A DNA stretch of 32,339 bases from a virus. Its lineage: Duplodnaviria > Heunggongvirae > Uroviricota > Caudoviricetes. The notes below the pieces were generated by a model that worked only from the letters and a program-made list of their open reading frames with translations, was not told the origin of the DNA and made no database searches. Below, piece after piece: positions 1 through 32,339 of this stretch. The stretch lies in the IMG/VR virus record IMGVR_UViG_2526164646_000008, positions 1 through 32,339 of that record; one strand, written 5' to 3'. Every line of letters starts with the position of its first letter. Within the stretch, counting starts at the first letter, position 1. The position numbers and the translations under genes were made by a program.

Positions 1-241
1 TATCCAGCTCTGAATCCGGTGCCTGTGCCCGGATGAAGACGGCAATATGCAGAACAGCCTGCCAGTCATCTTCATCCGTCATTTTTCCGGTGTACTGAGC
101 ATCACTCAGCCACACCGCCACGGCAGGCAGTTCCTGCGCATCAATAAATGCCGGAAGCCCGTCAAAAAACGTGGCGCTGTCTCCACACTGTTCCCGAAGG
201 CGTGCCAGCACGCTCTGACGGATTTGTGTGTGTCGGTTCAT
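1..241 (-). CDS. Phage minor tail protein, lambda gpU-like (5' part; gene runs past window start)
   Basis: Minus-strand reading from ATG 241..239 gives MNRHTQIRQSVLARLREQCGDSATFFDG..., recalled similarity to lambda U; ATGA overlap with upstream Z-like stop; FI-FII-Z-U synteny. Confidence 0.6.
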   Translation of the reverse strand, partial: MNRHTQIRQSVLARLREQCGDSATFFDGLPAFIDAQELPAVAVWLSDAQYTGKMTDEDDWQAVLHIAVFIRAQAPDSELD

Positions 242-828
242 TTACTCAGATGTAACCTCAGTTGTTGTTTCAGGGCATACCCCAGCTGTTTCGGCATTTC
301 CGCAGCAATGATGCGGTCGCGGGCATCTTCAAATGCCTGTGTCAGCGGTCCGGACAGCGGGATTTTCACTACCTCCACAGGAAGACGATTTTTTCTTAGC
401 CTGCCCTGATGGTCATGCCCTGTTGCAAAACGCGCTTCAGGAAGACACCTCAGAACATGCCAGCGGCCATTCGCCAGTTGCTGAACAAATGCCCCCCGGA
501 AAAAGTATTTTCCCACTCTCAGTCCTTCACCAGCACGCCGCCGTGTTGTGTTCAGTTTGATGGCGGGCAGATTGCCCCGGTTAACGCGGATCCTGGCCGT
601 CATTTTTCCTGACGGACTGGCTTTAAACACCCGGACACGCTGACGTACCAGTTTCAGGGGGATCCCTTTCACCTGGTTATCGCCCGCAACGGTATTCCCG
701 GCAACCTGCCGGGTGGCAACCGAGACCGCTTTCTGTGCCACACGGTTTATCGCCCATGCGCTGGCCTGTGGCACCATACGGGTATCAAGGCTGTTCAGAT
801 TGCGGATGGCATTCTCAAGCCCCTTCAT
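238..828 (-). CDS. Phage minor tail protein, lambda gpZ-like
   Basis: 196-aa track ORF (MKGLENAIRNLNSLDTRMVPQASAWAINRVA...), length and sequence resemble lambda Z; sits between FII-like and U-like genes. Confidence 0.65.
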   Translation of the reverse strand: MKGLENAIRNLNSLDTRMVPQASAWAINRVAQKAVSVATRQVAGNTVAGDNQVKGIPLKLVRQRVRVFKASPSGKMTARIRVNRGNLPAIKLNTTRRRAGEGLRVGKYFFRGAFVQQLANGRWHVLRCLPEARFATGHDHQGRLRKNRLPVEVVKIPLSGPLTQAFEDARDRIIAAEMPKQLGYALKQQLRLHLSK

Positions 829-1186
829 AATATCGTCCTGCCCTTACGTTTCCCGGCAGCCCCTCACGCCGCAACCGGATATAACTACATCCGCCATCAT
901 CAGGGGTGATACGATCCACACAGAAAGACTCACGACCAATCATCAGCGAATCATTGCGACACAGCCGTAAAATATCTGCTGTTTTCACAAACAGGGATGG
1001 TAAAGAGTCTTCAATACGCACACCGCCGGCCACCAGAGAAATATTTTCAGGATCATCAAAAACCCCGGAAATCATGATCCCTTTTAGCCGGCCTGACGTA
1101 ATGACCGCTCTAATCCCCATATTGCGAATAATGGCCTTGTCTGCGAGATCAAGTGCAACATCAAACAGATTATCGAAATCAGCCAC
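815..1186 (-). CDS. Head-tail joining protein, lambda gpFII-like
   Basis: 123-aa ORF MADFDNLFD...VFDDPENIS...PSLFV...PDDGG closely resembles lambda FII as recalled. Confidence 0.65.
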   Translation of the reverse strand: MADFDNLFDVALDLADKAIIRNMGIRAVITSGRLKGIMISGVFDDPENISLVAGGVRIEDSLPSLFVKTADILRLCRNDSLMIGRESFCVDRITPDDGGCSYIRLRREGLPGNVRAGRYYEGA

Positions 1187-1197
1187 GCTGCCTCCCG

Positions 1198-1599
1198 TTA
1201 TTGCATTCTGGCCAGGCCACGTTCTGTCATTCCGGCTGCCACACCGGCAAAGACACGGAACGCCATTCCCGGCGGCACAAATGCCAGAGGTTCATCCCGC
1301 GTGGCATGAAGTGCATCGGTATGCAGCGTCACCAGTGCCACGACTGTAACCAGATCATCCATATTCTGAATCACGGTCTCCGGCTGCGCTGATATCACCT
1401 CATTTTCATGTCCGGTCAGCGCATTTTCCGGGTGGGCAGACTTATCCCGGATGTCAGTGTCATCCATATTGGCAAGTTCCTCCTCCAGCTCAGCCACACG
1501 CTGCGCAATATCTGCTGCGCTTCCCGAGATATCCGGCTCACGTCCCAGCGATGCTGCCAGTTCTCTCAGACGTTTCAGGTTATCGTCTTTCTTTGCCAT
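1198..1599 (-). CDS. DNA-packaging/head completion protein, lambda gpFI-like
   Basis: 133-aa acidic ORF immediately upstream of the FII-like gene, size and position as lambda FI. Confidence 0.55.
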   Translation of the reverse strand: MAKKDDNLKRLRELAASLGREPDISGSAADIAQRVAELEEELANMDDTDIRDKSAHPENALTGHENEVISAQPETVIQNMDDLVTVVALVTLHTDALHATRDEPLAFVPPGMAFRVFAGVAAGMTERGLARMQ

Positions 1600-1861
1600 A
1601 TCTGTTCCTGTCCGAATAAAAAACGGGAGCCCGCCGTTACTTTATTCGTACCCCTTATAATGGGGTGTTAGCCAGCCAGACCCGGCATGATTACTGCCCC
1701 CAGTCGTCCATGATCCGGGGGGGATGTCACCGGGTCTGGTGGGGCGCTGGTAACCGCTAATAGGGGTCAGGTCAGGCACTTTTGCCGGGACCGTCTGTAA
1801 CGTGGATGCCGGTACCTGCTCCCCGTGGTTATCTGGTTAACCCATATACAAGGGAGACAGA

Positions 1862-3057
1862 ATGACCGAATCCAGCGATTACGAATCCGTCCAGGTCTTT
1901 ATCGGCGTTGATGTCGGTAAAGATACGCATCACGCTGTTGCCATTAATCGTTCAGGTAAACGCCTGTTCGATAAAGCATTACCCAACGACGAAAACAAAC
2001 TCAGGTCGCTAATATCTGACCTGAAACAACATGGTCAGATACTGCTGGTTGTTGATCAGCCAGCTACCATCGGTGCGTTACCTGTCGCCGTTGCCCGCTC
2101 AGAAGGAGTCCTTGTCGGATACCTCCCTGGACTGGCCATGCGCCGCATAGCCGACTTACACGCCGGTGAAGCTAAAACTGATGCTCGTGACGCTGCCATC
2201 ATTGCCGAAGCTGCCCGTACCTGCCTCACGCGCTACGCACGCTGAAACTGGCTGACGAGCAAATCGCCGAACTCTCCATGCTCTGCGGCTTCGATGATGA
2301 TCTTGCCGCACAGACAACGCAGGCCAGCAACCGTATCCGCGGCCTTCTGACCCAGATACATCCGGCACCGGAGCGCGTTCTCGGTCCGAGACTTGAGCAC
2401 CCGGCGGTACTCGATCTTCTCCAGCGATATCCCTCACCAGAAAAACTCGCTTCGCTGGGTGAGAAGAAGCTGGCAGCCCAGCTCTGCAAACTTGCGCCTC
2501 GTCTGGGTAAACGCCTTGCAGCAGACATAGCTCAGGCACTGGCCGACAAACCGTCGTCGTTCCCGGCACGAATGCCGCTGCCGTAGTACTGCCACGTCTG
2601 GCACTCCAGCTCATCACGCTGCGTAAGCAAAGAGACGAGGTGGCGCTTGAGGTAGAACAGCGAGTTCTTGCTCACCCTCTTTACCCGGTCCTGACCAGTA
2701 TGCCCGGAGTCGGTGTCAGGACCGCAGCCAGACTCCTCACCCGAGGTCGCCTGCCGCGCCTTCGCCTCTGCCGCACATCTCGCTGCTTATGCTGGCCTTG
2801 CGCCGGTAACTCGGCGATCCGGCTCGTCAATACGCGGTGAGCATCCCTCGCGACGGGGTAATAAAGCTCTCAAACGGGCGTTGTTCCTGTCGGCCTTCGC
2901 CGCGCTCAGGGATCCGCTCTCCAGGGCTTACTACACCCGCAAAATGAGTCAGGGAAAACGACACAATCAGGCGCTTATCGCCCTGGCGAGACGACGCTGC
3001 GACGTTCTGTTCGCCATGATGCGCGACGGGACTTTTTATACCCCGCAGGGGTCATAA
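1862..3057 (+). pseudogene. IS110-family (DEDD-type) transposase, broken into >=4 frames by frameshifts and an in-frame stop
   Basis: Track ORFs 1862..2245, 2278..2586, 2640..2840, 2713..3057 together read as one IS110-like transposase (VFIGVDVGKDTHH N-terminus; SMPGVGVRTAARLL motif) in different frames; element ends not determinable. Confidence 0.6.
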
Positions 3058-3252
3058 CATGCTTGACAACTTAATAGGGGCCCCCCCCGACAGACCTGTG
3101 CTATCGGAAAGAAAAAAGGCCATCAGCAAAACTCTGATGACCTGAATCACCTTTACCAATATTGTATGAAAAAACACGCACGACTAATTGACAATAATTT
3201 TCATTTCCATTAAAAAAGATCGCGTAGCATTCTTAATTCATGAGGAACTTTA

Positions 3253-3317
3253 CCCGCCAGCAATCTGAGTAGCGAAAGCTGTTCATCCCCAATGTTTTTG
3301 CTGGCGGGTCCTTTTTT
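3253..3317 (+). terminator. Inverted repeat cccgccagcaa / ttgctggcggg followed by T-run; possible terminator or IS110-element subterminal structure
   Basis: 11-nt perfect inverted arms 3253..3263 and 3298..3308 then tccttttttc; loop is long (34 nt). Confidence 0.3.
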
Positions 3318-3756
3318 CTACGGTCCTCCTCCCCGGAGGGGGGCATTTCATTATTTTTCTAATCGTTACTGGTGAGAAGGCGGAAGAAAAAGCCAGTTCT
3401 TCGCCCCTAAATAACAGCATGATTCCAGTCCATGCAAAATCTGATTTCCAGCTCACACATACCGAGCGCTGTACAAAAAACCGCCAGCCAAGGCAGTTAA
3501 GAGTGTGTTCCCGGGGTTTGCTTAGAATATTTTGTAAGTTGTCCGAAGAGATATTTACAACACCAGAATGATGAATCATCAGTCCCCTGCCAGAGGTTCA
3601 CTACGTAACCTGACCGACAATGCACCATTCTGGTGCTGAAAAAAGAGCACTGGAACTGCAACAAAACAACATCACAGAACAGGAGATGGTAAGGAGTCAG
3701 ACATTCCCACACAATATTGTGTCAGTGCAAATAACAACCTTCGTCTCAAATCTCGC

Positions 3757-3831
<75 letters not shown>

Positions 3832-3834
3832 ATA

Positions 3835-3910
<76 letters not shown>

Positions 3911-3912
3911 GC

Positions 3913-3989
3913 TGGCCCACCACCGAGGACTCGAACCTCGGACCGTCAACTTAGAAGGTTGATGCTCTATCCGGATGAGCTAGTGGTGG
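3913..3989 (-). tRNA. tRNA-Arg (anticodon UCU), unusual C1:G72 acceptor pair
   Basis: Reverse complement CCACCACTAGCTCATCCGGATAGAGCATCAACCTTCTAAGTTGACGGTCCGAGGTTCGAGTCCTCGGTGGTGGGCCA; anticodon loop CTTCTAA; 1 nt from next tRNA. Confidence 0.65.
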
Positions 3990-3990
3990 T

Positions 3991-4066
3991 TGGTGGCCCT
4001 TGCTGGACTTGAACCAGCGACCTGGCGATTATGAGTCGCTCGCTCTCACCACTGAGCTAAAGGGCC
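3991..4066 (-). tRNA. tRNA with CAU anticodon, Ile2 (lysidine)-type, ileX/ileZ-like
   Basis: Reverse complement GGCCCTTTAGCTCAGTGGTGAGAGCGAGCGACTCATAATCGC...GGTTCAAGTCCAGCAAGGGCCACCA, near-identical architecture to E. coli ileX as recalled. Confidence 0.7.
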
Positions 4067-4158
4067 GGAGGCAGAATAATAACCATATGTCATCACATCT
4101 GCAAACTCATCTGACCACCAGCACGTTTAACGTCCTGTGCCATTTTTCAGGCATAAAA

Positions 4159-4186
4159 AACCGCTCGGCGGCGGGTTTTGCTTACT
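4159..4186 (-). terminator. Weak GC hairpin plus T6 on minus strand between Q-like gene and tRNA cluster (tR'-like position)
   Basis: Minus strand reads AAAACCCGCCGCCGAGCGGTTTTTT; stem only about 4 bp. Confidence 0.3.
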
Positions 4187-4241
4187 TTACCATCGCGTAC
4201 AAAATCGGCAAAGTATCAGATTTGCATGAGATATATGCCTT

Positions 4242-4937
4242 TTAATCTACTTTTGCAATACTTTGCTTTGAAAATGCCGCTTTTTGTTCTGAACGTGTTC
4301 TCATCACAAACAATAAAGCCTCACTATCCAGTCGGTGAAAAATGTGTTTCATTACAACCCAGTGACCAGTAAATGTTTTGGACCAGTTTTTGGTTGTTAC
4401 TCCCGCCAGTAATGCCAGCTCCTGATATTCATAACCTTCCCCACCAAAAAGTTCTGCTTTTACCGCCTGCGCCGCCAGCCAGATTAATTTTTTCAGGCGT
4501 TCCTGTGTTTTCTCTGCAATTTTCCTAGTGCCAGAATGAGCCTTAAACTCTTCCCACGCCCAGTGGGTTATGGTGATCTGATACTCCCAGCAAATACTTC
4601 CGCTGTAACACCACAACAACCAGGCTTTATAGTGCTCTTCAAGAGACAGAACAGCCCGCCGCCACGATGATGTCGAAAACGCAACCTGACTGACCAGAGG
4701 AATTGACGCCCCCTTCGCCAGTGATTGTTTTCCCGGGATTGGTGGATTATCCCGCGTTATCATTTTTCCGGTCACCTCATCGCGGTACCGGATTTTTTTA
4801 CGCCTGTAACGCCCTGTATCGAACATGGCATTCTCCTGCCAGGCTTCAAGCTGACCTTTTGTCGCCCCACTCAAATCAGCGGTGGCGATAATGAGCTGCT
4901 CACGAACAAACTGTAAATACTGGTTATTCATGCACAC
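4242..4937 (-). CDS. Putative late-gene antiterminator (Q-like, 231 aa)
   Basis: Position immediately downstream of rusA and upstream of the phage tRNA cluster, as Q in lambdoid phages; 10-nt overlap with rusA; assignment is by synteny, sequence not recognised with certainty. Confidence 0.45.
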   Translation of the reverse strand: MCMNNQYLQFVREQLIIATADLSGATKGQLEAWQENAMFDTGRYRRKKIRYRDEVTGKMITRDNPPIPGKQSLAKGASIPLVSQVAFSTSSWRRAVLSLEEHYKAWLLWCYSGSICWEYQITITHWAWEEFKAHSGTRKIAEKTQERLKKLIWLAAQAVKAELFGGEGYEYQELALLAGVTTKNWSKTFTGHWVVMKHIFHRLDSEALLFVMRTRSEQKAAFSKQSIAKVD

Positions 4938-5287
4938 TCCAGCTCTGTGATTTTTATCCCCAACCGACCACCAGGAACAGGCAGTCCGCGCACAATATTG
5001 GTTTCATCAAACTGCTCGTCGTCGATAAGCAACCCCGCATGTGTCAGTGCATCCAGTGGTGCTTTCAGGATATTGTCCAGGTCACGACGCCGCTTATCCG
5101 GTGGCTCTGCAATAATCTTTATCGCCAGTCTTCCGGACAGGCTTAATTTCAGTCGCTGCTGACGGACAATAAGCGCCACATCCCGGCGATAACGCTCACC
5201 GGCTTTTGATACAAAATATGTGCTGCCACGACGTCGCCAGTAAGTATTCACCGTCGGCGGATAAGGTAAAATAAACTCATGGCGCAT
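4928..5287 (-). CDS. rusA: Holliday-junction resolvase RusA
   Basis: 119-aa ORF with RusA hallmark ...PDKRRRDLDNILKAPLDALTHAGLLIDDEQ...GGRL..I.I.E. Confidence 0.7.
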   Translation of the reverse strand: MRHEFILPYPPTVNTYWRRRGSTYFVSKAGERYRRDVALIVRQQRLKLSLSGRLAIKIIAEPPDKRRRDLDNILKAPLDALTHAGLLIDDEQFDETNIVRGLPVPGGRLGIKITELECA

Positions 5288-5426
5288 CAGCGCAGCACCT
5301 CCTGCACCAGCTTTTCAAACTTTCCGACTCTGGTTTCCAGCTCTGCCACACAGTCCACCAGCTCATCTACTGCTTTCTGTGCGCGATGCTTCGCCTGCAT
5401 CAGTTCCCGAAGCGCGGGTACCATAT
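5287..5426 (-). pseudogene. 3' fragment of a phage gene truncated at its 5' side by IS600 (native part ...MVPALRELMQAKHRAQKAVDELVDCVAELETRVGKFEKLVQEVLR)
   Basis: Track ORF 5287..5475 starts inside the IS600 end ([16 protein letters not shown] is IS-derived, same 16 aa as ORF 18533); TGATG stop/start overlap with rusA. Confidence 0.5.
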
Positions 5427-5490
5427 TGAGGTAGCCTGAGTTTAACGGACACTCCTTCCTGAAATAGAATGGCATCAGAAGGAGCTAATA

Positions 5491-5778
5491 ATGAGCAGAA
5501 AAACCCAACGTTACTCTAAATAGTTCAAAGCCGAAGCTGTCAGAACGGTTCTTGAAAATCAACTTTCGATCAGTGAAGGCGCTTCCCGATTATCCCTTCC
5601 TGAAGGCACTTTAGGACAATGGGTTACCGCCGCCAGAAAAGGGCTCGGTACTCCTGGTTCCCGCACGGTGGCTGAACTGGAATCTGAAATTCTGCAACTG
5701 CGTAAGGCGTTAAATGAAGCTCGCCTTGAGCGCGATATATTAAAAAAGCAACAGCGTATTTTGCACAGGAGTCGCTGA
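5491..5778 (+). pseudogene. IS600 orfA with premature stop at codon 11
   Basis: TAG at 5521..5523 (tactctaaaTAGttcaaagcc) where copy 2 has GAG (YSKEFKAEA). Confidence 0.75.
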
Positions 5779-5827
5779 AAAATACGCGTTAATCGAACAA
5801 TGGCGACAACAATTTCCCATTGAAGCG

Positions 5828-6646
5828 ATGTGTCAGGTATTTGGTGTATCCAGGAGCGGTTATTACAACTGGGTACAGCATGAACCCTCAGACAGAAAAC
5901 AAAGTGATGAGCGGCTAAAACTGGAGATTAAGGTGGCACATATCCGCACTCGCGAAACATATGGAACCCGGCGGCTCCAGACGGAGCTGGCAGAGAATGG
6001 CATCATCGTTGGTCGTGACCGACTGGCACGTCTTCGTAAGGAGCTGAGGCTACGCTGTAAGCAGAAACGCAAGTTCAGAGCGACTACGAACCCGAACCAC
6101 AATCTGCCAGTTGCGCCAAATCTGCTGAACCAGACGTTCGCTCCTACAGCACCAAATCAGGTCTGGGTGGCGGACCTGACGTATGTTGCCACACAGGAGG
6201 GATGGTTGTACCTCGCTGGCATCAAAGATGTTTATACGTGTGAAATTGTCGGCTACGCCATGGGAGAGCGCATGACAAAAGAGCTGACAGGTAAAGCCCT
6301 GTTTATGGCGCTCAGGAGCCAGCGCCCACCTGCCGGGCTAATCCACCACTCTGATCGAGGTTCACAGTACTGCGCATACGATTACCGGGTCATACAGGAG
6401 CAGTCTGGTCTGAAAACATCAATGTCGCGTAAAGGTAACTGTTACGACAACGCTCCGATGGAAAGCTTCTGGGGAACGCTGAAAAATGAGAGCCTGAGCC
6501 ACTATCGTTTTAATAACCGGGATGAAGCCATCTCAGTAATACGGGAATACATTGAGATTTTCTACAATCGTCAGCGTCGTCACTCTCGTCTGGGGAATAT
6601 CTCCCCGGCAGCCTTCAGGGAAAAATATCATCAGATGGCTGCTTAA
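5828..6646 (+). CDS. IS600 orfB transposase (DDE)
   Basis: 272-aa track ORF, identical to copy 3 orfB and 1 aa different from copy 2 orfB. Confidence 0.85.
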   Translation: MCQVFGVSRSGYYNWVQHEPSDRKQSDERLKLEIKVAHIRTRETYGTRRLQTELAENGIIVGRDRLARLRKELRLRCKQKRKFRATTNPNHNLPVAPNLLNQTFAPTAPNQVWVADLTYVATQEGWLYLAGIKDVYTCEIVGYAMGERMTKELTGKALFMALRSQRPPAGLIHHSDRGSQYCAYDYRVIQEQSGLKTSMSRKGNCYDNAPMESFWGTLKNESLSHYRFNNRDEAISVIREYIEIFYNRQRRHSRLGNISPAAFREKYHQMAA

Positions 6647-6688
6647 AAAAGAACAAATGGTAGTGTCCGCTATTGCCAGTACACCTCA

Positions 6689-6898
6689 CAACGCCATCCT
6701 GACAAGCGTTTTATCTTCAACGGGAATGAGATATGGAAACGTGGAGAATCAACCACAGAGTATACCCGCGCACACCAGCGAACAATCAGACGACTGCGCA
6801 GACTCATCGCCAGGAAACAGTATACAGAAAAATGGTTCAGAAAATATGACACATGGAGCGCCGGATATTACGAACTGATGGCAACAAAACCATTCTGA
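6689..6898 (+). pseudogene. Orphan 3' gene fragment (69 codons, no start) reading out of the IS600 right end
   Basis: Open frame from 6689 to TGA 6896..6898: QRHPDKRFIFNGNEIWKRGESTTEYTRAHQRTIRRLRRLIARKQYTEKWFRKYDTWSAGYYELMATKPF; protein-like composition; absent from ORF track because it lacks a start. Confidence 0.4.
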
Positions 6899-6958
6899 CG
6901 TAAACGAAATTAACCATGACGCAATTAAATAAGGCAAGCCGAATACATCAGGAGGACC

Positions 6959-7147
6959 ATGAACATTTATTTCAGAATAGTTATATCACTGGCAATTATC
7001 GCATGTATTTACGGATTAATCGTTCCGGCCCTCATATCAATGAAGGATACGGTAGCAGTGATTTCTGGCTTTGCTCTGGCGTGTCTGACCCCGCCCTGCA
7101 TTTATGCCATTTATAAGGGTCTTTCTTTTTCTAAGGATAAAAGATGA
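6959..7147 (+). CDS. Small membrane protein (62 aa, two hydrophobic segments)
   Basis: Strong SD aggagga 6 nt upstream of ATG; stop overlaps start of next gene (ATGA). Confidence 0.55.
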   Translation: MNIYFRIVISLAIIACIYGLIVPALISMKDTVAVISGFALACLTPPCIYAIYKGLSFSKDKR

Positions 7148-7971
7148 AAAAAGTTATTCCTGCTTTAGCCCTTGTTCTGCTGACCACCGGACTTGTCGGT
7201 TGCGATCGCGTTGAGCCTGGTAATGTTGGCATCAAGGTAAACAAACTGGGCGACGATAAAGGCGTCGGAGAAGTGGTCGGTGTTGGGCGCTACTGGACGG
7301 GATGGAACACTGAGGTTTACATCTTCCCGACCTTCAAACAAATGAAGACCTACGATGAGCCATTCAGCTTCCAGATGAGTGACGGTACAACCATCGGCTA
7401 TCACATCGGCGTGGCCTACAAAGTTGATCCATCCAAAGTTACCACAGTCTTTCAGACCTACCGCAAAGGCGTGGACGACATTACCGACACCGACCTGCGC
7501 CAGAAGATAGCCGACGCACTCAACCGACTGGCCAGCAAAATGACCACCGACAAATTTATCGACGGCGGCAAGTCTGAGCTGCTGGATGCAGCTCTTAAAG
7601 ACATTCAGGAAGAAATGACGCCCATCGGTATTCAGGTAATGAGCCTCTCATATGTGGGTAAGCCGGAGTACCCGCCTACTGTTATCGACAGCATTAATGC
7701 CAAAGTCACGGCGAACCAGAAAACCCTGCAATGCGAGCAGGAAGTAAAACAGCGCGAAGCGGAAGCCAACATGTTGCGCGCGGAAGCTGCCGGACAGGCA
7801 GATGCGATTCGCACAAAAGCCCAGGCCGAAGCCGATGCTATTCGTTTACGCGGTGAAGCTCTGCGCCAGAACCCAAACGTTATGGAGCTGGAAGCCATCA
7901 ACAAGTGGAACGGTACACTGCCGCAATACATGACCAGCGGTGCCAACACACCATTTATTCAGGTTAAGTAA
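7144..7971 (+). CDS. Lipoprotein, probable SPFH/band-7 (prohibitin-like) family
   Basis: Signal peptide with lipobox LVGC; C-terminal Ala/Glu-rich coiled coil (AEANMLRAEAAGQADAIRTKAQAEADAIRLRGEA) typical of HflK/C-like proteins; family call from pattern only. Confidence 0.45.
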   Translation: MKKVIPALALVLLTTGLVGCDRVEPGNVGIKVNKLGDDKGVGEVVGVGRYWTGWNTEVYIFPTFKQMKTYDEPFSFQMSDGTTIGYHIGVAYKVDPSKVTTVFQTYRKGVDDITDTDLRQKIADALNRLASKMTTDKFIDGGKSELLDAALKDIQEEMTPIGIQVMSLSYVGKPEYPPTVIDSINAKVTANQKTLQCEQEVKQREAEANMLRAEAAGQADAIRTKAQAEADAIRLRGEALRQNPNVMELEAINKWNGTLPQYMTSGANTPFIQVK

Positions 7972-7978
7972 TACATAT

Positions 7979-7999
7979 GCCCGGTATTACACGCCGGGC
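7979..7999 (+). other. Hairpin gcccgg-N9-ccgggc between SPFH gene and ORF6N gene
   Basis: 6-bp GC stem seen directly; no U-tract, so probably not a strong terminator. Confidence 0.3.
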
Positions 8000-8014
8000 T
8001 GTCTGGAGATAAAA

Positions 8015-8764
8015 ATGAATACTGTAACCATCAACAACAAACAGTTTCCGGTAATCGAATATCGCGGTCAGCGTGTTGTGACGCTGGCGATGATTGATGA
8101 AGTCCACCAGCGACCGGAAGGAACCGCGCGTGCAGCATTCAACCGAAACCGTGAGCATTTCATCAGCGGTGTGGATTATGCCGAATTAGGTGCGGACGTA
8201 ATACGTACGGACCTCCCGGAAGGAACATTCTCTAAATTTGCACCATCGGGGATTGTACTTTTTGAATCAGGTTACCTGATGTTGACGAAGCCATTCAATG
8301 ACGCCCTTGCCTGGCAGGTTCAGCGCGAACTGGTTAACAGCTACTTCCGCACTCGCACACCGCTAACGGAAATCGAGATGATCGCTGCGATAGCCGCCGA
8401 CGCTGTTCGTCAACAGAAGCGCCTGAATCATGTGGAAGAACAGCTCGAAACAGTCACAGAAGCGGTGGAAACCATCAAACGCGGAAATATGCGCGCCGGA
8501 TATGTCGGTTACCGCCAGGTGGTAGCCAAAAGTGGAATGAGTGACACCAAGTGTCGGAATCTGGTGAACGCATATCAAATTCCTACAGACACCCACGAAT
8601 TCATGACTCCGGACGGTCTGTTGTCTCGCAGGGCTATCGTCGAGCTTGAGCCATTTATGGCGGCGTTCCACCAAATGATGTCAGAGGCTGACCCACGCGG
8701 CACACGCTGGTATCACCCGAAGATGGGGCTTTTCCAGGTGATCGGATGGGAGGATAAAGCATGA
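8015..8764 (+). CDS. ORF6N-domain (antirepressor-like) protein, 250 aa
   Basis: N-terminus NNKQFPVIEYRGQRVVT...NFNRNREHFISGVDY matches the ORF6N pattern FP.IE..GQRV.T....NF..N..RF.EG; SD ggaga upstream of ATG 8015 (track start 7940 is an upstream extension). Confidence 0.5.
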   Translation: MNTVTINNKQFPVIEYRGQRVVTLAMIDEVHQRPEGTARAAFNRNREHFISGVDYAELGADVIRTDLPEGTFSKFAPSGIVLFESGYLMLTKPFNDALAWQVQRELVNSYFRTRTPLTEIEMIAAIAADAVRQQKRLNHVEEQLETVTEAVETIKRGNMRAGYVGYRQVVAKSGMSDTKCRNLVNAYQIPTDTHEFMTPDGLLSRRAIVELEPFMAAFHQMMSEADPRGTRWYHPKMGLFQVIGWEDKA

Positions 8765-9330
8765 TCATCCAGTCAAAACTTATTCGCGCCGCTCTGGTGT
8801 GCGCTGCTAAAAACGACGTTCGTTATTACCTGAACGGTCTTCACATCACGCCGAAACATATTGAGGCAACCAATGGTTCCGTGGCACTGCGCATGGCTCA
8901 CGGCATCCGGACGAAGAAAAACATCATTGTCCAGTTCGAAGGGGGCGTCCCGGCCAAAGCCGAAACGACAGAGCTGATTTTTAGTAAAGAGCCGATCGCT
9001 GTTCATCGCGACCAGTTTCAGCGACGACTGTCCATTACCGGCATTAAACTGGTGGACGGTTGTTTTCCGGATTTGGATCGCATCATTCCGAAAAAGTTTG
9101 ACCGCTGTACTCACCCGGTGCTCCAGGCGGGTTACCTGAGTTATCCAGAGAAGATGTTTGGTCGTGAGCGTAAATTTATTCCCGTCCAGTTACGTCCCTC
9201 CGGTGACGGGCAAGCGGTCAGAATTCAGTTTGATTCCATCATCAACTCAATGTATGGCAATCCTGAATTTGTTGTGATGCCTTGTCGTGATCATGGCGAT
9301 TTCAACGTGGCTCAGGAGCATCCGGAATGA
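8761..9330 (+). CDS. DnaN (DNA polymerase III beta sliding clamp)-like protein lacking domain I
   Basis: Motifs DVRYYLNG, KLVDGCFPDLDRIIPK and FVVMPCR in same order and spacing as E. coli DnaN domain II-III as recalled; ATGA overlap with upstream gene. Confidence 0.5.
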   Translation: MIIQSKLIRAALVCAAKNDVRYYLNGLHITPKHIEATNGSVALRMAHGIRTKKNIIVQFEGGVPAKAETTELIFSKEPIAVHRDQFQRRLSITGIKLVDGCFPDLDRIIPKKFDRCTHPVLQAGYLSYPEKMFGRERKFIPVQLRPSGDGQAVRIQFDSIINSMYGNPEFVVMPCRDHGDFNVAQEHPE

Positions 9331-9449
9331 AAATCGAATACCAGGACGCCGCAGGAGGTGAATCAATGAGCTGGCCTGATGCAATCGTAACTCTGGGGAT
9401 GGTATTCGCAGTAGCGTTTGTTGTGTACTCGATTTGTCGATGGGGATAA
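9327..9449 (+). CDS. Micro-ORF encoding hydrophobic peptide (40 aa from ATG 9327; 27 aa from internal ATG 9366)
   Basis: MKIEYQDAAGGES-MSWPDAIVTLGMVFAVAFVVYSICRWG; SD aggaggtg 6 nt before ATG 9366; ATGA overlap with clamp-like gene stop. Confidence 0.4.
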   Translation: MKIEYQDAAGGESMSWPDAIVTLGMVFAVAFVVYSICRWG

Positions 9450-9453
9450 CCAC

Positions 9454-9696
9454 ATGTTCGCTTTGATTCAACGCGGGCAGATATACACAGACAGAGCCGG
9501 ATACCCAGTAGAAATTACTCGCAGTACTGAGCACTCAGTGTTCTTTCGGAGGATGGACGGACGTACCGGGCGAGTACGCATCGGTGAATTCAGTAGCCTG
9601 GTCGAGCATATTGACCACCTGGAATATCACAAGATTCTGGCTGAAACAGAACAAGAAAAGCACCTGAAGAAATTACGCGCAATGCAAAGGAAGTAA
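9454..9696 (+). CDS. Hypothetical small phage protein (80 aa)
   Basis: MFALIQRGQIYTDRAGYPVEITRSTEH...; SD gggga upstream; track ORF 9418 is an N-terminal extension. Confidence 0.45.
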   Translation: MFALIQRGQIYTDRAGYPVEITRSTEHSVFFRRMDGRTGRVRIGEFSSLVEHIDHLEYHKILAETEQEKHLKKLRAMQRK

Positions 9697-9699
9697 AAA

Positions 9700-9846
9700 A
9701 TGAATAAAGCGTTTGAGCTATGGGTCCACCAGCGTTACGGCAACCACTACGACCTGACGCGAGATGTTGACGGTTTCTACTGTCGTGAAATTGTGAAACG
9801 AATGTTTGAGGACTGGTGCCACTGCCGTGGGCTGAGTGTTGTGTGA
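9700..9846 (+). CDS. Hypothetical small protein (48 aa, Cys-rich C-terminus)
   Basis: ATG 9700 preceded by aggaag; MNKAFELWVHQRYGNHYDLTRDVDGFYCREIVKRMFEDWCHCRGLSVV; below the ORF-track size cutoff. Confidence 0.35.
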   Translation: MNKAFELWVHQRYGNHYDLTRDVDGFYCREIVKRMFEDWCHCRGLSVV

Positions 9847-9854
9847 GGTAATGC

Positions 9855-10019
9855 ATGGGCAATGTGATTCAACTGGCTCCCAATGAATGGGTTTGTGAAA
9901 GCGTTCTAATCGCAATTACCGGGCTCAAACCAGGCACAATTCTTCGGACCCGGAAAGAATGCTGGATGGTTGGAAGAGAGTATATTCACGTATCACCAGA
10001 CGGTAATCCAAAGCCTTCT
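9855..10019 (+). pseudogene. Excisionase-like gene, 3' end removed by IS911
   Basis: MGNVIQLAPNEWVCESVLIAITGLKPGTILRTRKECWMVGREYIHVSPDGNPKPSE then IS911-derived codons; homologous to the xis-like ORF at 22577. Confidence 0.45.
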
Positions 10020-10026
10020 GAAGTGG

Positions 10027-11195
<1,169 letters not shown>

Positions 11196-11324
11196 TGGAG
11201 CACCTGTGTTGTTCTGAGGTGAGCATATCACCTCTGTTCAGGTGGCCAAATTCAGTGTGCCACTTCAAATCTTGCCAGAGCTAGTATTGCACTGTCTGGC
11301 ATACACAATCGTTCCAGTAATCAA

Positions 11325-11561
11325 TTAGCGAGGTTCGCAGTCTTCACTTTGGAACTTAAACTTTTCTATCTCCGTGAGTTTTGCTTTGAGCGCAGCCTCA
11401 TTGCTTTTAGAGATTGTCAGCTCATCAATGAGAGACAAATATTCAAGCTGAATGCTTGACAACTTAGAGTTTATTTCAGACACAGCGCGATCAACCTCAG
11501 CCTGAGTTTTTGCTTCATTGAATAATTTTAACATTGATGCAGTCTCTTTGAGAGCTGACAT
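11325..11561 (-). CDS. Hypothetical coiled-coil protein (78 aa)
   Basis: Track ORF with protein-like heptad composition; no recognisable family. Confidence 0.35.
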   Translation of the reverse strand: MSALKETASMLKLFNEAKTQAEVDRAVSEINSKLSSIQLEYLSLIDELTISKSNEAALKAKLTEIEKFKFQSEDCEPR

Positions 11562-11788
11562 CGCTAATACATCACTTGCTCACTCTTCTTATTGTTGGGG
11601 TATTCAGATTATACAAATTTCTTGTTGTTGGGGAATAACAGGAACCACCTCGCCTGACGTAGTTAAAAGCAGGCACACAACGCGAAATGACGCGGCGGTA
11701 AGTATGGCGGAGTTATTCCTTCCCCGTTGAGGACACCGGGTTGTCAGGTTGACCATACGCTTAAGTGACAACCACGCCACAACACTCC

Positions 11789-11847
11789 ATGTTGATTGGT
11801 ACCTTTGGCGGCATCAGTTTCATTGCTGGCTGATGTCCGCCCTTTTT
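11789..11847 (+). ncRNA. dicF: DicF-like small RNA candidate with intrinsic terminator
   Basis: ttgattggtacctttggcggcatcagttt... resembles the 5' half of E. coli DicF (UUUCUGGUGACGUUUGGCGGUAUCAGUUUU) as recalled; ends in hairpin ggcgg-c-atcag/ctgat-gt-ccgcc (11807..11841) plus T5. Confidence 0.4.
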
Positions 11848-12143
11848 AAAGTGAATTTTGTGATGCGGTGAATGCGGCTGAGCGCACGCGGAACAGTTAA
11901 AAAGCGATTAGTTCCCACGTATCGGGTGGTTATGGGTTTCCCTGTATCCGGCGTTAATTGTTAACTGGTTAACGTCACCTGGAGGCACCAGGCACCGCAT
12001 CAACAAAGTTCACTTCGGTGATGAAAGGTAAGAGAAAATGTTGAATGTAGCTATTGAAAACCAGAACGGGTGGAATTATAGTGCATCTGCACCTCATAAA
12101 ACGGGGGCCGGGCGTGGAAACCCGAACGTTACTCGAGCGCATA

Positions 12144-12165
12144 GCCGCGCTGAAGCGGTTTTTTT
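12144..12165 (+). terminator. Short GC hairpin (ccgc-gctgaa-gcgg) followed by T7
   Basis: Seen directly; 4-bp stem, strong U-tract. Confidence 0.3.
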
Positions 12166-12967
12166 ATGCGTAATGCACAGCTCCATTCAAATTATGGTGG
12201 GATGTGCAGGGCAGTCGCAAGACTGGCCGGGTTCTCGAGTGACCGGTATTTCCACCCCTGTACGTCTCACCACCCTTATGGTCGTGGAAAACCTCGGTGG
12301 TGAGTTAATTAACTTATCACTCGAGGATGCCATCATGGCTACTATCCCTGCCCTTTCTCACCCTGACGTAACCATCGAAAACGGTCGCGCTGTCACTACG
12401 TCTGTTGCGGTTGCAGAGTTCTTCCACAAACGACACGACAATGTGTTACGTGCCATCGCAAATACTGAATGCTCACCTGAATTTAACGCCCTCAATTTTG
12501 AGGACGTCACCTACACCGACACCAAAGGCGAAAAACGCCCAATGTACCAAATCACCAAAAACGGCTTCGTTTTCCTGGTGATGGGCTTCACTGGGAAAAA
12601 AGCCGCTGCATTCAAAGAGGCCTACATCGCTGATGTTCGACCGCATGGAGGCAGAACTGCACCAGAATAATACCCCGTCCGCTGACAAGATGATTCCGGG
12701 TAACGGTCGCACTCTGGTTGTGCACTTCGACGAACACGGCAATATCAGATTCACCGAAACTGTTCCTGACGGTGCACTGGTCTGTACCCTGGATACTTTC
12801 CAGTTTTATCTGGAAAAACAGGGGTGGGCTCTTGTAAACCGGAGCGCAATTAAAAATATGACCGTAGAGCAGCTGCTAGACTGGCCCCCTGAATCTCCAG
12901 ACAACCAGTATCACTTATTTAAGTGATAGTCTTAATACTAGTTTTTAGACTAGTCATTGGAGAACAG

Positions 12968-13333
12968 ATGATTGATGTCTTAGGGCCGGAGAAACGCAGA
13001 CGGCGTACCACACAGGAAAAGATCGCAATTGTTCAGCAGAGCTTTGAACCGGGGATGACGGTCTCCCTCGTTGCCCGGCAACATGGTGTAGCAGCCAGCC
13101 AGCTATTTCTCTGGCGTAAGCAATACCAGGAAGGAAGTCTTACTGCTGTGGCCGCCGGAGAACAGGTTGTTCCTGCCTCTGAACTTGCTGCCGCCATGAA
13201 GCAGATTAAAGAACTCCAGCGCCTGCTCGGCAAGAAAACGATGGAAAATGAACTCCTCAAAGAAGCCGTTGAATATGGACGGGCAAAAAAGTGGATAGCG
13301 CACGCGCCCTTATTGCCCGGGGATGGGGAGTAA
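12968..13333 (+). CDS. insC: IS2 orfA (InsC)
   Basis: [56 protein letters not shown]... Confidence 0.85.
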
Positions 13334-14196
13334 GCTTAGTCAGCCGTTGTCTCCGGGTGTCGCGTGCGCAGTTGCACGTCATTCTCAGACGAACCGATGA
13401 CTGGATGGATGGCCGCCGCAGTCGTCACACTGATGATACGGATGTGCTTCTCCGTATACACCATGTTATCGGAGAGCTGCCCACGTATGGTTATCGTCGG
13501 GTATGGGCGCTGCTTCGCAGACAGGCAGAACTTGATGGTATGCCTGCGATCAATGCCAAACGTGTTTACCGGCTCATGCGCCAGAATGCGCTGTTGCTTG
13601 AGCGAAAACCTGCTGTACCGCCATCGAAACGGGCACATACAGGCAGAGTGGCCGTGAAAGAAAGCAATCAGCGATGGTGCTCTGACGGGTTCGAGTTCTG
13701 CTGTGATAACGGAGAGAGACTGCGTGTCACGTTCGCGCTGGACTGCTGTGATCGTGAGGCACTGCACTGGGCGGTGACTACCGGCGGCTTCAACAGTGAA
13801 ACAGTACAGGACGTCATGCTGGGAGCAGTGGAACGCCGCTTCGGCAACGATCTTCCGTCGTCTCCAGTGGAGTGGCTGACGGATAATGGTTCATGCTACC
13901 GGGATAATGAAACACGCCAGTTCGCCCGGATGTTGGGACTTGAACCGAAGAACACGGCGGTGCGGAGTCCGGAGAGTAACGGAATAGCAGAGAGCTTCGT
14001 GAAAACGATAAAGCGTGACTACATCAGTATCATGCCCAAACCAGACGGGTTAACGGCAGCAAAGAACCTTGCAGAGGCGTTCGAGCATTATAACGAATGG
14101 CATCCGCATAGTGCGCTGGGTTATCGCTCGCCACGGGAATATCTGCGGCAGCGGGCTTGTAATGGGTTAAGTGATAACAGATGTCTGGAAATATAG
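13291..14196 (+). CDS. insD: IS2 orfB (InsD transposase)
   Basis: 301-aa track ORF. Confidence 0.85.
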
Positions 14197-14272
14197 GGGC
14201 AAATCCAGCTGCTAAGTATTAAATAACTTTCCTGAGATTTCCTTTGTAAGACTGTTTATTAAGGAGGCTTCC

Positions 14273-14494
14273 ATGATTGCTCATCACTTCGGAACTGATG
14301 AAATACCACGTCAGTGTGTGACTCCTGGCGATTATGTTCTTCATGAAGGTCGGACATATATCGCCTCGGCAAACAATATTAAAAAGCGAAAACTTTATAT
14401 TCGTAGCCTGACTACAAAAACATGCATTTCTGACTGCATGATTAAAGTCTTCCTCGGTCGTGATGGTTTACCTGTAAAGGCGGAGTCATGGTAA
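14273..14494 (+). CDS. kilR: KilR-like small protein (73 aa; Rac-type FtsZ-inhibiting killing protein)
   Basis: Strong SD aaggagg 5 nt upstream; 73 aa as KilR; sits in kilR-ydaE-racC-recE order as in Rac prophage; identity from recollection and synteny. Confidence 0.5.
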
Positions 14495-14664
14495 TGACTA
14501 AGAAAATAAAATGTGCTTATCACCTTTGCAATAAAGAAATTGAAGAAAGCAAAATCATTACAAGACCACTTCATTTCATGCGTGGAGTTATACCAACGAC
14601 GGAAATGAAAAAATATTGTAGTGAAATCTGTGCCGAAAAAGACCAGATGGCACACGAACTTTAA
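14488..14664 (+). CDS. ydaE: YdaE-like zinc-ribbon protein (58 aa, two CxxC pairs)
   Basis: [17 protein letters not shown]...[17 protein letters not shown]; start overlaps kilR-like stop; below ORF-track size cutoff. Confidence 0.45.
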
Positions 14665-15039
14665 TTAACTGACTATCCGAAACTGAATTTATGCCAGCAA
14701 TGGCAGGGATTCGCTCAACCTTAATTAAGGAGAAAAACATGATTACCAGTTATGAAGCCACTGTTGTAACTACTGATGACATTGTTCACGAGGTTAATCT
14801 GGAAGGAAAGCGTATTGGCTACGTGATTAAGACAGAAAATAAAGAAACCCCATTCACTGTGGTTGATATCGACGGTCCATCAGGCAACGTTAAAACACTT
14901 AACGATGGTGTAAAAAAAATGTGTCTGGTGCACATAGGAAAGAATCTGCCCGCAGAAAAAAAAGCCGAATTTCTGGCAACTCTGGGTAATGCTGCCAACT
15001 TACTGATTTAGTGTATGATGGTGATTTTAAGGTGCTTGC

Positions 15040-15315
15040 GTGGCTTCCATTTCCATCAGATGTCCTTCCTGCTCCGCTACTGAAGGCGTGGTGCGTAACG
15101 GCAAAAGCACTGCCGGACATCAGCGCTATCTCTGCTCTCATTGCCGTAAAACATGGCAACTACAGTTCACTTACACCGCCTCTCAGCCCGGTACGCACCA
15201 GAAAATCATTGATATGGCCATGAATGGCGTCGGATGTCGCGCCAGTGCACGCATTATGGGCGTTGGCCTCAACACGGTTTTACGTCACTTAAAAAACTCA
15301 GGCCGCAGTCGGTAA
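15040..15315 (+). CDS. insA: IS1 InsA
   Basis: 91-aa track [43 protein letters not shown]... Confidence 0.85.
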
Positions 15316-15737
15316 CCTCGCGCATACAACCGGGCAGTGATGTGATTGTCTGCGCTGAAATGGACGAACATTGGGGCTACGTCGGTGCTAAATCACGTCA
15401 GCGCTGGCTGTTTTACGCGTATGACAGGATACGGAGGACGGTTGTGGCGCACGTCTTCGGTGAACGCACTCTGGCCACACTGGAGCGTCTTCTGAGCCTG
15501 CTGTCGGCCTTTGAGGTCGTGGTATGGATGACGGATGGCTGTCCGCTGTATGAATCACGCCTGAAGGGAAAGCTGCACGTTATCAGCAAGCGTTACACTC
15601 AGCACATTGAGCGACATAATCTGAATCTGAGACAACATCTGGCAAGGCTGGGACGGAAGTCACTGTCGTTCTCAAAATCGGTGGAGCTGCATGACAAGGT
15701 CATCGGGCATTATCTGAACATAAAACACTATCAGTAA
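15234..15737 (+). CDS. insB: IS1 InsB (InsAB' transposase made by frameshift)
   Basis: 167-aa track ORF. Confidence 0.85.
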
Positions 15738-15789
15738 GTTGGAGTCATTACCCAACTCTGATTGCAATGAAATTAAAAGGTGAAATCTG

Positions 15790-15819
15790 AAAAAAAGAAA
15801 GCCTGCACACTGTGCAGGC
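15790..15819 (-). terminator. Perfect palindrome gcctgcacactgtgcaggc with U-tract only on the minus strand
   Basis: 19-nt palindrome 15801..15819 preceded on the plus strand by aaaaaaagaaa, i.e. followed by TTTCTTTTTTT on the minus strand. Confidence 0.35.
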
Positions 15820-15889
15820 CTGAATGAAGAACCTGGGACATTTATTCATCACTCGCAGTAATTTTAATCTGAGTTGAGGTTAAAAAACA

Positions 15890-17314
15890 ATGAACACCGA
15901 TAAACAAGTTTACCCACTGTATTACGAAGCAAAAAATGACAAAGTAAGAAAACGTCTCGGTATTAAAGGCGGTTTTTACTGGGCTGAAGCGAAAAAATTA
16001 TCCATTGCCATCTCCCGTGGTGCTGTTGCGATTGACGATGCAGGCTACGATGAAGATGACTTTAAAAAACCTGTTCGCGTCAATTTGCCCGTTGTTGATG
16101 ACCTCCCGCCAGAAGGCGTATTTGATACGGAATTCTGCAACCGTTACGAAAAAGGCGGGGAAGATGGCATCACAATGGTATTTATCGCATCTTCTCCCTC
16201 TGTTCAGGACAAACCGGCCAGCACTGACAATACCAACGTCAACGGCGAAGACATGACAGAAATTGAGGAGAACATGCTCCTGCCAGTTTCCGGTCAGGAA
16301 CTGCCCATTCGCTGGCTTGCGCAACACGGCAGCGAAAAACCAGTAACGCACGTTTCACGCGACGAACTCCAGGCATTACACATTGCTCGGGATGAAGAAC
16401 TACCAGCTGTTACTGCCCTGGCTGTTTCCCACAAAACCAGCCTGCTCGATCCGCTGGAAATTCGCGATCTCCACAAACTGGTGCGTGATACTGACAGAGT
16501 TTTCCCTAATCCAGGCAATTCAAGCCTGGGGCTGATGACTGCTTTTTTCGAAGCATACATGGACGCAGACTACACCGATCGCGGTCTGCTGACAAAAGAG
16601 TGGATGAAAGGAAATCGTGTTTCACGCATCACGCGCACGGCTTCCGGCGCTAATGCTGGCGGCGGGAACCTCACCGATCGCGGCGAAGGTTTCGTTCACG
16701 ATCTGACGTCACTGGCGCGCGACGTAGCCACTGGCGTACTGGCTCGTTCAATGGACGTGGACATTTATAACCTTCATCCGGCACACGCTAAACGTGTCGA
16801 GGAAATTATCGCTGAAAATAAACCGCCCTTTTCTGTTTTCCGCGACAAATTCATCACCATGCCTGGCGGGATGGATTATTCCCGCGCCATCGTGGTTGCG
16901 TCAGTGAAAGAAGCACCGATTGGTATCGAGGTCATCCCCGCTCACGTCACTGAATATCTGAACAAGGTACTGACTGAAACCGATCATGCCAACCCTGATC
17001 CGGAAATCGTGGATATTGCCTGCGGTCGCTCCTCTGCCCCGATGCCGCAACGTGTAACAGAAGAAGGAAAACAGGATGATGAAGAAAAAACGCAGCCATC
17101 TGGCGCAATGGCAGATGAACAGGCAACGGCTGAAACAATGGAACCGGATGCAACTGAACATCATCAGAACACGCAGCCGCTGGATGCTCAGTCACAGGTA
17201 AATTCTGTTGATGAGAAATATCAGGAACTACGGGCAGAACTCCATGAAGCCCGGAAAAACATTCCGCCCAAAAATCCTGTCGATGCAGACAAATTACTGG
17301 CTGCCTTGAGGTAG
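15890..17314 (+). pseudogene. recE: RecE (exonuclease VIII)-like gene, N-terminal non-catalytic region only; 3' end removed by IS600
   Basis: 474-aa ORF with acidic, low-complexity stretches ([19 protein letters not shown]...) recalled from Rac RecE; stop TAG 17312..17314 lies inside an IS600 end remnant; native sequence ends at 17306. Confidence 0.5.
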
Positions 17315-17318
17315 CCTG
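17307..17318 (+). repeat. 12-nt IS600 left-end remnant (tgaggtagcctg) abutting the right end of IS600 copy 2
   Basis: Identical to the first 12 nt of the IS600 left end at 5427..5438. Confidence 0.7.
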
Positions 17319-17361
17319 TGAGGTGTACTGGCAATAGCGGACACTACCATTTGTTCTTTTT

Positions 17362-18180
17362 TTAAGCAGCCATCTGATGATATTTTTCCCTGAAGGCTGC
17401 CGGGGAGATATTCCCCAGACGAGAGTGACGACGCTGACGATTGTAGAAAATCTCAATGTATTCCCGTATTACTGAGGTGGCTTCATCCCGGTTATTAAAA
17501 CGATAGTGGCTCAGGCTCTCATTTTTCAGCGTTCCCCAGAAGCTTTCCATCGGAGCGTTGTCGTAACAGTTACCTTTACGCGACATTGATGTTTTCAGAC
17601 CAGACTGCTCCTGTATGACCCGGTAATCGTATGCGCAGTACTGTGAACCTCGATCAGAGTGGTGGATTAGCCCGGCAGGTGGGCGCTGGCTCCTGAGCGC
17701 CATAAACAGGGCTTTACCTGTCAGCTCTTTTGTCATGCGCTCTCCCATGGCGTAGCCGACAATTTCACACGTATAAACATCTTTGATGCCAGCGAGGTAC
17801 AACCATCCCTCCTGTGTGGCAACATACGTCAGGTCCGCCACCCAGACCTGATTTGGTGCTGTAGGAGCGAACGTCTGGTTCAGCAGATTTGGCGCAACTG
17901 GCAGATTGTGGTTCGGGTTCGTAGTCGCTCTGAACTTGCGTTTCTGCTTACAGCGTAGCCTCAGCTCCTTACGAAGACGTGCCAGTCGGTCACGACCAAC
18001 GATGATGCCATTCTCTGCCAGCTCCGTCTGGAGCCGCCGGGTTCCATATGTTTCGCGAGTGCGGATATGTGCCACCTTAATCTCCAGTTTTAGCCGCTCA
18101 TCACTTTGTTTTCTGTCTGAGGGTTCATGCTGTACCCAGTTGTAATAACCGCTCCTGGATACACCAAATACCTGACACAT
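17362..18180 (-). CDS. IS600 orfB transposase
   Basis: 272-aa track ORF. Confidence 0.85.
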   Translation of the reverse strand: MCQVFGVSRSGYYNWVQHEPSDRKQSDERLKLEIKVAHIRTRETYGTRRLQTELAENGIIVGRDRLARLRKELRLRCKQKRKFRATTNPNHNLPVAPNLLNQTFAPTAPNQVWVADLTYVATQEGWLYLAGIKDVYTCEIVGYAMGERMTKELTGKALFMALRSQRPPAGLIHHSDRGSQYCAYDYRVIQEQSGLKTSMSRKGNCYDNAPMESFWGTLKNESLSHYRFNNRDEATSVIREYIEIFYNRQRRHSRLGNISPAAFREKYHQMAA

Positions 18181-18229
18181 CGCTTCAATGGGAAATTGTT
18201 GTCGCCATTGTTCGATTAACGCGTATTTT

Positions 18230-18517
18230 TCAGCGACTCCTGTGCAAAATACGCTGTTGCTTTTTTAATATATCGCGCTCAAGGCGAGCTTCATTTAACG
18301 CCTTACGCAGTTGCAGAATTTCAGATTCCAGTTCAGCCACCGTGCGGGAACCAGGAGTACCGAGCCCTTTTCTGGCGGCGGTAACCCATTGTCCTAAAGT
18401 GCCTTCAGGAAGAGATAATCGGGAAGCGCCTTCACTGATCGAAAGTTGATTTTCAAGAACCGTTCTGACAGCTTCGGCTTTGAACTCTTTAGAGTAACGT
18501 TGGGTTTTTCTGCTCAT
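18230..18517 (-). CDS. IS600 orfA
   Basis: 95-aa track [27 protein letters not shown]... Confidence 0.85.
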
Positions 18518-18904
18518 TATTAGCTCCTTCTGATGCCATTCTATTTCAGGAAGGAGTGTCCGTTAAACTCAGGCTACCTCAGAGCGCTTATCCGATTTTT
18601 GATCGTATTGAAGAAATGGCATGGGCTCGTCACTACCAGCAGATCGTTCGTGAAGAAAAAGAAACGGAACTGGCGGACGACCTGGAAAAAGGTCTGCCTC
18701 AGCACCTGTTTGAATCGCTCTGCATCGACCATTTGCAACGCCACGGTGCCAATAAACAGGCAATCAGCCACGCATTTGATGATGATGTTGAGTTTCAGGA
18801 GCGCATGGCAGAACACATCCGGTACATGGCTGTGAAGTGGCACACTGAATTTGGCCACCTGAACAGAGGTGATATGCTCACCTCAGAACAACACAGGTGC
18901 TCCA

Positions 18905-20073
<1,169 letters not shown>

Positions 20074-20133
20074 CCACTTCACTGAAACCATTGCCCACCA
20101 CCAGGTTGATATTGATTTGGAGGACTAAAATCT

Positions 20134-32339: not shown

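Follow-up and report, generated by a model that had tools for sequence, protein, structure and literature searches.

The locus examined here raises the question of whether a tightly packed run of small genes, situated between two insertion sequences and ending at an excisionase-like gene, constitutes a single undescribed system. An earlier note had proposed that the seven genes preceding the excisionase gene form an accessory operon and a candidate defence, superinfection-exclusion or host-takeover module. Analysis of the window, meaning the whole stretch of 32,339 nucleotides, led us to a different conclusion, to which we assign a probability of about 0.8: the block derives from the distal portion of the early-left (pL-type) operon in a phiP27-like lambdoid prophage, was clipped by IS600 and IS911, and is a mosaic whose parts are exchanged separately. 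The biochemical functions proposed below for its products are predictions from sequence.

Gene content and boundaries of the block

Eight ORFs, seven genes (g1 to g7) plus xis (g8), were found on the plus strand at window positions 6959-10018 (Table 1). The tight packing described earlier was confirmed, with ATGA overlaps at g1/g2, g3/g4 and g4/g5 and the remaining gaps ranging from 3 to 43 nt (43 nt between g2 and g3, and 4, 3 and 8 nt downstream). Compared with the copy in E. coli STEC799, dN/dS was 0.17 for g2, 0.19 for g3, 0.25 for g4, 0.09 for g6, 0.16 for g7 and 0.30 for g8, and because these ratios are low the six ORFs are genuine genes. Profile searches of each product, which the earlier note had recommended, assigned Pfam and PHROG families to most of the genes; none of the products matched PADLOC at E<=0.1, in agreement with the remark in that note that no nameable defence system fitted.

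Table 1. Features of the block and its borders in the window
Feature	Position	Strand	Description
IS600-type IS3-family element	5425..6690	+	Artificial 5' boundary of the block
Upstream-gene 3' remnant	6689..6898	+	C-terminal 69/130 codons, truncated by IS600
g1	6959..7147	+	62 aa, two hydrophobic helices; phrog_1130 7e-24; AGGAGG before ATG
g2	7144..7971	+	275-aa SPFH lipoprotein; Pfam Band_7 6.3e-31; phrog_200 6e-114
GC-rich hairpin	7979..7999	+	g2-g3 gap, without U-tract, at mosaic boundary
g3	8015..8764	+	249 aa; ORF6N 2e-12 (Pfam); phrog_1726 1e-69
g4	8761..9330	+	189-aa truncated beta-clamp paralogue; DnaN domain II and second half of domain III
g5	9327..9449	+	Hydrophobic micro-ORF, 40 aa, or 27 aa from ATG 9366
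g6	9454..9696	+	80 aa; DUF4222 1.6e-13 (Pfam)
g7	9700..9846	+	48 aa, 3 Cys and 3 His; phrog_3871 2e-33
g8 (xis)	9855..10018	+	Excisionase, DUF1233 7e-23 (Pfam); truncated by IS911 after codon 54
IS911-type element	10019..11270	-	Artificial 3' boundary; int missing

Both ends of the block are artefacts of IS insertion. The IS600-type element, which shares 97.8% identity with an annotated IS3-family transposase locus and has its transposase ORF at 5828-6646, cuts the upstream gene, since the translation of 6689-6898 aligns to the C-terminus of the product of 11548-11940 in locus L001, with which synteny agrees. The IS911-type element, which has its transposase ORFs on the minus strand (10027-10866 and 10893-11231), stands where the relatives carry int; homology to an intact 78-aa xis, of which 54 codons are kept, ends at 10018 and is followed by IS911 end sequence. 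The surrounding 32 kb consist of IS elements interspersed with remnants of prophages, and the genome is IS-riddled and of the Shigella flexneri type. Thus, while the packing and the terminal xis-like gene of the proposed seven-gene operon are real, the block is an IS-cut fragment rather than a self-contained unit.

Consensus-match scans revealed no sigma-70-like site in 6650-10060, against 4.0 expected, and no convincing terminator on the plus strand of the block. The hairpin in the g2-g3 gap has a fold energy of -14.4 kcal/mol (z -2.2), and homology to phiP27-type phages stops at 7984, within the same gap. The evidence is evenly balanced as to whether the block in this genome is an inert, decaying relic that has been separated from both its promoter and int. 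The two truncated genes, the loss of int, the debris in the neighbourhood and the lack of a promoter-like site point to decay, as do unusual substitutions in the window copy, for example a Ser in g4 at the position equivalent to H175 of the beta clamp, where 32 of 35 family members have His, and a Cys in g2 where four phage homologues have Arg. However, all seven ORFs are intact, E. coli carries alleles that are 100% identical for g4-g5 and 99.2% identical for g6-g7, and outward promoters can come from IS ends. Being cut off from its promoter in this genome, the block may be silent.

Operon context in intact relatives

Intact relatives carry these genes at the distal end of a repressor-proximal early-left operon of 14-16 genes, which extends five or more genes upstream of the block and has xis-int at its end. 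E. coli prophages at yecE have the same gene order followed by xis-int, and those at mlrA the same order with a different xis/int, bearing out the view that accessory genes of a phage lie here upstream of xis/int. Early operons of phages are normally packed this tightly, with all genes in one direction.

In one relative, L172, the XRE repressor gene is followed by a terminator (4610-4626) and then a TTGACA-17-TAATAT site (4662-4690); the last plus-strand promoter-like site, a 9/12 match at 5982-6011, lies where the second small ORF begins, and the consensus scan found none between 6011 and int. From such scans of consensus matches and from lambdoid precedent, we infer that a promoter just downstream of the repressor gene would drive an HTH gene, several small ORFs and a ParE-like gene, and that the same early-left transcript would continue through a 130-aa ORF, g1 to g7, xis and int. 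The genes g1 to g7 would then be delayed-early, expressed upon infection or induction and silent in the lysogen; expression in the lysogen is disfavoured because they have no promoter-like site of their own in this long repressor-proximal operon.

The exo-xis region of lambda and Stx phages (orf60a, orf61, orf63, ea22, ea8.5) resembles the block in consisting of small, co-directional, non-essential genes in the early-left operon directly upstream of xis-int. The gene content is, however, entirely different, with g1 to g7 having no match to the Ea22, Ea8.5 or orf6x families in Pfam or PHROGs, and the prophage relatives of the block do not carry exo/bet/gam upstream. Early expression of the lambda region, and an effect of it on both lysogenisation and induction, are described in PMC3824215, PMC4195576 and PMC8614690.

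Mosaicism of the block

A search of 5,426 complete E. coli genomes recovered the full gene order, at about 93% identity, in 51; the same set contained g1-g2 in 218 genomes, g6-g7 in 312 and g4-g5 in 60. Of 160 related loci, about 47 have g6-g7-xis immediately after g1-g2, and about 55 have g4 but lack g1-g2. Homology breakpoints at 7984, 8015, 8759, 9347, 9454 and 9700 fall at gene borders, and nucleotide identity to one relative varies from 85% to 99.5% between genes. Only g1 and g2 behave as a fixed pair within the block.

These data make it very improbable that the seven genes are cooperating parts of one undescribed defence, superinfection-exclusion or host-takeover system. Such a system, which would be new in view of the lack of PADLOC matches, is suggested by the tight packing with its three overlaps and by the gene order that prophages at two attachment sites share; about 50 E. 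coli genomes stably maintain the complete order, and it is transferred from one prophage to another in one piece, which is compatible with a joint function of neighbouring genes. Gene-order conservation thus was found, but the parts occur far more often apart than together and are exchanged at gene borders. In addition, their distributions are unrelated, since among virulent phages the SPFH pair (g1-g2) is carried by N4-like and Vequintavirinae members and the mini-clamp (g4) by DNA-metabolism modules of siphophages, and the operon of intact relatives does not begin with the block.

The g1-g2 pair

The LVGC lipobox of the g2 product has Asp at +2, from which the protein is predicted to be retained in the inner membrane, facing the periplasm; further along it has a coiled coil and, at the C-terminus, a conserved motif. 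Its closest solved relative is HflK (E=3e-4), and relatives are present in 382 phage records. The g1 product is a two-TM inner-membrane protein. In P88, Fraca, RCS47, Cyrano and phiEaP8, the gene immediately preceding that for the SPFH protein is a g1 homologue with the motif [VL]Px[LM][IV]S; BcepF1 has a diverged 2-TM protein in that place, and in KpS8 the g1 homologue is one small ORF away. The pair of membrane protein and SPFH lipoprotein recognised earlier is thus conserved across phage types, being found in lambdoid, P2-like, P1-like and SSU5-like phages and also in virulent N4-like, Vequintavirinae and Burkholderia phages. Across four temperate lineages the mature SPFH protein is 79-92% identical, but its 2-TM partner only 17-29%. 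The SPFH gene also matches 364 plasmid records, mostly non-mobilizable and of ~95 kb or ~110 kb, sizes that agree with P1-like and SSU5-like phage records.

In the phage-plasmid Cyrano the layout is terminator, promoter, g1-g2, terminator, with both terminators being copies of the same hairpin; this is exactly the architecture of morons, which are promoter-gene-terminator insertions. In contrast, the pair in the window and in the lambdoid relatives has no promoter-like or terminator-like site of its own. At least in Cyrano, then, the pair is a moron that stands on its own.

Like HflK/HflC-FtsH, QmcA and YqiK, g2 combines an SPFH/Band-7 domain with a coiled coil downstream of it, and its predicted topology, with a periplasmic SPFH domain on the inner membrane, is that of HflK/C. 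Unlike HflK/HflC, it would be anchored by a lipid instead of an N-terminal TM helix and scores far below the NCBIfam equivalog cutoffs (24 bits vs 134-159); unlike bacterial SPFH proteins, it is phage-encoded and partnered by a 62-aa 2-TM protein. Translational coupling of an SPFH gene to a small membrane-protein gene is shared with the SPFH-NfeD operons (YbbK/QmcA-YbbJ, YqiJ-YqiK, PH1511-PH1510), but the proposed stomatin/NfeD-type likeness was not upheld, g1 having no Pfam match to NfeD/OB-fold or ClpP-like protease domains. The label 'serine protease' on the phiP27 and Stx-phage homologues is not supported by these results.

By analogy with HflK/C, the SPFH protein may oligomerise on the outer face of the inner membrane, forming a cage, and may act during infection on a conserved target in the host envelope, either FtsH-type proteolysis or the entry route through the membrane and its integrity. 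Because many phages that carry the pair are strictly virulent, a role confined to prophage defence is disfavoured. Superinfection exclusion by g1 and g2 alone, in which the cage beside the 2-TM protein would shield the inner-membrane route and block the DNA of a second phage, seems unlikely to us. It would fit the autonomous unit in Cyrano, the plasmid records and the P1-like phage RCS47, where the pair replaces the accessory tciABC locus, which P1 carries at that position; the envelope location resembles that of the known exclusion proteins Cor, Llp and T4 Imm/Sp, and virulent phages encode exclusion proteins too, so that the presence of the pair there is compatible. However, PADLOC and PHROGs revealed no homology to known exclusion or defence proteins, in this prophage lineage the pair lies without its own promoter in a repressed early operon, and a literature search found no experimental report on it, with a 2026 paper still calling the role of phage SPFH lipoproteins unclear.

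We are similarly doubtful that the pair modulates host FtsH/HflKC or membrane protein quality control, thereby tuning lysis-lysogeny or envelope stability, since the similarity to HflK is marginal and the pair occurs in phages without a known cII-type decision (P1-like, N4-like and virulent myoviruses). Nevertheless, HflK is the closest solved relative, weak NCBIfam matches to HflC/HflK and the predicted topology agree, and the very strong conservation of the mature domain across phage lineages suggests a conserved host target. The early-left position also parallels that of lambda cIII, which is likewise encoded in the pL operon.

The g3 regulator and the g4 mini-clamp

The ORF6N domain noted earlier in g3 was recovered as a KilA-N-like head on a C-terminal domain that has no Pfam match and for which structure prediction gave no usable model (pLDDT 41). 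In close relatives this C-terminal domain is joined to a Rha or a Bro-N head instead. The head and its exchange are shared with the modular Ant/Bro/Rha/KilA-N phage regulators, and g3 probably encodes a DNA-binding regulator of the Ant/Bro/Rha class. Its C-terminal domain sets it apart, and any anti-repressor activity would be hypothetical.

The description of g4 as a DnaN-like mini-clamp proved correct: its family profile matches E. coli DnaN (E=1.9e-16), its AF2 model has a pLDDT of 91.9, and beta clamps make up all of the Foldseek matches listed, which are the best 50 out of 54 with E<=0.001. The profile and fold homology covers domain II and part of domain III, but g4 has 189 aa vs 366 in DnaN, lacks domain I, and appears to have lost the first half of domain III, which contains I272/L273. 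Mutation of I272/L273 renders beta monomeric (PMC11139829), and with these two parts absent or apparently deleted, a canonical dimeric, DNA-encircling ring is unlikely for g4. Of the 18 clamp peptide-pocket residues listed in PMC11139829, 13 are kept in the majority of the family. The upstream neighbour of g4 is nearly always a Rha/Bro/ORF6N-class gene, and g3 and g4, which overlap, are translationally coupled.

The g4 protein may bind host or phage proteins with clamp-binding motifs, thereby recruiting or diverting the host replication machinery. That it is instead an inhibitor or decoy, sequestering such proteins (Pol III alpha, delta, Hda and translesion polymerases) to halt host replication, seems rather unlikely to us. 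Retention of the cleft despite the missing parts would suit a decoy, and phage proteins targeting the host clamp are known. In the virulent siphophages Sortsne and C1, however, relatives of g4 lie among DNA-metabolism genes, with those for primase/helicase, dUTPase and methylase as neighbours, as would suit a protein that contributes to the DNA metabolism of the phage; an ordinary replication function, which the earlier note had counted against its module, is therefore indicated for part of the block.

The distal genes and the nature of the region

The micro-ORF g5 has a strong SD (AGGAGG) upstream of ATG 9366 and no family match in Pfam, PADLOC, PHROGs or NCBIfam; its four sequence variants, all with conservative changes, provide too little variation to judge coding, and its coding status is unproven. 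The g6 product shares 41% identity over 27 residues (E=0.009) with RgdR (ECs_1581) and is a distant paralogue of this prophage regulator. Both are small, basic, prophage-encoded DUF4222 proteins, but g6 has 80 aa vs 99, belongs to another prophage type and position, and has RGQ opposite the RGD motif, with Asp changed to Gln. RgdR (ECs1581) regulates type III secretion and motility in EHEC. g7 almost always travels with xis and is adjacent to it in most architectures. Together, g6, g7 and xis may represent small regulatory and excision proteins.

The block is thus an ordinary mosaic accessory region, which contains members of two interesting, large and uncharacterised phage families, the g1-g2 pair and the truncated DnaN.

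Gene organization and ends of the block

We recovered all of the ORFs proposed in the earlier note, every one on the plus strand, between the IS600 and IS911 copies that bound the block: seven genes (g1 to g7) followed by a truncated excisionase gene, g8 (table below). ATGA overlaps join g1 to g2, g3 to g4 and g4 to g5, with the remaining gaps being 43, 4, 3 and 8 nt. A consensus scan of positions 6650-10060 gave no sigma-70-like site, against 4.0 expected in shuffled sequences, and no convincing plus-strand terminator emerged from the scan of the block, including the surroundings of g1-g2. The 43-nt gap between g2 and g3 contains a GC-rich hairpin (7979-7999; -14.4 kcal/mol, z -2.2) without a U-tract, and an Rfam search of 6600-10100 at E<=0.1 returned no RNA element. 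The block genes are real, with dN/dS values relative to the copy in Escherichia coli STEC799 of 0.17 for g2, 0.19 for g3, 0.25 for g4, 0.09 for g6, 0.16 for g7 and 0.30 for g8; for g5 only four variants exist, too little variation for the coding test to inform. An upstream TTG offers g6 an alternative start (9418-9696) that would extend the product to 92 aa and overlap g5; its RefSeq relatives are annotated from the ATG equivalent to 9454.

Features of the block and its flanks, with positions in the window
Feature	Position	Strand	Description
g1	6959-7147	+	62 aa, two hydrophobic helices
g2	7144-7971	+	275 aa, SPFH lipoprotein; Pfam Band_7, 6e-31
g3	8015-8764	+	249 aa, ORF6N protein; ORF6N, 2e-12
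g4	8761-9330	+	189 aa, mini-clamp
g5	9327-9449	+	40 aa, alternatively 27 aa from ATG 9366
g6	9454-9696	+	80 aa, DUF4222 protein; 2e-13
g7	9700-9846	+	48 aa; phrog_3871
g8 (xis)	from 9855, cut at 10018	+	truncated excisionase; DUF1233, 7e-23
Prophage debris among IS elements	1-5300 and 11300-17400		flanks of block
Tail protein Z, FI	flank	-	prophage fragments
IS110-family transposase	flank		split
Q antiterminator and RusA	4242-5287	-	prophage fragments
Ash/Rha ORF	12038-12670		fused
IS3-family and IS1 transposases	flanks
RecE/exonuclease VIII gene	15890-17314		prophage fragment

Both ends of the block are artefacts. Positions 6689-6898 encode the last 69 residues of a 130-aa protein, and since the gene is intact in relatives whereas only its C-terminal end is present in the window, IS600 must have taken away the 5' part. 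At the other end, homology to intact 78-codon xis genes stops at 10018, where an IS911 end starts, leaving a truncated DUF1233 excisionase gene rather than a full-length one adjoining an integrase, and int is absent from the window. Elsewhere in the window, IS elements (IS110-family, IS3-family and IS1) are mixed with prophage fragments (tail protein Z, FI, Q, RusA, Ash/Rha and RecE), and IS-mediated rearrangement appears to have brought together two or more distinct prophage remnants. A Shigella flexneri record encodes a g3 protein 100% identical to the window copy.

Position of the block in intact prophages

Among 5,426 complete E. coli genomes, 51 have prophages that contain the block at full length, with about 93% identity. 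Downstream of it, STEC799 and RMDEC364 have xis, int and the attachment site at yecE (DUF72), and RMDEC364 carries a second copy in a prophage at mlrA, with a xis/int pair differing from that of the yecE copy. The gene order of the mlrA prophage is XRE repressor, HTH protein, three small ORFs, ParE-like protein, 130-aa ORF, g1-g7, xis and int. In locus L001 and in the two RMDEC364 loci L002 and L172, the block occupies an exo-xis-type position, being co-directional with and just upstream of xis-int and downstream of the repressor. In L172, the repressor gene is directly followed by a strong terminator and a TTGACA-17-TAATAT site (10/12, 4662-4690), each of the first two small ORFs has a weaker 9/12 plus-strand site where it starts (5580-5609 and 5982-6011), and no plus-strand promoter-like site was detected by the consensus scan from 6011 to int. 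The gene order in intact prophages and the promoter scans together suggest that the block would be the distal part of an early-left operon of 14-16 genes. By the same scans and by lambdoid precedent, g1-g7 are probably delayed-early genes that would be silent in the lysogen.

The positional counterpart of the block is the lambda exo-xis region, although the genes of that region (ea22, ea8.5 and orf60a/61/63) are not among the block products, whose Pfam and PHROG matches are to other families. The exo-xis literature (PMC3824215, PMC4195576, PMC8614690) describes these lambda genes as expressed early and modulating the lysis-lysogeny decision. The earlier note had called the position upstream of xis a classic defence hotspot; we found no evidence for this here, and those papers deal with developmental regulation.

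Two observations concern the region upstream of g1. In the yecE copy of RMDEC364, an IS3-family element lies immediately before g1, near, not at, the site at which IS600 is inserted in the window. In addition, a ParE-family toxin-like gene is located two genes upstream of g1 in L001 (11333-11551), L002 (10066-10284) and L172 (6528-6746); it has no obvious annotated antitoxin in the intact operons and was lost from the window via the IS600 insertion.

Mosaicism of the block

Gene architectures were determined by tblastn of the eight products against 160 related loci. The full order was found in 26 loci, plus 12 in which xis lay beyond the end of the fetched locus. In about 47 loci, g1-g2 were directly followed by g6-g7(-xis), the arrangement of phage phiP27, and in about 14 they were directly followed by xis, while about 55 had g4 without g1-g2, with g3 present or absent. 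Across the 160 loci, g7 nearly always accompanied xis. Breakpoints of homology fell at gene borders (7984, 8015, 8759, 9347, 9454 and 9700), and nucleotide identity to one full-order relative varied from 99.5% in g1 down to 85% in g3 and g6. Among the complete E. coli genomes, at >=80% coverage, the counts were 218 for g1-g2, 312 for g6-g7, 60 for g4-g5 and 51 for the whole block. Only g1 and g2 behave as an obligate pair. The full order recurs in 51 of the 5,426 genomes, whereas its parts are found on their own far more often.

The g1-g2 cassette

The N-terminus of g2, MKKVIPALALVLLTTGLVG-C-D, contains a lipobox (LVG-C) conforming to [LVI][ASTVI][GAS]C with Asp at +2, and the C-D pair is invariant in four homologues from temperate phages. 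In enterobacteria, Asp at +2 is an inner-membrane retention signal, and g2 is therefore predicted to be a lipoprotein retained in the inner membrane. Past the lipobox, the SPFH domain is followed by a coiled coil rich in Ala, Glu and Gln and then by a C-terminal motif that is conserved. The Band_7 score of 108.2 bits, against a Pfam cutoff of 23.6, places g2 in the SPFH/Band 7 superfamily, with HflK as the closest solved relative, at only E=3e-4. It is not HflK or HflC itself, scoring 22-24 bits against NCBIfam equivalog cutoffs of 134-159 and having a lipoprotein signal peptide in place of an N-terminal transmembrane (TM) anchor. Nor do g1 and g2 form an SPFH-NfeD pair: g1, with 62 aa, has two TM helices only and no NfeD match in Pfam, so the analogy drawn previously with stomatin/NfeD pairs fails for lack of an NfeD domain. 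The window copy of g2 has Cys at codon 199 (KTLQCEQEV), where the four phage homologues have Arg (KTLQREQ or KTLQRQQ).

Relatives of g2 were found in at least 382 phage records of both temperate and virulent lineages, including lambdoid phages (phiP27, Stx2 phages and Fraca), P2-like P88, P1-like RCS47, SSU5-like Cyrano, and many virulent phages (N4-like, Bruynoghevirus, Vequintavirinae, Ounavirinae, BcepF1, phiCbK, crAss-like and Lak). The SPFH gene also matched 364 plasmid records, mostly non-mobilizable plasmids of about 95 kb and 110 kb. In P88, Fraca, Cyrano and BcepF1, the gene directly upstream of the SPFH gene encodes a small 2-TM protein, diverged in BcepF1, that has the motif [VL]Px[LM][IV]S. 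We located unannotated 2-TM ORFs homologous to g1 in the same position in RCS47 (L162 3731-3967) and phiEaP8 (L170, about 1300-1500); in KpS8 the 2-TM partner is one small ORF away, and Pa222 and phiEa104 have other small neighbours. The RCS47 cassette is flanked by upl/plp and by the tRNA/ban region, the position at which phage P1 carries the tciABC accessory genes. Identity among four temperate lineages is 79-92% for the mature SPFH protein but only 17-29% for the partner; this strong conservation of one member beside a diverged partner points to a putative conserved host target of the periplasmic SPFH domain.

In Cyrano (L164), g1-g2 are a textbook moron with a clean insertion signature. 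The pair is preceded by a hairpin terminator and a promoter-like site (TTGAAA-17-TATCAT, 10/12) located between this hairpin and g1, and is followed by the same hairpin terminator, the two terminators (2652-2671 and 3791-3810) being near-identical and reading AGGCGTCC-4 nt loop-GGACGCCT followed by a T-run. The window copy is not a moron of this kind, as g1-g2 have neither a promoter-like site nor a plus-strand terminator of their own.

Our literature search found no functional study of phage SPFH proteins, and a 2026 paper still describes the role of phage SPFH lipoproteins as 'unclear'. An HflK/C-like protein of a Pasteurella multocida prophage has been reported as a virulence factor. The label 'serine protease' attached to the SPFH lipoprotein in phiP27 and Stx2 phages has no domain or fold support here. 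By analogy with HflK/C, g2 may oligomerise into a cage on the periplasmic side of the inner membrane and act during infection, with superinfection exclusion and modulation of FtsH as about equally likely candidate roles of the cassette.

The g4 mini-clamp

The family profile of g4 matched E. coli DnaN (the beta clamp) with E=1.9e-16. Its AF2 model (pLDDT 91.9) retrieved 54 Foldseek matches at E<=0.001, the best 50 of which were all beta clamps. The motifs RYYLNG, ATxGH, DGRFPDxxRV(I/L)P, IGFN..Y and VVMPxR correspond to DnaN domain II and the second half of domain III, and g4 aligned with DnaN residues 136-256 and 316-365 only, domain I being absent. Mutation of I272/L273 makes beta monomeric (PMC11139829). 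Retention of this dimer interface by g4 was considered and rejected, as DnaN 316-365 is where the motif-consistent alignment (IGFN..Y, VVMPMR) puts the C-terminal half; I272/L273 belong to the first half of domain III, which thus appears to have been deleted. Since domain I is absent and half of domain III is apparently missing, the canonical ring is excluded, and g4, with 189 aa and a TIGR00663 score of 21 bits against a cutoff of 137.65, is not a DnaN proper, a three-domain protein forming a head-to-tail dimeric ring.

The pocket that receives clamp-binding motifs consists of 18 residues in subsites I and II (listed in PMC11139829), of which 13 are identical in the g4 family majority and 11 in the window copy. 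Moreover, seven of the nine invariant columns of the family are cleft residues or an immediate neighbour (beta R152, Y153, Y154, L155, T172, G174 and P242). Codon 40 of the window g4 (8761-9330, alignment A1) is Ser, whereas 32 of 35 family members have His at this position, which corresponds to beta H175, the residue bridging the two pocket subsites. The Ser allele also occurs, with 100% nucleotide identity, in several E. coli genomes, and so does not represent Shigella-specific decay.

The g4 family comprises at least 253 phage records. Its members in Sortsne and C1, both virulent siphophages, have primase/helicase, dUTPase, ParB-like and methylase genes as neighbours. Many siphophage genomes label it 'RusA-like Holliday junction resolvase' (phrog_3007), for which we found no domain or fold evidence; this label and 'serine protease' have probably spread through databases. 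Our literature search found no functional study of phage mini-clamps. From the conserved pocket, we infer that g4 may dock proteins carrying clamp-binding motifs, by which host replication proteins could be recruited to phage DNA or sequestered.

The regulator-like genes g3 and g6

An ORF6N score of 47.6 bits (gathering cutoff 27.8) identifies g3 as an ORF6N/KilA-N-like DNA-binding protein, whose C-terminal domain has no Pfam match. In most of the loci examined, the gene upstream of g4 encodes a modular regulator with a Rha, Bro-N or ORF6N head, g3 being the ORF6N version; in a few g4 loci this place is taken by a small unrelated ORF, which in one case is Lar-like. The tail HPxxGxF recurs in Rha-, Bro-N-, ORF6N- and even Lar-headed proteins in this position. 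For example, the 84-aa Lar (restriction alleviation)-like ORF ending at about 6000 in locus L100 carries the tail HPxVGRFQI...EADA, as on the Rha, Bro and ORF6N proteins. The shared tail may be a functional part of the g4 cassette or may simply mark a recombination joint. Docking of the g3 tail (KMGLF) in the g4 pocket was not supported, position 4 of the motif being L, G or R and two upstream protein types lacking the tail; as a clamp-binding motif for g4 it is a weak lead. The AF2 model of g3 (pLDDT 41), built from an alignment with only relatives >=81% identical, was unusable.

With a DUF4222 score of 50.4 bits (cutoff 27), g6 belongs to the RgdR family. The studied DUF4222 member, the prophage protein RgdR (ECs1581), regulates type III secretion and motility in EHEC, and its RGD motif is important for activating type III secretion (PMC3378721). 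Direct comparison gave 41% identity over 27 residues (E=0.009), with g6 having RGQ opposite the RGD of RgdR and thus lacking the motif.

Is the block a single module?

The earlier note put forward the seven genes as an operon that might be an undescribed superinfection-exclusion, defence or host-takeover module, and observed that they match no nameable defence system. The latter is borne out by PADLOC-DB v2.0, in which none of the eight products had a match at E<=0.1; the lack of a catalogue match, however, does not speak for defence. The independent assortment of the parts, the predicted repressed-operon context, the fact that virulent phages also carry the two most distinctive parts, and the position of g4 among genes of DNA metabolism all argue against a unified module for defence or exclusion. 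Instead, the block is accessory DNA of a lambdoid prophage, of an ordinary mosaic kind, and in the window it may be a relic. That it holds at least one undescribed host-interaction device, either a cage of the SPFH pair (exclusion or FtsH-type proteolysis) or a ring-less clamp mimic (replisome hijack or silencing), we consider possible, at odds well short of even.

The seven-gene 'system' as such matters little: it is part of a lambdoid early operon with the typical mosaic make-up, clipped here by IS elements to a remnant, and dozens of RefSeq genomes already have it annotated. What gives the finding value is two abundant uncharacterised families, the pair of 2-TM protein and SPFH lipoprotein and the truncated beta clamp that has kept its protein-docking pocket. 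Solving either would correct the 'serine protease' and 'RusA-like Holliday junction resolvase' labels, would provide annotation for hundreds of phage genomes, and could uncover a new means by which phages manipulate the envelope or the replisome.

Follow-up and report, generated by a model that had tools for sequence, protein, structure and literature searches.

A short phage-encoded relative of the beta sliding clamp lacks the parts of the normal ring, conserves the peptide-binding pocket and may serve as a free-standing docking site

The E. coli beta sliding clamp DnaN (TIGR00663; PF00712/PF02767/PF02768; PDB 1MMI, 6AMQ) is a protein of 366 aa with three tandem clamp domains. Its dimer interface joins, head to tail, domain I of one subunit to the first half of domain III in its neighbour, and its gene lies beside dnaA and recF. 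A smaller, UV-inducible form, beta*, which starts internally and comprises domains II and III, was reportedly described by Skaliter, Paz-Elizur and Livneh in J Biol Chem in 1996; with about 26 kDa and the whole of domain III, it is said to oligomerise into a working clamp. In the engineered variant beta I272A/L273A the ring cannot be closed, yet the pocket works: the monomeric protein binds delta about 50-fold tighter than the dimer and gives no processive synthesis (PMC11139829). Short clamps also occur in lytic or unrelated temperate phages, namely Dhillonvirus TheodorHerzl (gp07), Skatevirus Pu29 (orf43), Serratia phage Eta and Vibrio phage PVP-XSN ('DNA clamp protein'), where they have other neighbours than in the locus studied here. 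Gp168 of a Twort-like phage (PDB 7EVP) and MuC of phage Mu (PMC12867686) likewise concern the relation between a phage and the beta clamp with its pocket.

The window, that is, the whole stretch of 32,339 nucleotides that was analysed, encodes a much shorter protein, hereafter called the mini-clamp, with the following parts:

8761..9330, plus strand: mini-clamp gene, ATG start, 189 aa; RefSeq WP_000586688.1 'beta clamp domain-containing protein'; PHROG 3007
8761..9093, plus strand: domain II equivalent, aa 1-111, corresponding to DnaN ~132-250 (alignment of residues 6-116 to DnaN 137-255, and DSSP of the model)
9100..9291, plus strand: favoured half-domain III equivalent, aa 114-177, best aligned to DnaN 312-366 and covering the equivalents of N320 (Q122) and Y323 (Y125) and the strand FVVMPCR
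9292..9327, plus strand: C-terminal tail, aa 178-189, of low model confidence, varying in length and sequence across the family

The mini-clamp is 100% identical to the product of the gene annotated WP_000586688.1 in locus L001, and the phrog_3007 profile matches it over its full length (E 5.9e-65, residues 1-179 to profile positions 3-188 of 190). The original prediction had taken it for a shortened DnaN homologue that lacks domain I, and the open reading frame and the three motif blocks on which it relied were all found in the ORF list and in the comparison with the E. coli DnaN sequence of NC_000913.3. DVRYYLNG (aa 19-26, 8815-8838) is identical to DnaN 150-157, KLVDGCFPDLDRIIPK (aa 96-111, 9046-9093) shares 11 of its 16 positions with DnaN 235-250, and FVVMPCR (aa 170-176, 9268-9288) shares five of seven with DnaN 359-365. 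Sequence, profile and fold all bear out the homology and the lack of domain I, the profile search and the structure model with fold search, both proposed beforehand as checks, each having revealed similarity to the clamp. TIGR00663 matches with 21.2 bits (E 1.2e-4) over profile positions 136-254 only, short of its equivalog cut-off of 137.65, and the Pfam scan gave a single, partial and sub-threshold match to PF02767 (17 bits vs 27) and none to PF00712 or PF02768. The model adopts the clamp fold in fold searches, with only two long helices predicted and a pLDDT of 55 in its last block; according to DSSP, it has no counterpart of helix 2 of domain II (DnaN ~197-208).

That the C-terminal module corresponds to the second half of domain III (DnaN ~312-366) is favoured rather than proven, with hhalign probabilities of 59-93%. 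The module aligns to this half with an E-value of 4.8e-7 vs 0.12 for the first half and, when its last strand is left out, of 9.6e-5 vs 0.07, whereas linear HMM alignments place it on DnaN 256-293 instead. Only a single beta-alpha-beta-beta-beta half would remain, making the domain III equivalent about 58 residues short, not about 40 as first estimated, and the protein a fragment of about 1.5 domains instead of two.

Compared with the 366 residues of DnaN, the 189 aa of the mini-clamp cover positions 137-255 and 312-366. Missing are domain I, apparently helix 2 of domain II, and roughly half of domain III together with the dimer interface, no favoured counterpart having been obtained for DnaN 254-311. 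Its gene is found in phages and prophages rather than beside dnaA and recF, and the protein does not have the two complete clamp domains per protomer of the PCNA or T4 gp45 type. A normal ring is excluded, as had been predicted, because domain I and the I272/L273 interface region are absent. Like beta*, the mini-clamp is a natural N-terminal truncation at the domain I/II boundary, starting at DnaN ~132-137, but it has half of domain III where beta* keeps the entire domain. The short phage clamps named above belong to the same PHROG 3007 family, being of the same length class with the same conserved blocks, at ~24-35% identity over ~90% of the length. Gp168 and MuC are ligands or inhibitors of DnaN, whereas the mini-clamp is a copy of the receptor site of the clamp. 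The closest functional parallel to a pocket-only module is beta I272A/L273A, which, unlike the mini-clamp, is engineered, of full length with three domains, and without a known natural role.

The family is widespread in prophages and lytic siphoviruses. The exact protein was found in 3574 blocks of the assembly index, an exhaustive search gave 2438 matches at E <= 1e-10, and relatives are present in 217 phage records. Nearly all of the best 150 representatives of the exhaustive search fall in the class of 170-215 aa and are matched over their full length; longer phage clamp homologues, of 238-266 aa, were also seen. Short phage clamps in BFVD gave TM values of 0.75-0.8. A scan of genome contigs returned almost solely genuine host dnaN genes, which served as DnaN alignment material. 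The family is under purifying selection, with a median dN/dS of 0.088 over 426 pairs; this value of about 0.09, together with the family size, rules out a pseudogene or a chance ORF.

Its identification is not new, the family having been recognised before in annotation (RefSeq, PHROG 3007, and 'DNA polymerase III beta subunit' in many phage records). A literature search on short, truncated or phage-encoded clamps, decoys, Dhillonvirus and Jerseyvirus clamps, the exo-xis region and beta* found no functional study of the family, including the short phage clamps. Leads on serine-integrase RDFs, on retron Eco2 and in a defence-systems review were irrelevant to the mini-clamp. The label of PHROG 3007, 'RusA-like Holliday junction resolvase', is wrong for the family, since PF05866 gives no match and the fold is that of a clamp, and it is spreading into many phage genome records. 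The real RusA gene of the prophage is a separate gene with PF05866 in loci L165-L167 and L169, which by position alone corresponds to 4928..5287 on the minus strand of the window.

Pocket residues (subsites I and II) and the interface residues I272/L273 were taken from a review (PMC11139829), and conservation of the pocket was scored across the family, with 141 representatives obtained by clustering at 50% identity. The equivalents of G174 (100%), R152 (99%), P242 (99%) and M362 (98%) are nearly invariant, followed by those of L155 (95%), T172 (93%), H175 (91%), P363 (91%) and R365 (84%); Y323 (88%) and N320 (72%) are mapped on the understanding that the C-terminal module is the second half of domain III. 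The mean frequency of the top residue is 0.72 at pocket positions vs 0.36 elsewhere (Mann-Whitney p 1e-6), and nine of the 14 most conserved positions of the family are pocket residues. The mini-clamp of the window retains the pocket, with 11 of 18 residues identical to DnaN and two conservative replacements (V247->I, N320->Q). The exceptions are the equivalents of R176, L177 and V344, plus H175 in the window protein. Three of these positions, in subsite I, are unlike DnaN: R176 is replaced by V/I, L177 by A in the clade of the window, and H175 by S in the window and S/C/F in its closest relatives. Residues 150, 101 and 40, at the rim of the pocket, are among the most variable sites in close relatives, as are many sites of the unstructured tail. 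The new point is that, judged from the alignment, the most conserved positions of the family are the residues of the peptide-binding pocket of the clamp. This conservation could be partly structural, as the same residues lie where domains II and III meet, and in DnaN, too, they are the best conserved.

We see an about even chance that the mini-clamp, a selected, non-ring derivative of the beta clamp, acts as a free-standing pocket for clamp-binding motifs. The retained domain II and favoured half domain III are the parts that build the hydrophobic peptide-binding cleft of the clamp; domain I and the dimer-interface segment have been lost. Lambdoid phages would express it from their early-left operon, and several lytic siphoviruses as one of their early genes. 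We infer that the pocket would bind clamp-binding-motif peptides (QLxLF-like), with one of two effects in the cell: host clamp partners could be titrated from DnaN, the candidate ligands being Pol III alpha, epsilon and delta, Hda, Pol II, IV and V, and MutS and MutL, or one clamp partner could be tethered to a phage factor. Among the functions originally put forward, that of a decoy for clamp-binding proteins appears to fit best, because the most conserved residues of the family are those of the clamp pocket. Because lambdoid phages depend on the Pol III of the host, they would be harmed by a protein that strongly sequestered alpha or delta, a point against this reading. An obvious phage-encoded ligand is likewise missing, since neither canonical Q[LIVMA]x[LM][FLI] nor 6-mer clamp-binding motifs occur in 30 non-structural proteins of Dhillonvirus TheodorHerzl, which has a relative of the mini-clamp. 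More tentatively, several phage groups (lambdoid prophages, Dhillonvirus, Skatevirus/Jersey-like phages and Vibrio phages) may carry a minimal non-ring copy of the docking site as a sponge or adaptor, with the variable rim residues tuning the choice of partner.

The locus context agrees with the predicted location of the gene in a prophage early or accessory operon, the other features of which are:

5828..6646, plus strand: IS3-family transposase orfB, immediately 5' of the operon
6959..7147, plus strand: gene of a hydrophobic 62-aa protein, ATGA overlap with the SPFH gene, hypothetical protein in L001
7144..7971, plus strand: SPFH/Band 7 lipoprotein gene of the same operon (PF01145 E 6e-31, phrog_200)
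8015..8764, plus strand: ORF6N (KilA-N-like) anti-repressor-type gene, 249 aa from ATG 8015 (PF10543 E 2e-12, phrog_1726 E 1e-69), C-terminus RWYHPKMGLF
9327..9449, plus strand: 40-aa ORF with one hydrophobic helix, start overlapping the mini-clamp stop (ATGA), WP_255625547.1 in L001
9454..9696, plus strand: DUF4222 gene (PF13973 E 2e-13)
9855..10052, plus strand: excisionase (DUF1233) gene, 3' end apparently cut by the IS2-like element
10027..11231, minus strand: IS2-like element at the 3' end of the excisionase gene

In intact relatives, the mini-clamp gene is part of an early operon adjoining xis-int. Here, IS3 orfB takes the place of the upstream stretch, cutting the operon off from the repressor and the early-promoter region found in those relatives. 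The excisionase has 65 aa in the window and in L166, vs 78-84 aa in the intact loci L168 and L170, where int comes next, and no integrase follows the excisionase gene in the window. No sigma-70-like site was detected in a promoter scan of positions 6600-10100, vs 4.1 expected by chance, which fits the interior of an operon. The prophage being a Shigella-type remnant broken by IS elements, the copy in the window may be silent. A GGAGG Shine-Dalgarno sequence lies close 5' of the mini-clamp ATG, and the predicted ATGA overlap with the ORF6N stop (8762-8764) is present. Since such overlaps also join other genes of the operon (7144-7147 and 9327-9330), this one is weak evidence of a specific complex.

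It is unlikely that the mini-clamp is instead a true, if reduced, processivity clamp, with several copies ringing DNA (e.g. four copies with three beta-alpha-beta-beta-beta units each, giving 12) to serve a phage or host polymerase, much as is reported of beta*. The clamp fold, the N-terminus at the domain I/II boundary, the Pol A, helicases and SSB encoded by lytic phages with relatives, and the place of the Vibrio phage relative among replication and recombination genes would all suit such a clamp, and the phage homologues of 238-266 aa could be two-domain, PCNA-like proteins. However, with half of domain III including the I272/L273 interface missing, a wholly new interface would be needed, and only two long helices are seen in the model, against the three or four expected to line a DNA channel. 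Lambdoid prophages like that of the window moreover encode no DNA polymerase, and family A polymerases are not known to work with a beta-type clamp.

We give a similarly low probability to the mini-clamp being a dedicated partner of the upstream ORF6N anti-repressor-type protein, whose conserved C-terminal RWxHPx[MFV]GxF would dock in the pocket, the pair then regulating lysis-lysogeny or transcription, not host replication. Besides the ATGA overlap, KMGLF resembles the AMSLF of delta, and three types of upstream protein that differ N-terminally share the C-terminal motif directly before the mini-clamp gene, suggesting that module and clamp travel together. Clamp-binding activators in the late transcription of phages T4 and Mu (PMC2988020, PMC12867686) provide a precedent. 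Nevertheless, the motif has no Gln, and two of the three types (EFGGF, AVGRF) are also without the Leu of the LF anchor. The motif is missing from at least five further types of upstream gene, and the relatives in lytic phages have no such neighbour. The loci with the motif all belong to closely related enterobacterial prophages, in which the association may be a matter of synteny alone. An AF2 model of the ORF6N protein, with a mean pLDDT of 41 and homologues all more than 81% identical, is uninformative on the exposure of the motif.

Some toxins, such as SocB of Caulobacter, attach to DnaN by a clamp-binding-like motif, and by analogy the mini-clamp could be a decoy against a clamp-directed toxin or defence effector, or itself the trigger or inhibitor of a defence system, which we regard as quite improbable. 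The conserved pocket, the neighbouring accessory genes for an SPFH lipoprotein and small membrane proteins, and the hypervariable rim residues 150, 101 and 40, a pattern of arms-race interfaces, would agree with this, but variable sites are also common in the unstructured tail, PADLOC-DB gave no match for the mini-clamp or its three neighbours, and the literature searched shows no defence system acting via the beta pocket. Least probable of all is the originally suggested poisoning of the host clamp, in which the mini-clamp would co-assemble with DnaN monomers and block ring closure or loading: DnaN homology and presumably exposed beta-sheet edges where the adjoining domains are missing would favour it, but the native interface pairs domain I with the first half of domain III from a second protomer (DnaN 254-311, with I272/L273), both of which are absent, and conservation lies on the pocket, not on the sheet edges.

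The preferred reading of the mini-clamp as a free-standing pocket is directly testable by peptide binding, pull-downs and pocket mutants. The pocket of the beta clamp is a hub contested by polymerases, the clamp loader, Hda, mismatch repair and translesion enzymes, and is an antibiotic target. If the reading is true, the mini-clamp would be a ready minimal scaffold for the study of pocket ligands and for screening, and a phage-made, pocket-only fragment would represent a new way of taking over the host or hijacking its replisome, in which viruses rewire a replisome and repair hub by copying its receptor site rather than by blocking it.

The 189-aa ORF at 8761..9330 (+) is present as originally predicted: its start codon shares bases with the TGA stop of the preceding ORF6N gene (GCATGA, 8761-8764), and a GGAGG lies a few bases 5' of this ATG. 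All three blocks said to be shared with DnaN, the beta sliding clamp, were found when its product (the mini-clamp) was compared with the E. coli reference sequence (NC_000913.3). DVRYYLNG (residues 19-26) is identical to DnaN 150-157, KLVDGCFPDLDRIIPK (96-111) matches DnaN 235-250 at 11 of 16 positions, and FVVMPCR (170-176) matches DnaN 359-365 at five of seven. The resemblance is beyond chance, with strong statistics: E. coli DnaN aligns by BLASTP at E 7e-8 (28% identity, 126 residues), TIGR00663 places residues 6-115 on profile positions 136-254 (E 1e-4), and a DnaN alignment of 67 sequences, compared profile to profile, reaches E 1.2e-16. A phmmer search of the PDB returned essentially beta clamps alone at E about 1e-3, improving to 1e-17 with the family profile. 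An alignment of 33 sequences gave a confident AlphaFold2 model (pLDDT 91.4, pTM 0.87), whose 47 Foldseek matches in the PDB at E <= 0.001 are all beta clamps. The identification as a DnaN homologue is thus backed by sequence, profile and fold comparisons.

Residues 6-116 of the mini-clamp correspond to DnaN 137-255, i.e. domain II and the II-III connector; the alignment starts at DnaN 137, bearing out the proposed absence of domain I. In the AlphaFold2 model, the second half of the domain II part consists of four strands (55-59, 69-73, 79-83, 89-97), with no helix at the place equivalent to the second domain II helix (DnaN about 197-208). The C-terminal module is a single beta-alpha-beta-beta-beta unit, with a strand-like segment, a helix (123-133) and strands 142-146, 153-157 and 169-172. 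Compared alone with the DnaN profile, it matches the second half of domain III (312-366) with E 4.8e-7 versus 0.12 for the first half, and the second half is still ahead without the diagnostic last strand, using a 142-sequence family alignment (E 9.6e-5 versus 0.07). The two halves of each clamp domain are internal repeats. For this reason, and because linear HMM alignments continue straight into DnaN 256-293, the assignment of the module to DnaN 312-366 is favoured by these comparisons, not proven. Under either assignment, the whole of domain I and about 58 residues of domain III (not about 40, as first estimated) are missing, and the dimer-interface helix with I272/L273 has no favoured counterpart. 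With one such unit following the domain II part, the retained and missing segments therefore define about 1.5 clamp domains with the II-III junction at their centre, which corrects the earlier description of a two-domain fragment. The protein falls below the TIGR00663 cut-off, departs from DnaN in domain count and interface, and shares the pocket alone; it is not a DnaN orthologue.

[quoted passage not shown] Across 141 family representatives, the pocket equivalents are the most conserved positions of the whole protein (G174 100%, R152 99%, P242 99%, M362 98%, L155 95%, T172 93%, H175 91%, P363 91%, Y323 88%, R365 84%, N320 72%), with a mean top-residue frequency of 0.72 versus 0.36 elsewhere (p 1e-6). 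They account for nine of the 14 most conserved positions, and the remaining highly conserved residues (D19, Y23, G26, D99, G100, D104) are their sequence neighbours. This conservation may be partly structural, because the pocket residues are also the most conserved of DnaN. The equivalents of R176, L177 and V344 differ from DnaN in the family, and the H175 equivalent, histidine in 91%, is S in the window allele. In a set of 41 close relatives sharing at least 70% identity, which as a whole are under strong purifying selection, the most variable site is position 150 (codon 9208-9210, V344 equivalent: G/H/A/Y/R/F). Position 101 (codon 9061-9063, equivalent to R240, which adjoins P242) shows C/R/L/S/H and position 40 (codon 8878-8880, H175 equivalent) H/S/F/C/Y; the window allele has C101 and S40. 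From sequence, such variation may reflect tuning of ligand specificity.

The exact protein is present in 3574 blocks of the assembly index and is identical to the E. coli WP_000586688.1, annotated 'beta clamp domain-containing protein'. Searching 1.8 billion representatives exhaustively by HMM gave 2438 matches at E <= 1e-10; in the best 150 clusters (50% identity), nearly all are 170-215 aa long and match end to end. Using tblastn, relatives were found in 217 phage records (hosts Salmonella, Escherichia, Klebsiella, Vibrio, Proteus, Burkholderia and others), typically with 24-35% identity across about 90% of the length, and many phage models in BFVD, 180-210 aa long, reach TM 0.75-0.8 against ours. 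Among PDB sequence matches there is no solved short form, all being at least 366 aa. The median pairwise dN/dS across 54 distinct prophage alleles is 0.088, so the gene is under strong purifying selection. The mini-clamp is no accident: it belongs to a real, already annotated family of short phage beta-clamp-domain proteins, for which literature searches found no functional study. Phage relatives are labelled 'DNA polymerase III beta subunit', 'putative beta-clamp protein', 'DNA clamp protein' or 'RusA-like Holliday junction resolvase'. The last is the description of PHROG 3007, which matches the mini-clamp over its full length (E 6e-65), and many GenBank phage records have inherited this description (e.g. 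H14, H18, H20, H26). It is wrong here: PF05866 gives no match, the protein folds as a clamp, and a true RusA gene lies elsewhere. The latter appears to be 4928..5287 (-) in the window, by position from the PF05866-called gene in related loci L165-L167 and L169.

In the intact relatives L001, L168 and L170, all listed genes from repressor to int lie on one strand.

Gene order in the intact loci
Block 1: S24-peptidase repressor, HTH protein, small ORFs
Block 2: 62-aa membrane protein, SPFH lipoprotein, ORF6N protein
Block 3: mini-clamp, 40-aa hydrophobic peptide, DUF4222, 48-aa ORF
Block 4: xis, int

The mini-clamp region lies distally in a lambda-like early-left operon, in a position like that of the exo-xis/b region of lambda. 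In the window, the upstream operon region has given way to an IS3 element, a Q-RusA late-regulation segment lies alongside on the other strand, and xis (9855..10052) is cut, apparently by an IS2-like element, with no int after it. No sigma-70-like promoter site was found on either strand of 6600-10100 (4.1 +/- 2.0 expected from shuffles), which is compatible with transcription from far upstream, a region now IS3. The mini-clamp gene is intact and may be silent. The top database match of the ORF6N protein is named from Shigella flexneri. First in the operon, at 6959..7971, come a membrane protein of 62 aa with two helices and an SPFH/Band 7 lipoprotein (phrog_200), which may act in membrane-associated superinfection exclusion or in modulating proteases. 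ATGA overlaps occur in series, at 7144-7147 (62-aa protein/SPFH), 8761-8764 (ORF6N/mini-clamp) and 9327-9330 (mini-clamp/40-aa peptide). The overlap behind the suggested translational coupling with ORF6N stands, but coupling is thus general in this compact operon and not special to the pair. Several prophage remnants, Q/RusA among them, are interrupted by the dense IS3- and IS2-family transposase genes, and a sitABCD-like transporter lies amid these remnants. This arrangement and the names of database matches point to Shigella flexneri.

Other elements of the window
5828..6646, 10027..11231, 13291..14196, 17362..18180, 18869..20073, 21861..22529, 31184..32002: IS3/IS2-family transposase genes
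12038..12670: Rha/Ash regulator, prophage remnant
15890..17314: RecE-like Exonuc_VIII gene, prophage remnant
20134..21294: AAA_24 gene, prophage remnant
24810..28234: sitABCD-like metal transporter (ZnuA-like periplasmic binding protein, ABC ATPase, two ABC-3 permeases)
28435..29058 (-): DUF4376 tail-fibre-assembly-like gene, after the sitABCD-like cluster

In lytic relatives (Dhillonvirus, Skatevirus), the gene is found within the structural module but on the opposite strand, either by itself or as part of a short early cluster.

Mini-clamp relatives in lytic phages
L163:4971-5489: gp07 of Escherichia phage TheodorHerzl (Dhillonvirus)
L162:4989-5525: orf43 of Salmonella phage Pu29 (Skatevirus)

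There it lies between spanin and capsid genes or ahead of the coat protein gene, far from the phage Pol A, helicase and SSB genes. The Dhillonvirus with a relative has genes of its own for Pol A, helicases and SSB, and in one Vibrio phage the relative sits between methyltransferase, SSB and exonuclease genes.

The ring-forming and DNA-channel-lining parts of the clamp have been discarded, and the docking cleft is kept under selection. Two clamp forms are the nearest characterised analogies. Beta* is a UV-inducible form made of domains II and III. The other is an engineered monomeric beta, I272A/L273A, which cannot confer processivity although its binding to delta persists and is about 50-fold tighter than that of the dimer (PMC11139829). 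Given the lost ring parts, the conserved cleft and this monomeric precedent, we chose a reading, at about an even chance, in which the mini-clamp would be a free-standing pocket for clamp-binding-motif-like peptides that either soaks up host clamp partners like a sponge or serves as an adaptor.

A ring-forming mini processivity clamp would fit the clamp fold and, in some phages, the neighbouring replication genes. It is nevertheless improbable, as an entirely new interface would be required, the channel helices are absent, and lambdoid phages carrying the gene have no polymerase of their own. We give no better prospects to a dedicated partnership with the upstream protein. Three upstream types that differ in their N-terminal parts have RWxHPx[MFV]GxF in common, about 12 residues before the C-terminus, and the ORF6N version in the window, KMGLF, recalls AMSLF of the clamp loader delta. 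However, the Leu of the LF anchor is absent in two of the three motif types, other loci are without the motif altogether, and every motif-bearing locus is closely related. In the window, the motif lies just before the mini-clamp gene (8690..8745, ORF6N residues ~226-244); the variants KMGLF, EFGGF and AVGRF are seen in loci L094-L137, upstream of position 6001. The C-terminus of a fourth upstream type reads ...DLKSLFGEKK, and its KSLF, like KMGLF, resembles the delta motif. An anti-toxin or anti-defence decoy, supported solely by the hypervariable pocket-rim positions 150, 101 and 40, is very unlikely, the PADLOC defence-model search having given no match for the mini-clamp. Least probable is a poison subunit of the host clamp, as had been suggested, because both halves of the native dimer interface are missing.

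Databases already recognise the protein as a clamp fragment, whereas the reading as a free-standing pocket appears to be new. Since lambdoid phages need Pol III, any titration by the mini-clamp would have to be selective. A pocket without a ring, binding clamp-binding-motif-like peptides, would be a clear, testable prediction for the mini-clamp.

Follow-up and report, generated by a model that had tools for sequence, protein, structure and literature searches.

DicF is among the few prophage small RNAs (sRNAs) for which effects on host division, on host metabolism, and, in EHEC, on virulence have been proven. The canonical RNA is a proven trans-acting, Hfq-dependent sRNA, whose 3' region pairs with the ribosome-binding site of ftsZ and whose 5' end pairs with xylR (PMC5069750). 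In K-12 it derives solely from the dicBp polycistron, from which RNase III yields a 190-nt species and RNase E a 53-nt species; no internal DicF promoter was found, and some of the operon transcripts stop at the DicF terminator (PMC10448788). A comparative analysis of 2016 was based on dicF copies more than 99% identical, and a survey of 27 genomes scored dicF as lost in Shigella lineages. A regulatory RNA can also arise as a by-product of termination elsewhere in phage operons, as with StxS from the PR' terminator of Stx phage (PMC7547250). StxS offers an analogy of mechanism only: it differs from the RNA described below in operon, sequence, and targets, and the two are not homologous.

We analyzed a stretch of 32,339 nt that makes up a caudoviricete record of IMG/VR (IMGVR_UViG_2526164646_000008), here called the window. 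An earlier note, made from the sequence alone, had pointed to a DicF-like sRNA candidate in it. The segment ttgattggtacctttggcggcatcagtttc (positions 11792 to 11821) was said to match about 22 of 30 positions of the DicF 5' half, and ungapped comparison with the annotated dicF of K-12 (L001:2383-2435, of which 2383-2412 is the 5' half) gave exactly that figure. The parts of the RNA, all on the plus strand, are the following.

11794-11847: DicF-like RNA core, designated allele DD, from Rfam model match, fold, and terminator scan.
About 11792-11806: single-stranded 5' segment, UUGAUUGGUACCUUU.
11807-11819: 5' arm of the hairpin, GGCGGCAUCAGUU.
11820-11827: hairpin loop of 8 nt, GUUUCAUUGCUGG.
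11828-11835, 11836, and 11837-11841: 3' arm of the hairpin, consisting of GGCUGAUG, a bulged U, and CCGCC.
11843-11847: U5 tail, preceded by a C.

The strong intrinsic terminator described in the note was confirmed. The hairpin has 13 bp and a minimum free energy of -21.0 kcal/mol (z of -3.47), none of 200 shuffled sequences was as stable, and the terminator scan picked it out as well. It is a Rho-independent terminator of the DicF kind, closed by GGCGG/CCGCC and followed by a U tract. A permissive covariance model scan of 501 nt (11560 to 12060) matched the DicF family (RF00039) to 11794-11842 on the plus strand with 38.8 bits and an E-value of 5.1e-7, which by arithmetic corresponds to about 3e-5 for the whole window. 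The match covers the full length of the model (positions 1 to 52 of 52). The covariance model search that the note had suggested thus returned a significant DicF match, but one that lies below the family's gathering score of 48. At gathering threshold, the Rfam matches reported for the window were ALIL, C4, isrK, and four tRNAs, with no DicF among them. The resemblance to DicF is therefore real and far beyond chance, and it is subthreshold for the curated family. An open reading frame of 40 codons across the hairpin (11749-11871) was considered as well and rejected: it starts with TTG, it reads through the terminator, and indels break its conservation between alleles.

With the DicF of the K-12 Qin prophage (RF00039), the window RNA has in common the operon slot, the invariant flanks, and the frame UUUGGCGG...CCGCCCUUUUU. 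In both, the terminator hairpin forms the sRNA 3' end and a 5' segment of about 13 to 15 nt is free. The 5' seed and the hairpin interior, in contrast, have been replaced, and the model score is 38.8 bits against 76.7 bits for K-12. The hairpin of the window is also stronger than that of canonical DicF (-21 versus -15.9 kcal/mol), and only the 8-nt loop is exposed in it.

The flanks of the core establish what kind of locus this is. A megablast search with 11560-12340 showed that 11681-12012 resembles the dicF region of many phages, with an identity of about 84%. In phage Tritos, which is among them, this feature bears the annotation "DicF antisense sRNA". When the region was aligned with K-12 Qin, Tritos, and E. 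coli VL7S7, a divergent core appeared between near-invariant flanks. The window segments 11681-11790 (about 110 nt) and 11848-12012 (about 165 nt) are, in their invariant blocks, 97 to 100% identical to the flanks of K-12 dicF, and in an alignment of 11 sequences comprising all allele types these invariant blocks are 96 to 98% identical pairwise. In the same alignment, pairwise identity falls to 49% in the DicF 5' block and to 60% in the hairpin block; for the window against K-12 the values are 29% and 51%, respectively. The divergence of the 3' half noted earlier is borne out: the part that pairs with ftsZ is replaced. The 5' seed has diverged too, with loss of the xylR-type pairing.

Identical or near-identical cores are present in intact prophages of E. 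coli P393-F10 and 06-00048, where the gene order is repressor, ydaF/ydfB-type genes, the RNA, dicB, DUF1482, exonuclease, xis, and int. The identical core is also found at loci L039 and L124 and at other loci. The locus is accordingly that of the dicBF operon, with conserved precursor flanks and with the same allele 5' of dicB in intact prophages. Because position and flank synteny are conserved, homology to dicF is settled, and the window RNA is, by sequence comparison, a positional homologue (an allele) of dicF. The alignment with dicF copies of other prophages, which the note had listed among its checks, is what supplies this proof.

The invariant flanks are structured in part, and on the plus strand they comprise two blocks.

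11681-11790: conserved upstream block, equivalent to the 5' part of the 190-nt DicF precursor of K-12, from blastn and alignment.
11848-12016: structured domain directly after the terminator, equivalent to the spacer between dicF and dicB, from fold and consensus fold.

Homology of the upstream block to K-12 Qin, VL7S7, and phage Tritos starts abruptly at 11681 in all three blastn comparisons. According to the alignment fold, the helix predicted to close this upstream domain is disrupted in the window: the 5' strand that it needs falls outside the stretch of homology, which begins at 11681. The downstream domain folds with -69.2 kcal/mol (z of -4.23), a stability that none of 200 shuffles attained. 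Its closing helix is a long-range one with about 22 bp, formed by about 11849-11870 with about 11993-12016; in the consensus fold, an 18-bp helix is retained in 9 to 11 of the 11 sequences. As modeled, this closing helix could be a substrate of RNase III. The downstream domain, as opposed to the DicF-like RNA itself, weakly matches STnc100 (RF02076) in the window and in the K-12 spacer. The score for 11854-12007 is 36.5 bits, below the gathering score of 47 for membership in that family, and subthreshold matches of 31 to 36.5 bits were obtained for the window, for K-12, and for all other alleles. The larger conserved structured region contains three variable blocks, of which the two others are as variable as the DicF core. 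One of them is a small upstream hairpin in columns 60 to 82 of alignment A2 (about 11712-11727 of the window), which varies among alleles; by eye its changes preserve pairing, with GGGG/CCCC in most sequences and GAGG/CCUC in L161.

To survey the variation of the core, we scanned IMG/VR, along with one genome for each species, with anchored patterns, and obtained 206 copies with 45 unique cores; conserved flank anchors were required, which biases the survey to loci with invariant flanks and partly builds in the invariance of the anchors. The 5' modules were A (canonical, UUUCUGGUGACGUUUGG), B (UUGAUUACCUUUUGG), and D (window, UUGAUUGGUACCUUUGG), and the hairpin modules were A, B (with three subtypes), C, D, and F. 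Among the 45 unique cores, the combinations AA, AC, AF, BB, BD, and DD were observed. BD joins the B 5' module to exactly the D hairpin module of the window, and AC joins the canonical 5' module to another hairpin; these mixtures show that the modules recombine. The B and D 5' modules have UUGAUU...ACCUUU in common, and that of the window differs by an extra GGU (UUGAUUGGUACC versus UUGAUUACC). The hairpins of BB are U/C-rich, unlike the D hairpin, and the DicF model is blind to them. The alleles BB, BD, AC, and AF occupy the same operon slot as DD, and ydfABC upstream and dicB downstream were found in every allele class across the 206 anchored copies. Judging from these comparisons, there are six or more discrete dicF alleles, the window allele among them; their 5' and hairpin modules are exchangeable and their flanks invariant.

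All 45 unique cores end in a terminal hairpin followed by U4 to U6. Stems of 13 bp occur in 19 DD and 22 BD copies, the stems of these two alleles having -18 to -21 kcal/mol, and the alignment fold retains the outer GGCGG/CCGCC pairs in 10 to 11 of the 11 sequences. RF00039 scored AA (K-12) with 76.7 bits, AC with 43.5, DD with 38.8, and BD with 34.1, and BB and AF had no match to the DicF model at E < 0.1; only the canonical allele exceeds the Rfam gathering score. In 5,426 complete E. coli genomes, the canonical core was present in 3,947 (core-only search), the D-hairpin core (at least 80% coverage) in 62, and the B1 core in 132. We discarded missing RefSeq annotation as a sign of an overlooked allele; canonical dicF is likewise unannotated as an ncRNA in most RefSeq records of E. 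coli.

One relative illustrates how alleles are exchanged. E. coli ECMA0423 (L224, CP178302; 2370-2880, minus strand) is identical to window positions 11560-12060 outside about 11695-12010, and within these limits its sequence is a dicF patch of canonical type, in which several indels occur that may be assembly errors. The DD allele is retained in three other relatives (L039, L178, and L213). The comparison of ECMA0423 with the window is direct evidence that recombination inside the conserved flanks has swapped one allele for another in a single genomic background, through a gene-conversion patch of about 320 bp.

We then compared the window allele with canonical DicF for pairing with the published target sites. 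Whole-length RNAduplex calculations against 160-nt targets were rejected, as they gave unrealistic long-range duplexes and no discrimination; instead, pairing was scored by a windowed local duplex scan, with z calculated against 40 shuffles. With canonical DicF, all four published sites were recovered.

ftsZ, -29 to -7, with DicF nt 32-53: canonical z of -1.30, window allele z of +0.68.
xylR, +7 to +20, with DicF nt 6-18: canonical z of -2.45, window allele z of +0.19.
pykA, -26 to -4: canonical z of -2.43, window allele z of +0.52.
manX, +34 to +53: canonical z of -4.35, window allele z of +0.59.

For the window allele, pairing with ftsZ, xylR, pykA, and manX was at chance level and no better than that of shuffled sequences, and its best duplexes lay off-site and often involved nucleotides of the stem. 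The scan has low power, giving canonical DicF with ftsZ a z of only -1.3 and failing to lift known sites above shuffles over long targets. In computational terms, the complementarity of DicF to the ftsZ ribosome-binding site and to xylR, pykA, and manX is absent from the window allele. Loss of these four pairings is predicted, and so is an altered target set, a possibility that the note had raised. Because both pairing segments are replaced, the canonical targets should no longer be repressed.

The D and B seeds showed no pairing above shuffles with the dcw cluster, minCDE, or manXYZ, a weak negative in that known sites fail likewise. Phage-encoded targets were sought in two intact prophages as well as in the window, and none exceeded chance. 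The top-ranking candidate, which lies in the exonuclease gene, pairs with the D loop at -26.5 kcal/mol; it was set aside as probably coincidental, being present 3' of every allele class with no covariation. This site, GCCAGCGATArTGAAACTGGC, is conserved coding sequence (L124, 9553-9578; L125, 9523-9548).

The surroundings of the window copy differ from those of intact prophages, and the following features flank it.

9855-10052: fragment of an unrelated excisionase gene (DUF1233) to the left of IS911, from Pfam.
About 10004-11267, minus strand: IS911, 98.7 to 99% identical to an annotated "IS3-like element IS911", with Pfam HTH_Tnp_1 at 10893-11231.
12089-12165, plus strand: isrK, from Rfam (59.6 bits, above gathering).
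12190-12277, plus strand: C4 antisense RNA in the leader of the Rha gene, from Rfam (76.7 bits, above gathering).
12335-12926, plus strand: gene for a Rha-family regulator, with Pfam Phage_pRha (1.8e-28) on 12335-12670.
12923-14196, plus strand: IS2, given as the span of its open reading frames, with the element ends slightly outside; 99.4% identical to K-12 IS2E over 13502-14159.

The IS911 that the note saw cutting the upstream operon is thus in place. Both ydfABC and the operon promoter region are absent from the window, and IS911 marks the rearrangement that took them out. Between IS911 and the start of operon homology lies a different segment (11268-11680) with a 78-aa open reading frame on the minus strand. 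This frame (11325-11561) encodes a coiled-coil-like protein with no Pfam match. A segment at about 11582-11687 recurs 5' of dicF in many other prophages. At the junction at 11268, the window has a complete IS911, whereas L224, L213, L178, and L039 have only a 64-bp end of IS911 followed by 307 bp that are absent from the window; the rearrangements associated with IS911 are therefore different ones. On the plus strand between IS911 and the RNA, the sole promoter-like site is at 11414-11443, with a match of 9 of 12. Since the only known operon promoter is gone, expression of the sRNA from the window copy is doubtful.

Downstream, the Rha gene begins at 12335, 488 nt 3' of the RNA and in agreement with the roughly 490 bp given earlier. 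It is frameshifted near 12630-12670, where two open reading frames overlap in different frames, and it is truncated by IS2; homology to the Rha gene of E. coli VL7S7 stops at 12871. VL7S7 has the same isrK/C4/Rha module, placed there after the dicF allele and before dicB. The module is an optional insert between dicF and dicB that is found in a minority of prophages, 3' of AA, BB, and DD alleles, and its combination of isrK, C4, and Rha gene resembles an antisense-controlled regulator module of the P1/P7 immI-like or Gifsy type. With tblastn, neither DicB nor YdfD had a match in the window. The statement that no dicB-like gene follows is right for the window, but it fails as a trait of the allele, which elsewhere lies directly 5' of dicB. 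An IS1 follows IS2, and the exonuclease gene is a fragment.

Taken as a whole, the content of the window is what one typically meets in a decayed prophage of a Shigella/EIEC-like genome. Insertion sequences are very densely packed in it and include two copies of IS911 (10004-11267 and about 18833-20082), IS2, and three copies or fragments of IS1 (14983-15752, 22918-23685, and 32090 to the end). A transposase open reading frame of 272 aa is present in three copies (5828-6646, 17362-18180, and 31184-32002), and an ALIL frameshift pseudoknot is located at 21601-21717 on the plus strand (120 bits). The sitABCD genes for an iron/manganese transporter (24810-28234, plus strand) have 99.6 to 99.7% identity to their counterparts in several E. 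coli strains; they are set among IS elements, adjoining the prophage remnant. A phage-borne cluster of four tRNA genes (Gly-TCC, Thr-TGT, Arg-TCT, and Met-CAT; 3757-4066, minus strand) adjoins homologues of the lambdoid Q antiterminator and RusA.

How should such an RNA be understood? That an unrelated terminator hairpin merely happens to look like DicF is a negligible prospect. Its score does fall under the Rfam gathering threshold, but the match spans the entire model with an E-value near 5e-7, other genomes contain this core in their dicBF operon too, and the synteny of two flanks that are both near-identical to the dicF locus refutes the idea. We likewise consider it very improbable that the allele is a functional DicF which still inhibits division through ftsZ by a different or weaker pairing, even though it occupies the dicF slot adjoining dicB in intact prophages, keeps a GUUUC complementary to GAAAC just 5' of the ftsZ start codon, and has 7 nt, AUUGGUA, that match UACCAAU at ftsZ +20 to +26. 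Pairing with ftsZ -29 to -7 depends on a 3' arm and on a CUCC anti-Shine-Dalgarno element, both of which are lost. The best pairing with the initiation region of ftsZ reaches -17.7 kcal/mol, whereas the shuffles average -19.7 (z of +0.68) and 30 of the 40 are at least as good; this pairing lies away from the ribosome-binding site and uses nucleotides of the stem. Across the dcw cluster nothing rose above chance.

The element might also be no sRNA at all and act in cis only, as a terminator or attenuator that gates read-through into dicB, exonuclease, xis, and int, with no role in trans; the core would then vary since just a hairpin and a U tract are needed. We judge this unlikely, though it is the main rival. 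It would account for the GC-closed hairpin and U tract that every allele has around an interior free to vary, for the like behavior of the two other variable blocks of the region, and for the failure of our scans to find a target of the D allele, and a share of K-12 operon transcripts does end at the DicF terminator. Against it, the alleles are discrete, each conserved across prophages at different sites (ompW and yccA), where drift would leave a continuum. The single-stranded 5' segment, which termination does not need, is conserved within each allele, and the canonical DicF of the same locus is the proven trans-acting, Hfq-dependent sRNA.

The reading we prefer, with a probability of roughly 60%, is that the window RNA is a rare, seed-swapped dicF allele on the chassis of a terminator-derived sRNA, stranded in the window without promoter or dicB. 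The allele would belong to the early-left (dicB) operon of lambdoid prophages, with the operon transcript terminating at the hairpin. By analogy with K-12, RNase E or RNase III would trim the 5' side of the transcript, and the released RNA would pair with the assistance of Hfq through its free 5' segment and its loop. It would not repress ftsZ, xylR, pykA, or manX and would act on other RNAs instead. The interchangeable modules would pass between prophages via recombination in the nearly invariant flanks. The window copy would be a stranded relic, whose promoter-bearing upstream part was replaced through the rearrangement associated with IS911. With this part replaced, dicB missing, and the Rha gene broken, the RNA is probably made at a low level at most. 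Whereas homology, position, the hairpin, the allelic series, and the loss of complementarity are demonstrated, processing, dependence on Hfq, and action in trans of the window allele, as well as its silence in the strain from which the window comes, are what we infer for it. The core being one of three variable blocks, its variability may reflect tolerance and not selection for new targets.

A more far-reaching proposal, which we put forward only tentatively, is that the dicF slot of lambdoid prophages serves as a site for cassettes. Short gene-conversion patches would bring swappable seed modules (three or more for the 5' part, at least five for the hairpin) into a processing scaffold that is itself conserved. 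Different prophages would in this way supply different host-targeting sRNAs from one operon position, and the window allele would be functional, with new targets other than ftsZ. The series would be invisible at the Rfam threshold and may have counted as "dicF absent" in surveys of Shigella and E. coli. A search of the literature with exact sequence strings and for variant or "DicF-like" dicF alleles turned up no description of them in what is searchable, and an earlier mention is still possible.

The window copy itself carries small biological weight because it belongs to a decayed, IS-ridden prophage. What matters is the series to which it belongs: published work has treated dicF as essentially one sequence, and there are several discrete dicF alleles in which the segments for target recognition are replaced and the processing scaffold is invariant. 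If these alleles are active, surveys that score presence or absence of the canonical sequence would undercount the dicF family, and prophages would be turning one conserved sRNA chassis against a changing set of host genes.

Follow-up and report, generated by a model that had tools for sequence, protein, structure and literature searches.

The window analysed here is a 32,339-nt stretch of DNA in which positions 14273–17314 carry kilR, ydaE, racC and a truncated recE (recE') in the Rac order. All four genes match curated families when searched with family models. The block is an ordinary IS-riddled Rac-type prophage remnant of Shigella flexneri, and its features and those adjoining it are as follows.

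11794–11842, + strand: small DicF-like RNA, including a terminator-like hairpin, with homology to the K-12 kilS / kilR 5'-UTR region
12054–12082, + strand: sigma-70 promoter-like site (TTGAAA-17-TATAGT, 10/12 matches), just before isrK
12089–12165, + strand: isrK-family RNA (Rfam RF01394, 59.6 bits, gathering score 50)
12190–12277, + strand: C4 antisense RNA (Rfam RF01695, 76.7 bits, gathering score 45)
12335–12876, + strand: 5' part of a Rha-family regulator (antirepressor-type) pseudogene (TIGR02681, PF09669)
12877–14207, + strand: IS2, 1331 bp, transposase genes co-directional with kilR
14208–14272, + strand: IS2–kilR spacer, 65 bp, comprising the native Rha–kilR intergenic region and the Shine-Dalgarno sequence
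14273–14494, + strand: kilR, intact, 73 aa (222 bp), inhibitor of FtsZ and MreB
14494–14664, + strand: ydaE, intact, 56 aa (58 aa with the start at 14488), four Cys conserved
14739–14984, + strand: racC codons 1–82, the frame continuing through 8 IS1-encoded codons to a stop at 15009–15011
14985–15752, + strand: IS1, 768 bp, strain-specific, with an 8-bp duplication on each side
15761–15790, + strand: racC codons 83–91 and stop, from the K-12 alignment
15890–17306, + strand: recE', the first 472 codons of a RecE-family gene, with PF06630 as sole domain
17307–17318, + strand: IS600 left-end stub, TGAGGTAGCC, possibly followed by TG, by comparison with the complete IS600 copy at 5427–6690
17317–18581, − strand: complete IS600, inverted relative to the stub and overlapping it by 2 ambiguous bases
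18582–18832, continuing from 20085, + strand: gam (host-nuclease inhibitor, PF06064), its ATG missing the first two bases
18833–20081: IS911 in gam, duplication CTG

The first-pass annotation had described kilR as an intact frame behind a strong Shine-Dalgarno sequence, and both are present, with AAGGAGG (14261–14267) lying 5 nt before the ATG. The product shares 69 of 73 residues with K-12 KilR (94.5% identity), carrying S45, C51, S53 and C55 relative to it, and matches NCBIfam NF008465 over residues 1–73 of 73 with 160.9 bits (cut-off 92); in sister loci the identical protein carries the PF27398 label. The same amino-acid allele occurs in 11,967 blocks of the collection, among them intact E. 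coli prophages that have a full RecE, RecT and a repressor. KilR toxicity requires the C-terminal 12 residues, and even low induction is highly toxic (PMC12482147). These 12 residues are identical to those of K-12, and the protein, if made, should act as it does there, blocking FtsZ rings and, at higher dose, MreB as well. A literature search for kilR in Shigella gave nothing specific beyond Liu et al. 2015, in whose list four S. flexneri strains have no rac-like prophage in ttcA (PMC4632033).

The K-12-type start of ydaE at 14494 overlaps the kilR stop codon (TAATG) and gives 56 aa; the 58 aa reported previously hold for the ATG at 14488, and gene callers use both starts in related genomes. 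YdaE is 73% identical to its K-12 counterpart, belongs to family NF041288 / PF27493 (NF041288, 87.7 bits, cut-off 35), and has C7, C12, C42 and C46 aligned with those of K-12. Joining the two parts of racC restores a 91-aa product 96.7% identical to K-12 RacC, which without IS1 scores 204 bits against NF007306 (cut-off 171). As it stands the 91-aa frame is interrupted, IS1 replacing codons 83–91 by 8 foreign codons. The 8-bp target duplication CAACTCTG is found at 14977–14984 and 15753–15760, and sister S. flexneri genomes carry the empty site, at which two alignment blocks overlap by 8 bp, confirming that IS1 split racC with a clean duplication. This IS1 is present in locus L003 and absent from L004–L010, and racC is intact in most sister strains.

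Upstream of kilR, the DicF-like RNA scores 38.8 bits against the Rfam DicF model, below the gathering score of 48 (E 3e-6); its hairpin spans 11810–11837, and blastn matches it to K-12 and locus L002 upstream of kil. The isrK RNA ends in an intrinsic-terminator-like hairpin (12143–12160) followed by a T run, and a c4-a1b1 match is weak (18.3 bits, far below threshold). Translation of the Rha pseudogene places a frameshift near 12632, ahead of IS2, with the last codons (SIK and stop) at 14213–14222; an intact 282-aa homologue is found in E. coli RMDEC465 (L013). The ends of IS2 and its 5-bp duplication, GCTGC (12872–12876 and 14208–14212), were read directly, and the IS2 junction is identical in 11 sister loci. 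Homology of the IS2–kilR spacer to an intact Rha–kilR prophage (L015) is contiguous.

It had been suggested that kilR may still be expressible. Only the translation signals speak for this: no promoter-like site lies between IS2 and kilR, and the window lacks the region of the repressor and the early promoter. A crude consensus scan of the + strand from 12877 to 14272, which weak, extended −10 or non-sigma-70 promoters could escape, found no promoter-like site. The best sigma-70-like site of the region, by consensus match alone, is that at 12054–12082, a candidate for the nearest source of read-through into kilR. From its surroundings, kilR appears to have no promoter of its own, and expression could come only from read-through, which would start at the isrK promoter 2.2 kb upstream or in IS2. 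Such transcription would have to pass a terminator, pseudogene RNA that is not translated, and IS2, from which we infer that kilR is most likely not expressed, or only very weakly. The transposase transcript of IS2 runs toward kilR, an observation that points away from silence.

An intact kilR among broken neighbours had also been pointed out, but this pattern is not a signal. With ~0.52 IS elements for every kb outside such elements, the chance that a 222-bp gene is spared is P ~0.89; ydaE is also intact, as is racC in most sisters. A single synonymous change separates the DNA of kilR and ydaE from that of their counterparts in intact E. coli prophages. Retention of kilR is most likely neutral, selection appearing to be absent, and kilR and ydaE would have stayed untouched because they are short targets. 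A selective explanation, which we regard as unlikely, is that kilR was kept together with ydaE as a domesticated stress checkpoint in S. flexneri: oxidative stress would lower Rho/NusG termination, read-through would reach kilR, and division would be transiently arrested as in K-12, IS2 having only swapped the upstream transcript source. In K-12, kilR is kept silent by Rho/NusG and de-repressed through OxyS, and KilR aids recovery from H2O2 through OxyS and NusG and contributes to nalidixic acid and azlocillin tolerance (PMC5793797, PMC4632033). The strong Shine-Dalgarno sequence and a scan that found no terminator-like site between IS2 and kilR are compatible with such a role, as is the intactness of kilR in 12 of 12 S. 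flexneri-type loci examined, where the sole variant is a conservative V22I. The IS2–kilR arrangement is likewise conserved in every S. flexneri locus examined, as selection for retention would also produce. However, intactness is what chance predicts; kilR differs from loci L018, L021 and L023 by 1 synonymous and 0 non-synonymous changes, too few for purifying selection to be gauged; ydaE and recE' vary just as little, a sign of recent common descent and not of constraint on one particular gene; and the native regulatory region is gone. That kilR–ydaE forms a selected, host-beneficial division-arrest module, in which Rho/NusG-gated read-through from IS2 or the isrK promoter replaces phage repressor control, is decidedly improbable; if true, it would represent an IS-rewired domesticated prophage toxin in a pathogen facing oxidative stress inside host cells.

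We consider it very improbable that IS2 itself is an active source of kilR transcription, whether its right end supplies an outward or fusion promoter or transposase transcripts read through, with KilR made constitutively at a low, tolerated level or at one that affects cell shape. The element is co-directional and only 65 bp upstream, and IS3-family right ends carry an outward −35 able to form fusion promoters, documented for IS2 at ampC, acrEF and neoR (PMC9330008). Inspection by eye of the right-end −35 TGGAAA (14186–14191), for canonical hexamer and spacing only, found no −10 at 16–18 bp: the flank 17–18 bp past it reads CTGCTA or TGCTAA, matching 0–2 of 6 −10 consensus positions, and the promoter scan finds no site there. 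The high toxicity of KilR (PMC12482147) also means that constitutive expression would probably be counter-selected. A silent or nearly silent kilR, neutrally retained, is the reading we prefer.

The recE' ORF (15890–17314) does have the 474 codons given in the first-pass annotation, but its native part ends at 17306, after 472 codons and 1 base, and the last two codons and the stop, to 17314, are derived from IS600. The junction is not a plain IS600 end but a 10–12-nt IS600 stub abutting the inverted complete element, whose ends were read directly and which is 99.7% identical to the copy at 5427–6690 in a self-BLAST. S. flexneri SFBU1023 shares this exact junction, and the 474-aa product occurs in 865 blocks of the collection, with IS2–kilR–ydaE upstream in 8 of 8 among the places listed. 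Against the RecE / exodeoxyribonuclease VIII equivalog NF007259, recE' scores 922 bits, below the cut-off of 1269, over model positions 1–474 of 877. A Pfam scan of recE' found only PF06630 and not the nuclease domain PF12684, which is present in both K-12 RecE and the RecE of L018. The product has no match in the PDB; the nuclease structure 3H4R comprises K-12 RecE residues 605–866.

The gene thus ends at IS600 and is without a nuclease domain, as had been described, but the implied loss of that domain is unsupported. A natural nuclease-less RecE-family gene of 642–671 aa, with no PD-(D/E)XK domain, is found in the Rac-type prophage at ttcA of E. coli FDAARGOS_944 (L024) and in its relatives RMDEC465 and CP088028 (L014). 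Downstream of recE', the gam, AAA ATPase, xisR and intR genes are collinear with L024 at 96–99% identity, and window base 18582 aligns to L024 base 6753, the L024 gam ATG being at 6751. Because nuclease-less RecE is followed by gam in these collinear E. coli prophages, only ~0.5 kb is missing here, and the comparison suggests that both the RecE nuclease domain and recT were probably missing from the ancestor already. A tblastn search with K-12 RecT found no adjacent partner, nor any match in the window. Having neither nuclease nor RecT partner, the recE' fragment is recombinationally inert. The truncated recE should be annotated as descending from the natural nuclease-less RecE–gam arrangement, and not from a K-12-type RecET pair. 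An origin of recE'–IS600–gam by IS600-mediated fusion of two prophages was considered and rejected: three independent E. coli prophages have the nuclease-less recE contiguous with gam, and L024 is collinear all the way to intR.

The Rac early-left gene order proposed for the block is confirmed by the family models, the K-12 identities and its collinearity with intact E. coli Rac-like prophages, with which the block minus its IS elements aligns over 2258 bp at 96–97% identity with 0–1 gaps. Rac-type xisR and intR are present at the prophage end: tblastn of the window gave 95% identity to K-12 for XisR residues 13–71, and IntR residues 1–57 and 199–411 are 95–99% identical, with an internal deletion at an IS1. 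A chance resemblance in gene sizes and order is refuted by the 2258-bp collinearity, which cannot be chance, by the 73–97% protein identity to K-12 KilR, YdaE, RacC and RecE, by the curated family models, all of which were passed, and by the identities of xisR and intR; nothing was found in its favour. The window ceases to match K-12 and L024 at the att boundary (24426), and sitABCD lies beyond. The search for a persisting repressor, run over the window by tblastn, found no homologue of RacR or a related HTH repressor, and queries from K-12 and E. coli relatives likewise found no homologues of racR, ydaS, ydaT, sieB, ydaF, ydaG, recT, ralR or rcbA there.

The anatomy, homologies, junctions and empty sites described above were observed directly, and the order of events we infer from them. 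Most probably, the block represents the early-left part of a Rac-type lambdoid prophage, decayed in place in the S. flexneri chromosome under the heavy IS load of that species. The ancestral order would have been repressor, DUF1391 gene, DicF-like RNA, isrK, C4 RNA and Rha-family gene, followed by kilR, ydaE, racC, nuclease-less recE, gam, AAA ATPase, xisR and intR. The sequence as it now stands shows several changes. The side with the repressor and early promoter was lost to IS911; the Rha-family gene was inactivated by a frameshift and by IS2, 65 bp upstream of kilR; and IS600 activity deleted the ~0.5 kb that led from recE codon 473 to the start codon of gam. An IS911 also split gam, an IS1 deleted part of intR, and another IS1 split racC in the sub-lineage of this strain.

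The biology of the kilR remnant is already known, and the locus matters little beyond careful annotation. It illustrates how prophages are taken apart as IS elements multiply in Shigella, with short toxic genes spared by chance. Were kilR conditionally expressed, it could affect the sensitivity of S. flexneri to bicyclomycin, a Rho inhibitor, and its recovery from oxidative stress, as in K-12, which would modestly extend the known biology.

Compared with the K-12 Rac early-left operon (kilR–ydaE–racC–recE–recT), the window has the same gene order and the same TAATG overlap, with identities of 94.5% for KilR, 96.7% for RacC, 73% for YdaE and 84% over RecE residues 43–463; homology ends exactly at the Rac boundary, with xisR and intR 95–99% identical. 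Unlike K-12 Rac, the window lacks recT, ralR, rcbA, racR, ydaS, ydaT and sieB, has five IS insertions in or adjoining the block, and is flanked by sitABCD instead of ttcA. The sequence just 5' of the kilR ATG is unrelated to that of K-12, the isrK–C4–Rha module occupying this place, and gam and an AAA ATPase come after the recE-family gene.

In L013, L014 and L024, the end of the nuclease-less RecE-family gene (642–671 aa, PF06630 only) overlaps the start of gam. An AAA ATPase follows gam in L013 and L024, with DUF1187, xisR and intR further along in L024; the window is 96–99% identical to L024 across recE', gam, ATPase and intR. L013 and L024 share the upstream Rha-family gene with the window. 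Unlike it, they lack kilR and keep the repressor; their YdaE-family gene is longer, their third small gene is a different one, and their IS insertions (ISSso6, ISEc60) are other elements at other positions. L015, an intact E. coli Rac-like prophage, has the repressor, DUF1391, Rha (282 aa), kilR and ydaE, encodes an identical KilR protein, and is contiguously homologous to the window across the Rha–kilR intergenic region. In contrast to the window, it carries an 889-aa RecE with nuclease domain, RecT and Lar, and no IS elements.

In the immI operon of phage P1 (c4 RNA–icd–ant) and in isrK–anrP of Salmonella Gifsy-1, a gene of the antirepressor type comes after a C4- or isrK-type RNA leader. 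KilR has no sequence relationship to Icd of P1, and the gene order differs, the ant-type gene standing before kilR. As in these systems, the window combines an RNA leader, an antirepressor-type gene and a cell-division inhibitor in one transcription unit.

Inspection of the ORF list and raw sequence placed four co-directional genes on the plus strand at 14273-17314. Comparison with the K-12 Rac genes (NC_000913.3) and NCBIfam bore out the Rac-type kilR-ydaE-racC-recE early-left block described in the first-pass annotation, with RecE below its family cut-off; the observation is real and the description accurate.

Products of the four-gene block (14273-17314, plus strand): identity to K-12 and NCBIfam match
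KilR: 69/73 residues identical; NF008465, 160.9 bits (cut-off 92)
YdaE: 41/56 identical; NF041288, 87.7 bits (cut-off 35)
RacC, IS1 excised: 88/91 identical; NF007306, 204 bits (cut-off 171)
RecE-like product: residues 51-474 with 84% identity to K-12 residues 43-463; NF007259, 922 bits (cut-off 1269), model positions 1-474 of 877 only

A TAATG overlap links the stop of kilR to the K-12-type start of ydaE. The previously annotated 58-aa YdaE begins two codons earlier, and both starts are in use by gene callers. The IS1 said to split racC with a clean duplication was confirmed at 14985-15752 (768 bp), with CAACTCTG at either side. Alignments of seven sister Shigella flexneri loci (L004-L010) to the window flank the element with an 8-bp overlap, marking empty sites and thus a recent, lineage-specific insertion, also present in one further sister locus (L003).

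The homology shared with K-12 and with an E. coli Rac-like prophage breaks exactly at the kilR ATG and returns 2.26 kb leftward at 11803-12015, the counterpart of the K-12 region of kilS (described in PMC8175672) and the kilR 5'-UTR. IS911 (10019-11267) truncates the region to the left of this segment, and the intervening DNA contains the following features.

Features in the 2.26 kb left of kilR
12054-12082: promoter-like site
12089-12165: isrK RNA, above the Rfam threshold
12190-12277: C4 antisense RNA, above the Rfam threshold
near 12632: frameshift in a Rha-family gene, relative to an intact 282-aa homologue
12877-14207: IS2 interrupting the Rha-family gene, with duplication GCTGC

The Rha-kilR arrangement is native; it is uninterrupted in E. 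coli prophages with an identical KilR protein (such as the intact Rac-like prophage L015). The N-terminal half of a 210-aa ORF, labelled Phage_ASH by Pfam and preceded by a strong promoter-like site, lies exactly over the isrK and C4 RNA genes (12038-12364); this reading frame may be a by-product of the RNA genes and not a protein domain. A DicF-like small RNA with a terminator-like hairpin was detected at 11794-11842, scoring 38.8 bits and so falling short of the gathering score (48). It shares homology with the kilS region that precedes kilR in K-12, and is followed by an STnc100-like match at 11854-12007. Since DicF targets ftsZ mRNA, the DicF-like RNA would give this remnant another potential division inhibitor besides KilR.

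The KilR protein is identical to one found in 11,967 assembly-collection blocks, many of them from prophages that have a repressor and full RecET, and its DNA shows a single synonymous change relative to three copies in such prophages. The four differences from K-12 (N45S, F51C, T53S and R55C) therefore reflect not decay but a natural allele that is common. No change relative to K-12 affects the C-terminal 12 residues, which are needed for toxicity (PMC12482147). The first-pass annotation had proposed that kilR may still be expressible; its frame and Shine-Dalgarno sequence (AAGGAGG, 5 nt ahead of the ATG) are indeed intact, but expression is unsupported, as a scan of the plus strand of IS2 and the 65-bp spacer before kilR found no promoter-like site. 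Outward -35 elements at IS3-family right ends can form fusion promoters (PMC9330008); reading the IS2 right-end flank directly gave no correctly spaced -10. The closest candidate promoter, that of isrK, lies 2.2 kb upstream, and its transcript would have to cross a terminator-like hairpin in isrK, then the rest of the Rha pseudogene, which is untranslated, and finally 1.3 kb of IS2. In K-12, kilR is silenced by Rho/NusG-dependent termination and freed under oxidative stress (PMC5793797; PMC4632033). From the sequence, we infer that kilR expression is weak or none.

IS sequence makes up 35% of the window (11 elements), which gives ~0.52 insertions for each kb of non-IS DNA. At this density, a 222-bp gene escapes insertion with P ~0.89, and all three small genes escape with P ~0.71; one hit in this trio, found in one sub-lineage, matches the chance expectation. 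Divergence is too low for sequence comparison to show purifying selection on kilR.

In the assembly collection, 865 blocks carry the 474-aa product of the truncated RecE-family gene (recE', native sequence 15890-17306). All 8 listed places share the IS2-kilR-ydaE neighbourhood, 7 of 8 have an ipaH gene, and sitABCD was found at each whose locus extends to the prophage int end. Nearly all sister loci match the window at every base of the IS2-kilR junction, kilR, ydaE and recE', with KilR V22I in one strain, and S. flexneri SFBU1023 carries the exact recE'-IS600 junction.

Downstream of IS600 comes gam, whose start codon is missing two bases at its front and whose frame IS911 interrupts, followed by an AAA ATPase gene, an IS3-family element, xisR, intR and sitABCD. 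The xisR gene lacks its first 12 codons and adjoins the IS3-family element, which has an ALIL frameshift pseudoknot (21601-21717). The Rac-type integrase gene intR (22746-24322) lacks residues 58-198 at an IS1 (22916-23685), so the remnant is unable to excise by itself. Homology to K-12 Rac and to the E. coli prophage L024 stops at the att boundary, 24426, and sitABCD takes the place of ttcA at the flank (24377-24810). Adjacency of the integrase 3' end to sitA is common in E. coli genomes with sit. Here sitA (24810-25699) comprises two ORFs of 198 and 114 aa and shows two gaps when set against sitA of sister strain L004 (304 aa), reflecting either a sequencing error or a genuine frameshift in the strain; the other three genes, sitB, sitC and sitD, look intact. 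Elsewhere, 1-5290 and 7144-9330 contain pieces of other lambdoid prophage regions. These comprise genes for the tail and head (Z, FI and head-tail attachment), a fragment of an IS110-family transposase, one gene each of the Band_7/SPFH and ORF6N-domain types, and four minus-strand tRNA genes (3760-4066) beside Q antiterminator and RusA. IS911 cuts a further, weak Xis-like match at 9885-10043, the second in the window.

Native recE sequence stops at 17306 and gives way to the initial 10-12 bases of an IS600 left end (17307-17318), closing the frame with an IS-encoded Leu-Arg-stop. Beyond this stub lies a complete, oppositely oriented IS600, running to 18581. The stub beside an inverted copy suggests two IS600 events (a nested insertion) and then an adjacent deletion, presumably in that order. 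In K-12 RecE, the PD-(D/E)XK nuclease occupies residues 605-866 (PDB 3H4R; PF12684). The recE' product has N-terminal PF06630 as its sole domain, and a PDB search with it gave no match.

The recE cut annotated earlier thus does end at IS600 without a nuclease domain, but the implied nuclease loss is probably wrong. RecE-family genes that encode 642-671 aa, with PF06630 as the sole domain, are present in three E. coli prophages, RMDEC465 (L013, 7290-9215), CP088028 (L014, 4844-6856) and FDAARGOS_944 (L024, 3530-6773), where NCBI annotates them as incomplete RecE. Their products are homologous to K-12 RecE to about residue 585, then diverge into a short tail overlapping the gam start, after which come bet/exo or an AAA ATPase. 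The FDAARGOS_944 prophage sits at ttcA and is collinear with the window, with 96-99% identity over recE', gam, the AAA ATPase gene, xisR and intR. This collinearity, with the nuclease-less RecE-gam arrangement, puts the DNA missing at the IS600 junction at ~0.5 kb. The nuclease was probably not lost in the window lineage, and an ancestor with a nuclease-less RecE and without RecT is most parsimonious.

The remnant falls short of a complete Rac locus in several respects: the flank is not ttcA, the RecE nuclease is lacking, and the window contains no repressor and no RecT, tblastn of the whole window finding no homologue of a RacR-type repressor, YdaS/T, SieB, YdaF/G, RecT, RalR or RcbA. By gene content, gene order and integrase, the remnant is a Rac-type prophage, and its components all belong to families already described, in a species that has been sequenced and annotated.

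Follow-up and report, generated by a model that had tools for sequence, protein, structure and literature searches.

We found that the joint at 17307–17319 of the window (the whole stretch of DNA analyzed here, 32,339 nucleotides) consists of the first 12 nucleotides of an IS600 left end, lodged within a recE-like gene of a Rac-like prophage, and of the right end of a full, inverted IS600 (copy 2, or element Y) that directly abuts them. We interpret this joint as a scar that very probably arose through strand transfer of an IS600 right end into a resident IS600 (element X) between its nucleotides 12 and 13, accompanied by loss of the intervening DNA.

The 12-nt tip, its native context and its spread

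Evaluating the orphan 12-mer (TGAGGTAGCCTG), we found it identical at 12 of 12 positions to nt 1–12 of the left ends of both full IS600 copies and beginning with the 5'-TG of the IS600 left inverted repeat (IRL), such that the + strand across 17300–17340 reads gctgcct, then TGAGGTAGCCTG, then TGAGGTGTACTGGCAATAGCGG. Three exact matches occur in the window, namely the orphan at 17307 (+), the left end of IS600 copy 1 at 5427 (+) and the left end of copy 2 at 18570–18581 (−), with 0.15 matches expected by chance even when one mismatch is allowed. On the + strand, the orphan and the right end of copy 2 both read outside-to-inside, and nt 13–1264 of X are gone, so that the window sequence bears out a preliminary description that had placed a 12-nt remnant against copy 2 with the rest of its element missing. 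That description would have been undone by the 12-mer occurring by chance in non-IS DNA; the other two exact matches are both IS600 left ends. Copy 2 is a full-length element with both terminal repeats and an orfA/orfB transposase (DDE) carrying HTH_Tnp_1, HTH_21 and rve domains, and measures 1263 bp in the window versus 1264 bp in 12 other genomes (Table 1).

Table 1. Features of the window, ordered by position, with strand and observations on each.
Feature	Position	Strand	Observations
IS600 copy 1 (IS600-1)	5427–6688	+	No target duplication; flank triplets TAT/CAA
IS911-A	10019–11267	−	No target duplication; joins the xis (excisionase) region of another prophage to the Rac-like region
IS2	12877–14207	+	GCTGC duplication
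IS1-1	14985–15752	+	CAACTCTG duplication; polymorphic, site empty in most S. flexneri loci
RecE-family (exonuclease VIII-like) gene, 5' part, Rac-like prophage	15890–17306	+	recE match to phage Rac-SA53 and others; Pfam Exonuc_VIII; collinear with FDAARGOS_943 and CFSAN029787
Orphan IS600 left inverted repeat, nt 1–12 (remnant of resident X)	17307–17318	+	Identity to IS600; absent from native recE; extends to nt 191 in L016
IS600 copy 2 (IS600-2, element Y), full length	17319–18581	−	Mapped ends: right end 17319, left end 18581
gam, 5' part	18582–18832	+	Begins at the G of the native ATG ('AT' lost); Gam matches
IS911-B	18833–20081	+	Simple insertion in gam; CTG duplication
gam 3' end and AAA-ATPase gene	20082–21262	+	Collinear with the native prophage
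IS629	21266–22571	−	No target duplication; over a 364-bp deletion that removes DUF1187 and the 5' end of xisR
IS1-2	22918–23685	−	No target duplication; on a 424-bp deletion within intR
IS600-3, partial (nt 317–1264)	31141–32088	−	Cut by IS1-3
IS1-3	32090 to window end		Third IS1; cuts IS600-3

As un-inserted references we used the near-identical Rac-like prophages of two EIEC-like E. coli genomes, FDAARGOS_943 and CFSAN029787, the latter prophage sitting beside ttcA. Homology to recE breaks exactly after 17306 in both of them as well as in phage Rac-SA53 and Shigella phage 75/02 Stx, and because it stops there so precisely the 12-mer represents foreign DNA starting at the IS600 terminus. Native recE genes continue after ...CTGGCTGCCT with ATCGCGG or CTCGCGG (for example ...GCTGCCT followed by CTCGCGG) and lack the 12-mer, which rules out its chance or native origin. 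Across 11804–24426 the window is collinear and co-oriented with the two reference prophages (Rha, recE', gam, AAA-ATPase, xis/int, ttcA), and relative to both of them exactly 503 bp of native DNA are absent at the focal joint with order and orientation kept. What is missing runs from the 3' end of recE' through the spacer into the gam start codon, whose first two bases (AT) are lost, such that the native ...CCAGTGAT before GAGCGC is replaced in the window by ...CCTCA before GAGCGC. The focal joint thus combines an exact IS terminus, a collinear flank and a missing interval, the configuration of an adjacent deletion, and the deletion that had been proposed here is borne out by the loss of these 503 bp and of the rest of X.

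In a prophage that had already decayed, the scar shortens the RecE-like protein and deprives gam of its start codon. The recE' reading frame ends at a TAG (17312–17314) within the IS600 tip, its last two codons and stop being IS-derived. A GTG-initiated ORF at 18556–18924 begins in the left end of IS600-2 and runs in frame into gam, and the gene calls of S. flexneri genomes include a predicted Gam-domain protein of 106 or 122 aa; from the reading frame, an IS-Gam fusion that replaces the lost start codon is possible. On the far side, native Rac-like homology ends within ttcA at 24426, beyond which lie a sitABCD-like metal ABC transporter cluster (~24.8–28.2 kb) and then a DUF4376 tail-fibre-assembly-like gene (28435–29058, −).

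Searching other genomes, we recovered the identical 12-nt joint in 12 other genome loci (ten complete genomes, mostly S. flexneri by record name, and two GTDB representatives) and in 3 IMG/VR contigs, with all 12 genome loci reading 12-mer, 1264-bp IS600 and GAGCGC in succession. The joint is present in every S. flexneri genome examined, and 865 blocks of the assembly collection list the shortened RecE protein. A search for an IRL tip followed within 0–30 nt by a right inverted repeat (IRR) returned the recE locus only, with 2 matches in genome_contigs and 3 in viral_contigs, and had no match in metagenome_contigs. Misassembly is common in IS-rich genomes, and the IS600 copies of this window carry 1-nt homopolymer differences, so that a chance match or an assembly artefact (chimeric IS copies or collapsed ones, the latter named by the preliminary description itself as what would overturn it) deserves weighing; however, the 12/12 match falls exactly at the break in recE homology, and the 12 other genome loci, like the 3 IMG/VR contigs, carry the identical joint, so that we give a chance match or such an artefact a negligible probability.

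Side observations on sequence quality concern several copies. Both full IS600 copies (5427–6688 and 17319–18581) have A6 rather than A7 at the slippery run at nt 310–316, copy 1 is additionally one A short at nt 1214–1220, and in the sitA region an alignment to another S. flexneri genome has two gaps of 1 nt. Such 1-nt differences are probably homopolymer miscalls in this assembly, but they could be real inactivating changes. Separately, in the two GTDB representatives (L004 4633–5425 and L005 3434–4226) the left-end-proximal 793 nt of the IS600 at this locus share only 94% identity with other copies (42 mismatches), which suggests that either gene conversion involving a diverged relative of IS600 took place or these assemblies are of low quality.

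A second allele and the origin of the scar

One IMG/VR contig, L016, reveals another state of the same locus, reading recE to ctgcct, then IS600 nt 1–191, then TGAGGTGTACTGG, the last being the right end of an inverted IS600 that is itself split by IS629. L016 shares with the window both the joint between recE and the IS600 left end and the joint between a left end and GAGCGC of gam, while the right end of Y meets X at nt 191/192 in L016 versus nt 12/13 in S. flexneri. Between L016 and the S. flexneri loci there are 4 mismatches and 2 gaps in 2172 nt, and since L016 differs in this way from all S. flexneri loci, which are almost identical to one another, we take it as a sister lineage. Together with a native recE that lacks the 12-mer, the continuation of X to nt 191 in L016 supports the proposed insertion into a resident IS end. 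Judging from these sequences, recE once held a resident IS600, X, into which entry took place at a different point in each of the two lineages; the 191-nt state may be the source of the 12-nt state, or the latter may have arisen independently out of a more complete ancestor.

Pattern searches for recE joined to an uninterrupted IS600 left end gave L016 as the single match in viral_contigs. Intact X at the recE joint was found neither in viral_contigs (where L016, with 191 nt, was all that appeared) nor in metagenomes, and no complete E. coli genome had an IS600 at this exact recE site; a complete X, or an X split around Y at nt 12, was likewise missing from the genomes, viral contigs and metagenomes searched. 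Two E. coli matches (H55 and H56) have, from their spans, an IS600 apparently a few hundred bp off within recE.

Bounded by two left-end tips in inverted orientation, the 12-mer and Y could in principle have moved together as a 1276-bp unit, with the 12-nt tip serving as a surrogate end. We regard this as highly improbable, as in L016 this recE joint leads into 191 nt of X, which places X at this site as a resident, and as the unit is flanked by no 3-bp duplication (CCT versus GAG) and 503 bp of its target are missing.

For the preferred reading, strand transfer into X with loss of the interval, we propose the following steps. An IS600 copy, X (+), would have inserted into the recE-like gene of the Rac-like prophage, and a second copy, Y, in inverted orientation, would have come to have its left end joined to the gam start codon, 503 bp downstream in the native phage. 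Strand transfer catalyzed by transposase would then have linked Y, by the exact terminus of its right end, to X at the nt 12/13 boundary, with loss of X nt 13–1264, of the 3' end of recE and of the first two bases (AT) of the gam start codon. What can be read directly from the DNA is the authentic IS end at the joint of X with recE, the exact termini of Y, the 503 bp missing with order kept, and the L016 joint at nt 191/192. We infer the order of events, since the full intermediate is found in no genome. Because the right repeat retains its exact last nucleotide in both alleles, the X–Y joints point to strand transfer rather than homologous or illegitimate recombination, as would be expected from the established chemistry of IS3-family DDE transposases.

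Several routes could produce such a joint. To the first we give about an even chance: a new IS600, arriving as a copy-out/paste-in circle, would nest into X in the orientation of Y, and homologous recombination between the two direct copies would then remove the interval. The nesting step occurs in nature, as intact inverted IS600-in-IS600 nests are seen in E. coli 97-3250 (X nt 1–722, inverted IS600, X nt 720–1264, with a TAC duplication of nt 720–722) and in plasmid p93_0495-1 (X nt 1–226, inverted IS600, X nt 224–273, with an ACT duplication of nt 224–226). These two show the 3-bp duplication and the flanking host halves of a simple nested insertion; in the window no target duplication surrounds the copy at 17319–18581 (CTG or CCT versus GAG), and its right flank is gam, not IS600. 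The second route, which we hold only tentatively, takes one step: the 3'-OH of the right end of Y would attack X on the same molecule, giving a transpositional adjacent deletion. Other routes together are less probable still. For IS3-family copy-out/paste-in elements, insertion followed by homologous recombination is taken as the usual way to deletions, and to our knowledge a one-step adjacent deletion by such an element has not been established biochemically. In favor of deletion stand a strain-specific loss from an IS3-family end at the same locus (locus L012) and the local deletions on which IS629 and IS1-2 also lie. That the 191-nt and 12-nt alleles represent repeated one-step, transposase-driven erosion by an IS3-family right end is unlikely in our judgment, and a nearby second copy in inverted orientation would possibly favor it.

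The positions at which IS600 is joined into IS600 are scattered (nt 12, 191, 226, 722 and ~787), and a hot spot at the repeat tip was rejected on this account. A further observation concerns two espP plasmids of STEC, p93_0495-1 and L020, which share a truncated IS600 (nt 1–273): a full inverted IS600 lies 101 bp downstream of the truncated copy in one and is nested at nt 226 in the other, which may reflect a local hop or independent insertion.

Other insertion sequences and the order of prophage modules

Mapping the insertion sequences by end-sequence searches and self-comparison of the window, we recovered the elements of the preliminary description and two more, IS600-3 and IS1-3. The earlier census of target duplications agrees with our flank comparisons, which showed those of IS2, IS1-1 and IS911-B to be intact and those of IS600-1, IS600-2, IS911-A, IS629 and IS1-2 to be missing, and self-comparison returned IS600-1/-2 and IS911-A/-B as the inverted pairs reported. 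At IS911-B and IS1-1 the flanks overlap by exactly the duplication and the sites are empty in other S. flexneri genomes, with a single CTG at the empty IS911-B site in three loci (L007, L013, L015). Two side observations are that IS1-3 cuts IS600-3 precisely within the A-run at the frameshift site of IS600, and that three non-native nucleotides (GAA, 21263–21265) separate the AAA-ATPase homology from the IS629 terminus and could represent filler or what is left of a previous flank.

Within the Rac-like stretch, the copies lacking duplications (IS600-2, IS629 and IS1-2) mark local deletions of 503, 364 and 424 bp, respectively, and not inversions. Differences at the right end of IS911-B among S. 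flexneri loci indicate that changes at IS3-family ends continue at this locus, since at 14193/14194 of L012 this end, exactly from which an 823-bp strain-specific loss starts, abuts window position 20905, and at 14193 of L011 it abuts unrelated phage DNA, i.e., is rearranged.

The preliminary description had further read the missing duplications and inverted pairs as IS-driven rearrangement in which recombination between copies shuffled the flanking phage modules. The insertion into a resident end and the deletion stand, and there are real discontinuities at IS600-1 and IS911-A; inversion or shuffling at the focal joint does not. Reciprocal recombination between the in-window inverted copies (IS600-1/-2 or IS911-A/-B) would draw on their forming inverted pairs, several of them without duplications, on the rearrangement at an IS911 end in L011, and on the IS600-1 and IS911-A flanks being non-contiguous in E. 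coli. Against this, comparison with FDAARGOS_943 and CFSAN029787 for the un-rearranged order showed the same order and orientation throughout 11804–24426, differing by deletions only, such that recE, gam and the AAA-ATPase gene flank the 17307 joint as in the un-inserted prophage. The triplets that flank IS600-1 (TAT/CAA) and IS600-2 (CTG or CCT/GAG) do not pair as reverse complements, and because its CTG duplication is intact, IS911-B, whose site is empty in other strains, is a simple insertion that cannot have exchanged with IS911-A. Homologous exchange, moreover, cannot yield a joint between a 12-nt tip and the exact end of a right repeat, and neither reciprocal flank duplications nor an inverted interval relative to the native order was found at the focal joint. 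We therefore consider module shuffling around the joint by such recombination very improbable.

True rearrangement joints in the window lie only at IS600-1 and IS911-A. The two flanks of IS600-1 (RusA side and SPFH side) are contiguous in 0 of 5426 E. coli genomes, as are those of IS911-A (0/5426), which in CFSAN029787 map to chromosome positions 36.6 kb and 4.71 Mb; left of IS911-A the window differs from ten S. flexneri genomes. In the left part of the window we also observed two adjacent ORFs at 1862–3057 that match the N- and C-terminal domains of IS110-family transposases (DEDD_Tnp_IS110, Transposase_20), which by their sequence look like a disrupted IS110-family element between tail/head genes (Z, FI) and a tRNA cluster. 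The four tRNA genes of this cluster (3757–4066, −; Gly-tcc, Thr-tgt, Arg-tct, Met-cat) adjoin the Q and RusA genes, and their counterparts in E. coli relatives are annotated Val, Thr, Arg and Ile.

Meaning of the scar and comparison with known systems

We see no evident function for the joint and interpret it as a fixed scar in a decayed Rac-like prophage of S. flexneri. Its meaning lies in that a vanished element is recognizable from a 12-nt IS tip, and in that, in this Shigella prophage remnant, IS copies without duplications mostly mark small local deletions rather than inversions. The 12-nt joint is a stable marker in the S. flexneri loci examined, and the 191-nt allele marks a sister lineage. 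With its shared outer joints, this allele pair (191 nt and 12 nt) could be used to test whether an IS3-family end deletes adjacent DNA directly; if true, one-step erosion would amount to a direct adjacent-deletion activity of a copy-out/paste-in IS.

Shigella reference chromosomes carry 229–348 IS insertions, and much of the IS expansion of S. flexneri predates the diversification of the species (PMC7373316); with so high and early an IS load, fixation of an IS that has inserted into another IS is to be expected. In IS911 and IS30, inverted-repeat targeting places an incoming end beside a resident end and gives a tip-to-tip IRL–IRR junction (PMC9333248). A canonical insertion of this type, in which the transposase recognizes the resident end and directs the incoming element there, might be suspected here, given that the point of entry falls inside the left inverted repeat of an IS600 already resident at the site, and given the dual target specificity documented for IS911 and IS30 (PMC9333248). 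No new tip-to-tip IRL–IRR junction was found at 17307–17319, however, where the right-end tip lies 12 nt inside the left repeat and points in the same direction; the other IS600 nests, at nt 191, 226, 722 and ~787, show no hot spot at the tip, and a nest at nt 12/13 occurs in one context only in the genome and viral scans and in none in the metagenome scan. We consider this explanation quite improbable.

The scar is instead an instance of two known things, a nested IS insertion and an IS-associated adjacent deletion. Like the nested same-IS insertions of IS-rich Shigella and E. coli, of which E. coli 97-3250 and p93_0495-1 hold intact examples, it has one IS600 entering another in inverted orientation; unlike them, the window keeps 12 nt of the host element, has no duplication, and has lost the distal part of X together with 503 bp. 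With IS-associated adjacent deletions it shares the exact right-end terminus, the collinear flank and the gap, as well as a pair of alleles that end at different points (nt 12 and nt 191) and the company of IS911-B in L012, IS629 and IS1-2, although in the window the deletion stops within a second IS600. Inverted-repeat targeting by IS911 and IS30 resembles the scar in having a resident inverted repeat of the same IS as target and differs from it in its tip-to-tip junction, whereas the window has an insertion 12 nt inside the repeat with its ends in direct orientation.
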